64,000 nucleotides of DNA from Nitrospirota bacterium. GTDB taxonomy: Bacteria; Nitrospirota; Thermodesulfovibrionia; UBA6902. The stretch covers positions 3,439 to 67,438 of the forward strand of contig JACQXG010000039.1 of NCBI GenBank assembly GCA_016208905.1. Direction: 5' to 3'. Positions within the stretch are counted from its first letter, which is position 1; each line of letters starts with the position of its first letter. Positions 1 to 64,000 of the stretch are shown here, piece by piece. The notes below the pieces were generated by a model. That model saw only the letters and a program-made list of their open reading frames with translations, was not told the origin of the DNA and ran no database searches. A program made the position numbers and the translations under genes.

Positions 1-377
1 TCCTCTGTAACAAACTCATCGCCGTGTGCGCCGTAATAACCTATTGCAGATGCGCTGACAAGTGTTTTGGGTTTTGGGTTTGCAGTCCTGATTGACTCCA
101 CCAGCGCACGGGTAATATTTACCCGGCTCGATAGTATCCGTGCCTTTCGATCCTTTGACCAGCGCTTCGGCGCAATCGGCTCACCTGCCAGATTAATAAT
201 AGCATCGAATGCTGAAATTACATCCTGAGGGATAAGATCCGGGGGATTCCATGTTAATTTATCTTTTGCCCCGGTTTGACTTCTTGTGGTGACAGTAACA
301 GAATGCCCATTACCGCGAAGCTCGCGCGTTAAGGGCGTGCCGATAAATCCTGATCCGCCTGTTATGAGGATGTTCAT
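1..377 (-). CDS. TIGR01777/YfcH-like NAD-dependent epimerase/dehydratase family protein, N-terminal part; the gene runs off the window start
   Basis: The reverse complement of 1-377 translates to MNILITGGSGFIGTPLTRELRGNGHSVTV..., with a Rossmann GGSGFIG motif. It is absent from the ORF track only because the window edge truncates it. It lies 22 nt downstream of tgt on the same strand. Confidence 0.6.
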   Translation of the reverse strand, partial: MNILITGGSGFIGTPLTRELRGNGHSVTVTTRSQTGAKDKLTWNPPDLIPQDVISAFDAIINLAGEPIAPKRWSKDRKARILSSRVNITRALVESIRTANPKPKTLVSASAIGYYGAHGDEFVTE

Positions 378-399
378 GGGATAATTATAACAGAAGGGT

Positions 400-1479
<1,080 letters not shown>

Positions 1480-1514
1480 TTACACCTTACATCCTGGTAA
1501 GCGCTATTTTTCAT

Positions 1515-3044
1515 TTACGGAGATTTGTTTTTCTTCTTCAACCGCTGATTCAGCGCCTGACGCGTAATGCCCAGCAGCGAAGCCGCGCTTCCCTGGTTGT
1601 CGTCACAGCATTTCATGGCTTCGGAAATTATGTGGTCTTCCATTTCCTTTAAGGATGGGAAATGTCCGAATATCTTTTTTAAAGAAGATGAGTTTTCATC
1701 CTCAGGCATGGCCTCAGTTTGCGGCAGCGGCCGCCTTTGTTTTATGAACCCCTTGAAACTGTCCAGGGAAAGTTTCCCTGATTTATACTGCGCAACAGCG
1801 TCATGGACCATGGCCTGAAGTTCGCGGACATTTCCCGGGAACTGATAGTTGGAAAGCAGGGTGATGAGTTCAGGAGAAAGCACAGGCTGCTTCTTGTTCA
1901 TGGTGCCGGCTGATTCTCTAATGAAATGATCAAGCAGCAATGGAATGTCCTGAAGACGTTCGCGGAGGGGAGGAATGTGAATGTGATGCGCGCACAGCCG
2001 GTAATATAAATCATTGCGGAACGATCCCTTTTCTATCTGCTCCTGAATGTCCTGGTTTGAACAGGCGATGATGCGCGCGCCGCTTTTCTCCGGTGTGTCT
2101 GATCCGAGGGGGTAGTAAATCCTTTCCTCCAGCAGGCGCAGGAGCTTCACCTGTGATGATTTGTTCAGGTCGCCTATCTCATCCAGTAAAAGGGTGCCTC
2201 CCGAGGCGCGTACTATCAACCCTTCTCTGTCCTTGTCCGCCCCGGTGAATGCGCCTTTTTTATGGCCGAATAACGTATCAGAGAACATCGTGTCATCCAG
2301 ACCGGCCACATTAACGGCAATATATTCACCTTTCAATCCGCTTGCAAGATGGACTGACCTTGCAACCAGCTCTTTACCGACTCCGGTTTCTCCGGTTATG
2401 AATACCGGCTTCTGTGATTTTGCCACGGCCTCGATGTACTGGAAGATGGCCCGCATCTTTTTACTTTTCGTAATGATCGATGAAAAGGCCGCCTCATTCT
2501 CCAGTTCCCCTGTGAGAAGGTGTTTCTTGAGTGAGGTTATCTCTTCTTCCATCTGCTTGCGCTCAGTGATGTCCCTGACGATATGGATTACACCTATGAG
2601 CTGATTGTTGCCGTCAAATTGGGGCATGGCCCTTATCTCAAGGAATTTATTCAAATGGGGCTCGTACGTTTCAAAGGCGACCGGCTTCTCGGATTTAAGG
2701 CACTCGCAGCTTGGGCAGCCTTTGGGAGGGGAACTCTCTCCGTGGTAATGCTGATAACATTTTGCTGTTTTGGACTTTAAGAAAGGCAGCCCGAGAATTT
2801 TTTCTGCTGCCTTGTTGGCGTGTATGATATTGAAGTCTTTGTCGTGGACCGTGATCATGTCGGTTATGTTATTGAAGGTGTCCTCCCAGCTGTATACCGA
2901 TTGAAAGATCAGCTCGTCCGAGCGTGAATGTTCCCTTTCCATATCGGAAACAAGCTTCCGCATTTCTTCCAGCTCTTTTATAAGCTGTTCTTTTGTTTTT
3001 TCATTATCATTCATAATAATGTTTTTTCTGATGAATGCATCCAA
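1515..3044 (-). CDS. sigma-54-dependent Fis-family transcriptional regulator with N-terminal PAS domain
   Basis: Contains the AAA+ sigma-54 interaction domain (GETGVGKE Walker A and the GAFTGA motif) and a C-terminal HTH. A PAS-like region lies upstream. The track start is a TTG, and ATG at 3014 (MNDNEKTK) is an alternative start. Confidence 0.85.
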   Translation of the reverse strand: MDAFIRKNIIMNDNEKTKEQLIKELEEMRKLVSDMEREHSRSDELIFQSVYSWEDTFNNITDMITVHDKDFNIIHANKAAEKILGLPFLKSKTAKCYQHYHGESSPPKGCPSCECLKSEKPVAFETYEPHLNKFLEIRAMPQFDGNNQLIGVIHIVRDITERKQMEEEITSLKKHLLTGELENEAAFSSIITKSKKMRAIFQYIEAVAKSQKPVFITGETGVGKELVARSVHLASGLKGEYIAVNVAGLDDTMFSDTLFGHKKGAFTGADKDREGLIVRASGGTLLLDEIGDLNKSSQVKLLRLLEERIYYPLGSDTPEKSGARIIACSNQDIQEQIEKGSFRNDLYYRLCAHHIHIPPLRERLQDIPLLLDHFIRESAGTMNKKQPVLSPELITLLSNYQFPGNVRELQAMVHDAVAQYKSGKLSLDSFKGFIKQRRPLPQTEAMPEDENSSSLKKIFGHFPSLKEMEDHIISEAMKCCDDNQGSAASLLGITRQALNQRLKKKNKSP

Positions 3045-3203
3045 AGTCAGAGGAGGGTAAATTTAAAAAGTCATCTCGATACCTTAGCACAGCCTTAATA
3101 GTACAAAAAGATGCGAAAACGCCGCAGCAATTAAAACAGGCTGATGACATTATTTAATATCTTATCGAATTATGAATTTTAAAATTTACCCTCCTCTGAC
3201 TTT
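3043..3203. promoter_or_regulatory. 27-bp inverted repeat pair, with one mismatch, flanking about 107 bp in the divergent promoter region between the PAS sigma-54 regulator and the DUF1460-ampG genes
   Basis: aaagtcagaggagggtaaatttaaaaa (3043-3069) against ttttaaaatttaccctcctctgacttt (3177-3203). Confidence 0.7.
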
Positions 3204-3321
3204 ATTATTGTAAATAGATGATCAATTCTGACTTAAGTATAACCCATTACATGCTCTGGATAAAAGATCAATTAAAAGCGCAAGCAGGGCCAATATGATA
3301 TTTTATTAATGTTAAAATACC

Positions 3322-4053
3322 GTGGTCATGAAAGAACAGATTAATTTAGGCAAATGGACGGAGGAGGGATTGAGCCATCTTCTTAAAGAGGCTTCGGATA
3401 TAAGCAGTTCAGGCGGACGAATAGCCTTGCTTTCAAGACACTTCCTCAAAACAGCATACAAAGAATCCACGTTAATCGGAGACGTAAACAGCCCGGAGGT
3501 TTTTGTCATCAATCTTGAGGCTGTTGACTGCTTCACGTTTATTGACTACATCGAGGCGATGAGACTTTCAAATTCTTTCATCGAATTCAGGGAGAATCTT
3601 AATAAGGTGAGATACAAGTCCGGGATGATTGCCTATAAAAACAGGAACCATTTCTTTACAGACTGGCGGGAATTCAATTCCGGCATGGTCGAAGATGTAA
3701 CAGAGAAGATCAGTTACGGCAATAGCCAGAAGGTGGTAAAACGGTTAAACAGGAAAGACGACGGAACATATTTTCTTCCCGGCATTCCCGTTATAGAGCG
3801 GGAGGTTGTCTATATCCATTCAGATGCGATTGATGATGAAGTGATTGAGAATCTGAACACAGGTGATTATGTCGGGATGTATTCAAAAATAGAAGGACTG
3901 GATGTATCACATGCCGGTATTGTTATCAAAGAGCAGGATACAGTTAAATTGAGACACGCCTCATCATTGCAAAAGCACAGGAGGGTGATGGATGAGGATT
4001 TGAGAAAATACTTAAAGGGTAAGCCGGGGATAGTTGTGCTTAGACCAAAGTAA
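3322..4053 (+). CDS. hypothetical protein, possibly a DUF1460 / amidase-like domain protein linked to cell-wall recycling
   Basis: A 243-aa ORF lying immediately upstream of ampG in a cluster with nagZ. The family assignment comes from recall and genomic context, not from a diagnostic motif. Confidence 0.35.
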   Translation: MVMKEQINLGKWTEEGLSHLLKEASDISSSGGRIALLSRHFLKTAYKESTLIGDVNSPEVFVINLEAVDCFTFIDYIEAMRLSNSFIEFRENLNKVRYKSGMIAYKNRNHFFTDWREFNSGMVEDVTEKISYGNSQKVVKRLNRKDDGTYFLPGIPVIEREVVYIHSDAIDDEVIENLNTGDYVGMYSKIEGLDVSHAGIVIKEQDTVKLRHASSLQKHRRVMDEDLRKYLKGKPGIVVLRPK

Positions 4054-4054
4054 G

Positions 4055-4073
4055 GGCGGGGTCACCCCGCCCC
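4055..4073 (+). terminator. GC-rich hairpin after the DUF1460-like gene
   Basis: gggcggggtcaccccgccc. Confidence 0.5.
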
Positions 4074-4095
4074 TACAAGCAACATAAAAAATAAT

Positions 4096-5307
4096 ATGAA
4101 AATGCTTAAGGCAATCTTCAGCCGCAAGATGCTGGTCTCCTTCATCATGGGTTTTGCCTGCGGCCTTCCCCTTCTGCTGACCATTTCCGTTCTGCAGGCA
4201 TGGATGAAGGAAGAGGGCGTGGACCTGGCAGTAATCGGAATGATGGCGCTTGTGGGCCTTCCGTATACAGCGAAATTTATCTGGGCCCCCTTCCTTGACC
4301 GTTTCACCCTTCCTTTTCTGGGACGAAGAAGGGGCTGGCTCCTGATTGCCCAGACAGCATTGATTTTATCGATTGCCGGTCTTGGCATGACCAGTCCCGG
4401 AAAAAGTCCCTGGATGGTCGCCTTTGCAGCGTTTCTCGTTACATTTTTCAGCGCCTCACAGGACATCGTGGTTGACGCTTATCGCAGGGAGGACCTTACC
4501 GACTCAGAGCTGGGATTGGGGTCTTCTCTTTATGTGAACGGTTACCGCGTGGGGATGCTCCTGGCCTCAGGCGGCGGACTTATCATGGCAGACCACATGC
4601 CCTTCTCAATGGTCTATTTGATAATGGCGGCGTGCATGCTGCCCGGTGTATTAACAACCCTGCTTACTCCCGAACCTGATGCCCCGATGGGCACACCGAA
4701 AAACATGAGGGAGGCAGTTGTCGATCCTCTCGTTGAATACTTCAGCAGGCAGGGGGCCATATGGATGCTTGTGTTTGTCCTGCTCTATAAAATCGGTGAT
4801 ACCATGGCGAGCGCGATGACGACCCCCTTTTATCTTGATATCGGATTTTCAAAGACAGAGATCGGCACGGTGGTCAAGCTTTTCGGGTTCTGGGCGACAA
4901 TTATCGGAAGTTTGATCGGGGGGATACTCATGCTGAAGATCGGGATAAACCGGTCTCTCTGGGTCTTTGGTTTTTTGCAGGCCGTATCAACCGCCGGATT
5001 TGCTGTGCTGGCAAAGATCGGGCATAGCGTACCGGCCCTGGCAGGGGTCATTGCCTTTGAAAATTTAAGCGGAGGGATGGGGACCGCTGCATACACGGCG
5101 TTCATGGCAAGCATCACAAACAGGAAATTTACTGCTACACAATATGCCCTTCTGTCCAGCCTTATGGGTGTCCCCAGGGTCATGGCATCTGCGCCGACCG
5201 GATATTTTGCGAAACATCTGGGATGGGTGAACTTCTTTATCATATGTACATTGATAGCAATTCCAGGGATGCTGCTTCTTCTGAAGATTGCGCCGAAGAA
5301 GGATTGA
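4096..5307 (+). CDS. ampG: muropeptide MFS transporter AmpG
   Basis: The sequence GLPLLLTISVLQAWMKEEGVDL...GLPYTAKFIWAPFLDRF matches the AmpG signature. The protein is a multi-TM MFS transporter. Confidence 0.85.
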   Translation: MKMLKAIFSRKMLVSFIMGFACGLPLLLTISVLQAWMKEEGVDLAVIGMMALVGLPYTAKFIWAPFLDRFTLPFLGRRRGWLLIAQTALILSIAGLGMTSPGKSPWMVAFAAFLVTFFSASQDIVVDAYRREDLTDSELGLGSSLYVNGYRVGMLLASGGGLIMADHMPFSMVYLIMAACMLPGVLTTLLTPEPDAPMGTPKNMREAVVDPLVEYFSRQGAIWMLVFVLLYKIGDTMASAMTTPFYLDIGFSKTEIGTVVKLFGFWATIIGSLIGGILMLKIGINRSLWVFGFLQAVSTAGFAVLAKIGHSVPALAGVIAFENLSGGMGTAAYTAFMASITNRKFTATQYALLSSLMGVPRVMASAPTGYFAKHLGWVNFFIICTLIAIPGMLLLLKIAPKKD

Positions 5308-5363
5308 CAAGTTTTATTAAAGGATGTAGATTATTTCTGCTGATCAGGAAAGAGAGGCAGAGG

Positions 5364-5618
5364 ATGTCAAAATATTCCAGCACATTTAATAATGAATACC
5401 ATCCACGTTCCGGCCAGATCGCGGTAGAGCTCGGATTTATAACCGTAGACCAGTTAAAGGAAGCTTTATCAGAGCAGATTGACGATGACGTTTCCCATAG
5501 ACCGCACAGATTTTTGGTGGAGATTTTTTTTGCTAATGGTTGGATTACCCGCGAGCAGATTGATATTATCCTGGACGAGCTTTTCAAAGATGATATGAGA
5601 AGCAAAGGGAAATTGTAA
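5364..5618 (+). CDS. small stand-alone MshEN / T2SSE_N-like domain protein, a putative c-di-GMP binder
   Basis: An 84-aa protein starting at an internal ATG preceded by a GAGAGG RBS. RSGQIAVELGFITVDQLKEALSEQ fits the 24-residue MshEN motif RLGxxLLxxGLLxxxxLxxxLxxQ, and a second degenerate copy is FLVEIFFANGWITREQIDIIL. Confidence 0.55.
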   Translation: MSKYSSTFNNEYHPRSGQIAVELGFITVDQLKEALSEQIDDDVSHRPHRFLVEIFFANGWITREQIDIILDELFKDDMRSKGKL

Positions 5619-5620
5619 TA

Positions 5621-5686
5621 AGTGTCAGTGTCAGTGCATAGTGTCGGTTAATTTATTTCCTGACACTGTCACTAATAACTGACACT
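5621..5686. terminator. hairpin-forming heptamer-repeat element between convergent genes, likely a bidirectional terminator
   Basis: gtgtcagtgtcagtg ... cctgacactgtcactaataactgacact are inverted repeats, followed by a T-run. Confidence 0.5.
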
Positions 5687-5709
5687 TTTTGCGACCATTG
5701 GAACAGAGC

Positions 5710-7203
5710 TCACAATGAACCATTAAGGTCGACCGGCAATCTGCCCTGAAAAACGGCTTCCCCTCTCAGGCATTTAACAACAGAGGACTGCGCCTGCAAG
5801 GTGGTATCATATGCGGCAATGAGCGCGCCGGCTTCCATAAAATGCCTGAGCACATAAGGGCTGCCGAAAGATATCACGATTGAATGGCGGGATTTTTTAA
5901 TGATATCTCTGATTATATTTATTTCTTCATCCCTGATACCCGAACTTCCCTCCCATGCGGCTATTTTGGTAAAGAGCGCAACGATCAGGACTTCCCGCAG
6001 GGTCTCGCCTTTATAAGCCTTTATATTTATTGATCCCGGAATGAAGGTTTTAAGGACTGACAAATCATGTTTGCTCTCGTCGGCTGAGAATACAAGAGAA
6101 ATATTCTGAACGATCTTCAGGGAATGAAAGTCAGGTTTATTTTTAACGAGGGTCACCGATCTGCCGGAGATTGTATCGGAGAGCTTTTTATTTGCATGAT
6201 AGTCCGGCTGGACTTTCTGGATGCTCTTTATCCTGGCTTTGTATTGCAAAATCCGCTCTACGGCAGCGTCTATCTTTTCTTCCTTCATTTCACCGGATGC
6301 GACTGCGTGTTTAAGTTCTTTAACAACGGAGCCGGCATCTGCAGGATGGAGCAGGACATCGACTCCGGCATTTATGCACGTTGAAGGGACATTTTTGAAT
6401 TCCTTAAGCGCGTGCATGTTCAATGCATCTGTGAGCACAAGCCCTTCAAATCCAAGACCTGTTCTTAAAAGACCGGTTATGACCTTCTTTGAAAGAGATG
6501 CTGGGAGGTCATCAATGGCCGGGACTCTGATGTGTCCTGTCATGATACTGCTGACATTTGTTTTAATGGCTTCAATGAATGGAAATAAGTCTGTATCATT
6601 CAGCTCTCTGAAAGATTTCGAGATGACCGGCAGAGATATGTGGGAATCAATAGCTGTGTCCCCGTGTCCGGGAAAGTGTTTGGCGCAGCTTATTAGCCCT
6701 GTATTTTCCAGAGTCCTGATATACATCTTCCCATACCACGCTACAATCTCAGGATTGTCGGAAAAGGCCCTGGTGCAGATTATCGGATTATCGGGGTTCC
6801 TGTTTACATCAAGGACAGGGACCAGCGGCATATTGATCCCGATATCAATTGACTCGATAGCTATTGCCCTGATTGCATCTCCAAGGAGCTTTACACTTTC
6901 GAAGTCATGCCTGTCGATCGCTGCTGCTACAGCCATCTGCCCCGGGAAAGAAGTAGCCCCGTCTATTTGCTGCCCCACGCCCCTTTCTATGTCGGAGGCA
7001 ATAAATAACGGGATTTCAGAGATGGATTGCAGTTTAGCGATAAAATTTTTTATCTCATCTTTTTCACCGCCGAAGACTATGAAACCTCCGATCCCCTTTC
7101 GGACAAGCTCAACAGCATGTTCCGCATATGAAGATAAAGAAATCTTCTCTCCGTCAATCCTGCTGATGATGAGCTGGAAGAGTTTTTTATCAAGACCTGG
7201 CAT
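5710..7203 (-). CDS. nagZ: beta-N-acetylhexosaminidase, GH3 family, NagZ-like, with a C-terminal extra domain
   Basis: Carries the KHFPGHGDT...DSH GH3 catalytic motif and is 497 aa long. Confidence 0.8.
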   Translation of the reverse strand: MPGLDKKLFQLIISRIDGEKISLSSYAEHAVELVRKGIGGFIVFGGEKDEIKNFIAKLQSISEIPLFIASDIERGVGQQIDGATSFPGQMAVAAAIDRHDFESVKLLGDAIRAIAIESIDIGINMPLVPVLDVNRNPDNPIICTRAFSDNPEIVAWYGKMYIRTLENTGLISCAKHFPGHGDTAIDSHISLPVISKSFRELNDTDLFPFIEAIKTNVSSIMTGHIRVPAIDDLPASLSKKVITGLLRTGLGFEGLVLTDALNMHALKEFKNVPSTCINAGVDVLLHPADAGSVVKELKHAVASGEMKEEKIDAAVERILQYKARIKSIQKVQPDYHANKKLSDTISGRSVTLVKNKPDFHSLKIVQNISLVFSADESKHDLSVLKTFIPGSINIKAYKGETLREVLIVALFTKIAAWEGSSGIRDEEINIIRDIIKKSRHSIVISFGSPYVLRHFMEAGALIAAYDTTLQAQSSVVKCLRGEAVFQGRLPVDLNGSL

Positions 7204-7261
7204 GAGACATTATAAACTACTTAGCAAATAAAACACCCACCCGGTTTAAACCCTGAAAATG

Positions 7262-7330
7262 CATTTCAAATAATGCAGATGTTGGAAAATTAATTAATTG
7301 TCGATACCTTAAACGCAATATTCATTAATT
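7262..7330. repeat. 69-bp dispersed repeat, copy 1, lying 5' of nagZ
   Basis: Matches 17804-17872 at 65 of 69 nt in the same orientation. Confidence 0.85.
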
Positions 7331-7390
7331 TTATTTGATACGCATATCAGGCAGTAGACGGGAAGGGGGAAATATTATACGATTAAATTA

Positions 7391-8380
7391 ATGTCTGCCG
7401 GCCGGGACGATAAATTTACCGAGAGAAATTTGAGGGATATGATTGCGAATTGCGTGGACCCTGCGCGCGTGCCGAAAAGGATTAATATAATTACTGACAC
7501 ATCGGACTTTTTCAGGGTCGATTACGACGATGTTGTTATTCTTAACGGCCGTCCTTATTTTATCAGAAATTATGAGAAGGAAGGGCGTTTCAGCATAGAT
7601 GAGCAGCCGAAATTCTGGGTCAGGAGGGCGATTGACCTGCATGACGGGAGTATGAAAATTATTAAAATGGTTTTTCCTGAAAGATTCGATGCTAAAGTCG
7701 GCGATATAACTTTTGACTGTGTGCGAAGTCCTAAAAAAGAGGCCAGAATTCTTGAGTTGGTCAAAGGCCACCGGAATTTCATGCAGGGATTCAGCACCGT
7801 AGATTCAGCGGGGAATATCATAAGAATCGTTGATTATATCCCGGGCGTCGCGATAGATAACCTGGTATCAAAACTCGGCAAGGACCATGAAGACTATTTC
7901 TACAATCATTTTCTCACTGTATTTAACGATTATATCGAACTGGTAAAGGCCATCAAATTTCTTCATGACCACGGGGAGAAACACGGAGACATCAGACGGG
8001 ACCATATTATTAAGGACAAGCGCGACGGATTTTACCGGTGGATTGACTTTGACTATAATTACTGGCATAAAGAAAATATGTTCGGTTACGATCTCTTCGG
8101 GTTAGGCAACATCCTGATTTTTCTTGCCGGTCAGGGCGATGTTACCACGCAGCAGCTTGTACATAATGATCACCCTGTGCTGAACAATTTAACTGCTGAT
8201 GACACGAACATTATTTTCCGTAACAGGGTGGTCAATCTTCAAAAGATTTATCCTTACATCCCTGATGCGCTGAATTTTATTATGCTTCACTTCTCCAGGG
8301 GGACGGAGGTGTTTTACGATGATACAGATCAATTCCTGAATGATTTGCATGAAGCAGGGGATAAATTAGGTAATTCATAG
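7391..8380 (+). CDS. atypical protein-kinase-like (PKL) fold protein
   Basis: Has a catalytic-loop-like HGDIRRDHII (compare HRDLKPxN) and a DFG-like WIDFDY. Candidate beta3 Lys (MKIIK) and alphaC Glu (KKEARILEL) are present. There is no Gly-rich loop. Confidence 0.5.
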   Translation: MSAGRDDKFTERNLRDMIANCVDPARVPKRINIITDTSDFFRVDYDDVVILNGRPYFIRNYEKEGRFSIDEQPKFWVRRAIDLHDGSMKIIKMVFPERFDAKVGDITFDCVRSPKKEARILELVKGHRNFMQGFSTVDSAGNIIRIVDYIPGVAIDNLVSKLGKDHEDYFYNHFLTVFNDYIELVKAIKFLHDHGEKHGDIRRDHIIKDKRDGFYRWIDFDYNYWHKENMFGYDLFGLGNILIFLAGQGDVTTQQLVHNDHPVLNNLTADDTNIIFRNRVVNLQKIYPYIPDALNFIMLHFSRGTEVFYDDTDQFLNDLHEAGDKLGNS

Positions 8381-8447
8381 TGAATTCTATTCCAATGGTT
8401 GTAGACATGGAAGGCTGTGGAAGAATTTCTATACGACACCTCTAAAA

Positions 8448-8480
8448 AAGAGTTAAGAGTTAGGAGTAAAGAGTTAAAAG
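8448..8480. repeat. heptanucleotide tandem repeat array (agagtta-type)
   Basis: Reads agagttaagagttaggagtaaagagttaaaag. It is enclosed by a long-range inverted repeat, 8411-8422 against 8551-8563. Confidence 0.7.
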
Positions 8481-8616
8481 AAGAAAAACAATATGATTGC
8501 TATGAAGCAAAAATCTAATAAGTCGTTTGTCGATTATAGAAATTCTGGAACAGACTTCCATGTCTGCTGAAAGATATCAAATAAAATTTAAGATATTTGA
8601 TGACTAATAACATAGT

Positions 8617-9120
8617 TTGGAAAGGGGGAAGGCTTTGGAAAATAACAACGCGGGGAATTCTGATTTACTAAAAGACAGACACGTCCTCATCGCGCTGGAT
8701 GAGTCGGAAAATGCTAAAAGGGCGCTTCTTTATGCAGCGGATTTTCTTGGGGGTGTGCCGGGATTTCGCGCCACTCTTCTCAGTATTATCCCTGAACCGC
8801 CTGAAGATTTTTTTGGCACGGATAAAGACCGTCAAATGTGGATAGAAGACCAGCATTTCAAGGCAAAAGAGATGCTCGATAAATACCGCCGGATACTTAT
8901 TCAATCCGGGTTCAGTGAAGATAAAGTAGAAGTCCTTATTGATGTCAAAAATTGCCCTTCTGTTGCGGAATGCATACTCGAGGAGCAAAGGAAGCTTGGA
9001 TGCTGTACGGTTATCGTAGGGCGGAGAGGAATATCAAAGACAGAAGAATTTATGTTCGGCAGCACTTCCAGCAAAATCCTGCATGCCGGGAAAAACTGTG
9101 CTGTATGGGTAATCGGATAA
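8617..9120 (+). CDS. universal stress protein (UspA family)
   Basis: Shows the USP fold signature ...VIVGRRGISKTEEFMFGSTSSKIL.... The start is TTG, and an AAGGGGGAAGG RBS precedes an alternative TTG at about 8635. Confidence 0.75.
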   Translation: MERGKALENNNAGNSDLLKDRHVLIALDESENAKRALLYAADFLGGVPGFRATLLSIIPEPPEDFFGTDKDRQMWIEDQHFKAKEMLDKYRRILIQSGFSEDKVEVLIDVKNCPSVAECILEEQRKLGCCTVIVGRRGISKTEEFMFGSTSSKILHAGKNCAVWVIG

Positions 9121-9125
9121 AGTGA

Positions 9126-10670
9126 TTAATTCTCTTTTTCTTCTATCCCGTATTTCTTCATTTTATACCCGATCTGCCTCGGGGTAATGCCGAGAAGACG
9201 CGCTGCCTTTGCATGAATCCAGCCTGACTTTCCCAGGGCATTAAGGATATTGGCCTTTTCAAGTTCCTCGATATTTGCTGTTAAGGATGATAATTTGTCG
9301 GAATTTTTCAAACGGCATATATTCATAGATACAGGCAGATCTGTCGCGGTTATTATATCTGAACCGGACATAACAACGAGCCTTTCAATAGTGTTTTCAA
9401 GCTCTCTTACATTACCTGGCCAGTGGTAATGTATAAAAACCTGCAAAGCGCTTTTATCCATGACCACGAAGCGGACGTTTTCTTCATTGAATTTATGTAA
9501 GAAATGTTCAATGAGGATTGGTATGTCCTCTTCTCTTTCCCGCAGTGGAGGTAAGAAAAGCGGTATCACATTAAGTCTGAAATAGAGGTCTTCCCGGAAT
9601 TTCCCCTGCGATACCAGGTTTTCAAGGTTGCGGCTTGTTGCGGTAATTATCCTGACATCAACCTTCAGTGTCTTTTCACTGCCTATCCTCTCAAATTCCC
9701 TTTCCTGCAGGACACGCAGGATTTTCGGCTGAAGCGCTGTGGGCAGGTCTCCTATTTCATCAAGGAAAATGGTCCCCTTATTTGCAAGCTCGAACTTGCC
9801 GCTTCTGGAGGAAACGGCCCCGGTAAAGGCCCCTTTTTCATGTCCGAAAAGCTCTGATTCTAAAAGTCCTTCGGGAATTGATGCGCAATTAAACTTAATA
9901 AAAGGCCCTTTGTTCCTCTGGCTCATGTAATGGATTGCTTTGGCGATCAGTTCTTTCCCGGTTCCGCTTTCACCCCGCAAAAGTACGGTTGCCTTTGAAG
10001 GAGAGACCCTGTGGACTGCCTTAAAAACCTCCTGCATCCTGTCAGAGTCGCCGATAATGTTATCAATGCTGTATTTGCCTTTTAACTCTCTCTTTAAATG
10101 CTCCTTTTCTTTTTCGATCCGCTCATAGCTTTCCCATAATTTAATAAACTGAGCTATTAATGAAGCCACGATTTCCAGGACCCTGAGGTCGTCATCGACG
10201 TTCCCCTTTTTTTCCGAATAAATCCTGTCAACGCTCAAAACTCCAAGCACTTCATTTTTAAGCTTGATGGGTATGCACAGGAAAGAAATACCGTCTTTTT
10301 CCGGCCTTGCCCCGGTCTTGTTCAGAAACAAAGGCTCTTTCCCGATATTGGGAATTACCATAGGTATCTTTTTTTCCAATACCCGGCCTACTATCCCTTC
10401 ACCAATCCGGTATTTACCTTTCTCGATATTATCTTTTGTAAGACCATGTGCCGCAACAATGCGGAGTTCCCCTGAAATCTTGTCGAGCAGAAATACGCAC
10501 CCCCTCTGCATTTCAAGCAGGCTCCCGATTGTCGACATTACTGACGACAGGTTTTTCTCAAGGGCAAAAGAGGTGGTGAGGACCTTGCTGACCTCAAGAA
10601 TGGCAGTCAGTTCCCTGTTTTTCTGGAGGATGAGGTCGGTTTTTCTATTTTTATCCGGGACGGATTTCAT
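9126..10670 (-). CDS. sigma-54-dependent transcriptional activator with N-terminal GAF domain (NifA/FhlA-like architecture)
   Basis: Has a GAF-like N-terminus, an AAA+ domain with GESGTGKE and GAFTGA, and a C-terminal HTH. It is divergent from the radical-SAM locus. Confidence 0.85.
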
Positions 10671-11036
10671 TGGCTAACACAAATAAATATATTGGAAAAA
10701 AACAGCGCATTATATTCATACTCAATGAATATAATGAGTTTTTTATTTATTCATCTTGAGAATAAATAATACTAACATCAGGTCAAAGCTTATATCAACT
10801 AAAGGTCCTTATATTACTTAAAGAGTATGGGTTAACACTATAGGTCACCATTGCCGGGTTTATGGATGACGCTTTGATTATTAATTGTGAAATATATGTA
10901 TGAAACGGTATAATAAAAAAGTTGAAATTCAATATAGCTGTAGAAGTTATATTCATATCCACTAGGGAAATTCATAGGAAAGAAAATTAACGCTGCATAC
11001 AACACATAAGTGCAGCTATTTTTTAACGGAGATTTT

Positions 11037-13448
11037 ATGGCAAAAGGTTGTTGTGACACAGGGAGAGAACAGCGTATTAAACAATACGATCTTACTGCAT
11101 GGTCTATTGCGGACCCTAATATTAAGGCTTTTAATTCTGATGATGTCTTATACTCCCCTGAATATTTAAAGAAACAAAAAAACGGTATATCTCTTTTTAT
11201 AGACCCTAAGTCGCCAAACTGGATCAGTGTAAATGAGACAGGGGCTGAGGTCATTAAACTTTGTAACGGCAAACGTGCGCTGTCTGATATTCAGGACTAC
11301 ATTTGCGATAAATATAAGGTAACGAACAAAAAGGAAGTCAGAGATGAAATCTCAAAATTCCTGAGCGCAGCAAGATTACTTGAATTCGTATCAAATACCC
11401 AATTTGTAAGACCTGAATATAAGGGAAGAAGCAGTGCGATTGCCCCCCATAAATTAGATGAACTCTGGATATATTATACGCTTGCCTGTAACCTCAGATG
11501 CAGGCATTGTCTTGTAAGCGCCGGAAAAGGCCTGCGAAAGGAATTGACCAATGACGAATTCAAGAAGGTCATAGACGATTCAATTAAGTTAGGGGTTAAA
11601 CGGTTTTACATTACAGGAGGTGAGCCGTTTATAAAAGAAGGAATATTTGACCTTATTAAATATATTACAAAAACAAAAAAACGTGAACTTATTGTTCTTA
11701 CTAATGCCACTCTTTTTGATGACAAGAAAATAGGAGCCTTGAAGAAGTTAGTCAGTCCCAAACTCCTTTTACAGGTCAGCCTTGAAGGCCCGAATGCGGA
11801 AATTCATGACGCGCTTCGCGGGAAAGGCAGTTTTGATAAGGCTGTAGAAGGTATCAGAAAATTAATAGACATAGGTATCACTCCTATTGTTTCAACGGCC
11901 ATCAGTAAGTTGAATGAGAAAGATATTGCAAAAACTTCCCGCTTTCTGTCAAAGCTTGGCATCCAGGAACATAATGTCCTATGGATGCATGCAAAAGGAC
12001 GGGGCGCGAGTAACTTAAGTGATTTATATGTGCCTTCCGATGATATTGCACGGGCGATGAAAAGACTTAAAAAGGAATATAAAGAGAAGGAGATGATATT
12101 TGATAATGTCGAATCATTGAAAGTCCGTGTCAGGACAAAGAGAGGAAGGAAAAATGACCTGTGCAATAACTGTTATGAAAAAATCTGTGTGAATTCTGAC
12201 GGCAATGTATATCCGTGTGCTTCACTCAATGGTGACAAAAATTTCAATGCAGGGTCCGTCCGTAACAAATCACTTAAAGATATCTGGCTGAATTCGAAGG
12301 CCATGGAAAGAGGCAGGAAAAACAGTGTTCAGGACAAACCGGAATGCAGGGATTGTTATCTTGAGTACTTCTGCGGCGGCGGATGCACATCTCATAGTTA
12401 TTATGCATCGGAAGTAGATACAGGAAAGGGGTCCGTCAAGGCCCTTGATCCTTATTGCTCGACGTATAAAGCATTGTTTGAGGACATTATCTGGGAGCTG
12501 GCTTCTGAGGGAGTTACGCCCCAAAGCGGAAAAGGCTACACTTCTCCTCTGGTTTATAATGCTATGGATTCAAAACTGCCCGGTCATCTTGGCGCAGGGA
12601 TTAAATCAATAGATAAGAATTTTGAAGTAGGGTGCTACCATTGTTCATGCGTGCTGTCGGTTGACGTTGAAGATGATGAAGAAGTTTGCAAACCTGAGAT
12701 AAAGGGACATGTGACCAAGACGGTGAAAAAGAAGTTTTCTAAAGCCGCCTATAATCCTGTAGCTGATTACTACTGTCCTACGGGTTACGCTCCCAATGAC
12801 CTGGCGCATATACCGAATGAAGTGCTCGATGTTTCTTATGGATGCGGCAATCCTGCTGCGCTTGCAGACATTAAAGAGGGGGAAACAATCGTTGATTTAG
12901 GCGCAGGTGGCGGCATTGACTGCTTTATTGCCGCGAAGAAGCTCGGGGATAAGGGCAAGGTAATCGGGATAGACATGACCGATGAAATGCTGGAAAAGGC
13001 AAGAGAAAGTGCGAAGAAAGTTGCAACGGTCCTGGGGTACGACATTGTCGAATTCAAGACAGGAAATATCATGGATATGCCTGTTGAGAGCAATTCGGTT
13101 GATCTGGTCATATCCAACTGTGTTATTAATCTTACTGAGGATAAGGCTAAAGTATTGAAAGAAATATATCGAATATTAAAACCAGGAGGGAGGTTTATTA
13201 TTTCGGATATTGTTTCGGATAAACCTGTTCCCGGATATTTAAAGAGAGACAAAGAACTGTGGAATGCATGTCTTTCAGGAGCTCTCACCGATAGTCAGTT
13301 TGAGGCAGTAGCAAAAAATGCCGGGTTCTCCAGTGTAAATATGACGAAAAATTACCTTTATAAGAAAGTTGAATATATAGAGTTTTATTCAATAACCTTA
13401 AAAGGGAGCAAACCACAGGAAGTCAATTGCTGTTGCTCCTGCAGTTGA
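11037..13448 (+). CDS. multidomain fusion: PqqD-like RRE, radical SAM, SPASM and arsenite-methyltransferase (ArsM/AS3MT)-like SAM-dependent methyltransferase
   Basis: The start is refined to ATG 11037, preceded by a GGAG RBS. The RRE reads NETGAEVIKLCNGKRALSDIQDYICDKYKV...ISKFLSAARLLEF. The rSAM cluster is CNLRCRHC, of CX3CX2C form. Cys-rich SPASM segments read CNNCYEKICVNSDGNVYPC and CRDCYLEYFCGGGC. The C-terminal MT domain has YGCGNP, DLGAGGGIDC, ISNCVINL, LKPGGRFIISD and WNAC, conserving the three AS3MT catalytic cysteines. The protein begins MAKGCC and ends CCCSCS. Confidence 0.8.
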   Translation: MAKGCCDTGREQRIKQYDLTAWSIADPNIKAFNSDDVLYSPEYLKKQKNGISLFIDPKSPNWISVNETGAEVIKLCNGKRALSDIQDYICDKYKVTNKKEVRDEISKFLSAARLLEFVSNTQFVRPEYKGRSSAIAPHKLDELWIYYTLACNLRCRHCLVSAGKGLRKELTNDEFKKVIDDSIKLGVKRFYITGGEPFIKEGIFDLIKYITKTKKRELIVLTNATLFDDKKIGALKKLVSPKLLLQVSLEGPNAEIHDALRGKGSFDKAVEGIRKLIDIGITPIVSTAISKLNEKDIAKTSRFLSKLGIQEHNVLWMHAKGRGASNLSDLYVPSDDIARAMKRLKKEYKEKEMIFDNVESLKVRVRTKRGRKNDLCNNCYEKICVNSDGNVYPCASLNGDKNFNAGSVRNKSLKDIWLNSKAMERGRKNSVQDKPECRDCYLEYFCGGGCTSHSYYASEVDTGKGSVKALDPYCSTYKALFEDIIWELASEGVTPQSGKGYTSPLVYNAMDSKLPGHLGAGIKSIDKNFEVGCYHCSCVLSVDVEDDEEVCKPEIKGHVTKTVKKKFSKAAYNPVADYYCPTGYAPNDLAHIPNEVLDVSYGCGNPAALADIKEGETIVDLGAGGGIDCFIAAKKLGDKGKVIGIDMTDEMLEKARESAKKVATVLGYDIVEFKTGNIMDMPVESNSVDLVISNCVINLTEDKAKVLKEIYRILKPGGRFIISDIVSDKPVPGYLKRDKELWNACLSGALTDSQFEAVAKNAGFSSVNMTKNYLYKKVEYIEFYSITLKGSKPQEVNCCCSCS

Positions 13449-13486
13449 GAAATGAGTTTAAATATAAACAAGAGAGGTAGAGATAA

Positions 13487-14968
13487 ATGAGAGTAACTTT
13501 GGTTAACGCACAGGTATTGGACGGCAATAATGTCGTACCCCCTTTAGGGCTTATGTATATCGCTGCCGTATTGGAAAAGGCCGGACATGCTGTCCAGATA
13601 TTTGATTCCGACCCCGAATACCAGGATACCATGCTTAAGGAGATAAAGGAATTTAATCCTGAATTGATAGGATTAAGTTTCCTGACAGTAGCCTATCAGA
13701 GGGCATTTAACCTTTGTAAGACTTTAAAAAAGGAACTGCCTGATGTTACATATTGTGCAGGAGGAGTGCATACAACAGTTAAACCTCATGATACCTTAAA
13801 AGAATTCGACCTCGATTTCATTGTTATTGGAGAAGGTGAAGACACTATAGTTGAAGTATGTGAGAAACTTGCAAAGAAAGAAGGCGTTGCGGGGATAAAG
13901 GGAGTTATGTACCGTGAAAACGGTGTAATTATTGAAAACGAAAAACGTGATATGATTACTGATCTTGATACCATCCCGTTTCCTGCAAGGCACTTAATAG
14001 ATATGAAACCCTACCTGAAGCCGCCGGGAATTATAAGGGGCTATGCTGAAAAGAACCAGACTACCATTGTTACAAGCAGGGGTTGTCCGTTCAAGTGTAT
14101 CTACTGTGGCAGTCATAACATATTTGGCAGAAGGACAAGAAGACGCTCCGTGAAAAATGTTGTTGACGAGATAGAACATCTGGTCAAGAATTACGATATG
14201 AAGGGTATATATTACTGTGATGATACGTTTACTCTCAGCTCCAAATGGGTAAAAGAATATTGTGAAGAACTGAAGAGGAGAAATCTGAATATTAAATGGG
14301 CTTGCCAGTCAAGGGTGGACCAGACCGACAGGGAATTAATGCAGAGAATGAAAGATTCCGGGCTGGTACAGCTTGACTTTGGCGTAGAAAGCGGTTCTGA
14401 AAAGATCCTCAAAGTGCTGGGCAAAGGCGGCGCCGGCGACAGGACATCACAGATAAAACAGTCTTTTAAACTTTGCAAGGAGCTGGATATCAGGACCCTT
14501 GCAACATTTATTATTGGTAATCCTACAGAAACAAGAGAAGATATAGAAGAAAGTTTTCAGGTAGCAAAAGAGATTGATGCCGATTACACAGCTTTTTATT
14601 TCCTGACTCCTTATCCCGGGACGGATATATATAACATGGCCATTGAAAATGGGTGGCTTGACCCTCACGTCCCGTTCTCAGAGATATGGGCGCACAGGCA
14701 GCCGGAGCTCCCATTGATGGCTATAACATTCGGCAAGGAAGAACTCCGGGATATCCGCAGACACCTGCAGAACCAGTTTTTTGTAAAAAATTATCTCAAG
14801 GCTTCGAGCAATATCAGCTTCTACTCGATACTGTTCAGCATTATCTTCAGGCATCCCAAAGTTATTCTGGATTGTCTTGGTAAACTAATCAGGACCCGAA
14901 GAATTGATTATATCGTTGAGACACTTAACGCGGAATACTGGCGGATGAAAAAGTACGAAGGGGCCTGA
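13487..14968 (+). CDS. B12-binding domain radical SAM protein (class B rSAM methyltransferase-like)
   Basis: Has an N-terminal cobalamin-binding-like Rossmann region, an rSAM cluster CPFKCIYC, and a ~16-18-nt gap after the fusion gene with an AGAGGTAGAG RBS. Confidence 0.8.
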   Translation: MRVTLVNAQVLDGNNVVPPLGLMYIAAVLEKAGHAVQIFDSDPEYQDTMLKEIKEFNPELIGLSFLTVAYQRAFNLCKTLKKELPDVTYCAGGVHTTVKPHDTLKEFDLDFIVIGEGEDTIVEVCEKLAKKEGVAGIKGVMYRENGVIIENEKRDMITDLDTIPFPARHLIDMKPYLKPPGIIRGYAEKNQTTIVTSRGCPFKCIYCGSHNIFGRRTRRRSVKNVVDEIEHLVKNYDMKGIYYCDDTFTLSSKWVKEYCEELKRRNLNIKWACQSRVDQTDRELMQRMKDSGLVQLDFGVESGSEKILKVLGKGGAGDRTSQIKQSFKLCKELDIRTLATFIIGNPTETREDIEESFQVAKEIDADYTAFYFLTPYPGTDIYNMAIENGWLDPHVPFSEIWAHRQPELPLMAITFGKEELRDIRRHLQNQFFVKNYLKASSNISFYSILFSIIFRHPKVILDCLGKLIRTRRIDYIVETLNAEYWRMKKYEGA

Positions 14969-15180
14969 ACTGAAGATAAGTAATAATGAAGAAATGGTGT
15001 TGAAATGCAACGAGTTTTCTTTTTATGTCGGAATTCCTTACTCTTGGCATAGAATTTTACATTTTAACCAGGGCTTGAATTATAGGTATCTTTGAAAATC
15101 AAGGACTTTAACATGAGCATAAGTTTTGCATATTTTAATAGGGATTAAATCAATCCAATTTACTATAATGCATTTAGGAT

Positions 15181-15549
15181 ATGCAGATGATTCGAAATAG
15201 GGTAGTGAAGACCGTTGAAATGGAAAAAAGGCGTTCCCAGAGGAAACCTGTGAGTTTAGACGCAGAAGTTTCCTTTGACGGTAAGAATTATCCCGTATAT
15301 ATAGAAAACATTTCCGAGTATGGATTACATGTGATAGCTGCTGCCGGGAAGAAAGCAGTATCTATTGTACCTGAGATGATACTTAAGCTCGAATTTCAAC
15401 CTCCTGCCGGGGAAAAAACAGACCTGCATTACGAGGTAAGATGGGTGCATATCAATAAAACCCCGATACATGGACTGACATACAGAATGGGTATGGATAT
15501 ATCAGATCAATTTTCAGGGCATAAAGACCTTCTTAACATTCTGGAATAA
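15181..15549 (+). CDS. PilZ domain protein (c-di-GMP receptor)
   Basis: Carries the RRSQRKP (RxxxR) and ENISEYGL (D/NxSxxG) PilZ motifs. Confidence 0.8.
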   Translation: MQMIRNRVVKTVEMEKRRSQRKPVSLDAEVSFDGKNYPVYIENISEYGLHVIAAAGKKAVSIVPEMILKLEFQPPAGEKTDLHYEVRWVHINKTPIHGLTYRMGMDISDQFSGHKDLLNILE

Positions 15550-15572
15550 ATAATATCATGCATTAAAATCCA

Positions 15573-15592
15573 GGGCGAGAGTACCTCGCCCC
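15573..15592. terminator. GC-rich hairpin between convergent genes
   Basis: Reads gggcgagagtacctcgcccc and resembles the hairpin at 4055-4073, both ending ...CGCCCCTACA. Confidence 0.5.
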
Positions 15593-15603
15593 TACATTCG
15601 CGC

Positions 15604-16401
15604 TTACAACCCCTGAACAGGCATAGGTGTAAAGGTCAGGACAAAGATTACAAGAGAGATCCAGCCGATAAGCCTTCTCTTTCTGTCTAATTGGATCTCC
15701 GGGTAAACTACTGGTGGATGTTTGTACCCGAGTATTATCATTAGAACAGCCCATATCAGCCAGCCAGGCCAGAATACAAGTCCGAGAACAACGAGAATGG
15801 GAATCATGCTTTTTGAAATCAAGGCATGTTTTTCTCCAAATAGCGCATATGTTATGTGCCCGCCGTCAAGCTGGCCGATTGGAAGCAGATTAAGCGAAGT
15901 CACTAAAAGACCGATCCATCCTGCAAAGGCCACCGGATGTAGTATTACATCGAATTTTTCAGGATCGGCATTTAAAACAATTTTAGATATAAAAGTGAAC
16001 AATAATGAACTGCCGAAGGCAATTCCGTCCTGAACTTCTTCCGCAGGCCTGACCTCGGACAGATGAAGGCCTGCGATGGATGCGATGACGGCAACAATAA
16101 AGCCGCCTATCGGTCCTGATGCCCCGATATCTATGAGTGAACGCCTGTCAGGTATGGGCGGCTTCATTTTTATAACCGCGCCAAAGGTGCCTATTATTGA
16201 GGGCGCTGGTATGAAATATGGGAGAGTCGCAGGTACGTTATGTTTTCGTGACGTCAGGTAATGGGCCATTTCGTGTGTAAGAAGAATAAAGAGCAGAGTG
16301 AGTGAAAAGGGCAGGCCGAGATAGATTTTTTCCGGCTGCTCCCAGGGGATGATGTTGCGCATCAGGGCTCCGGCAGAGAGCGTTGTCAAAAAGGTCTGCA
16401 T
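15604..16401 (-). CDS. site-2 protease family (M50) zinc metalloprotease
   Basis: Has HEMAHY (HExxH) and the downstream NLLPIGQLDGGH motif, and is multi-TM. The start may be the internal Met at about 16362. Confidence 0.8.
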   Translation of the reverse strand: MQTFLTTLSAGALMRNIIPWEQPEKIYLGLPFSLTLLFILLTHEMAHYLTSRKHNVPATLPYFIPAPSIIGTFGAVIKMKPPIPDRRSLIDIGASGPIGGFIVAVIASIAGLHLSEVRPAEEVQDGIAFGSSLLFTFISKIVLNADPEKFDVILHPVAFAGWIGLLVTSLNLLPIGQLDGGHITYALFGEKHALISKSMIPILVVLGLVFWPGWLIWAVLMIILGYKHPPVVYPEIQLDRKRRLIGWISLVIFVLTFTPMPVQGL

Positions 16402-16747
16402 AAAGAAAATTTTCCCAGTCGGCCAGCTTTTTTATCATACTGAGAAGACCCATATTTTTCCAGTCTACTTCCGGAAGTACCTGCTTGATTCCCATCAGCT
16501 TTGCGCCAACCCAGACAGCCAGAGAAGATAATGGCACAATCGTCCATGGATTATTGACGCTTATGCCGATAATTGCAACCAGCCTGTTTAACCGGAAAAG
16601 CCATGCAAGAAAAATCCCCCCGGCATAATGAAGTCCGAGCAATGGGGATATTCCCATAAACACGCCGAAGGCAAAAGCCAGCGCTATTCGATGCGGTGAC
16701 TCTTTAACTTTAAAAATGCTTCTTAATTTATCTCTGAAATAAGACAT
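16238..16747 (-). CDS. DUF2062 family membrane protein
   Basis: ESPHRIALAFAFGVFMGISPLLGLH...AIIGISVNNPWTIVP is typical of DUF2062. Its 3' end overlaps the M50 gene by about 120-160 nt. Confidence 0.6.
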   Translation of the reverse strand: MSYFRDKLRSIFKVKESPHRIALAFAFGVFMGISPLLGLHYAGGIFLAWLFRLNRLVAIIGISVNNPWTIVPLSSLAVWVGAKLMGIKQVLPEVDWKNMGLLSMIKKLADWENFLYADLFDNALCRSPDAQHHPLGAAGKNLSRPALFTHSALYSSYTRNGPLPDVTKT

Positions 16748-16753
16748 AATATT

Positions 16754-16824
16754 AGCTGTCAGCCATCAGCTGTCAGCGTTCAGCTTTTTAACTGACTGCT
16801 GATTGCTGAACGCTTATCGCTGAT
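16754..16824. terminator. heptamer-repeat hairpin at the 3' end of thiL
   Basis: cagctgtcagccatcagctgtcagcgttcagc and gctgattgctgaacgcttatcgctga are inverted, followed by a T-run. Confidence 0.45.
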
Positions 16825-17781
16825 TTTTTTAAAGTGTTCATATCCTTCCGGTTTAAAGAGTGTTTTCTTCCCCTTGCTATCTATGATATACCGGCCTTCT
16901 TTTATTATTTCCCCAATTTTATAATCATTCGTTTTGTAAGTCGGCCGGGCAGTATATAGCAGGGCATAATCTTCACCGCCTTTTAATGCATATTGCACCG
17001 GGTCTTGCCCCATGCTGTTAGATATGGATCGAAGCTCTTCGGATAAAGGAATATTCTCTTTATAAATTATTGCGCCCACCTTGCTTTCATCACATATATG
17101 ACTTAAATCTGCGAGAAGCCCGTCGCTGACATCTATCATGGATGTCAGTTTAGATGTGCTCTTTAACTGCTTAATATCCGGCATCAGATGTTTCTTAATA
17201 AGTTTTAAACGAGGACTGGCCGGGGAGAATATGTGTACCCGTTTGCCCCGTGTTTTTAAAAGCTGTAAGCCAATTGCTGAATCTCCTAAAGTATCCGTAA
17301 TGAATATCCCGTCTCCTTCTTTAGCGCCTGATCGTGAGACGATTCTGTTTGCATTGCCGATGAGTGTTCCGCTCAGCACAAGTCCCTGTCCTGAAGCGCA
17401 GGTGTCTCCTCCGATAATGGCTATTCCAAATTTCCCGGCGATTTTTTTTACCCCAGAATATAACTCATAAATATCTTCCGAATCATAATCCCCCGGTATG
17501 CCGAGACTTACAAGAAAATATTTGGGAGTTCCGCCCATTGCCAGTATATCGCTTATGTTGACGGCCAGAAATTTGTATCCCAGCTGGAAAAATGTCGTGA
17601 ATGAAAGGTCAAAGTGAACATCTTCAATTAACATGTCGGATGTAATCAGGAATTTTCTATCTGTGACTTTTACAACTGCGGCATCGTCACCAATGCCGGT
17701 CAGAACATCAGATAAAGTACCGGAGCATTTTTTTTGTAATTCTTTTATTAGTCCAAATTCACCCAGTTTTGTAATCTTCAT
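16780..17781 (-). CDS. thiL: thiamine-monophosphate kinase
   Basis: AIR-synthase-related fold with IGDDAAVV. The start is refined to the second Met (MKITKLGEFGLIKEL), because the first ATG at 17811 lies inside the 69-bp repeat. Confidence 0.8.
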   Translation of the reverse strand: MKITKLGEFGLIKELQKKCSGTLSDVLTGIGDDAAVVKVTDRKFLITSDMLIEDVHFDLSFTTFFQLGYKFLAVNISDILAMGGTPKYFLVSLGIPGDYDSEDIYELYSGVKKIAGKFGIAIIGGDTCASGQGLVLSGTLIGNANRIVSRSGAKEGDGIFITDTLGDSAIGLQLLKTRGKRVHIFSPASPRLKLIKKHLMPDIKQLKSTSKLTSMIDVSDGLLADLSHICDESKVGAIIYKENIPLSEELRSISNSMGQDPVQYALKGGEDYALLYTARPTYKTNDYKIGEIIKEGRYIIDSKGKKTLFKPEGYEHFKKISDKRSAISSQLKS

Positions 17782-17803
17782 TATTGTATTAACCAGAATG
17801 ATA

Positions 17804-17872
17804 CATTTCAAATAATGCGGATGTTGGAAAATAAATTAATTTTCGATACATTAAACGCAATATTCATTAATT
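17804..17872. repeat. 69-bp dispersed repeat, copy 2, lying 5' of thiL
   Basis: About 94% identical to 7262-7330. Confidence 0.85.
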
Positions 17873-18010
17873 GGAGCGTACACACTTTAATTTAAAGCCT
17901 CATGCATAATTTCTATTATAGTTATCGAGTTAATTAATTTATTTTTCAATGTCTGCATTATTTAGATTAATCACAACGGATTTCAGGGGTTAAGGAGCAG
18001 GATAAAATCC

Positions 18011-18070
18011 AGTTGTTAGTTGTTTGTTTTTAGTTGTTAGTCTGAAAACAAAAAACTGACAACTAACAAC
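18011..18070. terminator. heptamer-repeat hairpin downstream of lon
   Basis: agttgttagttgtttgtttttagttgttagtc ... ctgacaactaacaac are inverted, followed by TTTTTT. Confidence 0.5.
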
Positions 18071-18166
18071 TTTTTTCTCACCTGAATCCCCGCACCCTGT
18101 CTTGACTTACGGAATTAAAGAGGATGTTATTATGTTATGGGATTAAATTCCAGCAATTATTAAAAG

Positions 18167-20566
18167 CTACTTTTGGCCTTTTCTCTTTTTTATGCTCTTT
18201 TTAACTCTCGTCTTACTGCTTGTCTTAAGGGCGTTTTTCAATACCTCGTCCATAGTTTCAACAGGTATAAACTGCATATCTTTTTTAATATATTTAGGGA
18301 TATCTTCAAGATCTTTTTCATTTCTTTTAGGAATAATTACTTTTTTGATGCCCATTCTCTTTGCTGCAAGGGCCTTCTCTTTTAATCCGCCTATCGGCAG
18401 TACGGTACCGCGCAGAGTTACTTCACCGGTCATGGCAATGCTTTTATGGACAGCCCTGCCCGTAAATATGGAAGCAATGGCTGTGGCCATAGTTATCCCC
18501 GCAGAAGGGCCGTCCTTCGGAATCGCGCCTGCCGGGACATGTATATGAATATCATTATCTGAAAACATGGTATTCTTTATACCGAGGCTTTTTGCCTTTG
18601 AACGTATATAACTTAAGGCTGCATGAGCGGACTCTTTCATTATGTCTCCAAGCTGACCGGTAAGGGTAATGCCGCCTTTGCCTTTCATTATAATTGCTTC
18701 AATATATATTATATCCCCCCCCGCTTCAGTCCAGGCCAATCCGGTTGAAACGCCGACCTCATCTTTCTTGATTTCCTCTTCAGGCAGATATTTAGGCACG
18801 CCGAGATATTTTGACAGATTTATCGAGGAAATATTATATTTTTTGGTCTTGCCTTCAGCAATCTTTCTTGCTACCTTCCTGCAGAGATTGGCGATCTCAC
18901 GCTCAAGGTTTCTTACGCCGGCCTCACTCGTATAGTGGGTGGTAATCTGCAAAAGCGCGCTGTCATTTATTTTAATATCTTTTCCAGAAATGCCATGTTC
19001 AGTCAGCTGCTTGGGGATGAGATAATTTTTGGCTATTCCAGCTTTTTCCTCAGCTGTATAACCGGATAAGTAAAGCACCTCCATTCTGTCTCTCAACGGA
19101 GAAGGAATTGGGTCCATCTGATTTGCAGTTGTTATAAACATTACGTTACTTAAGTCAAAAGGGACTCCCAGGTAATGGTCTGTAAAGGCAAAATTCTGCT
19201 CCGGATCCAAAACTTCTAAAAGCGCGGAGGCGGGATCGCCTCTGAAGTCCATGCCTATTTTGTCAACTTCATCGAGCATAAACACAGGATTGTTTTTGCC
19301 TGTTGTTTTGATACCCTGAATGACCCTTCCCGGCATGGCTCCGACATATGTCCTTCTGTGCCCTCTAATCTCGGCTTCGTCTCTCATTCCTCCGAGGGAC
19401 ATCCTGTAAAACTCCCTTCCAAGAGCTCTGGCAATTGACTTGCCGAGTGAAGTCTTGCCGACTCCCGGCGGTCCCACAAAACACAGAATGGGGCCCTTCA
19501 TTTTGTCTTTTAACTTCCTTACTCCAAGATATTCAAGGATTCGTTCTTTGACCTTTTCAAGATCATAGTGGTCTTCATCAAGGACCTTCTTTGCACGTTT
19601 TATGTCGAGATTATCTTTTGTGCTTTTTGACCATGGCAGTTCCACGAGCCAGTCAACATAAGTTCTGATAGTGCCGGCTTCTGCGCTGTCCTGATGCATT
19701 TTATCGAGACGATTGATCTGTTTTATGGCTTCTTTTTCTACCTTTTCGGGCATCTTTGCTTCGTCAATCTTCTTGCGCAGATCCATGATCTCTTCGGTCT
19801 TTTCATCTATTTCGCCAAGTTCTTTCTGTATGGCCTTCAGCTGCTCCCTGAGAAAATATTCCCGCTGAGTTTTATCTATTTCACCTTTGACGTCTGACTG
19901 GATTTTCTGCTGCACGAGCAGCAGCTCAACTTCTCTGTTCAGGATCTCACTGATTTTATTGAGTCTCAGGATGGGGTCTGTTTCCTCCAGTAATGCCTGT
20001 GCCTGCTCAGCCTTCAAGCCCAGATTTGACGCAACTAAATCTGCAAGCCGTCCCGGTTCTTCTATGTTTTCGATCAGGACAATAATATCAGGCAGGAAAG
20101 ACTTTCCGAGCGCCAGGGATTTATCTACAAGTTCTTTTACATTCCGCATAAGCGCTTCAACTTCTAAAGTTAATTCAGGCTGTTCCTGGTCAACGACTTT
20201 TTCAATCTCTCCGATATAAAACGGATCTGTCTGGTTGTAATTGAGAATCCTTGCTTTTGACAGGCCCTGAACAAGAATTTTAAGTCTTCCGTCCGGCAGT
20301 TTCAGCATTCTTAATATTGTCCCGACTGTACCAACTGCGTAAAGGTCATCTTTGGACGGTGACTCTATATTAACGTCTTTCTGCGAGACAAGCAAAATTA
20401 GTTTGTTGCTTTCAACTGCATGTTCAATTGCCTTTATTGATATATCTCTTCCCACAAACAGAGGTAGAATCATATACGGAAATATGACAACATCTCTTAC
20501 CGGAAGAATTGGCAGGGTTGTCGGAATTTCTATTTCACGCTCTTCCTTTATATCAAAATCTGACAT
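18167..20566 (-). CDS. lon: ATP-dependent Lon protease (LonA)
   Basis: Has the Lon N-domain, an AAA+ GPPGVGKTS, and the S16 catalytic PKDGPSAG...K. It is 799 aa long. Confidence 0.95.
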
Positions 20567-20811
20567 GATCTCTCCTTTTTAGATATTAACCTTTTTTCCG
20601 AATATTATCGGGTCAATTTAAGAGAATCTCTCATTAAGCTATAAGACAATAACAAAAAATTAAGGATATTGTACCATGTTATCGGAGTTATTGAAAGAGG
20701 TTGTGAAAAAAGGAAAAGACGAATTTTTTAATTGAAAAAATAATAAATTAAAGATCAAAAATCAAAACGACAAATTGTAACTATTTAGAAAAATGAATTT
20801 CCGGAAACACT

Positions 20812-20835
20812 ACTGACTTATCTATATGATAAGTC
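20812..20835. terminator. hairpin downstream of galU
   Basis: The palindrome is tgacttatctatatgataagtca. Confidence 0.4.
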
Positions 20836-20843
20836 ATCTCTGC

Positions 20844-21722
20844 TTACTCACAATTATTTTTACACACGCAATTTTTAATAAATTCCTTTAAGTCGCCGCC
20901 GATGTCCTCCCTGTCCAGGGCGTATTTAAGTATGGCTTTCAGGTAGTTTAAAGGATCTCCCGTTGTGAGCCATTCACCTCCTTCTACTTCTTTAGCCATA
21001 AATATTCCCCCATTCTTAACGTATGTTCGAATGGCGTCAACAATCCAGAGTTCATTGTCTTTACCAAGGGGAATGCCTCTTAAAATATCAATGATATCCT
21101 GATTTAAAATCATACGTCCGAAATCAGCCAGTTGCGATGGCGCCTCATTGATTGACGGTTTTTCCACAATATCTTCAATCTCCATATTCCCCTTGCGCAA
21201 TTTCACAATCCCGTACCGGTTTACCACCTCTTTGGGCACTTTCTGTACCCCGATCATTAATTTGCCGTGACGTTTATGATCGTCTATCATCTGTTTGGTA
21301 AAAGGAATGTGTGATTTAACCAGATCATCACCCCATATGTATACGAAGGTTTCATTCTCAACCAGGCTGGCGGCCGACAATACCGGCGTGCCGTTTCCGT
21401 AGGGGCCTTTTTGCCTGACATAAATGAAATTAGCCATATCAGCAACTTTTTTAACATCCTTAACTCGCTTAAGCTTGCCTGCTTTTTGAAGTTCATCAAC
21501 CAATGCCCAGTTATGATCAAAGTGGTCCTCCAGGGGTTTTTTGTCCCACTTGGTTACCATAATGATATCCTCAATTCCGGCTGCGACCAATTCTTCGGCA
21601 ACTAATTGAATAATCGGCTTGTCCACGATCGGCAGCATCTCTTTCGGCATGGTCTTTGTGGCCGGTAAAAATCTTGTACCGGAACCGGCTACTGCTACTA
21701 CGGCTTTCCTGATTTTTGGCAT
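20844..21722 (-). CDS. galU: UTP--glucose-1-phosphate uridylyltransferase
   Basis: KAVVAVAGSGTRFLPATKTMPKEMLPIVDKPIIQ is a GalU N-terminal signature. An unusual Cys-rich C-terminus reads CVCKNNCE. Confidence 0.85.
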   Translation of the reverse strand: MPKIRKAVVAVAGSGTRFLPATKTMPKEMLPIVDKPIIQLVAEELVAAGIEDIIMVTKWDKKPLEDHFDHNWALVDELQKAGKLKRVKDVKKVADMANFIYVRQKGPYGNGTPVLSAASLVENETFVYIWGDDLVKSHIPFTKQMIDDHKRHGKLMIGVQKVPKEVVNRYGIVKLRKGNMEIEDIVEKPSINEAPSQLADFGRMILNQDIIDILRGIPLGKDNELWIVDAIRTYVKNGGIFMAKEVEGGEWLTTGDPLNYLKAILKYALDREDIGGDLKEFIKNCVCKNNCE

Positions 21723-22038
21723 AATACGTTAACTCCCTCTCAGTAATATTTATAAACTTTACATATTTATTGCGAGCATCTTCATGCGGTGTCACTTTTT
21801 AATTGACTCCCGAAGATTTTTGATGAAATATAGAACTTATTTATATCATTTTAAAAAAGATTTGAAGATTATGCAATCGATATCTTGTATGGCACTATTG
21901 TTTTAATTGACAAAAAAAGTTTGATTCCTTAAATTTAAGGACAAAAGTTCGAGAATACAAAAGATCAGAATAACTAAGAGTAAAATGCTATTGTACTTTT
22001 GTCCTATTGCACTTTAATGTATCAGGAGGCTGATTATA

Positions 22039-22455
22039 ATGAAAAGCAAGATTAAATTTGTCGAGAATATGCAATTTGTCGGAACTGCCGATTCCGGCCA
22101 CGCGGTTGTAATGGATGCACCGCCGTCTGCCGGCGGGAATAATATCGGGTCAAAACCTTCTGAACTTCTGCTCATGGCTTTTGGCGGGTGTTCAGGGATG
22201 GATGTTATTTCAATACTAAGAAAGAAGAAACAGGATGTTACAAATTTTGAAATAAACGTAAACGGCGAAACGCCTGAAAGTCATCCCCGTTCGTTTACTG
22301 ACATCCATATCGAATATATAGTTACAGGCCGGAATGTTTCGGAAGAGGCGGTAAAGCGTGCAATTGAACTGTCGCTTGGAAATTATTGCATGGTTGGAAA
22401 TACTATCGGCAAGGCCGCAAAGATAACGCATTCGTATAAGATCGTTCAGGAATAA
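22039..22455 (+). CDS. OsmC/Ohr family peroxiredoxin
   Basis: The conserved Cys pair (GGCSGMD ... GNYCMVGN) is present. Confidence 0.75.
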   Translation: MKSKIKFVENMQFVGTADSGHAVVMDAPPSAGGNNIGSKPSELLLMAFGGCSGMDVISILRKKKQDVTNFEINVNGETPESHPRSFTDIHIEYIVTGRNVSEEAVKRAIELSLGNYCMVGNTIGKAAKITHSYKIVQE

Positions 22456-22462
22456 AGGAGGC

Positions 22463-22565
22463 AGAGTTCAGAGTTATGAGTTATGAGTTATAAATCAGAG
22501 AATGATCGCAAGAAATAGGTTACATTCTTAATTCTTAACTCTTGACTCTTGACTCGTAACTCTTT
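22463..22565. repeat. inverted pair of heptanucleotide tandem arrays (gagttat x3 and aactctt-type), forming a hairpin
   Basis: Array 1 reads agagttcagagttatgagttatgagtta and array 2 reads ttaactcttgactcttgactcgtaactct. The pgpA TTG start lies inside array 2. Confidence 0.75.
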
Positions 22566-23016
22566 ATGTCCTTTGCAAACATTATTTAAATACGTCGCTA
22601 CGCTGGGCTTCATTGGATATCTGCCATATGCCCCCGGCACTTTTGGCTCTGCATTTGGCTTTTTATTTGTAGTATTAATCAAGCCTGATGATTTGAATCT
22701 CCTGATAATCTTCCTGCCTTTATTCCTTCTGGGTATAATAACTTCACATAACACTGAGAAGCTTCTTGGAAAAGACAGCGGGCACATCGTTATTGACGAG
22801 CTTTGCGGATACCTGATTTCCGTGTTGTTAGTTCCGAAGACATTCGGTTCTCTCCTTTCTGCATTTATATTATTCAGAGCGTTTGATATTTTTAAGCCGC
22901 CTCCGATACGCAAGATTGAAAAGGTTGTTCCGGGAGGAGCGGGGATTATGCTGGATGACGTCATGGCAGGGGGGTATGCGAATGTTTGTTTGCAGGTTTG
23001 GATGTATCTTACTTAG
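22549..23016 (+). CDS. pgpA: phosphatidylglycerophosphatase A
   Basis: ATLGFIGYLPYAPGTFGS matches the PgpA motif. There is no in-frame ATG, so TTG is the probable start. Confidence 0.75.
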   Translation: MTRNSLCPLQTLFKYVATLGFIGYLPYAPGTFGSAFGFLFVVLIKPDDLNLLIIFLPLFLLGIITSHNTEKLLGKDSGHIVIDELCGYLISVLLVPKTFGSLLSAFILFRAFDIFKPPPIRKIEKVVPGGAGIMLDDVMAGGYANVCLQVWMYLT

Positions 23017-23099
23017 CGGTTATATTTTATTAAGAAAAACTCATTGTCTTCACATGACATATACTTTATAATAACTAGGGCAAAGGATGAGGTAGAATT

Positions 23100-23417
23100 G
23101 TGGCGGAAGATTACAAGCAGACAATTGACGAAATAGTCAGAAAAATAGCTGAGAAATTCAATCCGTTAAAGATTATACTTTTTGGATCATACGCATACGG
23201 CAGTCCGACTAAAGACAGCGACATTGATCTCCTCATAATAAAAGAAAGTATTATCCCAAGGCACCAAAGGACAAAAGAAGTAAGGCGTATACTTAGAGGA
23301 ATGAAGGTGGCTGTAGACATACTTGTTTATACACCGGAAGAAGTCAGGAAGTGGGAAGGGATAGATACAGCATTTATCACAGGAGTGCTCAAAAAAGGTA
23401 AAGTCCTGTATGGATAA
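23100..23417 (+). CDS. minimal nucleotidyltransferase (MNT) domain protein, putative antitoxin
   Basis: Has LFGSYAYGSPTKDSDIDLLII (hG[GS] ... DxD), a GTG start and an AAAGGATGAGG RBS. Confidence 0.75.
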   Translation: MAEDYKQTIDEIVRKIAEKFNPLKIILFGSYAYGSPTKDSDIDLLIIKESIIPRHQRTKEVRRILRGMKVAVDILVYTPEEVRKWEGIDTAFITGVLKKGKVLYG

Positions 23418-23814
23418 ACAAGACAAAAAACAATCTCTTATAAAAGAATGGAGCTATAAGGCTGAAAGGGACATAGATACTGCCCGTTTGACACATGATA
23501 ACAGGCCTGAATATACAGATATCATTTGCTATCATTGTCAACAAGCAGTAGAAAAATATCTAAAGGCATATCTGGTTTACCTTGATACACCGTTTGAAAA
23601 GAAACACGACCTCGACTATCTTATAGATTTGATAGCAGACAACGACAAAGATATTGAACAGTTTTACGACATCGTAGAAACTCTTTCAGGATATGCAGTT
23701 GAAGTGAGATATCCTGATGACTGGTCAGAGCCAAGCCGGGAGGAAGCAAAAAACGCTTATAAGATTGCTTTGGACATAAAAGATTATGTGGTTAAGATGA
23801 TCAAGATGGATTAG
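23410..23814 (+). CDS. HEPN domain protein, putative toxin partner of the MNT
   Basis: Overlaps the MNT gene by 8 nt. Has a HEPN-like QQAVEKYLKAYL helix and EVRYPD, of COG2250 type. Confidence 0.7.
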   Translation: MDKQDKKQSLIKEWSYKAERDIDTARLTHDNRPEYTDIICYHCQQAVEKYLKAYLVYLDTPFEKKHDLDYLIDLIADNDKDIEQFYDIVETLSGYAVEVRYPDDWSEPSREEAKNAYKIALDIKDYVVKMIKMD

Positions 23815-23886
23815 AAGTTACAAGAAATAATACACAGCACTTTTTTATCTTTCTATGGTATCTTATTTGGGAAATCAAGAAAGACC

Positions 23887-24444
23887 TTGAGAAGTTTTAT
23901 TGCAATAGAATTACCGGACACAGTAAAATCAGCATTGCTGTCGCTTCAGCAGGAGCTTAAAACATGCGGAGCGGATGTAAGATGGGTCAGGCCGGAAGGC
24001 GTTCATCTTACATTGAAGTTTCTCGGGGATATCGAGGAAAAGCTGGTTGACGGAATAGTTGAAACATTAAAGGGGACATGCAGAAAATTCCAGAAGTTTA
24101 ATTGTGAAGTAAGGGGTATTGGTGTTTTTCCCGGGAACAAGGCACCGCGTGTATTATGGGCCGGTATAGAGGACCATGACGCATTGAAGCTCATTCAGAA
24201 GGAAATTGATACCGGGATGTCTTCACTCGGATTTGAACGGGAAGACAGAAAATTCACCCCGCATTTGACCCTGGGCAGGTTCAGGTCTTCAGAGGGGAAA
24301 ATGACTTTGATTAATAAGATGGGGGCCTATAAAGAATATAGCGTTGGCATAATTGATGTTAATCGTATATCATTTATGAGAAGCGATTTAGGCCCGGCAG
24401 GGGCAAAGTATACAAAGATAGCTGAGATACCATTGGGGGATTAG
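23887..24444 (+). CDS. thpR: RNA 2',3'-cyclic phosphodiesterase (2'-5' RNA ligase family, ThpR/LigT)
   Basis: Has two H-x-T-x motifs, HLTLKFLG and HLTLGRF. Confidence 0.85.
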   Translation: MRSFIAIELPDTVKSALLSLQQELKTCGADVRWVRPEGVHLTLKFLGDIEEKLVDGIVETLKGTCRKFQKFNCEVRGIGVFPGNKAPRVLWAGIEDHDALKLIQKEIDTGMSSLGFEREDRKFTPHLTLGRFRSSEGKMTLINKMGAYKEYSVGIIDVNRISFMRSDLGPAGAKYTKIAEIPLGD

Positions 24445-24495
24445 ATTTTAGACTGACAACTGACAACTAACAACTTTAAAATATAGGGAGGCAAA

Positions 24496-25491
24496 ATGTC
24501 TGATAAGGACCGTGCGAAGGCGCTTGAAGTTGCCATATCGCAAATAGAAAAGCAGTTCGGCAAAGGCGCTATTATGCGTCTGGGCTCAGAGGGAGTAGTA
24601 GAGATTCCTGCTATTCCGACAGGCTCTATCGGGCTGGATGCAGCCCTCGGAGTAGGCGGTTTTCCAAGAGGGAGGGTCATCGAAATTTACGGCCCTGAAT
24701 CTTCCGGGAAAACGACCCTCGCGCTTAGCGCCATCGCGCAGGCCCAGAAGGCAGGGGGAGCAGCAGCTTTTATTGATGCGGAACACGCGCTGGATGTATC
24801 CTATGCAGGAAGACTCGGGGTCAATATTAATGACCTGCTTATCAGCCAGCCGGACACCGGTGAACAGGCCCTGGAAGTCACTGAAACATTAGTCCGCAGC
24901 GGGGCAATTGATATCATAGTTATAGATTCAGTCGCGGCGCTTGTCCCGCGGGCGGAGATTGAAGGTGAAATGGGTGACAGTCTGCCGGGGCTTCAGGCAA
25001 GGCTTATGAGTCAGGCTTTAAGAAAACTCACCGCTGCTATTTCAAAGGGGCAGACAACGGTCATCTTCATCAATCAGATAAGAATGAAGATAGGGGTCAT
25101 GTTTGGAAATCCTGAAACAACGACCGGGGGAAACGCGCTCAAGTTTTATTCCTCAGTACGGCTTGATATCAGGAGGATTGAAGGCCTAAAAAACGGCCAG
25201 GAATCAATAGGCAACAGGGTGAGGGTAAAGGTTGTAAAAAATAAAGTCGCGCCTCCTTTTAAACAGGCGGAATTTGATATATTCTTTAATGAAGGGATTT
25301 CAAGGCTTGGCGAGCTTGTTGACCTCGGAATTGAGAAAAAAATAGTAGAGAGGGCGGGCGCATGGTATTCTTATAAAGGCAACAAGATAGGACAGGGTAG
25401 AGAAAATGCAAAGGAATATCTCAAGTCAAATCCTGAAATAGCAGGGGAGATTGAGACAAAAATACTTGAGGAATATAATTTTAAGAGGTAG
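24496..25491 (+). CDS. recA: recombinase RecA
   Basis: Has [12 protein letters not shown] Walker A and is colinear with RecA. Confidence 0.97.
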
Positions 25492-25494
25492 GTT

Positions 25495-26616
25495 ATGTCA
25501 AGAGATATTAATTCGCTTCTGGAAATAGCCGTTAAGCGGAATGCGTCGGACATGCATATAAAAGTAGGCAGTCCCCCGATTATCCGAATTGACGGCGCCC
25601 TGACAGCACTGCAGGATGAGCCCAAAATTACCGGGGAAGATGTTCAGAGTATAACCGCCATTGTACTGAAAGAACCTCAACAGGAACAGTTCGAAAAAAA
25701 CCGTGAGATTGATATGGCGTATAGTGTTTCAGGACTTGGAAGGTTCAGGTGTAATGTCTATTATCAGAGAGGCACGATAGGTATTGTTTTCAGGGTTATC
25801 CCCCCTAAAATTCTTGAACTGGAAGAGTTAATGATGCCCGTTGTAACAAAAAAAATCTCTTTAGAGCCCAGAGGCCTGGTCCTTGTGACCGGTACGACGG
25901 GAAGCGGCAAAAGCACTACGCTTGCATCAATGATAGATTATATAAACTCTCACAGGGCAGTGAATATTATAACGATTGAAGATCCGATTGAATTTTTACA
26001 CAGAGATAAAATGAGCATTGTAAGTCAACGGGAGATAGGCGCTGATGCAACGAATTTTGCCAAGTCCTTAAGAGCGGCTTTAAGACAGGACCCTGATGTT
26101 ATCCTGGTTGGTGAGATGCGTGATTTTGAAACCATAAAAACAGCGCTGGATGCCGCGGAAACAGGGCATCTGGTCCTCAGCACTTTACATACAACCGACA
26201 CCGTTGAGACCATAAACAGAATTATATCGGTTTTTCCGCCTTACCAGCACGGGCAGGTAAGGGCGCAGCTCGCTTCTGTTCTGAAGGCCATTATATCCAT
26301 GCGGCTTATTCCAAGGGCCGGCGGCAAAGGGAGGGTGCCTGCTGTCGAGATACTCATTAATACCGCCACAATAAGAAGCTGCATAGAGGAGCGGGACAAG
26401 ACAAAAAATATTCATGACTATATAGCGGAAGGTGTAAGCCAGTACGGGATGCAGACATTTGATCAGTCCCTTATGGGCCTATATAAGAAGGAGCTTATCA
26501 CGTATGAGGATGCAGTTAGTATTGCTACGAATCCCGATGATTTTATCCTCAAAATTAAGGGGGTTGAGTCCACAAAGGATATCTGGGGACCTGGCGGTCA
26601 CATAACCGGGAACTAA
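25495..26616 (+). CDS. pilT: type IV pilus retraction ATPase PilT
   Basis: Has GTTGSGKSTTLASMIDYIN, DPDVILVGEMRD and a His box. It lies 3 nt after recA. Confidence 0.9.
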   Translation: MSRDINSLLEIAVKRNASDMHIKVGSPPIIRIDGALTALQDEPKITGEDVQSITAIVLKEPQQEQFEKNREIDMAYSVSGLGRFRCNVYYQRGTIGIVFRVIPPKILELEELMMPVVTKKISLEPRGLVLVTGTTGSGKSTTLASMIDYINSHRAVNIITIEDPIEFLHRDKMSIVSQREIGADATNFAKSLRAALRQDPDVILVGEMRDFETIKTALDAAETGHLVLSTLHTTDTVETINRIISVFPPYQHGQVRAQLASVLKAIISMRLIPRAGGKGRVPAVEILINTATIRSCIEERDKTKNIHDYIAEGVSQYGMQTFDQSLMGLYKKELITYEDAVSIATNPDDFILKIKGVESTKDIWGPGGHITGN

Positions 26617-26617
26617 A

Positions 26618-27094
26618 ATGAAGAGGTCCCCGGGATCGAACGGTCCTCAAGTCAACGCAAAAACCTACGCTTTAAAACTCCTGAGTTACCGTTCCAGAAG
26701 CAAAAAGGAAATGCTCGAACGGCTGGGAAGAAAAGGCTTTGACAGCAGTCAGATTGACAGTGTAATAAAATTTCTGGAAGATACGGGTCTGATCAACGAC
26801 AGACTCCTCGCCTCGGACCTGGTCAAATATTCAACAGAAAGAAGACCCCTCGGCAAAAAAGGCATCGCGATGCTTCTCGCGAAGCGCGGAATAGACAGAG
26901 AACTTGCAGATAAAACCCTGTCGGTCCATACAGCAGAAATGGAAGACGCGGCAGCCCTCGAATTTGTGGAAAGAAAGATGAAGACTCTAAAGAACTATCC
27001 TGAGAATGTTATAAAACGAAGACTGTGGGGAATGCTCCAGCGGCGAGGGTTTTCCATTGAAGTAATTATCAGGGTTGTAAATTCAGTACGGTAG
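26618..27094 (+). CDS. recX: recombination regulator RecX
   Basis: ALKLLSYRSRSKKEMLERLGRKGF matches the RecX repeats. It starts 1 nt after pilT. Confidence 0.85.
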   Translation: MKRSPGSNGPQVNAKTYALKLLSYRSRSKKEMLERLGRKGFDSSQIDSVIKFLEDTGLINDRLLASDLVKYSTERRPLGKKGIAMLLAKRGIDRELADKTLSVHTAEMEDAAALEFVERKMKTLKNYPENVIKRRLWGMLQRRGFSIEVIIRVVNSVR

Positions 27095-27156
27095 GAAATC
27101 CCTCAGTTACGAGGGGGATTATCCAATCCCCACGACCGGATATGCAACATTAAATC

Positions 27157-28491
27157 TTACATCCTGAATATCTCAGGCTTGATCCATAAGATGGCAAGTG
27201 TTCCGGCAAGACAAAAACTTGCGCTTGTTAAAAGGGCATTTTGAGTGCCCACGTAATGTGCCAGGCTTCCGACGGTAAAATTCCCAAGGGGCGCCATTCC
27301 GAGAAACATTGTTGTAAAAGAACTCATTACCCTTCCCCTTAATTCATCAGGGACGGTAAGCTGTATAAGGTTGTTTGCCGTGGCTATCTGATTGATTGCT
27401 CCGAGGCCGACAAAAAAGAGCATCGCATAGGAAAGCCAGACTGTTTCAGAAAATGAAAATATAAGGAGCGCCACCGAAAAAATTATTCCTGCCGCTGCCA
27501 TGACCATCCCTTTTTTTGAGGTATTCCCCTTTAATGCCAGTCCTATCGCGCCTGTAAGGGCGCCTGCGCCTGCACATCCCATTAATATGCCGAGGCCTGT
27601 CTCTCCTGTTTTCAATATGTCCCTGGCATATACCGGTAAAAAAGAAATATAGGGGAACCCGAAGAAACTGATTATGCCTGCTGCTATCAAAAGAGTATAT
27701 ACCGACGGAGTGTTGCGGATATATTTAAGTCCTTCCTTTAAAGAAGTTTTGATTCCGGATGTCGTGCCTCTTTGCACATCAACAGGCTTGAAGCGCATTT
27801 TAATCAGGGCAGCGATTAAAGCAAGAAAGCTCAAGGCATTAATAAAAAAACATGAAGCAAGACCGACAGAACCCATGAGAATACCGGCCACTGCCGGTCC
27901 GATCATCCTTGCACTCTGAAAAGCCATGGAATTGAGCGCGATGCCATTGAGCAGGTCCTCCTTGCCAACCAGCTCAATGATAAAGGACTGCCGTGCAGGA
28001 ATTTCAAAAGCAAGCACAGTGCCTATGAGAAAGGCTATGATTAGCGCGTGCCAGATATTGACAACTCCGGTTGCGACCAGGACAGCGAGTATCAGTGTAA
28101 GAGATAAAAGTATGATATGGGCTATCAGCACTATAATCCTTTTTGAGTGCCTGTCTGCAATCACCCCGCCGGCCAGTGAGAAAAGGAGGATCGGGGCCGA
28201 CGCTGCTGTCCCTGCCAGTCCCAGAAAGAAAGGGGAGTTTGTTAATTCATAGACCAGCCAGCTCTGGGCGGCCTGGTGCATCCAGGTCCCTGTAAGTGAT
28301 ATTATCTGCCCGGTCCAGAAAAGCCTGAAATTCCTGTGTCTGAGCGCTGCAAAAGGGTGATATGCTTCCATTGTTAGTAATGATAACATACGAGGCTCTT
28401 GCAGAAGTCTTCTCTTTGTCACCTCGAACGAAGAGAGAGGTCTTATACATTGTTGATAGCAAAAGATTTCTCTCTTTGGTCGAAATGACAT
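27157..28491 (-). CDS. MFS transporter
   Basis: Has 12-TM MFS topology and an FRLFWTGQ N-terminal motif. The likely start is the internal Met at about 28389. Confidence 0.7.
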   Translation of the reverse strand: MSFRPKREIFCYQQCIRPLSSFEVTKRRLLQEPRMLSLLTMEAYHPFAALRHRNFRLFWTGQIISLTGTWMHQAAQSWLVYELTNSPFFLGLAGTAASAPILLFSLAGGVIADRHSKRIIVLIAHIILLSLTLILAVLVATGVVNIWHALIIAFLIGTVLAFEIPARQSFIIELVGKEDLLNGIALNSMAFQSARMIGPAVAGILMGSVGLASCFFINALSFLALIAALIKMRFKPVDVQRGTTSGIKTSLKEGLKYIRNTPSVYTLLIAAGIISFFGFPYISFLPVYARDILKTGETGLGILMGCAGAGALTGAIGLALKGNTSKKGMVMAAAGIIFSVALLIFSFSETVWLSYAMLFFVGLGAINQIATANNLIQLTVPDELRGRVMSSFTTMFLGMAPLGNFTVGSLAHYVGTQNALLTSASFCLAGTLAILWIKPEIFRM

Positions 28492-28571
28492 CTACAGGAA
28501 TTGAATTCTTTTGCAAGAGGCTCATATCATAAAGCGGTTCAAGCGGCTTATATTGTGGTATAATTTTAACC

Positions 28572-29459
28572 GTGATAACCTTAAGAAAATTGATATTTCT
28601 TGCTCTGATCTGTCCGGTTATTAGTCTTCATGCATGCCGGCAGCCTGTCACTCAAACCGGTGGAAAACTCAGAATCCTTACGACCATTGCGCCGCTATAC
28701 AGCTTTGCAAAAAATGTCGCCGGTGACGAAGCAATCGTTGATAATCTTATCCCTTCAGGCGTTGGTCCGCATGAGTACTCTTTGAGCCCCGGAGATGCCA
28801 GGAAAGTTTCAGAGACGCGGATTCTTATAATAAACGGCGTTAAACTGGAGGCATGGTTAAATAAACTGCAAGGCCCTGCGTCAGAGTCTCCGACAAATGA
28901 CAATAAAAAATTAATTATTGTTGACACGAGCGCCGGAGTTGAGCTTATCGGCAATGATCCCCATATATGGCTTTCTCCCAGGAATGCCATTATGCAGGTA
29001 AAAAACATAAGGGACGCCCTTGTAAAAGTTGATCCTGACAATAGCGAAACATATACGAAGAATTCCTCTGAATATATTCAACGCCTGGGGAATCTGGACA
29101 AAGAGATCAGAAACGAAATCAGGACGTGGAAGCAAAACCGGATTGTTACTTATCATCCCGCGTTTAAATATTTTGCCGGAGAATACGGATTGGAGCTGGC
29201 TGTTGTAATTCAGGAGACTCCGGAAATAGAGCCCTCTCCCAAACATATAGCTCATGTTATTGAAACAATTAAGTCAAAGGGTATCAGGGCCATTTTTACC
29301 GAGCCCCAATTTTCTCACAAGATAGTAACGTCACTTGCCGGTGATTTAAACTTGCAGGTTTACAGCCTTGATACACTGGAGACCGGACTGTTTTCCAAAG
29401 AGTGGTATGAAGACAGTATTAGGTCAAATTTACAAGTCTTGAAAAAAGCATTAAACTGA
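28572..29459 (+). CDS. znuA: metal (Zn/Mn) ABC transporter substrate-binding protein
   Basis: ZnuA/TroA-like, with DPHIWLSP and a signal peptide. Confidence 0.8.
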   Translation: MITLRKLIFLALICPVISLHACRQPVTQTGGKLRILTTIAPLYSFAKNVAGDEAIVDNLIPSGVGPHEYSLSPGDARKVSETRILIINGVKLEAWLNKLQGPASESPTNDNKKLIIVDTSAGVELIGNDPHIWLSPRNAIMQVKNIRDALVKVDPDNSETYTKNSSEYIQRLGNLDKEIRNEIRTWKQNRIVTYHPAFKYFAGEYGLELAVVIQETPEIEPSPKHIAHVIETIKSKGIRAIFTEPQFSHKIVTSLAGDLNLQVYSLDTLETGLFSKEWYEDSIRSNLQVLKKALN

Positions 29460-29467
29460 GGAACTCA

Positions 29468-30220
29468 ATGCATGCCATTAGTGTAGAAAATTTATGCGTA
29501 AAGGCCGACAACCGTCACCTTATTGAGAACATAACTTTCTCGATAGAAGAAGGCAGGATAGCGGCGATTATCGGGCCTAACGGCGCCGGCAAGACGACAT
29601 TAATCAAAGCGATACTCGGACTCATCCCATATGAAACCGGTTCCGTAACTCTTTTTGGACACCTTTTTAAACATGGTAATTCTCATAACAAGATCGGTTA
29701 TGTCCCTCAGAGGCTTGAATTTGACAGGACATTTCCGCTTACAGTTTCAGAGCTTTTGCATTTTACTATTCCTCCCCGTTATTCTTTCCCTTTTCACAGG
29801 AAAAAAGGAGAGGAAGCCCATATTGACAGACTGCTGAAAACTGTCGGGGCCCAGGAATTAAAAGAGAGACGGATCGGCAGCCTGTCAGGAGGAGAACTCC
29901 AGAGGGTCATGATTGCCAAGGCGATTGTTAATGGACCCAGGCTTCTCATACTTGACGAGCCGGCATCAGGTGTGGATATCGAGGGGCAGGAAAGGTTTCA
30001 TGATCTGGTCAGGCGCCTTAATAAAGACAAGGGGTTGACGGTGATATTGATCTCTCATGATTTGAATGTTGTCTACCGTTTCGCAGATGACGTCCTTTGC
30101 ATAAACCGGAGGCTTGTATGCACCGGAAGGCCTGAGGAGACGCTGACTGATGATGTCATAAAGAGTGTATACGGAGAGATGATGGGGGCGTATATCCATA
30201 GTTGTCATGAACATGATTAG
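29468..30220 (+). CDS. znuC: metal ABC transporter ATP-binding protein
   Basis: Has GPNGAGKTT and LSGGELQRV. Confidence 0.85.
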   Translation: MHAISVENLCVKADNRHLIENITFSIEEGRIAAIIGPNGAGKTTLIKAILGLIPYETGSVTLFGHLFKHGNSHNKIGYVPQRLEFDRTFPLTVSELLHFTIPPRYSFPFHRKKGEEAHIDRLLKTVGAQELKERRIGSLSGGELQRVMIAKAIVNGPRLLILDEPASGVDIEGQERFHDLVRRLNKDKGLTVILISHDLNVVYRFADDVLCINRRLVCTGRPEETLTDDVIKSVYGEMMGAYIHSCHEHD

Positions 30221-31019
30221 CGAATATTTATCATATCCGTTTATCCAGAGGGCGCTGCTTGCTTCAGTGATGGTGGGCATTCTCTGCCCCTTTGTCGGTA
30301 ACTTTGTAGTGCTGCGCAGGATGTCCTTTTTTTCAGATGCAATATCGCATTCGGCCTTTGCCGGCATTGCAGTCGGCGCGTTGTTTGGAATCGACCTTTC
30401 GCTCTCGTCTGTTATTGTTGCAATACTCATTGCCCTGATCATTGCATTTCTCTCTGAAAGAACGACCTTATCACATGATACGGTCATTGGAATCGCATTT
30501 TCCGGGGCCATTGCATCGGGTATGCTGGTCATTGGAATGCTTAAGGGTTACAGGGCCGATCTGTTTACATTCCTTTTCGGTGATATACTTGCAATAACGA
30601 ACAATGACCTCTTATTGATCCTTATTGTCAGCGTGCTGACTGTTACGGCCCTCCTTGCTTTTTTAAAGCCCTTTTTACAGATAACATTCAACAGGGACCT
30701 CGCAAGGGTGGAAGGCATCAATGTCCGCTTCTTTGAATACATGCTTTTTTTAATCATTGCGATTGTAATAACAATAAGTCTCAAGATCATCGGGATTGTG
30801 CTTGTAACATCGCTTTTGATTGTGCCTGCTGCATCGGCAAAAAATCTTGCGTCAAGCATGAGCCGTTTGTTTATGCTTTCAAGCGTCTTTGGCATTATTT
30901 CAGGAGTTGCCGGCCTTGCAGCTTCTATTTACCTGAACACTTCATCAGGCCCGACGATTGTGCTTGTGAGCATAGGGATATTTTCCCTGACTATGTTTAA
31001 ACGGGGAAACGGTCACTAG
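30207..31019 (+). CDS. znuB: metal ABC transporter permease
   Basis: ABC-3 family permease, overlapping the 3' end of znuC. Confidence 0.85.
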   Translation: MNMISEYLSYPFIQRALLASVMVGILCPFVGNFVVLRRMSFFSDAISHSAFAGIAVGALFGIDLSLSSVIVAILIALIIAFLSERTTLSHDTVIGIAFSGAIASGMLVIGMLKGYRADLFTFLFGDILAITNNDLLLILIVSVLTVTALLAFLKPFLQITFNRDLARVEGINVRFFEYMLFLIIAIVITISLKIIGIVLVTSLLIVPAASAKNLASSMSRLFMLSSVFGIISGVAGLAASIYLNTSSGPTIVLVSIGIFSLTMFKRGNGH

Positions 31020-31108
31020 CCGTTGACCGGCTTGAACGACGTAAAGATTTCCTTTATTTGTTCCGAATAATAAGCAGATTGTTTGAGGGCATAGGTTAAA
31101 GATATTTC

Positions 31109-32011
31109 TTGGTTATGAACGAAAAACTATTAAACCAGGAAGATGATGTCAAAAAGGCTGCGGAACTTGTAAGCAGTATAGGCATCCCTTCCCAACCCGC
31201 GCTTCTGCTTGAAATCAATAAAAAGATAGGCCGGCCCGAGACAAGCATAGGGGACATAGCCGATCTTATTTCAAAGGACGTTGCCATGTCTGCCAAGCTG
31301 TTAAAGATGGCTAATTCGTCATTTTTCGGCCTCAGGGAAAAGGTCGATTCGATCCAGAGGGCGCTCTCCCTTGTAGGACTGAAAAATTTCAACAGGATTA
31401 TCCTGGCAACTTCTTTGCGTGAGTCTGTTGGTGGTCATGGCAGCAGCACGGAGAAATTCTGGAACCACTCAATGACTGTTGCCGGGGCATCGGCGTATAT
31501 AGCGAAAAAAGCAGGCTTCGAATCCGAAGAGCAGGCTTATATCGCAGGACTTTTCCACGACTGCGGCGTGCCCATGCTCATGAAGAAATATCCGGACTAC
31601 AGTCAGATACTTGATTATGCCCTGAGCGTTGTGAACTCTGCGTCATTATCAGGGATTAAGAAATCAATAATTGGAATAGAAGAAGAGCGTTATAACACTC
31701 ACCACTGTGCTGTGGGTTATCTCATAACCAAATCCTGGCATCTTCCCATCACCATATCCAAATCGGTATGGTACCATCACTTTGTTAATATCGATATACA
31801 CAGTGACCCGGTGACCAGACGGCTTTCGGCGATTCTGCTGCTGGCGGATTATATAGGCGGACACATTCTTTATCTCGGAGGAAGCGATTGTCCTGTTGAG
31901 ACCGAGACTGAATGGGCAAAAATGCATAAGAAGGTCGTTACAGAGCTTGCCATGAATGCTGAAAGCGTCAAGGACATGAAAGACGATCTGGTCGAGAAGT
32001 TATACATCTAA
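31109..32011 (+). CDS. HDOD domain protein
   Basis: ...DIADLISKDVAMSAKLLKMANSSFFGL...IQRALSLVGLKN is an HDOD signature. Confidence 0.75.
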   Translation: MVMNEKLLNQEDDVKKAAELVSSIGIPSQPALLLEINKKIGRPETSIGDIADLISKDVAMSAKLLKMANSSFFGLREKVDSIQRALSLVGLKNFNRIILATSLRESVGGHGSSTEKFWNHSMTVAGASAYIAKKAGFESEEQAYIAGLFHDCGVPMLMKKYPDYSQILDYALSVVNSASLSGIKKSIIGIEEERYNTHHCAVGYLITKSWHLPITISKSVWYHHFVNIDIHSDPVTRRLSAILLLADYIGGHILYLGGSDCPVETETEWAKMHKKVVTELAMNAESVKDMKDDLVEKLYI

Positions 32012-32051
32012 TATTCAGCCTCCCCCTGATTTGATATAATTACTAATATAA

Positions 32052-32112
32052 AAGTGAGAAGTGGGAAGTAAGAAGTGAGAAGTAAAGAAAACGCCTTGAA
32101 CTTCCTTCTTAC
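32052..32112. repeat. heptanucleotide tandem array (gaagtga-type) with inverted partner
   Basis: aagtgagaagtgggaagtaagaagtgagaagtaaag ... acttccttcttactt. The same unit occurs in frame inside murD. Confidence 0.75.
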
Positions 32113-32137
32113 TTAATCTATTAAAAGGAGCAATGTC

Positions 32138-33331
32138 ATGAGATATGTAGTCATAGGCAACGGAGTCGCCGGGACAACCGCTGCTGAAAATATCAGAACG
32201 ATGGACCATGACGGAGAAATAATAATTTTGACTGAGGAGACTGTTCCTTTTTACAGCCGTATCAGGCTGATTGAATATCTTGCAAAAGAGGCGGCGGAGA
32301 AGGACATTATAATCCGTAAGAGCGACTGGTATGAAAAAAACATGCTTATGCTCCGGTTGAACGCTCATGTGTCTGAAATAGATAAAGACAATAAAAGAGT
32401 CGTTACAAAAAATGGAGAAAGTCTGCCATACGACAGACTGCTTATTGCAACCGGCGGCATTTCATTCGTCCCTCCTATTCCCGGTTCGGATAAAAAAGGC
32501 GTCTTTACCTTAAGAACAATCAGGGATGCGAATGAAATCCTTGCTTATGCGGAAGGCGTGAAAAAGGTAATTCTTATCGGCGGAGGCGTCCTGGGTCTTG
32601 AAGCAGGCAACAGCCTGAGAAAGACAGGACATGAAGTCACTGTTGTAGAATTCTTCCCCCGCCTGCTGCCGAGACAGATGGACCCGGAAGGCGCGGAGGT
32701 CCTCAAGGCGCAGATGGAAGGCATGGGTTTTAAATTTTATCTCGGGGCAAAATCAAAAGAGATCACCGGAGAAGACAGAGTAAAGGGGCTGCTGCTTGAA
32801 GACGGGACCAGGATCGATAGTGATCTCATTATCATTTCCGCCGGGGTAAGACCGCAAGCGGGCTTGTGCAAGGGTCTCGGCCTTACAATCAGCAAAGGAG
32901 CAGTTATCAATGACAGGATGGAGACAGAGATAAAGGACATTTACGCAGCCGGAGACCTTGTGGAACACAGGGGGATGTTTTATGGTATATGGCCTGCGGC
33001 ACAGAAACAGGGGGAAATAGCAGGAATAAACATGGCGGGAGGAAATGCAGTATATGAAGGGACAACAATGTCTAATATGCTTAAAGTCGTCGGCATTGAC
33101 CTCGCGGCAGCAGGGGACATAGATGCAGACGGTAAATTAGAATCAATTGTTCAAAAGGATAAAGATAAATATATCTACAGAAAGCTTGTGATAAAGGACA
33201 ATGTTATTACAGGCTGTATTTTATATGGCGATATATCCGGCTATCAAAAAATCCTAAGGGCCATAGACGGGAAGAAAAATACAGGAGATATCAGGCGGAA
33301 GATCGAAAAGTGGGATTTGAGCGGGCTGTAA
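32138..33331 (+). CDS. FAD/NAD(P)-dependent pyridine nucleotide-disulfide oxidoreductase (rubredoxin reductase / NirB-N-like)
   Basis: Has two Rossmann GxGxxG motifs, VVIGNGVAGT and LIGGGVLGLEAG. Confidence 0.7.
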   Translation: MRYVVIGNGVAGTTAAENIRTMDHDGEIIILTEETVPFYSRIRLIEYLAKEAAEKDIIIRKSDWYEKNMLMLRLNAHVSEIDKDNKRVVTKNGESLPYDRLLIATGGISFVPPIPGSDKKGVFTLRTIRDANEILAYAEGVKKVILIGGGVLGLEAGNSLRKTGHEVTVVEFFPRLLPRQMDPEGAEVLKAQMEGMGFKFYLGAKSKEITGEDRVKGLLLEDGTRIDSDLIIISAGVRPQAGLCKGLGLTISKGAVINDRMETEIKDIYAAGDLVEHRGMFYGIWPAAQKQGEIAGINMAGGNAVYEGTTMSNMLKVVGIDLAAAGDIDADGKLESIVQKDKDKYIYRKLVIKDNVITGCILYGDISGYQKILRAIDGKKNTGDIRRKIEKWDLSGL

Positions 33332-33333
33332 TT

Positions 33334-33885
33334 TTATTTTATCCTCTTTGATATCGCCTTGAATTCCGGGGTGCCCGCCTTTTCAAGGAGTTGAAATAAT
33401 ACGGTCTCCGTGCAGGTTATCACGGCCCCGGCATTACGCATTATTTCCCTGCCGGTCTTATAATCGTCTTTCTTCCGCGAGCAGACAGCATCGCTGACCA
33501 GGTGGACAAAATATCCTTTTCCCAGCAGTCCCAGGCAGGTCTGCAATACGCAAACGTGAGTTTCCATCCCGGCAAGTATGATCTGCGTTTTTCTCAATGA
33601 GGCAATTTTCTGCAAAAACCCGTCTCCCCTGCAGCAGTCGAATGTAACTTTCTCAAGAGGCGCATACTCAGACAACGCTTCTTTTATCTCACTGATTGTC
33701 TGCCCCAGACCTTTAGGGTACTGTTCTGTAACTAGTACGGGAATGCTGAGCAGTTTGGCTGCCTCAATGACATGCAGACAGTTGGTTGTGACCTTTTCCT
33801 TCTGACTCATTACTACGGCAAGCTTGTCCTGAATATCTACGATTAAGAGAACGCAATTATCTTTGTTAAGAGTGAATTTGTCCAC
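33334..33885 (-). CDS. isochorismatase-family cysteine hydrolase
   Basis: Has LLIVDIQ and a catalytic Cys in VCVLQT. Confidence 0.75.
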   Translation of the reverse strand: MDKFTLNKDNCVLLIVDIQDKLAVVMSQKEKVTTNCLHVIEAAKLLSIPVLVTEQYPKGLGQTISEIKEALSEYAPLEKVTFDCCRGDGFLQKIASLRKTQIILAGMETHVCVLQTCLGLLGKGYFVHLVSDAVCSRKKDDYKTGREIMRNAGAVITCTETVLFQLLEKAGTPEFKAISKRIK

Positions 33886-33938
33886 GCTTCTTTCTTCCCT
33901 TTCTCCGGATTCAGGCTTACCAATATAGCATAAATATT

Positions 33939-34418
33939 CTAGTGAAAAGTTAAGGAGGAGTTGTCCGCATTCATGTCCAGGTCCATAATAATGGCATCTT
34001 CTATTGGTTTTTTATAGTAGCCTTTTCTTCTGCCGATTTCTTTAAATCCGGCTTTTTCGTATAACTTTATAGCTGCAATATTGGATTCTCTGACCTCAAG
34101 GGTCACAAGATTTAAGTCCTGTTTTATTCTGCGCAATTCCTGCAATGCTGCTCTTAACAGCAGACTGCCAATTCCGGTTTGTCTTAATTTGGGCTTTACG
34201 GCAATCTCCATCAAATGCGTAACATCGACAATAGTTCTAAGACACACATAGCCTACTATTTCTTTACCCAGGGATGCGACATTCAGAATTGAATCTTTAT
34301 TTCCGAGCTCATATTCAAAGGAGTTTAATTGCCAGGGCATAGTAAAACTTTCTTTTGCTATGGCATGCACCTCCAAGATATCGGCATACAGCATTTTCCT
34401 GATTTTTATCCCTGCCAA
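33939..34418 (-). CDS. rimI: ribosomal-protein-alanine N-acetyltransferase (GNAT)
   Basis: Has a GNAT fold motif RQTGIGSLLL and sits downstream of tsaB with overlap. Confidence 0.75.
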   Translation of the reverse strand: MAGIKIRKMLYADILEVHAIAKESFTMPWQLNSFEYELGNKDSILNVASLGKEIVGYVCLRTIVDVTHLMEIAVKPKLRQTGIGSLLLRAALQELRRIKQDLNLVTLEVRESNIAAIKLYEKAGFKEIGRRKGYYKKPIEDAIIMDLDMNADNSSLTFH

Positions 34419-35092
34419 TGAATCTCCGCTTCGGATTTTCTTATGTATAATGGGACAAGGCCCACCGGATCTGTGATTATACCCTGTTTTACTTTTTCTA
34501 TTGCTATTTCAGCTACAGTTGACGCTGATGGAGACATTTTTGACAGCGGCGCAAACACAGCTTTTGTTTCCAATAATTCAGAGATCAGGTTTTTATAGAT
34601 TTTTGATCCCTCCCCCGTAAAGACAACCGGCTCTGAAATATTTTTTAACAGATCTCCAGGGCTGATCACGATTTCGGGCATTATCTTTGTGCAACCGTCA
34701 TTGTCCCATCTGTAAAGCGCCGCATATACTTCGTTTTTTCTTGCATCAAGCATGGGGCAGATAAGGTGTCTGCAAAAAGGTATGTTACGCGCAAAGGCAT
34801 CAAGGGTCGGCACAGGTATAATTGGCTTATCAGTTGCGAAGGCAAGGCCTTTTACCGTACTGAGACCTATCCTGAGCCCGGTAAATGAACCTGGTCCGAT
34901 AGAAACAGCAAACACATCGATTTCCTTTATTGATATGCCTGAAGAACCCAAAAGCCATACTATGGACGGCATCAGTCTTTCCGCATGCGCAATTTTGACG
35001 TTAATGCCGGCTTCTCCGATCAGTCCTTCAGCATCATCAACAATTGCAATGCTCCCGGCCAGGGTTGCTGTCTCAATGGCAAGAACTTTCAT
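34406..35092 (-). CDS. tsaB: tRNA t6A biosynthesis protein TsaB
   Basis: MKVLAIETATLAGSIAIV at the N-terminus, and the tsaB-rimI synteny. Confidence 0.8.
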   Translation of the reverse strand: MKVLAIETATLAGSIAIVDDAEGLIGEAGINVKIAHAERLMPSIVWLLGSSGISIKEIDVFAVSIGPGSFTGLRIGLSTVKGLAFATDKPIIPVPTLDAFARNIPFCRHLICPMLDARKNEVYAALYRWDNDGCTKIMPEIVISPGDLLKNISEPVVFTGEGSKIYKNLISELLETKAVFAPLSKMSPSASTVAEIAIEKVKQGIITDPVGLVPLYIRKSEAEIHWQG

Positions 35093-35103
35093 AATTAACT
35101 ATC

Positions 35104-35730
35104 CTATTTTTTTAAAATACTTTTCAGAACAATGATTGCATTCTCTCTAAGAAAGTCTGCGTTACCCTGAAACATAGACGGACTTGTTTTAAGGTTGCCG
35201 GCAATAACCAGCGTAGGAGTTTCTTCAATATTGTAAGTCTTGGACATAATTATTGCCTCTCCAACGTTTTTTGCTTTTTCTCCTGTCCTCAATCTGTGGC
35301 TGAAATCAAATCCGAGCCCCACCTTCATACCGATATCTTCCAGCACTTCAATATTTCCTATGTCCCTTTTATTTACAAAAACAGCCTCGAACAGGGCTTT
35401 CTTCATTTCCTCGCCTTTGCCTGCCTCCTCTGCCAGGAAATATGCCTCTCCAGGTTTAGGAGAACCTTCGCCCCAGTATACGGGAATTGTCTTCCACCTG
35501 ATCTTCCCCGGGAAATTCCCCTTGATAACAGGGATCGATTTTTCAAAGTGATAACAATGACTGCAATAAAAGCTGAGAAATTCCATGACCTCCACCTGCT
35601 TGCCGTCAAAAGAAAATTTATGCTCGGTCAGTTTTTCATATACCCCTTCAATACCGGCGCTCTGATCTGCGTATGCTGGAATCGAAAGCAAAAATAAGGA
35701 CAACACTACAAATAATTTTCTGAAACTCAT
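35104..35730 (-). CDS. DsbA-like thiol:disulfide oxidoreductase (secreted)
   Basis: Has a signal peptide and a CSHC active site. Confidence 0.7.
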   Translation of the reverse strand: MSFRKLFVVLSLFLLSIPAYADQSAGIEGVYEKLTEHKFSFDGKQVEVMEFLSFYCSHCYHFEKSIPVIKGNFPGKIRWKTIPVYWGEGSPKPGEAYFLAEEAGKGEEMKKALFEAVFVNKRDIGNIEVLEDIGMKVGLGFDFSHRLRTGEKAKNVGEAIIMSKTYNIEETPTLVIAGNLKTSPSMFQGNADFLRENAIIVLKSILKK

Positions 35731-35750
35731 TAAAGCCTCCTTTTTATAGT

Positions 35751-36932
35751 TTAATGAATAATTTTTTCCAGATATACCGGATAATCAAAGTCCGGACTGT
35801 TGTCCCTTGTATGACATTTCAGGCATGCGGCCTCTGTCACACGTTTCATGGGCTTAGAGAAGTCCTCAACATGGTCCCTGTCCAGTCCATGGCATGCTTC
35901 ACACTGAACATTTGCCAATTCGGGAGTTGTCTCTATACTATAAAATCCACCCTTTTCTCCAAACCCTACGGTATGGCATATTATACATTCAGGATCATTG
36001 GATTTCCCTGCCTGTTGAAGACTTTTAAAAGCTCCGGCATGACGCGTCTTTTTCCAGCTCTCCTCAAAAAGCTGATGACACTCCGCGCACCTGGTCACGC
36101 CAAGGTAAGTATCTCCATCCGGTGGTCTTTTTGACTCCTTTAACAGATTAGCAACCTTTAAATCATAATCATTCAGAATAGCGCGGACCCCGGGATCTTC
36201 CTTAACGTCGCTGCCGAGAGAAAGCCATTTATGCCTGAAATTCCTTACCCCTCCCTCACTACCTGCCGTGAGGGTGAGCACGCCGGTCTTCTTGCCTCTT
36301 GGATAGCCTGCAAGAATTACCGCGTTATTTACTGTGACAGGTTCATTGAGCGTCTCTCCGGAAGATGTAATAATAACATCCCAGCCTTTCATCAGCCCGG
36401 CCTTTGAAACGGGCAGGTCCGTAAGAAGGACATTAAGACTTTTGTCACGGAGGGCCCCCGGATCAATGCTTATACTTACATCAAGACCGTTACGGCTTAT
36501 AAAAAGTGATTGACTATTCGGGATCGAATCGGAGACTGCCGGTATTGCATTATCACTCAGGACAGCAGAATAAAAATCATCCGGAAATGCTTTCTCATTA
36601 TTCATAAATGCTACGGCATCATATTTCATGATGTTATAGGATTTTAATATGGCCTCTGCCTTTAGTTTTCCCTGGGGAGTATTCTGGTCAGTAAAGTTTC
36701 CCGCGTCAATCAAGATAAAGGGTGATAATTCATTCCTGTGTTCGGCAAGATAGCCTGACAGCCTCGCCAGTCCCCCGAAATCTGTTTTCAGAGAACAGCC
36801 GCACGGTTCAAGTTCACCGCTTATGCTGCCTGTATAAATAATGCTGAAAGCCTGCTCCTGGGCATACATTGCAAACGGGGCAAGCAAAGCAGAAAATACT
36901 AGCGTCAGAGATAAAATATATTTCGTCATCAT
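35751..36932 (-). CDS. secreted tetraheme c-type cytochrome with N-terminal metallophosphoesterase/5'-nucleotidase-like domain
   Basis: Has four CxxCH motifs (CAECHQ, CIICHT, CEACHG, CLKCHT) in the C-terminal third, plus a signal peptide. Confidence 0.7.
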   Translation of the reverse strand: MMTKYILSLTLVFSALLAPFAMYAQEQAFSIIYTGSISGELEPCGCSLKTDFGGLARLSGYLAEHRNELSPFILIDAGNFTDQNTPQGKLKAEAILKSYNIMKYDAVAFMNNEKAFPDDFYSAVLSDNAIPAVSDSIPNSQSLFISRNGLDVSISIDPGALRDKSLNVLLTDLPVSKAGLMKGWDVIITSSGETLNEPVTVNNAVILAGYPRGKKTGVLTLTAGSEGGVRNFRHKWLSLGSDVKEDPGVRAILNDYDLKVANLLKESKRPPDGDTYLGVTRCAECHQLFEESWKKTRHAGAFKSLQQAGKSNDPECIICHTVGFGEKGGFYSIETTPELANVQCEACHGLDRDHVEDFSKPMKRVTEAACLKCHTRDNSPDFDYPVYLEKIIH

Positions 36933-37029
36933 CCTCGGATGTATTTTAACAATAAATTATCACCATAAAAAAACCCCCTGCCTGTAAAAGTAGAAATTAA
37001 TTGACAACGCCCCTTCTCATCTTTTATAT

Positions 37030-37045
37030 TTGAACATATGTTCAA
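37030..37045. promoter_or_regulatory. perfect 16-bp palindrome TTGAACATATGTTCAA, putative ArsR/SmtB-family operator
   Basis: Lies about 28 nt upstream of the arsR-family gene ATG (37073). Confidence 0.55.
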
Positions 37046-37429
37046 TTGATTAACGGAGGGAGTACCGCACCGATGAATAAACAGCATGATGTTTGTGAGG
37101 TCAGGGCAATAAATAAAAAGAAAGTAAAATCAGTCAAACAATTAATGCTTACCGATAATGAAGCCAATAGCTTATCCGGTACCTTCAGCGTCCTGGCTGA
37201 TCCTACTCGCACAAAGATAATCTATGCCTTATCAAATGACGAGCTCTGTGTTTGTGATATTGCGAGTATATTGGGTATGAGTGTTTCCGCCATTTCTCAT
37301 CAGTTGAGGATATTAAGGAACATGCGTCTCGTGAAGTTCAGAAAGGAGTCAAAGATGGTTTATTACTCCCTGGACGATGAGCATATAACAACACTATTTA
37401 ACGAGGGATTAAACCATATAAGGGAATGA
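37046..37429 (+). CDS. ArsR/SmtB-family metalloregulator (CadC-like)
   Basis: Has an ELCVCDIA metal-binding motif and an HTH. The probable start is ATG 37073. Confidence 0.8.
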   Translation: MINGGSTAPMNKQHDVCEVRAINKKKVKSVKQLMLTDNEANSLSGTFSVLADPTRTKIIYALSNDELCVCDIASILGMSVSAISHQLRILRNMRLVKFRKESKMVYYSLDDEHITTLFNEGLNHIRE

Positions 37430-37468
37430 AGAGAGAGTCAAGAGTTAAGAATCGGAAGGACTGATATT

Positions 37469-39427
37469 ATGGATCGTATTAAACTGCATATTGAGCCGAA
37501 CACTTGCAACCGGGATGAGACAACCTGCTCCTGCTGTGCTGCTGATATGTTCGTAGAAAAACCTCCCTTCTGGAAACGCCGGAAGTTAATTACCGGAGGC
37601 GCTGCCGGTTTGCTTATGGTCGCTGCCCTTATTATTAATGTATTCACATCCCTTGATATCGCCGCTCAATTTATGTATGTCATTGTAGTGGCTGTTGCCG
37701 GAAAGGAAATCCTGTTGAAGGCATTCCGCTCGGCGCTGAAACGGCGTCTGGACATGAACTGTCTCATGAGTCTTGCCGCCTTCGGGGCCTTTTTCATAGG
37801 CCATGGCGAGGAAGGCGCTGCGGTGATTTTCCTTTTCTTTATTGCTGAGAGCCTGGAAGAGTACGCTGCTGACAAGGCAAAACAGTCAATAAGTCAGCTG
37901 CTGAGTCTGGCGCCGGAAACAGCGAAAGTAAAGAGAGGAGGCGGCGAAATAGAGATGCACACACATGAAATCAATGTGGGAGATATCATCGTCATCAGAC
38001 CAGGAGAAAAAGTACCTCTGGATGCGAAAGTTGTAAACGGTCATTCATATGTTAACGAAGCGCCTATTACCGGAGAATCGGTCCCCGCAGAGAAAGCAGG
38101 CGGTGACAGGGTTTATGCCGGGACTCTAAACGAAGAAGGCTATCTTGAGGCTGAGGTCACAAAAAAAGCGGACGACACCGTGCTCTCCAGGATTGTAAAA
38201 CTTGTCGAGGAAGCCGAGAGGAAAAAATCAAAGACCGAAAAGTTCATAGATAAATTTGCGCGTATATATACTCCGGCGGTGATCAGCCTGGCCTTTGCCG
38301 CCTTTCTTATCCCGACCTTTATTCTGGGGCTTCCCTGGGACGTATGGCTCTACCGTGCATTAGTGCTGCTCGTTATATCCTGTCCGTGCGCCCTCGCAAT
38401 ATCAACACCTGTCGCAATGGTATCAGCTATAACCTGCGCCGCAAGGCACGGCGTACTTATTAAAGGAGCAACGTTTATTGAGGAGCTGAGTAAAATAAAG
38501 GCCTTTGCGTTCGACAAGACCGGCACGCTGACAAAAGGCAGGCTGGAAGTTACCGACATAATCGGCTTAAACGGCAATTCTCCGGAGAGTGTCCTGGCTA
38601 TCGCTGCGTCGCTGGAGTCACGTTCAGGACATCCCATTGCAAAGGCAATTCTTAATAAGGCCGCGGGGGAAGGGACAAACCCGAAAGAAATTACTTCCTT
38701 CAAATCAATTCAGGGAAAGGGCCTGAGGGCTGAAATCAACGGAACAGTGTATTACGCGGGGGCAAAGAACCTTTTTGATGAATTGTCCATAAAAGTGCCG
38801 GATGAATTATCTCGCTTTGAATCAGAAGGTAAGACCTCAATCCTTATCTCGAATGAAGACGCGGGCGTAGGGATTATCGCTCTAGGCGATAAAATTCGGG
38901 ACAAAACCCCCGCGACAATATCAGACCTTAAGAAGTTACATATCAGGACTGAAATGCTCACGGGCGATAATAAAGAAGTTGCCGCCGCACTGGCAAAAAT
39001 GACTGGGGTTGATGAATATTACGCGGAGCTTTTACCTGAAGACAAGGTAATAGTCGTCGAAAAACTCGCCAGGAGATTCGGCTCCGTAGCCATGGTCGGT
39101 GATGGAGTTAACGATGCCCCTTCCCTTGCCGCTGCCAACGTGGGCATAGCCATGGGGACTGCCGGTTCCGACGTAGCAATAGAAACCGCGGACATAGCTT
39201 TAATGCATGATGACCTGTCAAAAATAGATTATCTTATCCATTTAAGCAAAAAAACCATGCGTATAGTTAAGCAGAATATTATGGTCTCAATCATTATTAA
39301 GGGCAGCTTAACGGTCCTGGCAATTCCGGGTTTTATTAATCTCTGGATCGCTGTCGGTATCGGCGATATGGGACTGAGTCTTGCGGTTATTTTAAATGCG
39401 ATAAGGTTGACCAGGGTAAGGGACTGA
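37469..39427 (+). CDS. heavy-metal (Cd/Zn/Pb-type) P1B-type ATPase
   Basis: Has a CPC TM motif, DKTGTLT and GDGVNDAP, and a Cys-rich N-terminus. Confidence 0.9.
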   Translation: MDRIKLHIEPNTCNRDETTCSCCAADMFVEKPPFWKRRKLITGGAAGLLMVAALIINVFTSLDIAAQFMYVIVVAVAGKEILLKAFRSALKRRLDMNCLMSLAAFGAFFIGHGEEGAAVIFLFFIAESLEEYAADKAKQSISQLLSLAPETAKVKRGGGEIEMHTHEINVGDIIVIRPGEKVPLDAKVVNGHSYVNEAPITGESVPAEKAGGDRVYAGTLNEEGYLEAEVTKKADDTVLSRIVKLVEEAERKKSKTEKFIDKFARIYTPAVISLAFAAFLIPTFILGLPWDVWLYRALVLLVISCPCALAISTPVAMVSAITCAARHGVLIKGATFIEELSKIKAFAFDKTGTLTKGRLEVTDIIGLNGNSPESVLAIAASLESRSGHPIAKAILNKAAGEGTNPKEITSFKSIQGKGLRAEINGTVYYAGAKNLFDELSIKVPDELSRFESEGKTSILISNEDAGVGIIALGDKIRDKTPATISDLKKLHIRTEMLTGDNKEVAAALAKMTGVDEYYAELLPEDKVIVVEKLARRFGSVAMVGDGVNDAPSLAAANVGIAMGTAGSDVAIETADIALMHDDLSKIDYLIHLSKKTMRIVKQNIMVSIIIKGSLTVLAIPGFINLWIAVGIGDMGLSLAVILNAIRLTRVRD

Positions 39428-39660
39428 CATTAAGACAGCATAGCCCCCGGTCTTATTATGTGTTCATAAGTTTTTCATAATTGATTCATTATAATATTTC
39501 CTGGAAAAAGGGAAATTAAAAAATTATGGCGTTTGAGTAATAATATGTCCATGTAGCCTGTAATTTCAGAAACAGCAGGATAAATTCCTCTTTGAGATAT
39601 GGCCTGCCTGACATTGACTTCAAGAATCATGAAACGCTATAGTTAAAATCGGAGGTTTTT

Positions 39661-41100
39661 TTGGAAGAGAAAGAAAAGAAAGATATATTTGAATCAGTAT
39701 GGAAGTTTCTGGCTTCGGTCAAGCTTGCCATTTTTGTATTGATTACATTAGCCGTATCCTCAATTGTGGGGACAATTGTTGAGCAGAAGGCTGAACCGGC
39801 CCAGAACATAGCCCTCCTTGCCAAGTTTTTCGGGGACTCAGCTGCCCCGACTGTTTATAACATATTCGCAAAACTCGGTTTTATGGACATGTACGGTTCA
39901 TGGTGGTTTACTGCTTTTCTGGTAGTATTCAGCATTAATCTGATTGTTTGTTCAATCGACCGCTTTCCCAAAACATGGCGCCTCATTCAAACACCGCAAA
40001 AACCGTTGTCTGATACTGCGATAAAATCCATGCCTGTTAAAAAAGAACTGACGTTAAAGACGGGCGTTAATGTAGCCAGGGATGAATTTTTGAACATACT
40101 TAAGGCATCCAGATACCGTGTTTTTGAGGCCTCAGAACCTGATTCTGTCCGGCTTTACACTCAAAAAGGCAAGTATGCGCGGCTGGCAGTTTATGTTGTT
40201 CACCTGAGCATAATTTTGATTTTCATAGGGGCAATAATTGGTATAAGGTTCGGCTTTAAGGGATATTTAAATCTGCCTGAAGGCCGCACTTCAACCATCG
40301 CATATGAATCCCCCACTAAACAGATTCCTCTTGATTTTGCGGTAAAGTGTAACTGGTATGATACGCAATATTACGAAGGGATAGACACCCCAAGGGAATT
40401 TCAGAGTGAACTGGTTATTATTGAAAACGGGAAGGAAGTACTTAAAAAGGTCATTGAAGTTAATGACCCGCTTACATATAAGGGTATCACATTTTACCAG
40501 GCGAGTTACGGTATGATGCCTGAGGCAGCGGGATATTTTGTCCTGGATGTTACTCCAAATGGGGGTCAGGAAAAAAGGCTGTGGCTGAAAAACGGAGACT
40601 CCTTTGAAATACCAGGGACAGGCATAACAGGTAGAATTTATGATTTTTCACCGGCCCTTACACGCAATCCAATGACAGGTAAATTAACTACTTATTCCGA
40701 TAGTATGGTCAACCCGGGGTTGGCTATTGAATTCGATCAGCCCGGCAGGGACAAATTTATCGGATGGATATTGAAACGTTATCCGGACACGGGGCTGATC
40801 CCCGGCGGGCATTCAGTCAAATTTGTGGATTACTGGGGTGTCGAATACACGGGACTCCAGGTTGCAAAAGATCCCGGGGTATGGCTCATCTATATCGCCT
40901 CTGTAATTATGACTGTTGGTTTATATGTATGCTTTTTTGTAAGCAATAAAAAAATATGGATAAATATTATTGACGATAATAAATCCGTCAATGTTATTAT
41001 TGGAGGCTCGACCAATAGAAACAGGCTTAATTTTGAACAGGAAATCGACAGAATCTTATCTCATGCAACACAAGCTATAGAAGGAAGGAGTAACAAATGA
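39661..41100 (+). CDS. resB: cytochrome c biogenesis protein ResB/CcsB (system II)
   Basis: The N-terminus WKFLASVKLAIFVLITLAVSSIVGT is typical of ResB. Confidence 0.8.
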   Translation: MEEKEKKDIFESVWKFLASVKLAIFVLITLAVSSIVGTIVEQKAEPAQNIALLAKFFGDSAAPTVYNIFAKLGFMDMYGSWWFTAFLVVFSINLIVCSIDRFPKTWRLIQTPQKPLSDTAIKSMPVKKELTLKTGVNVARDEFLNILKASRYRVFEASEPDSVRLYTQKGKYARLAVYVVHLSIILIFIGAIIGIRFGFKGYLNLPEGRTSTIAYESPTKQIPLDFAVKCNWYDTQYYEGIDTPREFQSELVIIENGKEVLKKVIEVNDPLTYKGITFYQASYGMMPEAAGYFVLDVTPNGGQEKRLWLKNGDSFEIPGTGITGRIYDFSPALTRNPMTGKLTTYSDSMVNPGLAIEFDQPGRDKFIGWILKRYPDTGLIPGGHSVKFVDYWGVEYTGLQVAKDPGVWLIYIASVIMTVGLYVCFFVSNKKIWINIIDDNKSVNVIIGGSTNRNRLNFEQEIDRILSHATQAIEGRSNK

Positions 41101-42203
41101 GCAGCTCTATCTTTTTTGATATATCGGCAGGCGCATATATTGTCGCAATGATTACCTATGTGATTTATCTTGTCGTCAAAAATAATACTACGGGCATAAT
41201 TGCCACTACTCTTACAATATTCGGGTTTGTCAGCCAGAGCACAGCGCTGATTATCAGATGGATTAATTCTTACCACTTCTGGTTGTCCGGCAATCCAACA
41301 TCAGGAGTTATCGAGTCACTATTGAGATCAGCTCCTCTGAGGAACCTTTATGAGTCGCTTGTCTTCTTTATATGGTCTCTGATATTGATCCATCTTTTTA
41401 TTGAGTTCAAATATAAAAACCGTTCTCTCGGAGCTTTTGTTACGCCTATTGCCGCGCTTGCCTTGCTCTTTATAGATATATCAGGCACCTCAAAGGAGAT
41501 TCAGCCTTTGATACCGGCATTGCAGTCAAACTGGCTGCTCTTTCATGTGCTGTTGAGTTTCCTTGGTTATGCCGCATTCGGGGTATCTTTCGGGGCCGCT
41601 TCAGCATATCTTGTAATGGTCACAGAATCAAAAACAGAGAAAACATATATCTTCTGGAGCATCATAACCAGCATCTTCCTGATAGTCCTTATTGGTATGG
41701 GCATTGACTTTCTAAGCCTGTCAACCGCGGAGCGCGCTGAATTAATACAGAACCATTTTCTTAAGACCACTCTCAGGAGTCCATCAGGAGGGGTGGCTGC
41801 GATAAGCTGGGTAGTGTCCATTGCTTTTATGTTTGTTATATGGCAAGTCGGCCACGGGCTTAAGAAGGTGCTTACAGGTCTTAACCTTACGCCAATCATG
41901 CTTGATGAAATAGCATATAAGAGCATAGCTGTAGGATTCCCCTTGTTTACCATAGGCGGCCTTATCATGGGCGCTATATGGGCAAACAGCGCATGGGGCA
42001 AATACTGGACCTGGGACCCGAAAGAAACATGGTCACTCATAACATGGTTTGTTTATGCGCTTTACCTGCACGCCCGCTTCGTAGCCGGCTGGAAAGGGAA
42101 ACGGGTGGCAATCCTTGCAGTCGTCGGTTTTGTGGCGGTAATCTTCACATATCTCGGAGTCAACCTTGTTCTGTCAGGACTTCATGCTTATGGAAGCGGA
42201 TAG
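41097..42203 (+). CDS. ccsA: cytochrome c biogenesis protein CcsA (system II heme handling)
   Basis: Has a WWD-like domain W-x-WDPKETWSLITW. Confidence 0.8.
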   Translation: MSSSIFFDISAGAYIVAMITYVIYLVVKNNTTGIIATTLTIFGFVSQSTALIIRWINSYHFWLSGNPTSGVIESLLRSAPLRNLYESLVFFIWSLILIHLFIEFKYKNRSLGAFVTPIAALALLFIDISGTSKEIQPLIPALQSNWLLFHVLLSFLGYAAFGVSFGAASAYLVMVTESKTEKTYIFWSIITSIFLIVLIGMGIDFLSLSTAERAELIQNHFLKTTLRSPSGGVAAISWVVSIAFMFVIWQVGHGLKKVLTGLNLTPIMLDEIAYKSIAVGFPLFTIGGLIMGAIWANSAWGKYWTWDPKETWSLITWFVYALYLHARFVAGWKGKRVAILAVVGFVAVIFTYLGVNLVLSGLHAYGSG

Positions 42204-42267
42204 GATGGCTGCAAGTTTAATTTAATTAACTCTCCCTGATTGCCGGGGTGTATAAATTGATGATTGT

Positions 42268-42600
42268 ATGACAACAGTTATTAACCTCAATATTCTGAAT
42301 TTCTTCCGTTTAAAGCTCAATAAGTTTACGGTTAATAATGTTCAGTTAAATGCTCAGCTTCCATATAGAAGACAGGATACTCAGGCGGAGAGGGAAGATG
42401 TTATTGATGTAACCCCTTACAGTAACGTAGTGGCAGACAATGAGGGTATTAATAGAACAGGTATAAATTATCCTGTCAGTCCGTATCGCCATGCTGAGGT
42501 TGTAAAGGGATCTGATGTAATTGACAAAACATATGACCGTATGGGTAATAAGATTCAGTGCTGTCATCCAAAAGGCACGCACATAGATTCATACGCTTAA
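42268..42600 (+). CDS. hypothetical protein
   Basis: ORF only, with no recognisable motifs. Confidence 0.25.
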   Translation: MTTVINLNILNFFRLKLNKFTVNNVQLNAQLPYRRQDTQAEREDVIDVTPYSNVVADNEGINRTGINYPVSPYRHAEVVKGSDVIDKTYDRMGNKIQCCHPKGTHIDSYA

Positions 42601-42667
42601 ATCAGGAATGAGTTAATCTTCATCGGAAACTTATCAGGGAATCTTCTAAAAAATAATAAAAACCGCG

Positions 42668-43045
42668 TTACTGTTTTTCTTTTGCAGGCTGAGGGGCTGC
42701 TTCCTGTACCTCACCCTGTCCCGGTGCTGCAGGCTGTTCCTGAACAGGCCCTGTTGCTTTATCAGCAAGAGGTTTTGCGGGGGATTCCTTAACTGGCGCT
42801 GAAGACATAATGGAAGTCTTCTTGATTGTGAAAATTGCAAGTGTAAGTGAAGTGAGCATGAATAAAATAGCTGCAACGGTCGTCATTTTACTGAGAAAGG
42901 TTGCAGCGCCTCTGCTGCCGAAAAGGGTCTGGCTTGAACCTCCGAATGCAGCGCCCATTTCAGCGCCTTTACTGCTCTGAATCAGGATTATGAAGATTAA
43001 AAAGAGGCAGACTATCAAGTGAATAATAACTATTGCTGTATACAT
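42668..43045 (-). CDS. secG: preprotein translocase subunit SecG, with a Pro/Gln/Ala-rich C-terminal tail
   Basis: [27 protein letters not shown] is the SecG signature. It sits downstream of tpiA, a conserved pairing. Confidence 0.85.
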
Positions 43046-43058
43046 AATATTTCCTTTT

Positions 43059-43805
43059 TTATTTTATTCTCGCGCTTAATACAAGCTTGGCAAAACTGTC
43101 AGGTTTGAGACTCGCGCCTCCGACAAGGGCTCCGTCCACTTCCGGCTGTGACATAAGAGATTCGATATTGTCGGGAGTAACACTGCCGCCATACTGTATT
43201 CGAACAGCATCGGCGCCTTCTTTGTACTTCATCAACCATTCCCGAATATATGTATGTGCCTCGTTTGCCTGCTCCTTTGTAGCTGTTTTTCCTGTCCCGA
43301 TTGCCCATATAGGCTCATAAGCGATGGTCATCCCATCAAGCGGCATGTCTTTCAGAGAACCGGCAAGCTGCATGTCCAATACTTCAAATGTCTTGTCAGC
43401 TTCCCTTTCCTCCAAAGACTCTCCTATACAAAGAATGACATCAAGGCCGCTTTTTCTGGCAATCTTAATTTTCCTGTTTACGATATCATCGGTTTCAGAA
43501 AAATACTGCCTTCTCTCAGAATGTCCTATAATTACACTGGAACATCCGGCGGACTTGAGCATCCCAGGAGATATTTCACCGGTATAAGCCCCTTTTTCCT
43601 CATAAAAGATATTTTGAGCAGCCAGAATTACATTAGATGACTTAAGAAGCCTGGATGCTGCTCCTAAAGATGTGAAGGGCGCTGCAATCGAAATATCGAC
43701 ATCTGAAACATCGTTAACCAGGGGAAGGAAAGAGTTAATGAACTCTTCTGTCTCCTCAATGGTTTTATTCATCTTCCAGTTTGCTGCTATATATGGTTTG
43801 CGCAT
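43059..43805 (-). CDS. tpiA: triosephosphate isomerase
   Basis: Has [15 protein letters not shown]. Confidence 0.95.
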
Positions 43806-43865
43806 AACGGATAATTTAGTTGAATTTGACCCTTAAAGTCAAGGTCGGGTAAAAGTCGACAAGCA

Positions 43866-45167
43866 TTACGCCCTTCCGATGGAATAATATTTGAAACCCA
43901 GTTTAGATAATCTCTCGGACTCATATATGTTGCGCAGGTCAAAGAAAAATTTATCTTTTACAAGCTTCTTTATCCTGTTGAGGTCCAGGTTCCTGAACTG
44001 GTTCCATTCAGTGACTATTACCACTGCCTCAGCTCCTTTTGCGGCATCATATACATCCTTGCAAAATGTAACTTTCGGGAGGACTTCTTTGGCGTCCTGC
44101 ATGGCAACCGGATCAAATGCCCTGACTTTGGCCCCTGCATCTAACAGTTTGTTAATAATGAAAAGAGATGGTGCGTCCCTGATGTCATTAGTATTTGGCT
44201 TGAATGAAAGGCCGAGAATGCATATGGTCTTTCCCTTTGGCTTTTCCAATACGCTTAAAATTTTTTCAGCAGCCTTTTCTTTTTGAAATTCATTGGCCTT
44301 TACTGTTGCTGAAATAATTCCCATATTGACGTTGTTTTCTTTCCCTATCTGTAAAAGGGCAAGTGTGTCTTTTGGAAAACAGGAGCCGCCGTAGCCGGGG
44401 CCCGCGTGGAGGAATTTCGGGCCGATCCTTCGGTCGAGTCCCATCCCCTTTGCAACTGTCTGAACATTTGCCCCTACTACTTCGCAGAGATTGGCGAGTT
44501 CATTGATAAAAGAAATTTTTGTGGCCAGAAACGCATTAGATGCGTATTTGATGAGTTCCGCGGTTTTAACATCTGTAATTACGATAGGGGTTTCAATAAG
44601 ATAAAGAGGTCTGTAAAGATCTTTCATAATGGCAGTTGCCTGATCGCTTGAGGCGCCGATTACAATTCTGTTTGGCCTCATGAAGTCCTCAATACCTGCG
44701 CCCTCTCTCAGAAACTCAGGATTGGAAACAACATCGAAGTCTGTATTTTCCTTCAGGTTTTTTGAAATTATGTTTCGGACTTTCTCGCCGGTGCCTACCG
44801 GGACAGTACTTTTTGTTACGATTACTTTATAGCTGTTAATATGTTTTGCCATTTCTTTTGCAACACCTTCAACATACTTCATGTCTGCAGAGCCGTCGCC
44901 GCGGGGAGGAGTCCCGACTGCTATAAAAATAACGAGTGAGGAATCCACGGCATCAGCGATGTTTGATGTGAAGTGCATACGTCCTGCTTTAATATTTCTT
45001 TGCATTAACTCTTCAAGGCCGGGCTCATAAAATGGCACAACACCTTTTTTTAACGACTTTATTTTTTTTGTGTCATTATCCACACAGGTGACATTGATTC
45101 CAAACTCTGCAAAGCACGCGCCTGTAATTAGTCCGACATAACCGCTTCCAATAACAGATATATTCAT
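43866..45167 (-). CDS. nucleotide-sugar dehydrogenase (UDP-glucose 6-dehydrogenase family)
   Basis: MNISVIGSGYVGL Rossmann start, GGSCFPKD catalytic Cys. Confidence 0.85.
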   Translation of the reverse strand: MNISVIGSGYVGLITGACFAEFGINVTCVDNDTKKIKSLKKGVVPFYEPGLEELMQRNIKAGRMHFTSNIADAVDSSLVIFIAVGTPPRGDGSADMKYVEGVAKEMAKHINSYKVIVTKSTVPVGTGEKVRNIISKNLKENTDFDVVSNPEFLREGAGIEDFMRPNRIVIGASSDQATAIMKDLYRPLYLIETPIVITDVKTAELIKYASNAFLATKISFINELANLCEVVGANVQTVAKGMGLDRRIGPKFLHAGPGYGGSCFPKDTLALLQIGKENNVNMGIISATVKANEFQKEKAAEKILSVLEKPKGKTICILGLSFKPNTNDIRDAPSLFIINKLLDAGAKVRAFDPVAMQDAKEVLPKVTFCKDVYDAAKGAEAVVIVTEWNQFRNLDLNRIKKLVKDKFFFDLRNIYESERLSKLGFKYYSIGRA

Positions 45168-45318
45168 TTTACCTCCTCAGATGAGTGACAACTACTGATT
45201 AACGCATTATTTTATATGGAAATATTCTTTTTGGCAAATTGGAAGTAAATACGGGCAAAAATACCGGGATCATCATAATAAGGGAAAACTTTTTGAAGAT
45301 AACGGGCCTCAATCGTAT

Positions 45319-46101
45319 TTAATAATCTCCTTCCACCAGCACAGCCGAAAAATGACCGATGACAGCTTTGCTTTTTAAAAGTACAGGAAGTTTCTTGTCA
45401 TCATCAGTTGCCCAGATAGTAATGTCTCCGGTCTTCGGGAAAATCCCTTCTGATTTAATAATAGGTTTAATAACTATTGTGTCGAAGTCACCCGCAGGCA
45501 CACTGATCCTTTCTTTCCTCAGTACCTGCACTTCGGTCTTCCAGAGTTTCTTGCTGTCAAAAATATCAATATAAGCAGGCTGTCCTGTTTTCAGGTCCCA
45601 CTTTGTCATTTCATAAAAGGCTGACAGGGGATCATACGCGGGATTGTCAAAATAGAACTCCTCAATTTCTTCATCCAGTATATTATGATATATGATTTTC
45701 AGGGGTTTGCCGTCAATTTTTCTTTCGAAATATGTGACCTTATCTCTTTTGTGGCGTCCCTTCTGCACCTTTAAAATAAATTTTTTAGGATATCCGTCAG
45801 GATAAAGTATGCTTTCCGTAATATCGTCAACTTCATAGAAAAGAGAAATCAGCGGGGCCGAGGTCGCATGGGTTTTTATTGTTATACCTTCCGGTGTGCT
45901 GTTATACTCCAATACTGCCTCACCGGCCTTTATCCCGGACCAGTATATGTAATAAACAAATCTTTTATTGACTGTCTGGCCGGCTTCAACGGAGAAAGGG
46001 GAGACAGAAGAAAGAACACAGAGTACAGAGCACAGATTCAGGATTATAACGAATATTCTTGCTTGCATGTATTTTGAATTCCGGATGCAGGGCTTTCTCA
46101 T
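45319..46101 (-). CDS. secreted hypothetical protein, possibly DUF3108, adjacent to LPS core genes
   Basis: A signal peptide follows the internal Met at about 46068. The family is a guess from context. Confidence 0.35.
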   Translation of the reverse strand: MRKPCIRNSKYMQARIFVIILNLCSVLCVLSSVSPFSVEAGQTVNKRFVYYIYWSGIKAGEAVLEYNSTPEGITIKTHATSAPLISLFYEVDDITESILYPDGYPKKFILKVQKGRHKRDKVTYFERKIDGKPLKIIYHNILDEEIEEFYFDNPAYDPLSAFYEMTKWDLKTGQPAYIDIFDSKKLWKTEVQVLRKERISVPAGDFDTIVIKPIIKSEGIFPKTGDITIWATDDDKKLPVLLKSKAVIGHFSAVLVEGDY

Positions 46102-47162
46102 AAATACTCTCTTATGGCCTCATAGACGGACTCAACGCTTATGTTCTTCATGCAGATGAATTCTCCACATTTCTTTCTGCGGCACGGACTGCACGGGACA
46201 TCTGCCTTAATTACCTTTAGATTTCTGTTTGTCTGCCATCCGTAAGGCCCGGTTTTTAAAGGGTCCGTAGGACCGAAGAGGGCAATTGCAGGTATATCAA
46301 GCGCCGCCGCAATATGCAATGGACCGGAATCATTGCTGACAACTGCCTTTGCGCCGGCAATCAAGGCAGTCAGTTCTTTTAAATCAGTCTTACCGCACAG
46401 GTCAATTATTATATTTTTCCCTTTAAGATTTGAATTTTTGATTTTTGTCGTCTGTGTTCTTTGCTCTGCGCTCTGAATTCTGTCTTCTATTATTTCCTGA
46501 GCTATTTCTTTATCACCTTTACTGCCGGTAATAACACACGGGATGGATATTTTTTTCATAAGCGAAGCAAAATTTTCAGAAGGCCATCTCTTGGTAAGCC
46601 ATCTGGCTGACGGCACGATAACAATGTATTCGTCTATATCTCCCAAAAGCTTTTTTGTTTTGTCCTTTACTGCCTGACTTATATGCAGAGGGAAATCTGC
46701 TTTCCCGACTTTAGCGCCGATTTCCCGCGCAATCTCAAGGCACTTGTCTACCGCGTGATGAGATTTATTTGCTGAAATTTTTTTGTCGTAAAAATATCGG
46801 CTTCCCTCACGCGCATTTGCAAAACCGATCTTTAAATTTGTCTTTGCAGAATAAGTTATAAGACCGCTTCTCAAAAGACCCTGCAGATCCACTACAATAT
46901 CGTAGCTCTTTGACTTTAAAGTTTTTCTTAAAGATGAAATATCCGAAAAAGTTTTGTGAATGTTTTTAATATTTTTCCAGGCATCCTTATTGAAGATGAT
47001 AAGTTCATTGATGAGGGGATTATCTTCTAAAATCCCTTTCAAATTTTTACTTATTACCCAGTCTATCTGTGCCTTGGGAAAGGTGTCTTTTACGGCCTTT
47101 AAAAAAGGCAGTGCATGAATTACATCTCCCAGTGAACTGGGTTTTATGACCAGTATTTTCAT
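46098..47162 (-). CDS. LPS heptosyltransferase (GT9)
   Basis: Has MKILVIKPSSLGDVIHALP, the GT9 N-terminal signature. Confidence 0.8.
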   Translation of the reverse strand: MKILVIKPSSLGDVIHALPFLKAVKDTFPKAQIDWVISKNLKGILEDNPLINELIIFNKDAWKNIKNIHKTFSDISSLRKTLKSKSYDIVVDLQGLLRSGLITYSAKTNLKIGFANAREGSRYFYDKKISANKSHHAVDKCLEIAREIGAKVGKADFPLHISQAVKDKTKKLLGDIDEYIVIVPSARWLTKRWPSENFASLMKKISIPCVITGSKGDKEIAQEIIEDRIQSAEQRTQTTKIKNSNLKGKNIIIDLCGKTDLKELTALIAGAKAVVSNDSGPLHIAAALDIPAIALFGPTDPLKTGPYGWQTNRNLKVIKADVPCSPCRRKKCGEFICMKNISVESVYEAIREYL

Positions 47163-48736
47163 TTTACAGACTTCTCATGCGCCAATATCCACTTAACGGC
47201 ATCATTTAAATCTTTTGCAATATAAGAAGCGCAGGTGTTTTCAAAAAGCGGTGTCGAAGACAACAAAATTCCGTTTGAGCGGATTTTTTTTGCAAGAAGC
47301 ACGTCGGATTCTTTATCACCTATCACATAGGTGGTTTTAAAATCTATCTTGTGTTTAAGCTTTGCTTTGAGCGGCAGCACGGATCCAGGCTTTCTGCAGA
47401 GGCACTGTTCATCAGGATGGTGAGGGCAATAGTAAAAATCATCTATCCCCAATTCTTTCTTAAGATATTCATTTGATTGTTGCACAAACTTTTCATCAAC
47501 AATTCCCCTTGCGATGCCTGACTGGTTTGTTATACCGATGAGTTTAAAGCCCGCCTCTTTCAATTTCTTCAGACTGCCCTTAACGCCTCGCAAAATCACG
47601 AGATCATCAAAACTGTTCAGATAGTTTTTATCTTCGATGATCGTCCCGTCTTTATCCAAAAAAACGGCTTTATTTACAGGAAGCGTTTTCTTGACAGCAT
47701 TAAAAACTTCATCGGCGGTCATATCTGTCATACAATTCAGATGTCCTTCGGGGCATTCCCTCTTCATGCAAGGCGCGCACGGCAGGTCTTTAGTAATAAT
47801 AGTATGACCTTCTCCAAAAGGCCCGGTAGTCGTTTTGTTAGTTGAACCGAATATGGCAACTATCGGCACAAGCAGCGCTGAAGCCATATGCATTGGACCC
47901 GAGTCATTGGTTATAAAAATATCACATTCAGATATCAGGGCAGCCAGCTCCCGGAGATTTGTTTTTCCCGACATTACCAATATGCGTGATCCGTATTTTT
48001 CCATTTTCAGTTTAATTTTAAGTTTATTGATTTCTGTAATAATTTCATCCGCTATTTCAACCTCTGAAGGGCCGCCGAATATAATGACCCGTCCGTTTAA
48101 TTCGTTGATTATCTTGATTATCAAATCAGCGAACCGGTCAGGCAGCCATCTTTTGGCAGATCCATATGTGGCGCCGGGATTGACTCCGATCAACGGGCCG
48201 TTATCAGTGGAGAAATAGGAAGAAAGCAGATTTCCTGCCCTTTGTCTTTCATTATCAGACAAATAAATATAAGGTTGTGTATCTGAACTTTCAATGCCTG
48301 CTGACTTGAGGAGATTCAGGTAATAATAGACCTGATGTTGTTCGAGGATATCTTTTTCAACGGTAATCGCTTTTGTTAACAGGAAACCCCTAGTGTCTCT
48401 TTTATATCCGATCCGTTCGGGTATACCTGAAAGCCAGGCAATGAGGGCTGCATCAAAGGCATTCTGAAGGAGTATTGCCATATCGAATTTATATTGTCTT
48501 AATTTTTTTACAAGTTTAACCTTTCCCGAGAATCCGCTGAAACTGTCTTCATAAAGGATAATTTCGTTGATATCAGGACTGTCTTTGAATATTTCTGAAA
48601 CCCATGGTTTTACAAGCAGGCTTATATGAGCATCCGGGAATGCATGGCGAATCGACCTGATTGCAGGGATTGTAAGAACCGCATCCCCTATCCAATTTAC
48701 TCCCCGTATCAAGATTTTTAATGATTGTTTGTCCAC
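47159..48736 (-). CDS. bifunctional GT9 heptosyltransferase / D,D-heptose 1,7-bisphosphate phosphatase (GmhB) fusion
   Basis: The N-terminus reads LKILIRGVNWIGDAVLTIPA (GT9). The C-terminus has VFLDKDGTII (HAD DxD) and a CPHHPDEQCLC GmhB zinc motif. Confidence 0.75.
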   Translation of the reverse strand: MDKQSLKILIRGVNWIGDAVLTIPAIRSIRHAFPDAHISLLVKPWVSEIFKDSPDINEIILYEDSFSGFSGKVKLVKKLRQYKFDMAILLQNAFDAALIAWLSGIPERIGYKRDTRGFLLTKAITVEKDILEQHQVYYYLNLLKSAGIESSDTQPYIYLSDNERQRAGNLLSSYFSTDNGPLIGVNPGATYGSAKRWLPDRFADLIIKIINELNGRVIIFGGPSEVEIADEIITEINKLKIKLKMEKYGSRILVMSGKTNLRELAALISECDIFITNDSGPMHMASALLVPIVAIFGSTNKTTTGPFGEGHTIITKDLPCAPCMKRECPEGHLNCMTDMTADEVFNAVKKTLPVNKAVFLDKDGTIIEDKNYLNSFDDLVILRGVKGSLKKLKEAGFKLIGITNQSGIARGIVDEKFVQQSNEYLKKELGIDDFYYCPHHPDEQCLCRKPGSVLPLKAKLKHKIDFKTTYVIGDKESDVLLAKKIRSNGILLSSTPLFENTCASYIAKDLNDAVKWILAHEKSVK

Positions 48737-48935
48737 AACAAATCCAGTTGATTAAATATTATTTGCAGATTTTATTATATAGAGATTTTAGATATTATAA
48801 CTATTTCAGCAAAGGATGAAATGCGCTAGATCCTGGGCCGGATAAGATTCAGCACATTTCTCAGAATGACAAGGAGAGGGCTCTTGCATAATACATAGAA
48901 GCAGCAAATGATAACCAAGGGGTCTATTGCCTGCC

Positions 48936-51404
48936 TTATTTTTTGCTTTTTTTGTTTTTACTATTATCTTTTTTCTTTTTGCCGTTATCGTTATTTTCCG
49001 GCTCTTTTTCACCTTTCAGGGCTTCGGAAAATTCTTTTAGCCTTTTTGCGACAAGGGAATTGAATGTGCCTTCCGGATAAGTCCCGTCGGGCTTCATTTC
49101 TCCGGGGAGCATGCCGGTGAGGATTTCAATGCCGTCCTCGATATTGTCAATGGAATATACGTTGAATTTGCCGTTTTCAACCGCTTCAATAACGTCAGTT
49201 TTTAACATAAGGTGCATCAGGTTCCGCTTAGGAATAATGACGCCATGCTGACCACTGAGATTGTATAGTTTGCAGACCTCATAAAATCCCTCTATCTTTT
49301 CATTAACTCCGCCGATAGGCTGGACTTCACCGTGCTGGTTCATAGAACCGGTAATTGCAAAAGACTGTTTCAGCGGCACTCCTGCTATGCTGCTTAAAAG
49401 GGCATAGATCTCAGCGCAAGTCGCGCTGTCACCCTCTACCCCGCCGTATAACTGCTCGAATGTGAGGGATGCGGTCAGGCTAAGGGACTGCCTCGTGGCA
49501 TATTTCCCGCCGAGATAAGCAGTAAGTATCAGGATCGCCTTTTCATGAATTTTGCCGCTCATCTTTGTTTCCCTCTCAATGTTAACAATACCTGCCTTTC
49601 CCGCATATGTCCTGGCAGTGATCCTTGAAGGCATTCCAAACCTGTAATCTCCGAGATCAAGGACTGAAAGCCCGTTTATCTGACCTATAACGGCCCCTTC
49701 TGTATCAATGAGGATTATTCCCTCCTCAGTCGCTTCGAGTATTTTTTTCTCCACCTTATTACAGCGATATGTTTTCTCTTCAAGGGCTTTATCAACGTCA
49801 TCGGATGTCACAAGGTTGTGTTTATTGTACCGTGCCCAGTGGTCGGCTTCCCTGAGAAGGTCCGCTATATCGCTGAATTTGGCCGACAGCTTACGCTGGT
49901 GTTCGGCAAGTCTTGAACCGTATTCAATAACCTTTGCAACCGCGTCACGGTCAAAAGGACGCAGTCCCCTTTCATCACATTTTGTTTTTACAAAACTTGC
50001 ATACTTGAGCATGTGCTCCGGATTTCTGTCCATACGATTTTCATAATCCGCTTTTACCTTAAACAGCTCCCTGTATTCCTCATCAAGATTATAAAGGAGA
50101 TAATAAAGATGGGGGTTTCCTACCAATATAATTTTTACGTTAAATGGGATTGCCTGGGGCTTAAGCGTGGCTGTTGACAGTAAACGGTACTGTTCCCATA
50201 CATCTTCTATCTTTATTTCTTTGTCTTTTATGGTTCTTTTCAGGGCGTCGTAGGAAAAGATGTTTTTCAGGAGCTCAAGCGCGTCGACAACCAGGTAACC
50301 GCCGTTTGCCTGCTGAAGTGAGCCGGTCTTTATCATAGTGAAATCAGTCATTGCAACACCGTACTGCAGTTTATGTTCAACTCTTCCAAAGAGGTTGTAA
50401 TACGTTGGATTGCTTTCTATAACTACAGGGGCGCCTTTTAAATCGCGGTTATTGACAAAGACGTTTATGGAATATCGGATGAATGAAGGTTCAGTCTTTG
50501 GAGGTTTCATAAAAGGAAGGGTCGGGGCTGCCTGTTCTTCTTGAGGTTTGAAGTCATCAAGATGTTCCAGAATGTCTTCTTTTACCTGTTCAAGGTAATT
50601 TAAAACTTCCGGGTTGTCCATATGCTTACTTTTTATTTCATCGATCCTGTGACCTATAGAAGACAGTGTGGCCTGACGTTCAAGGTCTTTCATCATATCT
50701 TTAATCTTTTTTTCTTCATCTCTTACAACCCTTATAACATCATCGAGTTTTTCCTGCAGCTCCTTCCCTATAGTTTCAATCTTCTTTTTTACCTTTGGAT
50801 CGAGACTCTCATATTCTTCCTCACTTAAAGTTTCACCCGTTGTTTTCACAGGAACAAGAATCAGCCCGCTGACGGTTTTTCTCAACGTAAAATCCTTGTC
50901 CTTTGCCTCTTTTTCAAGGTCGGTGAAATGTTCTTTCTGCTTGTGTTGGAAATCCTCCAGAATTTTAGTGCGCTGTTTTTCATACTCTTTAGATTCAAAA
51001 ATCTTTGGAATTTCCTGCCTGAGGACCGATATCAATTCGTCCATTTCTTTTTGGAACGCAAGCCCTGTTCCGGGATGCAGGCTGATAGCGCGGGGTACGT
51101 CGGTATTTTTGAAATTATATACATAACACCAGTCATCTGGCACAGGCTCACTCTTTGATTTATCTTCCAGGATCGTTTTTATCGTAGTTAATTTGCCGGT
51201 GCCGCTTTCACCGAGAATGTAAATATTGAATCCATGACTGTCAATGTCCAGGCCGAATTTCAGAGCACTCAACGCCCTTTTCTGCCCAATTGTTTCTGTT
51301 AATATGGGGATATCATCGGTTGTTTTAAAGGGTAGATCTTCTGGTTTGCAGCAATAATAAAGTTCTTTTTTATTGACTTTTTGTAACATACACTGACCTC
51401 CCAA
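48936..51404 (-). CDS. Lon-related AAA+ ATP-dependent protease (LonB/Lon-like family, stand-alone)
   Basis: Has Walker A GESGTGKLTT, and a C-terminal S16-like domain with a GDSATCA catalytic Ser region and a downstream Lys. The tail is lysine-rich. The probable start is the Met at about 51389. Confidence 0.7.
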   Translation of the reverse strand: MGGQCMLQKVNKKELYYCCKPEDLPFKTTDDIPILTETIGQKRALSALKFGLDIDSHGFNIYILGESGTGKLTTIKTILEDKSKSEPVPDDWCYVYNFKNTDVPRAISLHPGTGLAFQKEMDELISVLRQEIPKIFESKEYEKQRTKILEDFQHKQKEHFTDLEKEAKDKDFTLRKTVSGLILVPVKTTGETLSEEEYESLDPKVKKKIETIGKELQEKLDDVIRVVRDEEKKIKDMMKDLERQATLSSIGHRIDEIKSKHMDNPEVLNYLEQVKEDILEHLDDFKPQEEQAAPTLPFMKPPKTEPSFIRYSINVFVNNRDLKGAPVVIESNPTYYNLFGRVEHKLQYGVAMTDFTMIKTGSLQQANGGYLVVDALELLKNIFSYDALKRTIKDKEIKIEDVWEQYRLLSTATLKPQAIPFNVKIILVGNPHLYYLLYNLDEEYRELFKVKADYENRMDRNPEHMLKYASFVKTKCDERGLRPFDRDAVAKVIEYGSRLAEHQRKLSAKFSDIADLLREADHWARYNKHNLVTSDDVDKALEEKTYRCNKVEKKILEATEEGIILIDTEGAVIGQINGLSVLDLGDYRFGMPSRITARTYAGKAGIVNIERETKMSGKIHEKAILILTAYLGGKYATRQSLSLTASLTFEQLYGGVEGDSATCAEIYALLSSIAGVPLKQSFAITGSMNQHGEVQPIGGVNEKIEGFYEVCKLYNLSGQHGVIIPKRNLMHLMLKTDVIEAVENGKFNVYSIDNIEDGIEILTGMLPGEMKPDGTYPEGTFNSLVAKRLKEFSEALKGEKEPENNDNGKKKKDNSKNKKSKK

Positions 51405-51622
51405 ATACTCAAGAAGAAAATTTATTTATAGATGTAGTATTCCTTAGTAATGTAATATATCAATAATGGAAATTATTCTGAGTTGATGACATTATAGCTT
51501 TGATACGCTTTGTTGACAAGTATTTTTTTGTGGTAAGAGGGTATAACAATATAATATAAAATAAAAAACTATTACCAGAAAGCTGTTTTGGCTTTTACCC
51601 GTGATATTTTTGCAGACAATTA

Positions 51623-52498
51623 TTAGCTTCGTGGATGATGCTTTTTGTGGATTTTCCTTAGTCTTTCAGGTGTGACTTTTGTATATATTTGAGTTGTTGA
51701 AATATCTGTATGTCCAAGCATTTTCTGAAGCGCTCTAAGGTCTGCGCCGCCGTCTAAAAGGTGGCTCGCAAAACAGTGCCTCAGAGTATGGGGGGATATT
51801 TTTATTGATAATTCATTCGAATATTTTTTAATTAACTGCCACAATCTCTGCCTTGTCATGGGTTTGCCGCCCTTGGCAAGAAACAGGAATTGACAGCTCT
51901 TTCTCTTTAAAAGTTGCAGTCTTGATTCTTCAATATATTTTTTAACTGTTGTCAGCGCGATTTCATTTACAGGCACTACTCGTTCCTTAGACCCTTTACC
52001 TGTTATGGTAATAAATCCTGCTTCAAAATTTATATCACACATTTTTATATTAATAACTTCACTGGCCCGCAAGCCGGATGAATAAATCATTTCAAGAATT
52101 GCCCTGTCCCGCAAAGAGAGATTGTTTCCTTCAGGTTTTTTTAACAATGAGAATATTTCATCTGTTCCGATGATTTTTGGAATGCGTTTCCATCCCTTTG
52201 GTGTAGAGAGGGTTTCAATTGGATCTTCTTTTATTATTCCTTCTGTCAGCATGAATTTGCAGAGACCGCGCAACGTAGCAATATTCCTTGCTAAAGTAGT
52301 GGTCTGATTTCCGGAATTACGAAGATGATTAACAAAGGATACAAGATCACTCTTATTAAAGCTTGTTATATTTTGTCCGCTTTCCTGCAAGAAATTGTTA
52401 AATTTCTGAATATCTCTCCTATATGCCTCTAATGTATTTGCCGAAAGCCCTTTTTCGACAGTCAGGTAATTAAGGAATTTCTCTATAATGTTAATCAT
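51623..52498 (-). CDS. xerD: tyrosine recombinase XerD/XerC family
   Basis: Has ...HTLRHCFASHLL...LGHTDISTTQIYTKV with the catalytic R-H-R-Y. The start is refined to MINIIEKFLNYL. Confidence 0.8.
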   Translation of the reverse strand: MINIIEKFLNYLTVEKGLSANTLEAYRRDIQKFNNFLQESGQNITSFNKSDLVSFVNHLRNSGNQTTTLARNIATLRGLCKFMLTEGIIKEDPIETLSTPKGWKRIPKIIGTDEIFSLLKKPEGNNLSLRDRAILEMIYSSGLRASEVINIKMCDINFEAGFITITGKGSKERVVPVNEIALTTVKKYIEESRLQLLKRKSCQFLFLAKGGKPMTRQRLWQLIKKYSNELSIKISPHTLRHCFASHLLDGGADLRALQKMLGHTDISTTQIYTKVTPERLRKIHKKHHPRS

Positions 52499-52714
52499 TA
52501 GTATCAGGATACATGATAGCGTGAGAGGGAAGCAAATCCAATCGCAAACGGCAAATTCCAACGAATTGAATAACTTTTTTTTTAATTATTTGAAACCATA
52601 ATTATTAAGTATAAAATTTAAAATTTAATATTGATTAATGTCCTATAAATGGTATCTATGGTTTCAATACACCACAAAATGTAGTAAATGTAAAAAAATA
52701 TTATTTTTTCTCTT

Positions 52715-52742
52715 GACAAGTATTAAAAACATAAATATACTC
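52715..52742 (+). promoter_or_regulatory. sigma-70-type promoter of the dcw cluster (TTGACA-16-TATACT)
   Basis: A near-consensus -35/-10 lying about 40 nt upstream of mraZ. Confidence 0.55.
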
Positions 52743-52753
52743 ATTTGTATTGG

Positions 52754-52778
52754 TGGGAGAAAGTGTCATAAAGTGGAG
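52754..52778 (+). promoter_or_regulatory. three direct GTGGG-like repeats spaced 10 nt apart, putative MraZ operator
   Basis: GTGGGagaaaGTGTCataaaGTGGA between the promoter and the mraZ ATG. It resembles the E. coli MraZ box architecture. Confidence 0.5.
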
Positions 52779-52783
52779 GAAAG

Positions 52784-53236
52784 ATGTCGGGATTTGCTGG
52801 AAAGTATTATAACTCTCTAGATCCAAAAGGTCGACTAATAGTACCCGCGCCTTTTCGTGATATCCTCTCCTCCATGAATTCCTCTAAGTTGATTATAACA
52901 AATGATGTGTTTGATAGGTGTCTATGTGCTTATCCAGTTGATGACTGGCAGTCGCTGATAGATAAGGTAAGTCAAAAGCCTCAGACAATTGATGCTGTTA
53001 AATATTTTATGCGCAGGGTAATCGGCTCTGCTGTCGAATGCGATATTGACAAGCAGGGCAGAGTACTTGTCTCTTCAGCGCTCAGGGTAGATGCAGGTCT
53101 CAATAGTGAGGTTGTTCTATTGGGTCTCGGTAATCGAATTGAAATATGGGACAAGAATGAATTTGACGGGGTGGCAGATCCGTCAAAGATAGACAAACAA
53201 TCTTTTAAAGAGGTATTTGCTAATCTTGGTTTGTAA
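52784..53236 (+). CDS. mraZ: transcriptional regulator MraZ
   Basis: LDPKGRLIVP and a second DxxxR repeat. Confidence 0.9.
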   Translation: MSGFAGKYYNSLDPKGRLIVPAPFRDILSSMNSSKLIITNDVFDRCLCAYPVDDWQSLIDKVSQKPQTIDAVKYFMRRVIGSAVECDIDKQGRVLVSSALRVDAGLNSEVVLLGLGNRIEIWDKNEFDGVADPSKIDKQSFKEVFANLGL

Positions 53237-53317
53237 GCTTATTACCAGAAAATGACAGATAAGAATATCACATATTTAGAGACTGATGGTTCAAACATTA
53301 ATTCACTTACCGTGTAA

Positions 53318-54193
53318 ATGGAAATTGTCCATGTCCCGGCAATGCTGGAGGAGGTTCTGGAGGCCTTGAAGATAAAGAGTTCAGGGATATATGTTGACGC
53401 AACTGTCGGATTGGGAGGGCATACTGAAGGCATTATGCAGCGTGCCGGGGAATGCACCTTAATCGGTATCGACAGAGACGATAAGGCAATTGAAATTGCC
53501 CGTGAGCGTCTAAGAGATTATAAAACAGTTCATTTTGTACGGGAAAGTTTTTCAAATATAGGAACTGCTGTCAGGAATCTGGGCTATGACAAGGTAAATG
53601 GGATTATCCTCGATCTTGGAATATCTGCTTTGCATCTGAAATCTGAGGGCAGGGGATTCAGCTTCCTTAAGGATGAACCTCTGGACATGAGAATGGACAG
53701 AAGACAGGCCCTAACCGCTGAAGCAGTGGTAAATAAATATTCTGAAAAGGCCCTTGCCGACATCATATGGCAATACGGAGAGGAGAGATTCAGCAGGAGG
53801 ATAGCAAGAGCAATAATTTATGCCAGACACATAAATCCGATCAGGTCTTGCGGAGACCTTGCCGGAATTATTGAAAAGTCAGTCAGAAGACGGGGACGGA
53901 TACATCCGGCAACCAGAACATTCCAGGCGCTCAGGATCGAGGTAAATAAGGAGCTTGAAGAATTGCCGATAGCCATAGAGACAGGGGCCGAACTGCTTGA
54001 TACAGGCGGCAGATTGTGCATTTTATCCTATCATTCACTCGAAGATCGTATAGTGAAGAATGCTTTTAAAAAACTGGCAGCGGAAGGCATCTTCAACATT
54101 ATCTCAAAAAAACCTTTAGTGCCAGGGCAACAGGAACGAAAATTAAATCCTTCATCAAGGAGCGTAAAACTAAGAGTGGGAGAAAAAATATGA
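53318..54193 (+). CDS. rsmH: 16S rRNA (cytosine1402-N4)-methyltransferase
   Basis: Has HVPAMLEEVLEAL...YVDATVGLGGH. Confidence 0.9.
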   Translation: MEIVHVPAMLEEVLEALKIKSSGIYVDATVGLGGHTEGIMQRAGECTLIGIDRDDKAIEIARERLRDYKTVHFVRESFSNIGTAVRNLGYDKVNGIILDLGISALHLKSEGRGFSFLKDEPLDMRMDRRQALTAEAVVNKYSEKALADIIWQYGEERFSRRIARAIIYARHINPIRSCGDLAGIIEKSVRRRGRIHPATRTFQALRIEVNKELEELPIAIETGAELLDTGGRLCILSYHSLEDRIVKNAFKKLAAEGIFNIISKKPLVPGQQERKLNPSSRSVKLRVGEKI

Positions 54194-54522
54194 CTGGCAG
54201 AAGAATGAGAAATAATAAAAAGAACAGAACTTTTATTAAGTTTGGTTTCTTTCTTTACCTCGGCTTTTCGTTATTTGCCACTGTTTGGCTGAGGGCTGCT
54301 GTTGTCAATCTGGAATACGAACTTGGTAAGATTGACAGGCTAAGGTCAGATTTCCTCAATGAGAGAAAAACGGTTGTTGCGCAAAGGGCAAGTTTTATTT
54401 CAACCGGGAATGTAGAAAGTGTTGCTATAAATAAACTCGGGATGAGCCATGCAGAGAGAGAGAATATATACTTTGTAACAAGGACAGCAGTTGCGGGTCC
54501 CCACAGGGCATCTGTAAAGTAA
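54190..54522 (+). CDS. ftsL: cell division protein FtsL
   Basis: A small single-TM coiled-coil protein lying between rsmH and ftsI. Confidence 0.65.
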   Translation: MTGRRMRNNKKNRTFIKFGFFLYLGFSLFATVWLRAAVVNLEYELGKIDRLRSDFLNERKTVVAQRASFISTGNVESVAINKLGMSHAERENIYFVTRTAVAGPHRASVK

Positions 54523-54636
54523 CGTTCTAACCGGCATTTATAGATGCAATAAGTTGAGTGCAATTTATGAAAATAATTGTTTTCTGGGACGAGGAATAGT
54601 ATCAGTAATCACTAAATAATATCTTTAAGCGAAACA

Positions 54637-56433
54637 ATGAGAAGAAGAATAAAAGAAAGAATTGAAACCAGAAAACTCTGGGACGAAGATCCTGTAAAGA
54701 TACCGCTTCAAAAAAGCAAAAAAAGGGCCATGGTGCTTGTGTCGGTAGTCCTTTTTTGTTTTGCCGCAATCTTTCTGCGTTTAATCAATCTGATGATTCT
54801 TGATCATGGCAAACTGTCGGAAAGGGCCGCGCAGCAGTACAATAAAGAAAAAGTCCTGACCCCTCAGCGTGGCGTGATATGGGACAGAAAGATGAAAGAG
54901 CTTGCCACGAACATCGAAACAAATTCTCTGTACGCAGTCCCTTCCCAAATAGAAAATATACGCACCCTGTCTTCGGAGATTGCGCCTATAATAAAGGTCT
55001 CCACAGGAGAGCTTGACGGTATGTTGTCTAAGAAGAAGAAAAAGTCCTTTGCGTGGGTTGCAAGGAGAATGGATTCGGACACAAGCCGAAAATTGGGCGA
55101 ACTGAAGGAGTATATCCAGGACGGCGAGATAGGTTTTGTGACTGAGCCGAAGCGCTGTTATCCGAAAGGGCAGATAGCATCGCATATTTTGGGTTTTTCA
55201 AATATCGATGATCACGGCATTGCCGGCCTTGAGCTTGTCTACAATGAGTACTTGAAAGGCGAGGTCAAAAGTGTCTCTGTCGGGGTCGACGCCCGCGGGA
55301 GGAGTATTGCCGGCGATATTAAAGAAGCTATGCCCGGCAATAATATCATTCTCACTATTGACGAGGGAATTCAGCATATTGTCGAGAGAGAGTTAACAAC
55401 TGCAATGGAGGAGTGGCAGGCGAAGGCCGCCGTAGCAATAATGATGGACCCCGCGACAGGTGAAATCCTTGCCCTTGCTAACAGGCCGACATACGATCCT
55501 AATATCCCGGCAGCGGCCGGAGCAGACGAAAAGAGAAACAGGGCGATTACCGATATCTATGAGCCGGGCTCTACCATGAAGTCGATCCTCGCATCTGCGG
55601 CGCTGGAAGAAAAGGCGGTCAGCCTGAGAGATATGTTTGATGCGTCGAGAGGCGCCATCACAGTAGGCGGGAAGACAATCCATGACGTTCACAGACACGG
55701 AGTGCTCAGCTTTCAGGAGGTCATTCAAAAATCTTCAAACGTCGGCGCGGTCAAGATCGGACAGAGGCTCGGTTCGGCGAAATATTATGAGTATATAAAG
55801 AAATTCGGCTTTGGAGATAAGACCGGCATCGATTTCCCCGGCGAAGTGAGAGGCATTGCAAGAAATGTTAAGAGCTGGTCGGGTACTTCACTTGCCGCCA
55901 TGTCAATAGGACAGGAAATTGGCATGACGCCACTACAGATGGTGAGGGCGTATTCAGCAATAGCAAACGGGGGCTTATTAATGAAACCCTATATAGTGTC
56001 TGATATAATTTCTCCTTCCGGCAAAGTTATTAAAAAGAATGTCCCTACTGAAGAAAGGCGGGTAATCTCCAAAGACACTTCCGATAGAATAAAAGACATA
56101 CTAAAAACAGTTGTTGAGGAAGGAGGGACTGCGCGGAAGGCAAGCATAAAAGGTAATCTGGTTGCAGGGAAGACCGGTACGGCACAGATATTCGATCCTA
56201 AGTCCGGCCGTTACTCCAGGGATAAATTTGTAAGTTCTTTTGTCGGCTTTGTTCCGGCAGATAATCCCAGGTTAGCGCTGATAGTAGTTGTTTTCGAGCC
56301 GAAGGGGGCCTCATATGGCGGGGTAGTCGCTGCCCCTGTGTTTAAAAACATTATCGAAAATACGCTCGTATATCTTGATGTTCCAATGGAAAAAGATGAA
56401 AACCGGATTGTGCTTGTCAGCACAAAGCAGTAG
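54637..56433 (+). CDS. ftsI: peptidoglycan D,D-transpeptidase FtsI (PBP3)
   Basis: Has STMK, SSN and KTGT motifs. Confidence 0.9.
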   Translation: MRRRIKERIETRKLWDEDPVKIPLQKSKKRAMVLVSVVLFCFAAIFLRLINLMILDHGKLSERAAQQYNKEKVLTPQRGVIWDRKMKELATNIETNSLYAVPSQIENIRTLSSEIAPIIKVSTGELDGMLSKKKKKSFAWVARRMDSDTSRKLGELKEYIQDGEIGFVTEPKRCYPKGQIASHILGFSNIDDHGIAGLELVYNEYLKGEVKSVSVGVDARGRSIAGDIKEAMPGNNIILTIDEGIQHIVERELTTAMEEWQAKAAVAIMMDPATGEILALANRPTYDPNIPAAAGADEKRNRAITDIYEPGSTMKSILASAALEEKAVSLRDMFDASRGAITVGGKTIHDVHRHGVLSFQEVIQKSSNVGAVKIGQRLGSAKYYEYIKKFGFGDKTGIDFPGEVRGIARNVKSWSGTSLAAMSIGQEIGMTPLQMVRAYSAIANGGLLMKPYIVSDIISPSGKVIKKNVPTEERRVISKDTSDRIKDILKTVVEEGGTARKASIKGNLVAGKTGTAQIFDPKSGRYSRDKFVSSFVGFVPADNPRLALIVVVFEPKGASYGGVVAAPVFKNIIENTLVYLDVPMEKDENRIVLVSTKQ

Positions 56434-56515
56434 TCATTAAGCTGGGACTAAAAAGACAGAGGCTTCGGGAAAAAGTAATAACTGACTTTGGAAATGGATT
56501 TCGTTAATCTGATAA

Positions 56516-58039
56516 ATGGTCGATTCAAAACTTTTAGAGGGTCTGAAGATAATATTCAAACACGGCCCCCGGGACAAGGAGATAAAAGGCATTGCCTATG
56601 ATTCCAGATTAGTCAAAAAAGATTTTCTTTTCGTGGCCGTCAGAGGATTTGCTGTAAACGGCCATGATTATATAAAGGATGCAGTAAACAGGGGGGCTAC
56701 CGTGGTAGTCGCAGAGCATCCGGTAAAAAAAACAGATTTAAGACAGTTTGGTATAGAAGAGGAACCCACATTTGTCTGCGTTCCCGACAGCAGGGAAGCG
56801 CTGGCCCTCATATCTGCTGCTTTTTACGGACATCCTTCTGATAGTTTGTCATTGATAGGAATTACAGGGACAAATGGAAAAACGACCACGAGTTTTATTA
56901 CGAAAAGTATAATCGACAGCGGAGGGGAAAATGCTGGTCTGTTGGGAACAATTTGTTATATGACAGGAGACAGGACTACGAATGCATTTAATACAACTCC
57001 GGAGTCATTAGACCTGCAAAGATATTTAAGCGAAATGACGGACAATAAACTGGAATATGCCGTTATGGAAGTTTCTTCACATGCGCTGGCACTCAAAAGA
57101 GTCCAGGGATGTTCTTTTAAGGTGGCTGCCTTTACAAACTTTACCCAGGACCATCTTGATTTTCACGGCACAATGGATGAGTACTTTAAGGCCAAGAGCA
57201 GGCTTTTCAATTATCTCGACGCAGACGGAACTGCTGTCTTAAACCGGGATGATAAAAGGGTAAGGACTATGGCCAGAAAACTGAATTGTAATGTAATAAC
57301 ATTTGGCATTGAAGAAGGGGCCATGATAAGGGCGGAGAATATAAGAGAGTCAGGGGCAAGGGGCAAGGGGCAAGGGGCGAGGGAAGGCGCATTTGGTATG
57401 TCATTTGACGTCAAAACACCAGAAGGAGGATTTGAAATCAATTCATCTTTTATCGGGCGTTTTAATGTCTTCAACATTCTTACATCTATCGGGATAGCGA
57501 ATGCACTGGGCTTTAATGAAGATATAATCCGGCAAGGAATAAAGGACGCGAAACCTGTTGACGGGCGGTTTGAAAACATTGACGAGGGGCAGAATTTCTT
57601 ATGCATTGTTGATTATGCCCATACGGAGGACGCGCTAACAAAGCTCATTGAAGAGGCAAGGGCCATAACGGGAAAGAGGATTATTACGGTCTTCGGATGC
57701 GGCGGCGACAGGGACAGGAGCAAAAGGCCGATAATGGGCGCCGTAGCCACGGAGTTGAGCGATATGGTTGTGATTACCTCGGACAACCCGCGCACAGAAG
57801 ATCCTGACGAGATTATAAGGGACATCGTAAAGGGAGTTAAAAAAAATAATTATACCGTACAACCCGGCAGGGAGGACGCCATTAAGGAAGCGATAGCAAT
57901 GGCAAGAGAAGGAGACACGGTGCTGATCGCGGGAAAAGGGCATGAGAACTATCAGGAGATTAAAGGGGTGAGGCATCACTTCAGTGATAAGGAGATATTA
58001 AAGAAGGAAATAAAGAAGCGATTAGCGGTAAGCGGATAG
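56516..58039 (+). CDS. murE: UDP-N-acetylmuramoyl-L-alanyl-D-glutamate--2,6-diaminopimelate ligase
   Basis: Has GITGTNGKTT, and DNPR indicating meso-DAP specificity. It carries an in-frame heptamer array at 57354-57388. Confidence 0.9.
   Translation: MVDSKLLEGLKIIFKHGPRDKEIKGIAYDSRLVKKDFLFVAVRGFAVNGHDYIKDAVNRGATVVVAEHPVKKTDLRQFGIEEEPTFVCVPDSREALALISAAFYGHPSDSLSLIGITGTNGKTTTSFITKSIIDSGGENAGLLGTICYMTGDRTTNAFNTTPESLDLQRYLSEMTDNKLEYAVMEVSSHALALKRVQGCSFKVAAFTNFTQDHLDFHGTMDEYFKAKSRLFNYLDADGTAVLNRDDKRVRTMARKLNCNVITFGIEEGAMIRAENIRESGARGKGQGAREGAFGMSFDVKTPEGGFEINSSFIGRFNVFNILTSIGIANALGFNEDIIRQGIKDAKPVDGRFENIDEGQNFLCIVDYAHTEDALTKLIEEARAITGKRIITVFGCGGDRDRSKRPIMGAVATELSDMVVITSDNPRTEDPDEIIRDIVKGVKKNNYTVQPGREDAIKEAIAMAREGDTVLIAGKGHENYQEIKGVRHHFSDKEILKKEIKKRLAVSG
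57354..57388 (+). repeat. in-frame heptanucleotide tandem array (ggggcaa x3-4) inside murE
   Basis: ggggcaaggggcaaggggcaaggggcgagggaagg encodes GARGKGQGAREG. Confidence 0.8.
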
Positions 58040-58060
58040 TCTATAGCCGCTCTTTTCTAA

Positions 58061-59467
58061 TTGCTAACAGCTGATTTTTTAAATATGGCTATATTGACTG
58101 TCGAAGACATTATTGAAGCAACAGGTGGAGAGCTTCTGTCGGAGGACTCTAAAACATTCAGCGGGGTCTCCATCGATTCCCGGAAGATATCTGAAGGCGA
58201 GGTTTTTTTTGCCATAAGAGGAGATAAATTTGACGGCCATGATTTTCTTACTAATGCTCTTGTAAAAGGCAGCGGTGCAATCGTGGGAATAAGGCCTGAA
58301 TCATTACCGGCAGGCAAGGTAATTATTTGTGTAAACGACACTCTCAGGTCTTTGCAGGATCTTGCGCATTTTCTGCGGATGAGACGAAAAATCCCGGTAG
58401 TTGCTGTTACCGGAAGCAATGGCAAGACTACAACAAAGGAAATGATTTACCAGATCCTGTCAGGGAAATATAGGACACTAAAAAATGAAGGGAATCTTAA
58501 TAACCATATTGGTCTGCCTTTAAGCCTTACGAGACTGCACCCGGATGACGAAGTTGTTGTGCTTGAAATGGGGATGAATGCATCAGGGGAAATAAGAAGG
58601 TTATGTGAAATAGCCGTGCCGAGCCACGGCGTTATAACAAACATTGGCTCTGCACATGTCGGCATGCTCGGCAGTTATGAGGCGGTCAGGGCCGCAAAAC
58701 TTGAAATCCTTGAGGGTTTGAGTGTCGCAGTGGTCAACGCAGATAATGATTTTTTAATGCAGGGCCTGGAACGGACAAAAGACTTTGAAGGGGAAATGAT
58801 TACTTTTGCAGTAAATAATGAGGCCCATGTCATGGCCAGGGACGTTCGCGCTACAAAGACGGGCAGTGATTTCTTACTTGAGATAAAAGGGAATGGCGGT
58901 GCAACCGTCAATCTGAAAGTGCACGGCCTTTTCAATGTGTATAACGCGCTTGCGGCATCAGCCGTGACTTTTTCACTCGGCATGAGTATTGATGAAATCA
59001 GGGCCGCGCTTGGGGCCTATAGCGGATTCCCGATGAGATTTGAAGTGATTGAAAAAAACGGTATTACTGTAATCAATGATTCCTATAATGCTAATCCTTC
59101 CTCAGTAGAAAAGTCGGTAAAAGAGCTCGTCCGTCTTGGCTCCGGGGGCAGGGTGGTGGCTGTCCTTGGCGACATGCGTGAGCTGGACGAATTTTCGGAA
59201 AAAGAGCACAGGGCCATCGGAAGAATGATATCTGAAACCGGAGTGGATGTTTTTGTGGCAGTCGGGGAAATGATGAATATGGCGGCAGAAGAAAGCGCGA
59301 GTGAGAAAAGCGGGGCTGCGGCCCCTGAGGTATTTACTTATATAGACGCTGATTCAGCAAAAGACAACATCATGGCTATTTTGAGACCGGGTGACACCGT
59401 ACTTGTAAAAGGTTCGAGGTCGATGACTATGGAAAAGATTATTGAGGGAATAACTGATGCTGTATAA
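58061..59467 (+). CDS. murF: UDP-N-acetylmuramoyl-tripeptide--D-alanyl-D-alanine ligase
   Basis: Has GSNGKTTTKEM, and the likely start is MAILTVEDI at about 58085. Confidence 0.9.
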   Translation: MLTADFLNMAILTVEDIIEATGGELLSEDSKTFSGVSIDSRKISEGEVFFAIRGDKFDGHDFLTNALVKGSGAIVGIRPESLPAGKVIICVNDTLRSLQDLAHFLRMRRKIPVVAVTGSNGKTTTKEMIYQILSGKYRTLKNEGNLNNHIGLPLSLTRLHPDDEVVVLEMGMNASGEIRRLCEIAVPSHGVITNIGSAHVGMLGSYEAVRAAKLEILEGLSVAVVNADNDFLMQGLERTKDFEGEMITFAVNNEAHVMARDVRATKTGSDFLLEIKGNGGATVNLKVHGLFNVYNALAASAVTFSLGMSIDEIRAALGAYSGFPMRFEVIEKNGITVINDSYNANPSSVEKSVKELVRLGSGGRVVAVLGDMRELDEFSEKEHRAIGRMISETGVDVFVAVGEMMNMAAEESASEKSGAAAPEVFTYIDADSAKDNIMAILRPGDTVLVKGSRSMTMEKIIEGITDAV

Positions 59468-60539
59468 ACTTATTTATTCCTTTCATGAGCTTTATTCTCC
59501 CTTAAATGTATTCAGGTACATAACCTTCCGGGCCGCCCTTGCAGTCATAACCGCGCTGTTAATTCATTTCTTATTGGCGCCATGGATTATTAAAAAGCTC
59601 AGAAAGGTCAGTTTTACCCAGTATGAAAGAGATGACGGGCCGAAGACCCATCTTCATAAAGCAGGCACTCCGACAATGGGCGGCATCCTTATTATTTTGT
59701 CTGTGCTTGCAAGTGTTTTAATGTGGGGAGATTTGAGCAATAAATTTATTTTAATAATGATGCTGGCAATAACAGGATATGGTTGTATCGGTCTGGCAGA
59801 TGACTATCTGAAGGTAATAAAGAAAGATTCGAAGGGGCTAAAGGGGTGGTATAAATTTACTTTACAGATTGTGCTTGCCATGGCCATAGGACTTCTGTTT
59901 TATCATGATCCGAATGATTTATATGTCGCAAAATTAAGCATCCCTTTTTTTAAAAAATGGCTGATTGATCTTGGATGGTTCTATATCCCTTTTTCCATCC
60001 TTGTGATTGTCGGCTCTTCAAATGCCGTTAACCTTACAGACGGCATAGACGGTCTTGCCATTGGACTGGTCGGCATTGCCTGCCTGGCCAACGGCGCGCT
60101 TGTTTATATATCGGGTCATGCTGGTTTTTCGCAATACCTCCATGTATTACACCTGCCCGGCGTAGGGGAGCTGACTGTTTTTTGCGGCGCCATGTTCGGG
60201 GCCTCTCTCGGTTTTTTGTGGTACAACAGTTATCCCGCGGAAATATTTATGGGGGATGTCGGCTCACTCGGGCTTGGAGGGGCGCTGGGAACACTTGCTG
60301 TAATTACAAAGCAGGAAATCGTTCTCGCTATTGTCGGGGGTATTTTTGTGATAGAGACCTTTTCAGTGATGATTCAGGTGGCCTCATTCAAAATGACCGG
60401 GAAAAGGGTCTTTAAAATGGCCCCGATTCACCACCACTTTGAAGCAAAAGGATGGCCGGAGCCGAAGGTAATAGTCAGATTCTGGATAATTGGTATAATA
60501 CTGGCGCTGTTAAGTTTGACGACGCTGAAGGTGAGATGA
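59457..60539 (+). CDS. mraY: phospho-N-acetylmuramoyl-pentapeptide transferase
   Basis: Has the DD..GLAIG and PIHHH(F) MraY motifs. Confidence 0.95.
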   Translation: MLYKLIYSFHELYSPLNVFRYITFRAALAVITALLIHFLLAPWIIKKLRKVSFTQYERDDGPKTHLHKAGTPTMGGILIILSVLASVLMWGDLSNKFILIMMLAITGYGCIGLADDYLKVIKKDSKGLKGWYKFTLQIVLAMAIGLLFYHDPNDLYVAKLSIPFFKKWLIDLGWFYIPFSILVIVGSSNAVNLTDGIDGLAIGLVGIACLANGALVYISGHAGFSQYLHVLHLPGVGELTVFCGAMFGASLGFLWYNSYPAEIFMGDVGSLGLGGALGTLAVITKQEIVLAIVGGIFVIETFSVMIQVASFKMTGKRVFKMAPIHHHFEAKGWPEPKVIVRFWIIGIILALLSLTTLKVR

Positions 60540-60548
60540 AAAAGAGGT

Positions 60549-60626
60549 ATCAGCAATCAGGGATCAGCAGTCAGGACTTCGATAATTTTAAGACTGACAG
60601 CTTACAGCTGAAAGCTGATAGCTTAT
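60549..60626. repeat. inverted pair of heptamer arrays (atcagca-type and gctgaya-type) in the mraY-murD spacer
   Basis: atcagcaatcagggatcagcagtcagga ... gactgacagcttacagctgaaagctgatagcttat. Confidence 0.75.
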
Positions 60627-60629
60627 AAA

Positions 60630-62156
60630 ATGATACAGGTAGAAGAAAAGAAAAATAAATTTAAGGGCAAAAAAGTGCTCGTTGTCGGTCTTGCAAGAAG
60701 CGGCACCGGGGCGGCCAACCTTCTTGTTGAATTAGGGGCCAAGGTAACAATTACCGACAGGAAATCGCCCGGTTCTTTAGAAGATCAAATAAATAAATTG
60801 CTGCCGGCTGTCAAGTTCATAGAAGACAGCAAAGCCGCGGACATTATTGATTCACTCGACTTAATAGTTATCAGTCCCGGGGTGCCTCTATATGTTCCAT
60901 TCCTTGTTAAGGCAAGTATAAAAGGGATACCTGTTATCGGCGAGCTTGAGCTCGCGTATCAGGTAATAAAGGGGCAAGGGGCAAGGGGCAAGGGGCAAGA
61001 GGAGTTTATCGGCATTACCGGCACGAACGGGAAATCTACGGTCACTACGCTTGTTGACCTTATGCTGAGAGAAGCAGGGTACAATACACTGTTAGGTGGG
61101 AATATCGGTAATGCATTGACAGAAGAAATTTTAAAATGGGGCAAAGGGCAAGGGGCAAGGGGCGAGGGAGAAGAAACAACGGATCCGTCATCCGTCACCC
61201 GTCACCCGTTACCTGATTTTATCGTTGCGGAGATATCAAGTTTTCAGCTTGAAACAATAGAGGAATTCAGGCCGAACATTGCGGCTATTCTTAACATAAC
61301 TCCGGACCACCTTGACAGGTATAACAGCATGAGCGATTACATAGATGCAAAGGCAAGGATTTTTGAAAAACAGACACCGGAAGATTTTTTGATCATTAAT
61401 GCGGATGATCCGGAGATAGCAAAAGTGAGAAGTGAGAAGTTGGAAGTAAGAAGTGAAAAACCAAAAACTATTTATTTCAGCCGGACGAAAGAGATGGAAG
61501 GCGCATATTTAAGAGATGGAATAATTTATTGCAATTTTGCCCACTTCTCCCTTCCCGCTTCTCCCTTCCCGCTTATATCTCAGAATGAGATAAAAATTAA
61601 GGGAGCGCACAATCTTGAAAATGCCATGGCGGCTTCTTTGATGGCTCTGATCTCAGGATGCAGTCCAGCTGCCGTCAGGACCGTATTGAAGACTTTTCCC
61701 GGACTTGAACACCGGATTGAATTTGTTGATGAAGTCAATGGCGTCAGATTCATAAATGATTCAAAAGGCACAAACGTAGGCGCTGTTGCCAAATCCCTGG
61801 AAGACTTTAACGACGTAATCCTGATTATGGGGGGGTTGGATAAAGGGAATGACTTTTCGATATTGCGGGATTTGATAGAGAAAAAAGTTAAAGTCCTCAT
61901 TTTAATCGGCAAGGCAAAAGAGGTCATTGCAAAGGCGTTGGGCGCGATAACTGAGACGCATCAGGTGTCTGATCTCGGAGAGGCGGTTGCATTATCAATG
62001 TCAAAAGCCTCTGCAGGTGATGTTGTAATGTTATCGCCGGGTTGCGCCAGCTTTGACATGTTTAAAGACTTTGAAGACAGGGGAAGGAAGTTTAAGGAAG
62101 CGGTAGAAGAGTTAAGAGTGAACAGGAATATATTTTCCAGCACTGACACTATTTGA
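60630..62156 (+). CDS. murD: UDP-N-acetylmuramoylalanine--D-glutamate ligase, about 50-60 aa longer than usual because of in-frame repeat insertions
   Basis: The GITGTNGKST P-loop is present and the protein is colinear with MurD, but with low-complexity inserts encoded by heptamer arrays. Confidence 0.9.
   Translation: MIQVEEKKNKFKGKKVLVVGLARSGTGAANLLVELGAKVTITDRKSPGSLEDQINKLLPAVKFIEDSKAADIIDSLDLIVISPGVPLYVPFLVKASIKGIPVIGELELAYQVIKGQGARGKGQEEFIGITGTNGKSTVTTLVDLMLREAGYNTLLGGNIGNALTEEILKWGKGQGARGEGEETTDPSSVTRHPLPDFIVAEISSFQLETIEEFRPNIAAILNITPDHLDRYNSMSDYIDAKARIFEKQTPEDFLIINADDPEIAKVRSEKLEVRSEKPKTIYFSRTKEMEGAYLRDGIIYCNFAHFSLPASPFPLISQNEIKIKGAHNLENAMAASLMALISGCSPAAVRTVLKTFPGLEHRIEFVDEVNGVRFINDSKGTNVGAVAKSLEDFNDVILIMGGLDKGNDFSILRDLIEKKVKVLILIGKAKEVIAKALGAITETHQVSDLGEAVALSMSKASAGDVVMLSPGCASFDMFKDFEDRGRKFKEAVEELRVNRNIFSSTDTI
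60971..61003 (+). repeat. in-frame heptamer array (ggggcaa x4) in murD, preceding the P-loop
   Basis: Encodes KGQGARGKGQEE. Confidence 0.8.
61137..61213 (+). repeat. in-frame double heptamer array (ggggcaa-type, then ccgtcay x4) in murD
   Basis: Encodes GKGQGARGEGEETTDPSSVTRHPLP. Confidence 0.8.
61425..61458 (+). repeat. in-frame heptamer array (gtgagaa/gtaagaa) in murD
   Basis: Encodes VRSEKLEVRSEK. The same unit occurs in the intergenic array at 32052. Confidence 0.8.
61543..61577 (+). repeat. in-frame heptamer array (cttctcc/cttcccg x2) in murD
   Basis: Encodes HFSLPASPFPLI. Confidence 0.75.
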
Positions 62157-62157
62157 T

Positions 62158-63348
62158 ATGAATACTAAACACACAAGGAGCATTTTAATATCAGTGCTGA
62201 TACTCGTAGGGATCGGGATCATGATGGTTTACAGCTCCACGGCCCTCATGTCCATGAGGGAAAGTGGAAGCGGATTTAATTTTTTATTGAAACATCTTTT
62301 TACAGTATGCATTGGAACAGTTGTAATGATATTACTGTCAAAAATAGATTATCTGAAATACAGGCCGGTGGTTTATGTCCTGTTAGCGGTCTCCTTTGTA
62401 TTATTGGTATTGGTATTTATGCCCGGTATTGGAATTTCGGCCAATGGCGCAAGGAGATGGCTGAGGCTGTGGCCGACTACATTTCAGCCCTCAGAGCTTG
62501 TAAAGGTGGTCATGGTGATTTTTCTGGCGGATTATATGGACAGGAACATTCACAGGATGAGGGATTTCCGTTACGGTATTATGGTCCCTGTCGGTGTCAT
62601 GCTCATCTTCCAGGCTGTTATTATCAAGCAGCCTGATTTTGGCGCTGTGATGAGTCTGGGGATACTTACAGTAGGCCTGTTAATACTGGGGGGCGCAAGA
62701 TTAAGCCACATAGGCTCACTTGTACTTCTCGCTCTTCCGGCTGTTTATATGCTAATTATGACTTCGTCATACCGGTCGAAAAGATTATTGTGTTTTCTCG
62801 ATCCGTGGAAGGACTCGCAGGGCTGCGGGTTTCAACTCGTTCAATCTTTTATCGCCTTTGGGAACGGACGGTTTATGGGTCTCGGTCTGGGAGGCAGCAA
62901 GCAGAAATTATATTTTTTGCCGGAGGCCCATACCGACTTTATTTTCTCCCTGATTGGTGAAGAGCTTGGTCTGGTCGGGGCAGTGGTTGTGCTCTGTATT
63001 TTTGTCTGGCTTTTTCTGAAAGGTTTCCAGGTCTCGGCGGGGACCAGGGACCCTTTCAGTTACTTTCTGACATTGGGACTAACTATGTTGATCGGAGTGC
63101 AGGCTATTATAAATATTGCCGTATCAACAGGCTTAATGCCGACAAAGGGACTGCCCCTGCCTTTTATAAGTTACGGCGGATCAGCGCTTCTCGTAAATAT
63201 GGCGGCTGTGGGGATACTTATAAATATCGCTGCAAAAAATGAAGACGTCACTTCCCGTCAAACCTCTCATTTTCAGTTTAAAGGGGAAAACAAAGGCGGA
63301 TTGTTAAGGACGGGAAGGGCGGATTCCTGGAGTTACAGGCGGAGATGA
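62158..63348 (+). CDS. ftsW: peptidoglycan glycosyltransferase FtsW
   Basis: SEDS family, 10 TM, in the dcw position. A C-terminal tail extends to overlap the murG start (ATGA). Confidence 0.9.
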   Translation: MNTKHTRSILISVLILVGIGIMMVYSSTALMSMRESGSGFNFLLKHLFTVCIGTVVMILLSKIDYLKYRPVVYVLLAVSFVLLVLVFMPGIGISANGARRWLRLWPTTFQPSELVKVVMVIFLADYMDRNIHRMRDFRYGIMVPVGVMLIFQAVIIKQPDFGAVMSLGILTVGLLILGGARLSHIGSLVLLALPAVYMLIMTSSYRSKRLLCFLDPWKDSQGCGFQLVQSFIAFGNGRFMGLGLGGSKQKLYFLPEAHTDFIFSLIGEELGLVGAVVVLCIFVWLFLKGFQVSAGTRDPFSYFLTLGLTMLIGVQAIINIAVSTGLMPTKGLPLPFISYGGSALLVNMAAVGILINIAAKNEDVTSRQTSHFQFKGENKGGLLRTGRADSWSYRRR

Positions 63349-64000
63349 AAATTATTATTGCAGGAGGAGGAACAGGAGGGCATATTTTCCCGGCGTTAGC
63401 AATAGCGAAAGAATTAAGAAACGCGCTTGCTGACGCGGTAGTTACTTTTGTCGGGACTTCCAGGGGGATGGAGTCCAGGATTATCCCCAAAGAAGGGTAT
63501 GATGTAAGATTCATAAGGTCTGAAGGTCTTGTGGGCAAGAGTATTTTTAAAACTATTAAATCAATTTTTAAAATCCCGGCGTCTTTAAAGGATTCGCGTG
63601 ACTTGCTGAAGGAAATCAAACCGGACCTGGTTTTGGGTGTCGGAGGATACAGTTCAGGCCCTGTGGTTTTAAGCGCGAAGATGATGGGTATCCCTACAAT
63701 CATCCATGAACAGAATACGCTGCCGGGTCTTGCCAACAGGATTCTGGGCAGATTTGTTGACACTGTTGCCGTTACATATCATGAGAGCATTAAATATTTT
63801 CCGCGGGACAAAACCTATATGACCGGCAATCCCATAAGGGCGGAAATATTGAAAGGCGATAGAGAAAGAGGCTGCGAGAACTTCAGTCTTGACAGGGACC
63901 GGTTTACGATATTTGTATTCGGCGGCAGTTTAGGCGCAAGCAGTATTAACAGCGCAGTGGGGGAGGCGCTGGTATACCTTGAACCTCTTAAAAACCATAT
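63345..64000 (+). CDS. murG: UDP-N-acetylglucosamine--N-acetylmuramyl-(pentapeptide) pyrophosphoryl-undecaprenol N-acetylglucosamine transferase, 5' part; the gene continues past the window end
   Basis: MKIIIAGGGTGGHIFPALAIAKEL is the MurG N-terminus. Confidence 0.9.
   Translation, partial: MKIIIAGGGTGGHIFPALAIAKELRNALADAVVTFVGTSRGMESRIIPKEGYDVRFIRSEGLVGKSIFKTIKSIFKIPASLKDSRDLLKEIKPDLVLGVGGYSSGPVVLSAKMMGIPTIIHEQNTLPGLANRILGRFVDTVAVTYHESIKYFPRDKTYMTGNPIRAEILKGDRERGCENFSLDRDRFTIFVFGGSLGASSINSAVGEALVYLEPLKNH

Follow-up and report, generated by a model that had tools for sequence, protein, structure and literature searches.

A TTAA-flanked inverted-repeat element shared by the nagZ and thiL spacers very likely belongs to a MITE family of Nitrospirota

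The locus raises the question why two minus-strand genes, nagZ and thiL, are preceded by almost the same 69 bp. In the window, meaning the whole 64-kb stretch of DNA that was analysed, the repeat lies on the same strand at 7262-7330 (copy A, at nagZ) and 17804-17872 (copy B, at thiL), and 65 of the 69 positions are identical, as predicted. The halves of the repeat match only these two places in the 64 kb when up to 3 mismatches are allowed, and there were 0 matches in 100 shuffles. The boundaries had been described as sharp, which is true of the right edge (7330-7332 and 17872), but on the left a similarity of lower identity continues outward to a terminal TTAA (7246-7249 and 17789-17792). Copy B also runs on to the right as a full element of 182 bp, in which a second arm repeats the first in inverted orientation. 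The 69-bp repeat is the part common to two copies, one complete and one broken, of a larger element of about 180 bp. The complete copy has the following parts, and the F strand is throughout the + strand of this copy.

17789-17970, + strand: complete element (copy B) of 182 bp, both TTAA counted (142 bits over nhmmer profile positions 2-181; family alignment; empty-site comparison with L080)
17789-17792, no strand: TTAA of the 'long' end, 7 nt away from the start codon of thiL; one of the two target copies (the L080 junction has a single TTAA)
17793-17811, + strand: long-end terminal sequence CCAGAATGATACATTTCAA (family alignments)
17812-17847, + strand: left arm of the terminal inverted repeat, ATAATGCGGATGTTGGAAAAT...TCGAT (35-pair stem with 17924-17961)
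17848-17923, + strand: variable central region of about 76 nt, subfamily-specific
17924-17961, + strand: right arm of the terminal inverted repeat, TATCGAG...ATTTTTCAATGTCTGCATTAT (inverted copy of the left arm)
17967-17970, no strand: TTAA of the 'short' end, second copy of the duplicated target (the window has two TTAA with 174 bp between them)
16780-17781, - strand: thiL (thiamine-phosphate kinase), neighbour outside the element (Pfam AIRS/AIRS_C; 100% identical to a Nitrospirae MAG protein)

The right arm at 17924-17961, a partial inverted copy, was absent from the listing of the original prediction. The general plan of the element is TTAA-CC(C)...GGG-TTAA with imperfect terminal inverted repeats of about 36 bp, and in the family consensus the inverted repeat reaches through the CCC and GGG to the TTAAs. 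The long end begins with the terminal CC(C), followed by an extension of about 14 nt which is missing from the short end and makes the element asymmetric; its family consensus is TTAACCCAAAAAATGCATTTAA, then the arm. The variant of the central region seen in the window is also found in L022. The largest open reading frame wholly inside copy B has 26 codons. Sequence conservation among the copies ends at the TTAAs, and these are intact at the long end in 22, at the short end in 19 and at both ends in 15 of 32 distinct copies; most copies have kept it at one end or the other.

Copy B is placed between the lon stop (18167) and the thiL ATG (17781), both genes being on the minus strand. The decisive comparison is with a close relative, L080, where thiL is 92% identical to that of the window and the order NTP-transferase/lon/thiL/DUF2062/M50 is the same. 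At the precise position of the TTAA, 174 bp and TTAA of the window, the sequence of L080 runs on without interruption as ...GTGA-TTAA-TACAATAATG.... On the minus strand the junction in the window reads ...CCGTTGTGA / TTAA / 174 bp / TTAA / TACAATAATGAAG, and that in L080 ...CCTTTGTGA / TTAA / TACAATAATGAAG. The thiL-side flanks are identical at 48 of 49 positions, the lon-thiL spacer is 385 nt long in the window as compared to 206 nt in L080, and the exact gain is 174 + 4 bp (178 bp) with a duplicated TTAA. The single TTAA on one side and the pair on the other thus mark an insertion with duplication of the target: the site that received copy B was a TTAA situated 7 nt upstream of the start codon of thiL. 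In principle, the pair could also consist of one target TTAA and one carried by the element. This nucleotide-precise empty site concerns one insertion, the one at thiL. The empty site of copy B as we reconstructed it gave 0 matches in the metagenome scan; the real one, one base different, is in an NCBI MAG.

In more distant relatives the region upstream of thiL likewise has a single TTAA, and the element is absent from all of L080-L083. It is also absent upstream of nagZ in L084-L086, including the syntenic L086, and L031 and L016 form a further presence/absence pair. Presence and absence between relatives was seen at three junctions, thiL, nagZ and trmD-like/rplS. Other insertions occupy the same orthologous site in different MAGs, with flanks about 90% identical, and judging from these common sites some insertions are old.

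The start of thiL differs from the one predicted. Its first ATG had been placed inside the repeat, but the in-frame codon there is TTG (17811), and one has to go 7 nt beyond the element, to 17781, to reach the first in-frame ATG, which agrees with the start called in the 92% ortholog. The predicted distance of 25-60 nt from repeat to start codon fits nagZ (ATG 7203, 58 nt from the 69-mer) and not quite thiL (22 nt). From the end of the element in copy A, the nagZ ATG is 42 nt away.

Copy A has these surroundings:

7246-7332, + strand: copy A, truncated element (61 bits with nhmmer at E 2e-17, over positions 3-86 of the 183 in the profile)
5710-7203, - strand: GH3 / NagZ-like gene, neighbour outside the element (Pfam Glyco_hydro_3; homologs)
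7391-8380, + strand: kinase-like gene, ATG 7391, about 58 nt downstream of copy A

It is a decayed fragment that retains the long end and the left arm, as far as the beginning of the centre. Both copies lie 5' of minus-strand genes as the original prediction had it, but copy A sits in a divergent spacer, between nagZ (ATG 7203, minus) and the kinase-like gene (ATG 7391, plus), and is thus also about 58 nt upstream of a plus-strand gene. Outside copy A, this nagZ/kinase spacer is made up of native blocks which are also present in the syntenic, element-free spacer of L086. The sequences AATGTCTGC and TATTATACGAT at 7370-7398 were considered as a degenerate right end of this copy and rejected; this block is native spacer, being conserved in L086, which lacks the element, and nhmmer shows no homology there.

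Further copies are numerous. Pattern scans of public genomes and metagenomes gave 33 + 46 loci, which resulted in 55 profile hits and about 46 distinct insertion sites. Nearly all copies with an organism label are from Thermodesulfovibrionia/Nitrospirota MAGs, and one MAG alone supplies at least 15 loci. The element is the sole sequence that the window shares with the other loci, and the flanks are unrelated. The insertion with TTAA duplication at thiL, together with the absence of the element at nagZ in a relative, therefore points to a mobile repeat of the MITE type, small and non-coding, with terminal inverted repeats, target duplication and dispersed copies. A MITE/REP-like mobile repeat was one of the options originally proposed, and the filled and empty site, the inverted repeats, the approximately 46 dispersed sites and the absence in relatives bear it out. 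We consider it very likely that these copies form a family of non-coding, non-autonomous transposable elements of about 180 bp, dispersed by insertion and confined, as far as sampled, to Thermodesulfovibrionia-like Nitrospirota. An autonomous parent or transposase with matching ends was not found in exact-match scans of genomes, metagenomes and viruses, which would miss diverged ends, and none of the loci from these scans had arm pairs more than about 200 bp apart. The viral matches to the element were chance 22-mers.

Since the 69-bp repeat belongs to a mobile element dispersed among uncultivated Nitrospirota bacteria, its position at nagZ and thiL would reflect where insertion was tolerated, and not a shared control of the two genes. 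For annotation, this means that co-regulation should not be read into the sequence that nagZ and thiL have in common upstream. The phylum, in which no MITE family appears to have been reported so far, gains a well-defined one whose empty site is documented. None of this should greatly surprise a specialist on bacterial repeats.

A duplicated TTAA target with termini 5'-CCC...GGG-3' just inside it is the hallmark of piggyBac elements. The Nitrospirota element has both features, and its junctions may point to a transposase type seldom discussed in bacteria. As no transposase was found, the link is one of ends and target only, and the same junctions are equally given by a TA duplication within a T-TA-A preference (IS630/Tc1-mariner-like) or by an IS5-type YTAR target. 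Presumably the inverted ends are recognised by a trans-acting cut-and-paste transposase of the DDE type, whose staggered cut would fall at TTAA or at the central TA. Transposases of piggyBac have been paired with prokaryotic IS1380-like elements (PMC5718144).

Among known bacterial repeats, the Correia elements (CREE/NEMIS) of Neisseria are similar in being non-coding, about 100-200 bp long, with terminal inverted repeats of about 26 bp or more and a TA-containing target, and in having many dispersed intergenic copies, often directly upstream of genes (PMC10969869). Long hairpins can arise in their transcripts, inversion is reported to occur now and then, and promoter, IHF-site and RNase III functions have been shown (PMC10969869). 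The Nitrospirota element, however, is flanked by a TTAA duplication, has longer arms (about 36 bp) and an asymmetry of 14 extra nt at one end, and its promoter scans were negative; it belongs to another phylum and is likened to Correia by features, not by sequence. The ERIC/IRU elements and related palindromic MITEs of enterobacteria are imperfect palindromes of about 130-170 bp in transcribed intergenic regions, with orientation-dependent effects on mRNA (PMC10969869, PMC3184786). These effects are paralleled by the orientation bias and the strand-asymmetric hairpin of our element, for which effects on mRNA are only presumed; it differs in lineage, in sequence and in having a precise empty site with TTAA duplication.

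In tandem-gene contexts 15 copies are co-oriented and 4 anti-oriented, the long end faces a gene start 24 times and a stop 14 times, and the short end adjoins a stop 27 times and a start 12 times; these counts are derived from crude gene calls (greedy longest ORFs), and p is only about 0.01-0.05. Of the starts at the long end, 12 of 24 lie within 30 nt, as compared to 1 of 12 at the short end. Gaps of 2-14 nt separate gene starts from the long end, and in eight cases a stop codon overlaps a TTAA. Copies internal to operons are found in opp, upstream of rplS and upstream of a kdsA-like gene. Tolerance would follow a discernible logic, in which the duplicated TTAA restores a TAA stop for the upstream gene, and the orientation mostly kept is the one in which the transcript carries the weaker hairpin, with A·C mismatches. 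The element can occupy the interior of an operon with the next start codon 2-14 nt past its long end, and read-through and translation initiation would therefore have to be allowed in that orientation. A leader mini-ORF in the long end (ATG CAT TTT TTG GGT TAA) was rejected, being not conserved across copies.

Folding of both strands showed that the F strand is the more stable, with a mean of -46.0 kcal/mol as compared to -37.6 for R, and that it folds better in 35 of 37 copies; for copy B the z-scores are -7.2 and -3.5. The F strand forms an uninterrupted stem of 35 bp with 98.8% of the cells paired. Double changes in the stem occupy 12 cells as compared to 3.7 in shuffles, and 0 of 500 shuffles reached the observed value. 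Where stem sites depart from Watson-Crick pairing, they are of the G·U type on the F strand at 18 sites and of the A·C type at 4. At an orthologous shared insertion the arms were about 97% identical and the centre about 86%, on too few sites for significance. Even distant genomes carry nearly invariant arms, which, together with the compensatory double changes and the G·U bias, is more than a purely selfish, decaying repeat predicts and leaves room for a role at the level of the host or the RNA.

It is possible, but in our view rather doubtful, that the long hairpin of the mobile element has gained such a function, as an orientation-dependent site of mRNA processing or stability (an RNase III-type substrate), as a terminator or insulator between genes, or as a small RNA from the F strand, a small RNA having been another option of the original prediction. 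Besides the pairing, the nearly unchanged arms and the 15 to 4 orientation bias, the precedents of Correia with RNase III and ERIC with RNase E speak for it (PMC10969869). On the other hand, the favoured orientation puts the weaker R hairpin into the mRNAs, which fits an avoidance of structure equally well. The copies are of common ancestry and represent few independent events, and strand-biased mutation or gene conversion within the element could yield the same pattern. Furthermore, the central region has no conserved structure, and Rfam 15 gave no match at the gathering threshold in the window and only noise over the element at E<=10.

A more far-reaching reading, which we regard as unlikely, is that the family is the footprint of an undescribed prokaryotic TTAA-specific system, piggyBac/IS1380-like, with a miniature that is 'operon-transparent': the TAA stop would be restored, starts 2-14 nt past the long end tolerated or supplied with signals, and the pairing of one strand would imply a selected function as RNA or single-stranded DNA, in orientation-dependent mRNA processing or as an F-strand small RNA. 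With its orientation bias, its stop-restoring target and its pairing bias on one strand, the family offers a compact natural test case for how mobile hairpins are tolerated in operons.

Pairing kept on one strand, with G·T tolerated, A·C avoided and compensatory changes in the arms, would also be expected of a REPIN/PATE-type repeat that an HUH enzyme (RAYT or IS200/IS605-type) mobilises in single-stranded form, the hairpin being the recognition structure and the second TTAA element-borne. IS200/IS605 elements typically insert beside a fixed tetranucleotide, and the TTAA would fit this. We find this origin quite improbable. HUH-type elements have, to our knowledge, dissimilar ends and no inverted termini, but here long, mutually inverted ends reach a palindromic TTAA on both sides, which is the classical architecture of a DDE-type MITE, and the empty site shows the exact gain of 174 + 4 bp. 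In a non-systematic look, no Y1 or RAYT gene was noticed beside any copy. REPINs are pairs of short REP units, tied to RAYT and lacking a target duplication, unlike the Nitrospirota element with its duplicated TTAA and long terminal inverted repeats. They do share with it that they are short, non-coding, dispersed intergenic hairpin repeats whose arms evolve in correlation, and the one-strand pairing resembles what is reported for them (PMC3116915).

The shared promoter or operator of the original prediction, co-regulating nagZ and thiL from a -35/-10 pair (TTGCGT-N17-AATTAA) that reads into the genes, is highly improbable next to the MITE interpretation. Both copies aim the same end at a minus-strand gene start, the long end faces starts more often than stops across the family, and Correia MITEs are known to carry promoters (PMC10969869). 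The proposed pair is weak; it is present in copy A, itself a broken fragment, but copy B reads AATTTA. Scans of both copies for sigma-70-type promoters and terminators were not above shuffles and did not call the pair, and no sigma-54 -24/-12 motif, looked for because a sigma-54 activator is nearby, was seen by eye. A -35-like TTGAAA lies 17 nt from the long end and gives, together with the flank, a 10/12 hybrid match in copy B, but its -10 would stand a single nucleotide away from the ATG of thiL, which rules it out for this start. The relatives lack the element at both genes, and no functional theme was found among the downstream genes across copies; a cis-regulatory module of nagZ and thiL thus shows neither orthologous presence nor a common function.

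An invertible switch, in which a site-specific recombinase flips the segment between the inverted repeats and alters the expression of the adjacent gene, can be dismissed as extremely improbable: L005, one of about 37 copies, does have its core, both arm variants included, inverted relative to the long and short ends, and inversion is reported for Correia elements (PMC10969869), but 36 of 37 copies from many genomes and samples have the same internal orientation, there is neither an adjoining recombinase nor a convincing internal promoter, and a single rare recombination between the 36-bp inverted repeats accounts for L005, which we rejected as an inverton on being a single case.

Several copies were located at contig ends or assembly breaks. 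Family repeats of about 180 bp fragment the assemblies of Nitrospirota MAGs, where they can be masked or used as markers.

The 69-bp direct repeat of the original prediction is real. Its copies at 7262-7330 and 17804-17872 are identical at 65 of 69 positions, and the halves of the repeat each match two places only in the window (at most 3 mismatches) and nothing in 100 shuffles, which excludes a chance match. The coordinates cover only a part of a larger unit, though. Leftward of the 69-mer a similarity of lower identity runs to a TTAA in both copies, and the repeat search also gave a third, partial and inverted copy at 17932-17963, 90 nt from the copy near thiL. When full copies were aligned with their flanks, conservation ended exactly at TTAA on either side, giving a unit of about 182 bp with the layout TTAA-CCCAAAAAATGCATTTAA-[AATAATGCGGATGTTGGAAAAT ... 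ATTTTTCAATGTCTGCATTATT]-TGGG-TTAA. The arms are terminal inverted repeats of about 36 bp, the long end carries about 14 extra nucleotides relative to the other, short end, and there is no ORF of more than 26 codons inside the element. A profile built from the aligned full copies (183 positions) and run on the window matched exactly twice.

The two copies and their neighbouring genes in the window
17789-17970: copy B, complete element, 142 bits in the profile search
~7246-7332: copy A, fragment, profile positions 3-86 only, 61 bits in the profile search
5710-7203, minus strand: GH3/NagZ-like gene (nagZ), on one side of copy A's divergent spacer
7391-8380, plus strand: kinase-like gene, on the other side of that spacer
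18167-20566, minus strand: lon; copy B sits between lon and thiL
First in-frame ATG at 17781, minus strand: thiL, flanking copy B opposite lon

The first ATG of thiL had been placed inside the repeat, but it lies outside, and the in-frame codon inside is TTG.

The lon-thiL spacer made it possible to compare a filled site with an empty one. A 'Nitrospirae bacterium' MAG encodes a protein 100% identical to the thiL product of the window, and an ortholog with 92% identity is found on CAYMUX010000085 (locus L080) in the same NTP-transferase/lon/thiL/DUF2062/M50 synteny. The spacer is 206 nt in L080 as compared to 385 nt in the window. The empty site of L080 reads ...CCTTTGTGA-TTAA-TACAATAATGAAG, and the filled site of the window, on the minus strand, ...CCGTTGTGA-TTAA-[174 bp]-TTAA-TACAATAATGAAG, with 48/49 identities in the thiL-side flank. 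This is a filled/empty pair in which TTAA is duplicated; identical junctions would result if just the central TA of a TTAA had been duplicated. In the more distant loci L081-L083, with thiL 69% identical, the element is absent and one TTAA stands 8 nt before the ATG. Presence and absence were also observed between a trmD-like gene and rplS, where L031 has the element and L016, with the same genes, has none. Some insertions are old enough that MAGs with about 90% identical flanks have them in common at orthologous sites (L018/L008 and L022/L011+L026).

For the copy A site no 90% relative was found, the best nagZ orthologs being about 71% identical. Locus L086 has the synteny of the window, sigma-54-activator/Usp/kinase-like on one side and nagZ/MFS on the other, with a divergent spacer of 208 nt and no element. 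ATCGTATAATATTT...CGTCTACTG and TAAGTAGTTTATAATG, the native spacer blocks that flank the position of the window's fragment, are conserved in L086. We therefore rejected 7370-7398 as a degenerate right end of copy A, since these blocks are native and conserved in the element-free L086. The block TAAGTAGTTTATAATG lies directly upstream of nagZ (window 7204-7225; 2975-3003 in L086), and the TATAATG core is also present in L084 (2985-3003). A perfect TATAAT abuts or overlaps the annotated nagZ ATG, which puts the true transcription and translation start of this gene in question.

An exact-pattern scan for the arm motif in one genome per species gave 33 loci, about 23 of which carry the element. 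The motif appeared in 12 loci as a +/- pair spaced by about 130 nt, and 15 loci came from a single Nitrospiraceae MAG, CAYMUX01. All element-bearing loci but one were in Nitrospirota/Thermodesulfovibrionia MAGs, the exception being labelled Omnitrophota. A metagenome scan added about 30 copies, and after merging loci with shared flanks the two scans gave 46 distinct insertion sites. The element is the sole sequence shared between the window and the other loci. Several copies are at contig ends, as expected of a repeat that breaks assemblies. Among 32 distinct copies the TTAA is intact at 22 long ends and 19 short ends, the rest being one-base variants. Contigs of MAG JACQXK01 (L018, L022), labelled Candidatus Omnitrophota, match contigs of CAYMUX01 (L008, L011, L026) at 83-93% identity over kilobases and also have orthologous element insertions in common with them, an indication that one of these MAGs is taxonomically mislabelled or wrongly binned.

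The element codes for no protein, ends in inverted repeats, duplicates TTAA when it inserts, and occurs dispersed through a single lineage of bacteria. The mobile MITE/REP-like option proposed originally is supported by the filled/empty pair, the TTAA duplication and the dispersed copies. The element has every structural feature of a MITE that was tested, and bacterial MITEs (Correia/NEMIS, ERIC) are functionally and structurally closest to it (PMC10969869, PMC3184786). Full-text searches gave no literature combining MITEs with Nitrospirae, and the titles and abstracts of nine of the ten papers on MITE, TTAA, target-site duplication and bacteria mention no MITE of bacteria that duplicates TTAA. 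A cut-and-paste transposase acting in trans probably mobilises the element; scans of genomes, metagenomes and viruses gave no autonomous element sharing its ends. TTAA junctions together with CCC...GGG termini are features of piggyBac. In the literature, piggyBac has been paired with prokaryotic IS1380-like elements (PMC5718144). A piggyBac/IS1380-like origin is a lead, not a result; IS630-like (TA) or IS5-like (YTAR) enzymes would give the same junctions.

That the element could be an invertible switch is suggested by one copy only out of about 37, in L005 (3039-3220), where the whole core, with both arm variants, is turned round with respect to the ends; either a rare inversion between the 36-bp inverted repeats or loss of the alternative end could account for it. 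The long terminal inverted repeats and the gain of exactly 178 bp at the filled site speak against a REPIN/PATE-type (HUH) origin. A promoter or operator shared by nagZ and thiL is not supported, since the orthologous upstream regions in relatives lack the element. The proposed -35/-10, TTGCGT-N17-AATTAA, is weak and not the same in both copies, and the best hybrid match, TTGAAA-17-TACAAT, cannot serve the thiL start because its -10 abuts the ATG. Promoter-like and terminator-like matches at both copies were not above shuffles, and neither the window nor the element had an Rfam match.

The genes next to the 46 sites were called by a greedy longest-ORF method. The short end adjoins a gene stop in 27 cases and a start in 12, and the long end a start in 24 and a stop in 14. 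In tandem-gene contexts 15 copies were co-oriented, with the short end after a stop and the long end before the next start, as compared to 4 anti-oriented (two-sided binomial ~0.02), and with neighbours of at least 100 aa only, 13 versus 2-4. The terminal TTAA overlaps a stop codon in eight cases, and its duplication then regenerates TAA. Of the starts next to the long end 12/24 lie within 30 nt of it, and of those next to the short end 1/12. Where N-termini are recognisable (for example thiL, a KdsA-type synthase, a DHH protein), the start lies 2-14 nt past TTAA without a separate Shine-Dalgarno sequence. In L059, copies in the same orientation at 3158-3339 and 4493-4674 bracket an OppC-type permease gene, so two successive junctions of the opp operon are occupied (…-E-oppC-E-oppD, E being the element) and OppD starts directly after the second copy; insertions inside operons are thus tolerated. 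The adjacent genes (methyltransferases, D-Tyr-tRNA deacylase, nitroreductase, L19, ABC components) have no common function, and the pattern points to tolerated insertions, not to regulation of a gene set. In its common orientation the element would have to let transcription read through it and translation start at its edge.

The two strands of the element fold differently. In 17 full copies the F strand (the window plus strand through the element) gives an uninterrupted 35-pair stem with a consensus of -32.7 kcal/mol, and the opposite strand, R, has A·C mismatches at the corresponding positions and -18.0. On F 98.8% of cells are paired, and double-change cells numbered 12 as compared to 3.7 in shuffles, above all 500 shuffles; independent stem changes are few, since the copies are related. 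Among 37 unique full copies the non-Watson-Crick sites of the main stem on F were 18 of G·U type and 4 of A·C type (binomial ~0.004), and 35/37 fold better as F (means -46.0 for F and -37.6 kcal/mol for R). For copy B the values are -46.6 (z -7.2) and -35.1 (z -3.5). Selection on single-stranded F (RNA or ssDNA), strand-biased mutation and gene conversion between the arms are each compatible with the asymmetry. In the favoured orientation it is the weaker R hairpin that ends up in mRNAs, which may, with modest weight, reflect counter-selection of the strong hairpin within transcription units. It seems unlikely that the element represents an undescribed prokaryotic TTAA-specific transposition system, with a miniature derivative adapted to sit harmlessly in operons and a strand-specifically selected hairpin.

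Unrelated nested insertions within an arm were seen in some copies, L022:2511-2768 (~82 nt) and L054:7007-7254 (= L057; ~66 nt). In L008:6379-6732 the element breaks off after 44 nt, and the next 310 nt or so are other sequence containing G/C-run hairpins (CCCCCTTTGAAAAAGGGGG); the orthologous L018 retains the full element. Internal truncated copies, contig-end ones excluded, kept the long end (window 7246-7332, L008, L029, L036, L043, L049, L062) versus the short end (L053/L066, L072) in a proportion of about 7 to 2. Since their inner breaks fall at various profile positions between 45 and 109, they show no motif that all have kept.

It was also possible to observe other repeats in the window. 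A second inverted-repeat structure, of about 161 bp, adjoins the start of the minus-strand gene 1515-3044 at 3043-3203. Its 32-nt arms are 94% complementary and separated by 97 nt; its sequence is unrelated to the element, and no copy was found in 88 fetched loci. Heptamers repeated 3-5 times in tandem also form many intergenic arrays, with various unit sequences.

Heptamer arrays in the window
8448-8477, 18011-18041, 22471-22491, 22526-22564, 24452-24475, 32052-32083
57352-57383, 60969-60999, 61138-61168, 61185-61213, 61423-61456
Units: AAGAGTT, AGTTGTT, GAGTTAT, TCTTAAC, ACTGACA, AAGTGAG, AGGGGCA, CCGTCAC

Several of them pair with a complementary array into long hairpins, and the arrays could represent either terminators made of heptamers or a repeat class of their own. 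One such hairpin-forming pair, 17998-18040 / 18042-18084, lies just downstream of lon, beside copy B, and is partly conserved in L080.

Follow-up and report, generated by a model that had tools for sequence, protein, structure and literature searches.

The window analysed here, a stretch of 64,000 nucleotides from a Nitrospirota contig, contains four neighbouring genes that encode a GAF/sigma-54 activator, a large fusion protein, a B12-binding radical-SAM protein and a PilZ protein (Table 1). All four are found where the initial annotation had placed them, and a profile search upholds its domain calls, each above the Pfam gathering score. The fusion protein combines, from the N- to the C-terminus, a Cys-Cys extension, a PqqD-like RiPP recognition element (RRE), a radical-SAM core, a SPASM domain, a Cys/His linker, an ArsM-type methyltransferase and a Cys-rich tail. 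Its start codon is the ATG at 11037 (MAKGCC..., ribosome-binding site ACGGAG), not the GTG at 11010; the orthologues all start with M-A/G-x-x-CC. The stop codon (13446-13448) is separated from the ATG of the B12 gene (13487) by 38 nt. The two genes had initially been described as translationally coupled across a gap of about 16-18 nt: the B12 gene does have its own ribosome-binding site (GAGAGG), but the gap is wider, the genes do not overlap and coupling is not upheld. Both genes probably form one operon.

Table 1. Coordinates of genes, protein domains and motifs at the locus (window positions; residues refer to the fusion protein).
Feature	Position	Strand	Basis
GAF/sigma-54 activator	9126-10670	-	Sigma54_activat 247.9 bits, GAF 55.7, HTH_8 48.7 (Pfam)
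Sigma-70-like promoter candidate (TTGTGA, 18 nt spacer, TATAAT)	10885..10914	+	consensus scan, 10/12 matches
Fusion gene, 803 aa	11037..13448	+	Pfam and NCBIfam, orthologues, AlphaFold/Foldseek
N-terminal extension, ~45 aa, MAKGCCDTGR...	11037..11171	+	C6 invariant, C5 nearly (alignments A1, A3)
PqqD-like RRE, residues 55-113	11199..11375	+	PF05402 34.9 bits vs 23.4 cut-off
Radical-SAM core, residues 146-304	11472..11948	+	PF04055 92.3 bits
SPASM auxiliary-cluster domain, residues 376-474	12162..12458	+	PF13186 42.1 bits (match 376-441)
Linker motif GCYHCSCVLS...C, residues 533-551	12633..12689	+	H535, C538 kept family-wide
ArsM/AS3MT-type SAM methyltransferase domain, residues 574-777	12756..13367	+	Methyltransf_31 match residues 612-753
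C-terminal Cys-rich tail CCCSCS	13428..13445	+	14/16 orthologues in A1
B12-binding (class B) radical-SAM gene, 493 aa	13487..14968	+	PF02310 85.0, PF04055 85.8 bits
PilZ gene	15181-15549		PilZ 39.2 bits (Pfam)

Domains and conserved residues of the two radical-SAM proteins

The N-terminal part of the fusion protein has the make-up of a peptide-modifying maturase, a hallmark already recognised in the initial annotation and borne out here: the PqqD domain, the CX3CX2C motif (C151, C155, C158; invariant throughout the wider family) and a 7-Cys SPASM domain are present, and Foldseek relates the predicted fold to SuiB, SkfB and CteB. SkfB aligns to residues 53-340 (phmmer), and the RRE is modelled by AlphaFold as strands (37-65) and helices (67-114) with pLDDT 83-95. 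The first ~30 residues have no counterpart in the aligned distant homologues, whose alignments begin at query residues 31-50. The SPASM cysteines (376, 379, 384, 394, 437, 440, 446, 450 and 474) are invariant in 51 Nitrospirota sequences (76% mean column identity over the fusion protein), and are replaced by Gly, Ser or Asp in most distant homologues. In a cross-phylum alignment of 24 sequences (A2), the linker retains C538 without exception and H535 in at least 90%, the distant homologues reading HSNCVLS; both residues may serve as metalloid ligands close to the radical-SAM domain. A C-terminal tail of the form xCC also occurs in distant homologues of 820-850 aa. By analogy with the RCCLKC tail of ArsL, the CCCSCS tail may bind As(III), and the AlphaFold model, of medium confidence (mean pLDDT 72; below 50 in both tails and in linker residues 545-581), does not inform on the docking of the Cys tails. 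Truncations of the fusion protein in several loci (L040, L047, L048 and others) had been considered as selenocysteine variants; they are contig ends or runs of N, with no in-frame TGA codons.

The C-terminal domain adopts a predicted class I SAM-methyltransferase fold (PF13847, 122.4 bits) with DLGAGGG as the GxGxG SAM-binding motif. The NCBIfam model for arsenite methyltransferase (NF008823) is missed by 10 bits (253.5 vs 263, model positions 38-236 of 272). A phmmer search of the PDB matches the domain to 5evj and 4fr0 (E 1e-33 to 1e-37), and Foldseek aligns it to ArsM/AS3MT structures with 33-38% identity and an rmsd of 3.1-3.6 A; stand-alone ArsM-like proteins share 44-55% identity with it. 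C603, C695 and C745 align to the As(III)-binding residues C72, C174 and C224 of CmArsM (HMMER alignment to 4fr0/4kw7). This triad is invariant in alignments of 16 and of 51 orthologues, and invariant or at least 90% conserved across the 24 cross-phylum homologues. C580 (YYCPTGY), 23 residues before C603, is likewise invariant, and distant homologues read E(L/I)CCP at this position. The HMMER structure alignment stops short of C580, a possible counterpart of CmArsM C44, the fourth cysteine, on which the first methylation step of inorganic As(III) depends. Judged by sequence and predicted fold, the methyltransferase domain is of genuine ArsM type; As(III) methylation itself is its predicted activity.

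The B12 protein consists of a B12-binding domain (PF02310, residues 15-124) followed by a radical-SAM domain (PF04055, residues 194-358) with the CX3CX2C motif CPFKCIYC, and has thus the N-terminal B12-binding domain and core of class B cobalamin-binding radical-SAM enzymes. Its C-terminus (...RMKKYEGA) is free of cysteine. Its NCBIfam matches all fall below cut-off, led by BchE (218.8 vs 481 bits). Further scores are 176 bits for ApyD, 107 bits for the RiPP C-methyltransferase TIGR03975, and 164 and 127 bits for the P-methyltransferase families Sden_1168 and PhpK. The closest solved chains are AprD4 (6fd2, E 1e-30) and 9ccb (E 1e-18). A score of 74.3 bits against the ArsL model NF040542, whose cut-off is 450, shows that the B12 protein is no ArsL orthologue.

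Conservation and genomic neighbourhood of the gene pair

More than 120 full-length orthologues of the fusion protein (66-100% identity) were found, nearly all labelled Nitrospirae, Nitrospiraceae or Thermodesulfovibrionia. The neighbourhoods compared here are 55 Nitrospirota loci from GTDB species representatives; the species-level genomes of this phylum that carry the fusion, at least 55 in number, were sampled from groundwater, the deep subsurface and hydrothermal settings. Wherever the DNA 3' of the fusion gene is visible (49 of 49 related Nitrospirota loci), an orthologue of the B12 gene (64-97% identical) lies 26-262 nt after it. The B12 radical-SAM gene is therefore an obligate downstream partner, and the conserved unit consists of the two radical-SAM genes, not of four: the activator and the PilZ gene, counted initially as part of a compact four-gene locus, are not co-conserved with the pair. 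A B12 gene near a homologue labelled Deltaproteobacteria (L060) was rejected as an orthologue of the partner, at 26% identity only.

Neighbours of the pair vary among the Nitrospirota genomes. PhoU_div and PHO4/PiT genes follow the pair in four loci (L002, L021, L024, L032). Genes of tetrapyrrole synthesis adjoin it in about 10 loci: a CobA/HemD fusion is divergent and 5' of the pair in L029, L031, L033 and L034, and co-directional and 3' of it in L022; a block of MobB-like, CcsA(HemX), HemA and HemC genes is divergent and 5' in L035, L037, L039 and L052, and co-directional and 3' in L057; L002 has a SirC-like gene at a distance of 4 kb. A TerC-family gene neighbours the pair in one locus. A nearby gene with an AIRS domain, considered as a SelD and hence a selenium link, is ThiL (273 bits vs 184 cut-off). 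Genes for arsR, arsC, acr3 or arsenosugar glycosyltransferases were not seen beside the pair, neither in the window nor in the Nitrospirota loci. Among eight context proteins from distant loci searched by tblastn against the Nitrospirota loci, only PiT (in the four loci) and a weak TIGR04282-like match were recovered; the latter, 7 kb from the pair in L047, is the sole trace of TIGR04282 or TIGR04283 in the window and these loci. A census of 114 non-redundant neighbours revealed no new recurrent family and no ars family among the 25 families listed of 150, so that single ars genes may yet be present. Rfam gave no match at gathering score to a riboswitch or other RNA element in the whole window.

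Colinear homologues of the fusion protein occur in other phyla (sharing 31-54% identity with either the window protein or P0126). The distant fusions have three layouts: radical SAM-methyltransferase, the same followed by DUF5714 (an MbdU-like metal-binding domain), and methyltransferase-radical SAM. The recurrence of a radical-SAM/ArsM fusion in other lineages and in three layouts argues that both activities act in succession on a single substrate. A contig that looks archaeal (L099) has the same components unfused: a radical-SAM/SPASM gene adjoins an ArsM gene, and a B12 radical-SAM gene that shares 36% identity with the partner in the window is located 3 kb away.

The gene contexts of the distant homologues include functions linked to arsenic. 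A neighbour annotated as arsenosugar biosynthesis glycosyltransferase (TIGR04283, 225.5 bits vs 182) has members of its blastp cluster in L062, L072, L083, L087 and L107; a TIGR04282 neighbour (128.4 bits vs 134 cut-off) belongs to a cluster found in L063, L083, L107 and L129, and a DUF2064 gene is found in L144. Both TIGR families were named from genomic context, and neither is known to have been tested biochemically. Disulfide reductases similar to MerA/Lpd neighbour the homologue in L063, L065, L083, L085 and L088, and a PHO4/PiT gene directly adjoins it in L058 and L067. In L087, a MIP channel gene, of a family that conducts arsenite, is located immediately 3' of the homologue, and an MTR-kinase-like gene is also present; L061 harbors an ArsP_1 permease and L059 a phosphonate-type ABC transporter. 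In L087, L088 and L143 the neighbours include rhodanese and CCG-dicluster proteins. We note that the homologues in arsenosugar-type clusters mostly lack the SPASM cysteines, and hence the function may differ between clades.

Candidate substrates of the gene pair

We consider it an even chance that the pair constitutes a biosynthetic module for an organoarsenical or a related metalloid compound. Among the substrates that the initial annotation had proposed, the organo-arsenic or metalloid option has gained support, from the ArsM active-site cysteines and the contexts of the distant homologues, and a peptide is left without a co-encoded precursor. Evidence in favor of arsenic comprises the ArsM-like sequence and predicted fold, the conserved Cys triad, the recurrence of the fusion in other lineages, the arsenic-linked homologue contexts, the unfused trio in L099, the PhoU_div and PHO4/PiT genes after the pair in four Nitrospirota loci, the lack of a conserved precursor peptide, and the precedents of ArsS and ArsL, both of which are partnered by ArsM. 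Against it stand the lack of visible ars genes by the Nitrospirota pair, the 10 bits missing to NF008823, the intact RRE and full set of SPASM cysteines in the Nitrospirota proteins (traits of peptide-modifying enzymes), the tetrapyrrole neighbours, and a B12 enzyme that has no close characterised relative. The very high conservation and the constitutive-looking promoter fit a housekeeping role as much as a metalloid response.

An unlikely alternative is a RiPP-like peptide or protein maturase, whose RRE would bind a precursor encoded elsewhere, or its own Cys-rich N-terminal extension. The radical-SAM/SPASM part would crosslink or epimerise this substrate, the B12 enzyme would C-methylate the peptide and the methyltransferase domain would methylate its Cys-rich core. 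The invariant RRE, CX3CX2C motif and complete SPASM cysteine set agree with such a role, as do the nearest solved sequences and folds for residues ~30-490 (SkfB, CteB, SuiB), the matches of the B12 gene to ApyD and TIGR03975, and the conserved Cys-Cys extension as a possible cis substrate. The best radical-SAM match in NCBIfam is also a sactipeptide maturase, StsB, yet none of the curated maturase models is approached (StsB 150.4 vs 625, WgkB 131.6 vs 650, AlbA 105.3 vs 850, MftC 128.2 vs 265 bits). The initial annotation had seen no precursor ORF, and this is confirmed: intergenic ORFs of at least 20 aa yielded no candidate, 985 small ORFs, taken from 52 loci and clustered, included none conserved beside the pair (within 2.5 kb and beyond close relatives), and none of the Cys-rich or RBS-preceded small ORFs across the 64-kb window is plausible. 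The proposed search for a co-conserved small ORF by neighbourhood profiling came out empty in these loci. A maturase would also leave the strict retention of the As(III)-binding triad unexplained, and the homologues in other phyla are found in small-molecule or glycosyl-type clusters, not in RiPP clusters.

Alternatively, the same chemistry may act on another thiophilic substrate, an antimony, selenium, tellurium or sulfur centre, with the triad serving a metalloid other than arsenic. There are NCBIfam matches of 162-171 bits to ArsM-like selenoprotein families of undefined substrate (ArsM_AhpD_UU, ArsM_DUF2284_UU, MTase_UXPK_star), and the DUF5714 domains of the distant fusions, the TerC-family gene and the rhodanese and CCG-dicluster neighbours would suit such a substrate. 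We regard this as quite unlikely; the specifically named contexts (TIGR04283/TIGR04282, ArsP_1, the MIP channel) indicate arsenic, and every relative with a characterised structure is an As(III) enzyme.

The recurrence of tetrapyrrole genes beside the pair, in varied arrangements, suggests yet another role, in which a radical-SAM/SPASM enzyme like AhbD or NirJ and a B12 enzyme like BchE would modify a haem, sirohaem or corrinoid intermediate. The scores that agree with it (NirJ2 135.6, AhbD 127.5, BchE 218.8 bits) are 2-4 fold under the cut-offs and generic for the superfamilies, whereas no part in tetrapyrrole chemistry is known for a cysteine triad of the ArsM type and no tetrapyrrole context is found at the distant homologues. 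Since hem genes belong to the core gene set, their location near the pair in one phylum could reflect inherited synteny, and we hold a tetrapyrrole or cofactor role to be distinctly improbable.

Finally, the activator and the PilZ gene were considered as parts of the system. The activator exceeds the cut-off of the nifA model TIGR01817 (585.4 vs 528.85 bits), and no nif genes are found among the ~30 annotated ORFs of the window. It is divergently adjacent to the pair in 18 related loci and the window, including loci whose fusion protein is only 63-64% identical (L043, L045, L055). It is missing from about 29 loci, among them L003 despite a fusion protein of 96% identity. The gene occurs together with an unrelated block for peptidoglycan recycling (AmiA-like, MFS, GH3), and its adjacency looks like synteny inherited with this block. 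A site of the form TGGCAC-N5-TTGCW is not found within 2 mismatches in the shared intergenic region (10671-11036), nor is there an acceptable GG-N10-GC element 5' of the fusion gene in ~50 orthologous loci. Control of the fusion gene by the activator is therefore unsupported, and the sigma-54 promoter envisaged for the radical-SAM operon was found neither in the window nor in its orthologues. The sigma-70-like candidate ~120 nt 5' of the fusion start is weak, as the count of such sites in this AT-rich region does not exceed that in shuffled sequence. Between the B12 gene and the PilZ gene there are 212 nt with promoter-like sites inside; an orthologue follows the pair only in the window and L003, and the PilZ genes that L013 and L026 have on the other strand, at a distance of 1-2 kb, are unrelated. 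That the activator drives the radical-SAM operon through a sigma-54 promoter and PilZ ties it to c-di-GMP, as the adjacency in 18 related loci and the window and the PilZ orthologue in L003 might suggest, is hence highly improbable; both genes are neighbours, and not parts of the conserved two-gene unit.

A putative organoarsenical pathway and its relation to ArsS and ArsL

For the organoarsenical module, we infer each chemical step from gene order, domain identities, residue conservation and homologue contexts. Trivalent arsenic would be captured by thiolates, with the C603/C695/C745 triad, C580 and the H535/C538 motif as candidates, and the Cys-rich N- and C-terminal tails may act as delivery arms for As(III), comparable to the RCCLKC tail of ArsL. 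The ArsM domain would methylate the bound As(III) with SAM; the fused radical-SAM/SPASM domain would then form a C-As bond, or otherwise alter the arsenical, by means of a SAM-derived radical. The fusion of both activities would allow channelling of a toxic intermediate, to which the B12 partner would add at least one methyl group, at an unactivated carbon or the arsenic centre.

Two known systems follow a related logic. ArsS appends a 5'-deoxyadenosyl group to dimethylarsenite made by ArsM (bioRxiv 10.64898/2026.04.29.721666). ArsL transfers a 3-amino-3-carboxypropyl group onto As(III) held by its Cys-rich C-terminal tail RCCLKC, and each of the two enzymes works with ArsM (bioRxiv 10.1101/2024.02.01.577332; 10.64898/2026.04.29.721666). 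The locus resembles ArsS/ArsM in that a radical-SAM enzyme is coupled to an ArsM-type methyltransferase and distant fusion homologues adjoin TIGR04283/TIGR04282 accessory genes. It differs in that both activities reside in one polypeptide, and in that the Nitrospirota clade has an obligate B12 radical-SAM partner and no glycosyltransferase neighbours. Its radical-SAM part is also an RRE and SPASM scaffold related to sactipeptide maturases, whereas ArsS is a radical-SAM protein with DUF3641, a Cys-rich C-terminal domain. DUF3641 is not among the 23 Pfam families listed for the locus, and ArsS is not among the best 25 NCBIfam matches. A known ArsS/ArsM pathway of the same architecture had been named as a case that would refute the initial reading; the logic is akin, the architecture is not shared, and the finding is thus narrowed, not refuted. 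With ArsL/ArsM, the arsinothricin system, the module would have in common that one enzyme forms a C-As bond by radical chemistry and a second activity, of ArsM type, methylates. It has a Cys-rich terminal tail (CCCSCS, and an N-terminal CC) as ArsL does, and its B12 enzyme is distantly similar to NF040542. Unlike in ArsL, the Cys tails are on the fusion protein and not on the B12 protein, and no arsQ-type permease is nearby.

Over its N-terminal 490 residues the fusion protein shares domain order, cluster-binding cysteines and predicted fold with the maturases SkfB, CteB, SuiB, AlbA and StsB, and departs from them in the fused arsenic-type methyltransferase, the lack of a co-encoded precursor and the distance to their model cut-offs. 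The B12 protein has the domain order of class B enzymes such as BchE, HpnJ, the PhpK-type P-methyltransferases, TsrM and TokK, of which the P-methyltransferases are a precedent for methylation at a pnictogen centre; it differs from them in that no model is at cut-off and its closest solved chains are remote, and methyl transfer is a candidate reaction type. What is new relative to ArsS/ArsM and ArsL/ArsM is the different radical-SAM scaffold and the added B12 enzyme. The combination had been thought undescribed, in agreement with the lack of any NCBIfam model at cut-off and of a description in a full-text literature search that covered journals outside subscription.

A more specific proposal, possible but on balance doubtful, is that sulfate-reducing Thermodesulfovibrionia of the subsurface make a new organoarsenical by a third, independent type of C-As-forming radical-SAM enzyme (SPASM/RRE, with two auxiliary clusters and fused to ArsM), followed by cobalamin-dependent radical methylation, for which we know of no precedent in arsenic biochemistry. 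The product may be either a small molecule or an adduct in which a peptide or protein carries the arsenic. To our knowledge, ArsS and ArsL are the only radical-SAM routes to carbon-arsenic bonds, and both are found in aerobes or phototrophs. A peptide-maturase scaffold (RRE and SPASM) seems to have been co-opted for metalloid chemistry, a case for the study of enzyme evolution in which the SPASM cysteines are kept in one clade and lost in others. Arsenic mobility and toxicity are of greatest concern in anoxic aquifers and sediments, and the origin of organoarsenicals there is poorly understood; a radical-SAM/ArsM fusion conserved in at least 55 Nitrospirota genomes, with relatives in other uncultured lineages, would provide a directly testable gene candidate.

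Gene content and conservation around the radical-SAM genes

All four genes which the initial annotation had grouped into a single locus are present within the interval 9126-15549 of the window, and its domain assignments are borne out, with every domain scoring above the Pfam gathering score (see table). The activator also exceeds the NifA equivalog cut-off of NCBIfam (585 vs 529). The two radical-SAM genes are probably co-transcribed. As annotated, the second gene has its own RBS, but the spacing is 38 nt, and the genes are at most putatively coupled in translation.

More than 120 full-length proteins are related to the fusion protein at 66-100% identity. Their annotations are generic, and where a source is named it is nearly always Nitrospirae, Nitrospiraceae or Thermodesulfovibrionia. 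With each GTDB species represented by a single genome, a scan yielded 55 fusion loci (numbered here, like all loci carrying relatives, with the prefix L), all but 4 titled Nitrospirota-type MAGs; the exceptions are labelled Deferribacteres (2) and 'Bacterium BMS3' (2). In 49 loci an orthologue of the B12 partner (>60% identity, tblastn with the window proteins) is located 26-262 nt 3' of the fusion gene, and the 8 remaining loci reach a contig end or N-masking before that position. The activator is divergent and adjacent in the window and 18 related loci and absent in about 29; L003 lacks it despite a 96%-identical fusion protein. Outside the window, L003 is the only locus in which the pair is followed by an orthologous PilZ gene; L013 and L026 carry unrelated PilZ genes on the opposite strand, 1-2 kb away. 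Since the B12 partner is co-conserved and the activator and PilZ protein are not, the real feature is a two-gene module and not the four-gene locus proposed earlier.

Where present, the activator accompanies a block of AmiA-like, MFS and GH3 genes unrelated to radical-SAM chemistry, and this joint travelling is the pattern of inherited synteny. The corresponding block of the window resembles peptidoglycan recycling. Its synteny with the NifA-like activator in L043, L045, L055 and L056 is a hint that the activator's partners are these genes and not the radical-SAM pair. Another sigma-54 enhancer-binding protein of the window, whose sensor domain is PAS and not GAF, falls into one blastp cluster with the NifA-like activator. 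The downstream genes (M50 peptidase, DUF2062, ThiL, Lon, GalU) are ordinary housekeeping synteny. The remainder of the window is ordinary chromosome, including GalU and a PilT-like ATPase; no tRNA or Rfam matches were found in the 64 kb, and no nif genes among its roughly 30 annotated ORFs.

No sigma-54 -24/-12 element was found in the 366-nt intergenic region of the window, nor 5' of any orthologue. A sigma-70-like site precedes the fusion gene, in AT-rich DNA where sites of this kind are no more frequent than in shuffled sequence. Directly 5' of the fusion-gene RBS lies an AT-rich inverted repeat, TGTAAA-N5-8-TTTAC, which is kept in many orthologous loci (L007, L008, L010, L013, L021, L029, L030, L045, L046, L057) and may act as an operator or form a hairpin in the 5'-UTR. 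In the window, the repeat at this place has diverged and is accompanied by the palindrome GCTGCA...TGCAGC.

Positions of features in the window, in the fusion protein (residues) and on the metagenome contig Ga0315277_10002061 (L099)
Feature	Position	Strand	Remarks
Second sigma-54 enhancer-binding protein	1515-3044	minus	PAS
AmiA-like amidase, MFS transporter, GH3 NagZ-like hydrolase	3322-7203
GAF/sigma-54 activator	9126-10670	minus	Sigma54_activat 247.9, GAF 55.7, HTH_8 48.7 bits
Inverted repeat and palindrome	~10990-11030
Fusion gene, 803 aa	11037-13448		start ATG 11037, MAKGCC...; PqqD 34.9, Radical_SAM 92.3, SPASM 42.1, Methyltransf_31 122.4 bits
N-terminal extension	residues ~1-45		C5 nearly invariant, C6 invariant
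PqqD-like RRE	residues 55-113		modelled confidently (AlphaFold)
Radical-SAM core	residues 146-304		C151, C155, C158 invariant
SPASM	residues 376-474		cysteine set complete
Linker GCYHCSC...C	residues 533-551		H535, C538 kept in every clade
ArsM-type methyltransferase	residues 574-777
Tail CCCSCS	residues 798-803		in 14/16 orthologues
B12-binding radical-SAM protein, 493 aa	13487-14968		B12-binding 85.0, Radical_SAM 85.8 bits
PilZ protein, 122 aa	15181-15549		PilZ 39.2 bits
Ordinary chromosome	20844-64000
RecA	24496-25491
P-type ATPase	37469-39427		no recognised metal-binding domain
ResB	39661-41100
LonB-like protease	48936-51404
Cell-wall/division genes	from ~54.6 kb		PBP transpeptidase, Mur ligase
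L099 TFIIB-like gene	445-1395		recognised by eye
L099 unfused module	2685-11070
L099 B12 radical SAM	2685-3986		36% identical to window partner; 3 kb upstream
L099 radical SAM/SPASM	6938-7984		29% identity, E 3e-34
L099 ArsM	8045-8794		44% identity; adjoins radical-SAM/SPASM gene
L099 second B12-like radical SAM	9457-11070

Anatomy of the fusion protein and its B12 partner

Mean column identity among 51 fusion orthologues is 76%; the aligned distant homologues lack a counterpart of the first ~30 residues. In an AlphaFold model of medium quality (pLDDT 72), the N-terminal part matches SuiB, SkfB and CteB (Foldseek), and the predicted C-terminal fold resembles ArsM/AS3MT (33-38% identity, rmsd 3.1-3.6 A). 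Residues C603, C695 and C745 align to the As(III) ligands Cys72, Cys174 and Cys224 of the CmArsM crystal-structure sequences (HMMER). With 253.5 bits, the domain falls slightly short of the cut-off of 263 set for NF008823, the arsenite methyltransferase model.

The B12 partner is a class B radical-SAM protein without a close characterised relative among NCBIfam models and solved chains. Its top NCBIfam scores (BchE 218.8, HpnJ 205.5, ApyD 176.3, a P-methyltransferase family 164.3) are all far below the cut-offs, and the best solved chain, AprD4 (E 1e-30), covers half of the protein. Its orthologues (64-97% identity) bear generic names only. Among the loci examined, it occurs in the Nitrospirota clade and in L099; the product of a B12 gene close to the fusion homologue of L060 is only 26% identical to it.

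Distant homologues and their gene contexts

Colinear homologues at 31-48% identity emerged when all of 1.84 billion representative proteins were scanned. Of the source-named clusters, one comes from 'Elusimicrobia' and the other from 'Deltaproteobacteria bacterium GWC2_42_11'. The family shows three layouts: radical SAM followed by methyltransferase (MT; ~720-850 aa), the same order followed by DUF5714 (~1000-1080 aa), which resembles the metal-binding selenoprotein MbdU, and the inverse order, MT before radical SAM, as in the distant homologue P0134. In L099, a contig of archaeal appearance, the module is unfused. Together, the three layouts and the unfused adjacent pair argue that radical and methyl-transfer steps act on one substrate. 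In a cross-phylum alignment of 24 sequences, CX3CX2C is invariant, and the residues of the ArsM cysteine triad and of the H/C motif in the linker are invariant or at least 90% conserved. Most of the distant homologues have all SPASM cysteines replaced (CNNC to GNAG, FCGGGC to LxGGGD; window residues 376-450); the degenerate domain itself is retained and correlates with clades in arsenosugar-type clusters.

Neighbours (flanks of up to 10 kb per locus) were clustered for 33 distant loci, and two further loci were looked up. Recurrent among them is TIGR04283, 'arsenosugar biosynthesis glycosyltransferase' (225.5 vs 182 bits; one blastp cluster in L062, L072, L083, L087 and L107), as are TIGR04282/DUF2064 proteins (128.4 bits vs a cut-off of 134; one cluster in L063, L083, L107 and L129), with a further DUF2064 gene in L144. 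The names of both families themselves derive from genomic context. MerA/Lpd-like disulfide reductases, DedA/VTT and LPG_synthase_TM membrane proteins, rhodanese and CCG-dicluster proteins also recur. PHO4/PiT transporters directly adjoin the homologues of L058 and L067, a MIP channel lies immediately 3' in L087 together with an MTR-kinase-like gene, and an ArsP_1 permease (L061) and a phosphonate-type ABC transporter (L059) are found nearby. In four loci of the Nitrospirota clade, the genes after the pair are PhoU_div and PiT. No ars family appeared in a neighbour census of the Nitrospirota pair, which covers the 25 most frequent families of 150.

A recurrent accessory set around distant fusion homologues (L062, L087, L088 and L143) comprises rhodanese, CCG-dicluster (208 bits to NF045663, 'dicluster-binding protein'), C_GCAxxG_C_C, DedA/VTT and LPG_synthase_TM proteins as well as a sterol-desaturase/OlsE-like hydroxylase, and suggests a membrane- or lipid-linked product.

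Candidate substrates and comparison with known systems

From homology and gene context, on which all functional statements rest, we give roughly even chances that the substrate is an arsenical or a closely analogous metalloid compound, and hold any single mechanistic step with much lower confidence. As(III) would be captured by thiolates, for which the ArsM triad plus C580, the linker residues H535 and C538, and the Cys-rich tails at either end are candidates; the RCCLKC tail of ArsL captures As(III) (bioRxiv 10.1101/2024.02.01.577332; 10.64898/2026.04.29.721666). The ArsM domain would methylate the bound arsenic, and the fused radical-SAM/SPASM domain may form a C-As bond, or modify the arsenical otherwise, via a SAM-derived radical, by which ArsS puts 5'-deoxyadenosyl on an arsenical (bioRxiv 10.64898/2026.04.29.721666). 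The B12 enzyme might add further methyl groups.

A role as peptide or protein maturase would best explain why the RRE and SPASM clusters are intact and the N-terminal extension is conserved. We consider this role unlikely: it leaves the ArsM triad unexplained, and, as the initial annotation had remarked, no precursor was found, neither among small ORFs by the pair in 52 loci nor in the 64-kb window. Another thiophilic metalloid, which sequence cannot separate from arsenic, is a decidedly improbable substrate. A tetrapyrrole or cofactor role, which we regard as very doubtful, draws on weak NirJ/AhbD/BchE similarity and on hemA, hemC, cobA-hemD and sirC neighbours recurring in at least three arrangements. 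A CobA/HemD fusion lies directly beside the pair in L029, L031, L033, L034 and L022, and MobB-like, CcsA/HemX, HemA and HemC do so in L035, L037, L039, L052 and L057, with the tetrapyrrole genes on the same strand and downstream in L022 and L057; this adjacency could be functional coupling (e.g. cobalamin supply) or core-genome synteny. That the four genes first grouped together form one regulated system, with the activator acting through a sigma-54 promoter, is contradicted by synteny and promoter analysis and hardly credible.

As a candidate arsenical-modifying pair, the module is alike in logic to ArsS/ArsM and ArsL/ArsM, but is a member of neither family. Unlike in ArsS, DUF3641 was not among the 23 Pfam families listed, and the TIGR04282/TIGR04283 neighbours of arsenosugar-type clusters are missing in the window clade, except for one weak match 7 kb off in L047 (tblastn). 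The B12 partner of the window scores 74.3 against the ArsL cut-off of 450 and lacks the ArsL tail motif. With sactipeptide-type maturases the module shares the scaffold, but no precursor was found with it and it scores below the cut-off of every curated model. In agreement with the initial annotation, which knew of no described system, no NCBIfam model names the module and no description was found in the full-text literature. As it resembles these systems, belongs to none and is unnamed, we rate the module, judging from its sequence, as a putative third architecture in which radical-SAM chemistry is coupled to ArsM, including a clade-specific step that would depend on cobalamin.

Follow-up and report, generated by a model that had tools for sequence, protein, structure and literature searches.

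Formation of As-C bonds by radical SAM enzymes is, to our knowledge, limited to ArsS and ArsL, each of which works together with a separate ArsM. ArsS employs a 5'-deoxyadenosyl radical and ArsL an ACP radical. In the latter enzyme As(III) is bound by a flexible C-terminal RCCLKC tail, the As-C bond is formed and hand-over to ArsM follows. The methyltransferases CmArsM and AS3MT require disulfide reduction in their catalytic cycle, and a fourth N-terminal Cys of ArsM (C44 in CmArsM, C32 in hAS3MT) is required for the first methylation. Here we analyze a gene in a 64-kb window, the whole stretch of DNA that was studied, whose product carries a radical SAM half and an ArsM-type methyltransferase on one chain, and compare it with these systems.

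Architecture of the fusion protein

The gene is a single, uninterrupted open reading frame (11010/11037..13448, forward strand), with a GGAG ribosome-binding site preceding the ATG at 11037, a start that agrees with the MAKxCC N-terminus of about 110 homologues (Table 1). An exact-sequence look-up of the window protein returned no record. The full-length structure prediction proposed in the preliminary description of this DNA yielded a single, confident AF2 model (pTM 0.81); residues 1-7, which include the MAKGCC motif (1-6), are predicted to be disordered.

Table 1. Coordinates of the fusion gene, its domains and Cys clusters, and the downstream partner gene in the window.
Feature	Position	Strand	Description
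Fusion gene	11037..13448	+	803 aa; RRE, radical SAM, SPASM, Cys linker, ArsM-like methyltransferase
N-terminal extension, clade-specific	11037..11126	+	residues 1-30; CC pair at 5-6; not in distant clades
PqqD-like / RRE domain	11199..11375	+	residues 55-113; Pfam match above cut-off
Radical SAM core	11472..11948	+	residues 146-304; CX3CX2C at 11487-11510, TGGEP at 11613-11627
SPASM domain	12162..12458	+	residues 376-474; C376/C379 and 7-Cys set C384, C394, C437, C440, C446, C450, C474
Linker Cys cluster CYHCSCVLSVDVEDDEEVC	12633..12689	+	C533, C536, C538, C551
ArsM/AS3MT-like SAM methyltransferase domain	12702..13424	+	residues 556-796; C580 (candidate fourth Cys), C603, C695, C745
C-terminal Cys tail NCCCSCS and stop codon	13425..13448	+	flexible; pLDDT < 50
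B12-binding-domain radical SAM gene	13487..14968	+	38 bp downstream of the fusion; co-conserved operon partner

In the N-terminal half, Pfam detects PqqD (PF05402; 34.9 bits, cut-off 23.4), Radical_SAM (92.3 bits) and SPASM (42.1 bits, cut-off 21.5), in agreement with the PqqD-like RRE, radical SAM motif and SPASM-like clusters that had been proposed for this protein. The radical SAM cluster is formed by C151, C155 and C158 within CNLRCRHC (151-158), the SAM-binding motif TGGEP extends from T193 to P197, and the SPASM region follows the complete seven-Cys pattern, C384-x9-C394, C437-x2-C440-x5-C446-x3-C450 and C474. Three [4Fe-4S] clusters would be expected for the protein in this clade. SkfB, SuiB and anSME emerged as fold matches of this half, while NCBIfam models for individual RiPP maturases score far below their cut-offs (StsB 150 against 625, AlbA 105 against 850 and WgkB 132 against 650 bits). 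TIGR04167, the ArsS model, appears neither among the Pfam matches at E<0.01 nor among the best 25 of 131 NCBIfam matches. With its RRE and full SPASM, the radical SAM half is of RiPP-maturase type in this clade, with no relation to ArsS or ArsL detected.

The methyltransferase domain is of ArsM type, by sequence as well as fold. Besides Methyltransf_31 of Pfam (122.4 bits), the highest-scoring NCBIfam model for the fusion is that of arsenite methyltransferase (NF008823), whose 253.5 bits fall just below the cut-off of 263, with only profile positions 38-236 of 272 covered; every fusion tested misses this model narrowly, the six others scoring 222-257 bits. With the C-terminal part as query, the PDB sequence matches are led by ArsM structures (5evj, 2.7e-37; 4fr0, 2.5e-33; human AS3MT 8xt7, 1.4e-28), Foldseek superposes CrArsM (5evj) on the domain with an rmsd of 2.5 A over 221 columns at 39% identity, and the As(III)-bound CmArsM structure 4fsd is also a fold match. 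A generic UbiE-like methyltransferase, the alternative that the preliminary description had allowed for, is ruled out, as ArsM families and structures rank on top and outscore other methyltransferases by at least 15 orders of magnitude.

The As(III)-binding Cys triad had been predicted to be complete, and alignment confirms this: C603 (YGCGNP), C695 (ISNCVINL) and C745 (WNACLSGA) align residue by residue with C72, C174 and C224 of CmArsM, and with C61, C156 and C206 of hAS3MT, the latter in a sequence whose residue numbering is consistent. The SAM motifs DLGAGGGIDC and LKPGGRF are likewise located where they had been reported, in the methyltransferase domain. A further residue, C580, lies 23 residues N-terminal of C603, and is invariant in the A4 set of sequences and missing in the DUF5714 clade; the pairwise alignments with CmArsM and hAS3MT begin past C580, so it is itself unaligned, and its position is shifted relative to the fourth Cys of ArsM.

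Conservation and extent of the family

Close homologues form more than 110 full-length clusters of 792-822 aa from Nitrospirota/Thermodesulfovibrionia, with 66-100% identity and a conserved linker, recovered from NCBI, JGI, ENA and Logan assemblies. Beyond these, a wider fusion superfamily at 31-48% identity extends over at least eight phyla, including Nitrospirota, anammox Planctomycetota, Acidobacteriota, Gemmatimonadota, Desulfobacterota and Myxococcota, and the family amounts to hundreds of sequence clusters. One homologue is from a cultured strain, Hydrosulfovibrio ferrireducens CB1MN (L019). It is thus large, already present in public databases and unnamed: members are entered generically as "methyltransferase domain-containing protein" or "PqqD family peptide modification chaperone", revealing a systematic annotation gap, and searches of family databases and the literature found neither a curated family nor a paper describing the fusion. 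The uniqueness implied by the preliminary description was therefore overstated, also considering that separate radical SAM and ArsM pairs (ArsS/ArsM and ArsL/ArsM) are known. Its view of the protein as a genuine fusion was nevertheless right. That an assembly or frameshift artefact unites two genes, which had been raised as an alternative, carries a negligible probability given the number of independent full-length clusters with conserved linker, the many phyla with the fusion and the single confident model, and we regard it as ruled out.

The catalytic Cys, including the As-binding triad, are invariant in 114 close homologues and in sets of 22 and of 70 diverse fusions, and so are the CX3CX2C and GGEP motifs of the radical SAM domain in close and diverse fusions alike, indicating that both halves are under selection. 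Linker residue C538 is also invariant throughout the superfamily, and P60 and W62 of the RRE domain are conserved superfamily-wide. The SPASM Cys, on the other hand, are lost in distant clades and most of the superfamily, while the triad stays. Both of the terminal Cys clusters noticed previously are present, but not equally constrained: the N-terminal CC pair (C5 in 94% and C6 in 100% of the 114 close homologues) is conserved only within this clade, and the C-terminal tail is variable, with 41-76% Cys per position, and missing in some members. Distant family members also show a Cys-rich end.

Genomic context

Within the clade, the fusion is in every case followed by a gene for a radical SAM enzyme with a B12-binding domain, an invariable linkage that had been missed in the preliminary description. 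The pair resides in conserved housekeeping synteny with M50 peptidase, DUF2062, ThiL and Lon. The partner scores 176 bits against the ApyD family and 74 against the ArsL model NF040542 (cut-off 450), and ends with KKYEGA, without a Cys tail. The best 120 homologues of this enzyme all belong to the same Nitrospirae clade, a search that is uninformative on other phyla. The 64-kb window holds no ars, TIGR04282/TIGR04283 or GT2 genes. No plausible or conserved small open reading frame for a precursor peptide is present upstream (10671-11040) or downstream (14960-15200), and the upstream and intergenic DNA of five aligned loci shows no conservation. The search for a riboswitch or other RNA element upstream of the fusion gave a single sub-threshold chance match, and no sigma-54 promoter for the divergent activator was found near the gene.

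Relatives provide a different picture in part. TIGR04282 and/or TIGR04283, annotated as "arsenosugar biosynthesis" glycosyltransferases, a label itself derived by comparative genomics, adjoin the fusion above the NCBIfam cut-offs in Terriglobia (L007), Planctomycetota (L011) and Archangium (L090). TIGR04282 also does so in Nitrospirae (L004/L084) whose fusion is 66% identical to the window protein, and in one family member (P0142) a GT2 is fused at the C-terminus. This association covers about six of the approximately 30 fusion loci examined, and these relatives span four phyla. Within the stretches examined, no open reading frame of the glycosyltransferase-linked loci other than the fusion shows a radical SAM motif or domain, and no other ArsM is present; as the sole radical SAM frame there, the fusion holds the place of ArsS and ArsM in the canonical clusters.

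Other recurrent neighbors are MerA/MerR, MerA-like and thioredoxin-reductase-like flavoproteins, thioredoxins and PHO4/Pit phosphate(arsenate)-type transporters. The metal-binding DUF5714, related to a metal-binding selenoprotein family, is fused to or adjoins the fusion in some relatives, and a mer operon lies nearby in some. These redox, Mer, PHO4 and DUF5714 neighbors fit a thiol/metalloid theme. Lipid-flavored neighbors occur as well (VTT/DedA, FA_hydroxylase and a membrane GT2 that is 47% identical between Nitrospirae and Scalindua). Clustering of the neighbors of 24 fusion loci revealed no universal partner outside the close clade. Small open reading frames beside two relatives, of 50 aa (L084) and 76 aa (L090), encode hydrophobic membrane peptides without Cys.

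Proposed function and alternatives

The reading we favor, though with somewhat less than even confidence, is that the fusion is bifunctional and synthesizes organoarsenicals, or else products of a thiophilic metalloid closely related to arsenic, because relatives adjoin TIGR04282/TIGR04283 in loci where neither a second radical SAM gene nor a further ArsM gene was seen. Under this favored scheme, one fusion protein would substitute for ArsM plus ArsS (or ArsL), which are otherwise separate. The triad, with C580 as possible fourth ligand, would bind As(III) in the ArsM-like domain, where SAM would methylate it in an SN2 reaction. Still bound to thiols, the methylated As(III) may then be delivered to the radical SAM site of the same polypeptide, possible carriers being the invariant C538, the flexible N-terminal CC arm and the C-terminal Cys arm, and reductive cleavage of a second SAM could generate a further As-C bond, as by ArsS or ArsL. 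Finally, the co-transcribed B12-type radical SAM enzyme would alter the product further, while the TIGR04282/TIGR04283 and further GT2 glycosyltransferases of relatives may convert it to a glycoside or lipid. The housekeeping synteny of the pair is unusual for an arsenic-dependent pathway, and counts against an organoarsenical product. Also on that side stand the lack of ars and glycosyltransferase genes in the window, the RiPP-type radical SAM half, the narrowly missed NF008823 cut-off and the limited share of loci (about six of 30) with the glycosyltransferases.

The preliminary description had left two functions side by side, methylation with radical alkylation of a thiol-bound metalloid, or radical cross-linking with methylation of a peptide. 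The evidence leans towards the former and away from the latter, because of the arsenosugar-type glycosyltransferases in relatives, the invariant triad, the loss of SPASM Cys and the missing precursor gene. If the enzyme instead matures RiPPs or proteins, its RRE would recruit a Cys peptide encoded elsewhere, or the protein's own termini, for cross-linking by the radical SAM/SPASM part and methylation by the methyltransferase and the B12 partner, the ArsM-like Cys being repurposed. We consider this unlikely, despite a PqqD match above cut-off, a complete SPASM motif, an N-terminal half whose fold and family resemble SkfB, SuiB, anSME, StsB and AlbA most, and 30 conserved N-terminal residues directly ahead of the RRE; B12 radical SAM partners are moreover frequent in RiPP clusters, and the partner scores 176 bits against ApyD. 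Against it, every RiPP-specific NCBIfam model remains far under its cut-off, neither a small open reading frame nor the upstream intergenic DNA is conserved, the small frames beside relatives encode Cys-free membrane peptides, and the neighbors of relatives are glycosyltransferases and redox proteins rather than peptidases or transporters. The dispensability of the SPASM Cys in distant clades, where the triad persists, and the lack of a conserved precursor gene particularly argue against peptide cross-linking as the common function of the family.

The same two-site architecture might instead act on another thiophilic substrate, such as a species of Se, Te, Sb or Hg, or else a cofactor or lipid head-group intermediate bound to a thiol, in a constitutive physiological role in anaerobes. 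Core-genome synteny and high conservation across the clade are compatible with this, as are the mer operon and MerA-like neighbors, the kinship of DUF5714 with a selenoprotein family, the lipid-flavored neighbors and the missed arsenite methyltransferase cut-off. Nevertheless, the nearest relatives in sequence and structure are all As(III) methyltransferases, the triad geometry is a hallmark of As(III) binding and TIGR04282/TIGR04283 are annotated as arsenosugar-linked, and we assign this option a low probability too. It is less probable still that the protein is an ordinary arsenite-detoxifying ArsM whose fused Fe-S/radical SAM module forms no new bond and only supplies electrons, as might be needed to return the catalytic disulfide to the reduced state. 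Such a donor would suit the disulfide reduction that the ArsM cycle requires, and the thioredoxin- and disulfide-reductase-type neighbors, yet a mere electron conduit does not require invariant GGEP and CX3CX2C motifs, the Cys of the auxiliary clusters are precisely those lost in distant clades, and the linkage to B12 radical SAM and glycosyltransferase genes is left unexplained.

Taking the bifunctional organoarsenical enzyme further, it is conceivable, although we judge it rather doubtful, that the family represents an organoarsenical route independent of ArsS and ArsL and widespread in anaerobes. As(III) covalently tethered to the Cys arms of one polypeptide would here be shuttled between the nucleophilic SAM-methylation site and the radical SAM site, and in Thermodesulfovibrionia passed on to the cobalamin radical SAM enzyme. 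The outcome would be an arsenic compound not described so far, with a sugar, lipid or alkyl moiety, whose production from a core-genome operon would be constitutive. Should the family make organoarsenicals, this would expand what is known of the enzymes that form carbon-metalloid bonds, and would suggest that natural products of arsenic or other metalloids, and their turnover in anoxic sediments and aquifers, have gone unrecognized. The family joins an ArsM-type domain to a radical SAM scaffold apparently unrelated to ArsS and ArsL, with the RRE/SPASM scaffold seemingly recruited away from peptide chemistry.

Comparison with described systems

The RRE-dependent radical SAM/SPASM maturases of RiPPs (SkfB, SuiB, AlbA, StsB and PqqE) share with the fusion the order RRE, radical SAM and SPASM, the seven-Cys motif and the fold. 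Unlike these, the fusion carries an ArsM domain without a precursor gene, the SPASM Cys are degenerate across most of its superfamily, and the specific family models score far under cut-off. With ArsM/AS3MT (CmArsM 4fr0/4fsd, CrArsM 5evj and human AS3MT 8xt7), it has in common the Rossmann methyltransferase fold, the SAM motifs and three As(III)-binding Cys at equivalent positions, with a core identity of 35-39%, as well as the Cys-rich C-terminal end of hAS3MT. Here the domain however makes up the last third of a radical SAM protein of 803 aa, and the window fusion is devoid of the C-terminal domain of ArsM, a part that more distant fusions keep.

The arsenosugar pathway (ArsS and ArsM; TIGR04167 with TIGR04282/TIGR04283) likewise combines a radical SAM enzyme and an ArsM-type methyltransferase, and its glycosyltransferases are those found beside the relatives L007, L011 and L090, and partly L004/L084. 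In contrast to ArsS, the radical SAM part of the fusion is of RRE/SPASM type, with no DUF3641/TIGR04167 among the listed matches, both predicted activities are on one chain, and the window has a B12 radical SAM partner instead of glycosyltransferases. For the arsinothricin pathway (ArsL and ArsM; NF040542), the flexible Cys tail on the radical SAM enzyme sets a precedent for that of the fusion. ArsL is however a radical SAM enzyme of the B12-binding-domain type with a fixed RCCLKC, to which the radical SAM half of the fusion appears unrelated, whereas the NCCCSCS tail of the fusion is variable and attached to the methyltransferase end.

Domain architecture of the fusion protein

One uninterrupted open reading frame spans 11010..13448 (+) of the window. 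A GGAG precedes the ATG at 11037, and the MAKGCC start read from that ATG is common to approximately 110 homologues (as MAKxCC); therefore 11037-13448 was taken as the gene, encoding an 803-residue fusion protein. Direct translation recovered every motif quoted in the preliminary description at its expected place, and the PqqD-like RRE proposed ahead of the radical SAM domain, the CX3CX2C motif and the SPASM-like Cys clusters were likewise borne out.

Features of the fusion protein, in its own residue numbering
Feature	Residues	Strand	Basis
PqqD	55-113	+	Pfam, 34.9 bits (cut-off 23.4)
Radical_SAM	146-304	+	Pfam
CNLRCRHC	151-158	+	direct translation
TGGEP	193-197	+	direct translation
SPASM	376-441	+	Pfam
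Complete 7-Cys SPASM pattern	C384-x9-C394, C437-x2-C440-x5-C446-x3-C450, C474; C376/C379 ahead	+	direct translation
Four-Cys linker CYHCSCVLSVDVEDDEEVC	533-551	+	direct translation
Methyltransf_31	612-753	+	Pfam
Methyltransferase-part motifs	YYC580, YGC603GNP, DLGAGGGIDC, ISNC695VINL, LKPGGRF, WNAC745LSGA	+	direct translation
NCCCSCS	C-terminal end	+	direct translation

NF008823 (arsenite methyltransferase) heads the NCBIfam matches at 253.5 bits (E 2.4e-75), slightly under its 263-bit cut-off and with only positions 38-236 of 272 covered; further ArsM-derived families come next. Moreover, the five best PDB sequence matches are all As(III) methyltransferases, namely CrArsM (5evj, 2.7e-37), CmArsM (4kw7/4fr0/5eg5, ~1e-33) and human AS3MT (8xt7, 1.4e-28), with the first other family at 5e-14. 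A generic, UbiE-like methyltransferase is thus ruled out. The three catalytic Cys claimed for the domain all pair in alignments: C603, C695 and C745 with C72, C174 and C224 of CmArsM, as counted along the pairwise alignment, and with C61, C156 and C206 in BLASTP against the human AS3MT sequence (the numbering of which reproduces C32 and C61). A candidate fourth Cys, C580, lies outside the pairwise alignments, 23 residues ahead of C603 as compared to 28-29 in CmArsM and human AS3MT.

An AlphaFold2 model of the full protein, the check suggested in the preliminary description, reached pLDDT 86.6 and pTM 0.81 from a 70-sequence alignment; pLDDT drops below 50 solely in the Cys-bearing ends (residues 1-7 and 797-803). 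Foldseek matched the halves separately to PDB entries: the N-terminal half to SkfB, SuiB, anSME, BlsE and PqqE, and the C-terminal half to CrArsM (rmsd 2.5 Å, 221 columns, 39% identity), CmArsM, including its As(III)-bound form, and human AS3MT.

Distribution and conservation

Searching 5.8 billion proteins for close homologues recovered an identical protein in an NCBI MAG (Nitrospirae) and more than 110 full-length clusters (792-822 residues, 66-89% identity), drawn from NCBI, JGI, ENA and Logan assemblies and labelled Nitrospirae, Nitrospiraceae or Thermodesulfovibrionia. These independent sources, together with the wider superfamily, rule out an assembly or frameshift artefact joining two genes, the probability of which we consider negligible. 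Among 114 close homologues, the radical SAM, SPASM, linker and ArsM Cys are all 96-100% conserved. Of the terminal Cys emphasized earlier, both ends are present in the window protein; the N-terminal CC pair is 94% and 100% conserved, whereas the Cys of the C-terminal tail reach merely 41-76% and the tail is missing in some members.

When 1.8 billion representatives were scanned exhaustively with HMMER, a wider superfamily emerged (31-48% identity, 700-1080 residues, a single aligned stretch over residues ~45-795), with carriers that include Terriglobia/Acidobacteriota, Gemmatimonadota, Planctomycetota (including Scalindua and Brocadiaceae), Thermoanaerobaculia, Desulfobacterota, Chitinivibrionales, Omnitrophota and Myxococcota, as well as the isolate Hydrosulfovibrio ferrireducens CB1MN. 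Some variants keep the ArsM C-terminal domain, ending ...CC, and others carry a fused GT2 or, in fusions of ~1000-1080 residues (P0131, P0145-P0147), a C-terminal DUF5714, the sole NCBIfam match of which is the metal-binding double selenoprotein MbdU (141-143 bits, under cut-off). The order is reversed in P0134, P0136 and P0140, where an N-terminal ArsM-like methyltransferase with CC motifs at its start precedes radical SAM-SPASM, suggesting independent fusion events. In 22 diverse members C151/C155/C158, C538, C603, C695 and C745 are invariant, and C580 is missing from the DUF5714 clade. When distant members (P0124-P0151) were aligned with the window protein, the SPASM Cys proved to be replaced in the majority of distant clades (GGDxxHS for GGCTSHS; NxGWxSLC for CNNCYEKIC), while fold-level alignment and an RRE-like domain are retained; this region looks like a degenerate 'pseudo-SPASM'.

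Genomic context

A B12-binding-domain radical SAM gene (13487-14968, +) begins 38 bp after the fusion. Its best families, BchE (219 bits) and HpnJ (206 bits), both score far under cut-off, and its reaction may be a methylation, a cyclisation or a rearrangement. Its conservation exceeds even that of the fusion (best 120 clusters, 64-97% identity). It directly follows the fusion in all close-clade loci with downstream sequence (L001, L002, L003, L084 and L086), across a 30-65 bp gap containing a ribosome-binding site. Furthermore, more than 20 fusion clusters and B12 radical SAM clusters have a longest contig of equal size (e.g. 12154, 132882, 76923, 169838, 16678, 65324, 80825). The intergenic DNA upstream shows no conservation, nor was any conserved small ORF that could be a precursor peptide found around the fusion.

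Beyond this pair lie a PilZ gene, then M50 peptidase, DUF2062, ThiL and Lon on the opposite strand. The PilZ-domain gene (15181-15549, +; c-di-GMP receptor type), between the B12 radical SAM and M50 peptidase genes, has no counterpart there in L001-L003, L084 or L086; the Archangium locus has a PilZ gene as well, ~3 kb away from its fusion. Directly upstream is a divergent GAF-AAA+-HTH sigma-54 activator (9126-10670, -). The 366-bp intergenic region holds no TGGC-N8-TGC promoter, and a regulatory link is doubtful because the upstream gene differs in other loci. No Rfam element was found upstream. The remaining window is housekeeping (tRNA-guanine transglycosylase, RecA, Znu transporter, cytochrome c biogenesis, mur/dcw genes), with no ars genes seen among the ORFs scanned in the 64 kb. 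It also encodes a 329-residue ORF (7391-8380, +) with a sub-threshold protein-kinase match (21 bits vs 31.7), possibly an atypical kinase-like protein, next to a universal stress protein gene (8617-9120), and two different Lon-type proteases (18167-20566, -; 48936-51404, -), a canonical LonA and a LonB/LonC-like AAA_32 protein.

In the Nitrospirae locus L084, whose fusion is 66% identical to that of the window, fusion and B12 radical SAM close a same-strand cluster: TIGR04282 (201.6 bits vs 134), a 504-residue membrane GT2, three proteins (one with TPR repeats, two without family matches), a 50-residue membrane peptide, a polyprenyl-phosphate-type GT2, and the pair. L004 is arranged similarly. 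The ~504-residue GT2 (QxxRW, cellulose-synthase/PgaC-like, Glyco_transf_21; L084 3709-5223) is 47% identical to a Scalindua copy (L087 6388-7899) directly upstream of that fusion, which is followed by a thioredoxin-reductase-like flavoprotein and a ferredoxin. TIGR04282 and TIGR04283, both above cut-off, directly adjoin the fusion in L007 (Terriglobia), L011 (Planctomycetota; fused to each other) and L090 (Archangium; also with VTT/DedA, a stand-alone DUF5714 at 10365-11108 and thioredoxin). NCBI presently names both "arsenosugar biosynthesis glycosyltransferase"; TIGRFAMs defined them by co-occurrence with radical SAM family TIGR04167, later recognised as ArsS. In L004, L007, L011 and L018 no ORF other than the fusion contains CX3CX2C, and in L090 the fusion gives the only Radical_SAM match within 7 kb. 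Elsewhere, a PHO4/Pit-type transporter overlaps the stop codon of the fusion (L089), a Gemmatimonadota fusion has a genuine MerA (568 bits, above cut-off) and a MerR-like gene nearby (L008 2011-4492), and MerA-like FAD disulfide reductases flank the fusions of L009, L010 and L019.

Proposed function and alternatives

ArsM binds As(III) through Cys and then methylates it. From homology and gene context we infer, at slightly less than an even chance, that the fusion is a single-chain enzyme in which thiol-bound As(III) would be methylated, a further As-C bond would be formed by the radical SAM chemistry of the same chain, and a step specific to this clade would come from the B12 radical SAM partner. 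Related chemistry has been described: ArsS adds a 5'-deoxyadenosyl radical to a dimethylated arsenical, and ArsL attaches the ACP radical to As(III) held by all three Cys of its flexible C-terminal RCCLKC tail, handing the product on to ArsM. Arsenical synthesis is favoured because neither the As-binding triad, nor the radical SAM catalytic residues, nor linker C538 vary, because the fusion fills the ArsS plus ArsM slot beside TIGR04282/TIGR04283 in four phyla, and because the Cys-bearing ends are disordered in the model.

The main doubts are that no arsenic or glycosyltransferase genes were seen among the window ORFs scanned, that the pair sits in core-genome synteny, and that the radical SAM half of this clade resembles an RRE/SPASM peptide maturase. 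The last of these agrees with a RiPP or protein maturase having a remote or in-cis substrate; the absence of a precursor gene and the dispensability of SPASM in other clades instead favour arsenical synthesis, and we regard such a maturase as unlikely. The same two-part machine acting on another thiophilic substrate would fit the core-genome synteny, set against the neighbouring arsenosugar-type glycosyltransferases of relatives, and appears similarly improbable. An ordinary ArsM to which an Fe-S module supplies electrons would hardly accord with invariant radical SAM catalytic residues, and is very improbable.

Comparison with known systems

Literature searches found no published description of the fusion, and no NCBIfam or Pfam model for the whole protein is among the matches listed. 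Specialists in radical SAM enzymes or arsenic should find the combination unexpected and open to test, its proposed function being deduced. Compared to ArsM, the C-terminal half is ArsM-like in sequence and carries the defining Cys triad, yet it scores under the curated threshold and has no ArsM C-terminal domain. The N-terminal half has every structural hallmark of RRE-rSAM-SPASM maturases, but neither a precursor gene nor a specific family match. Because of this ArsM-like C-terminal half and maturase-like N-terminal half, and because ArsS/ArsL homology was not detected among the matches listed (Pfam E<0.01; best 25 of 131 NCBIfam), we class the fusion as a variant of the known radical SAM and ArsM partnership for organoarsenical synthesis, new in that both are fused, on a different radical SAM scaffold.
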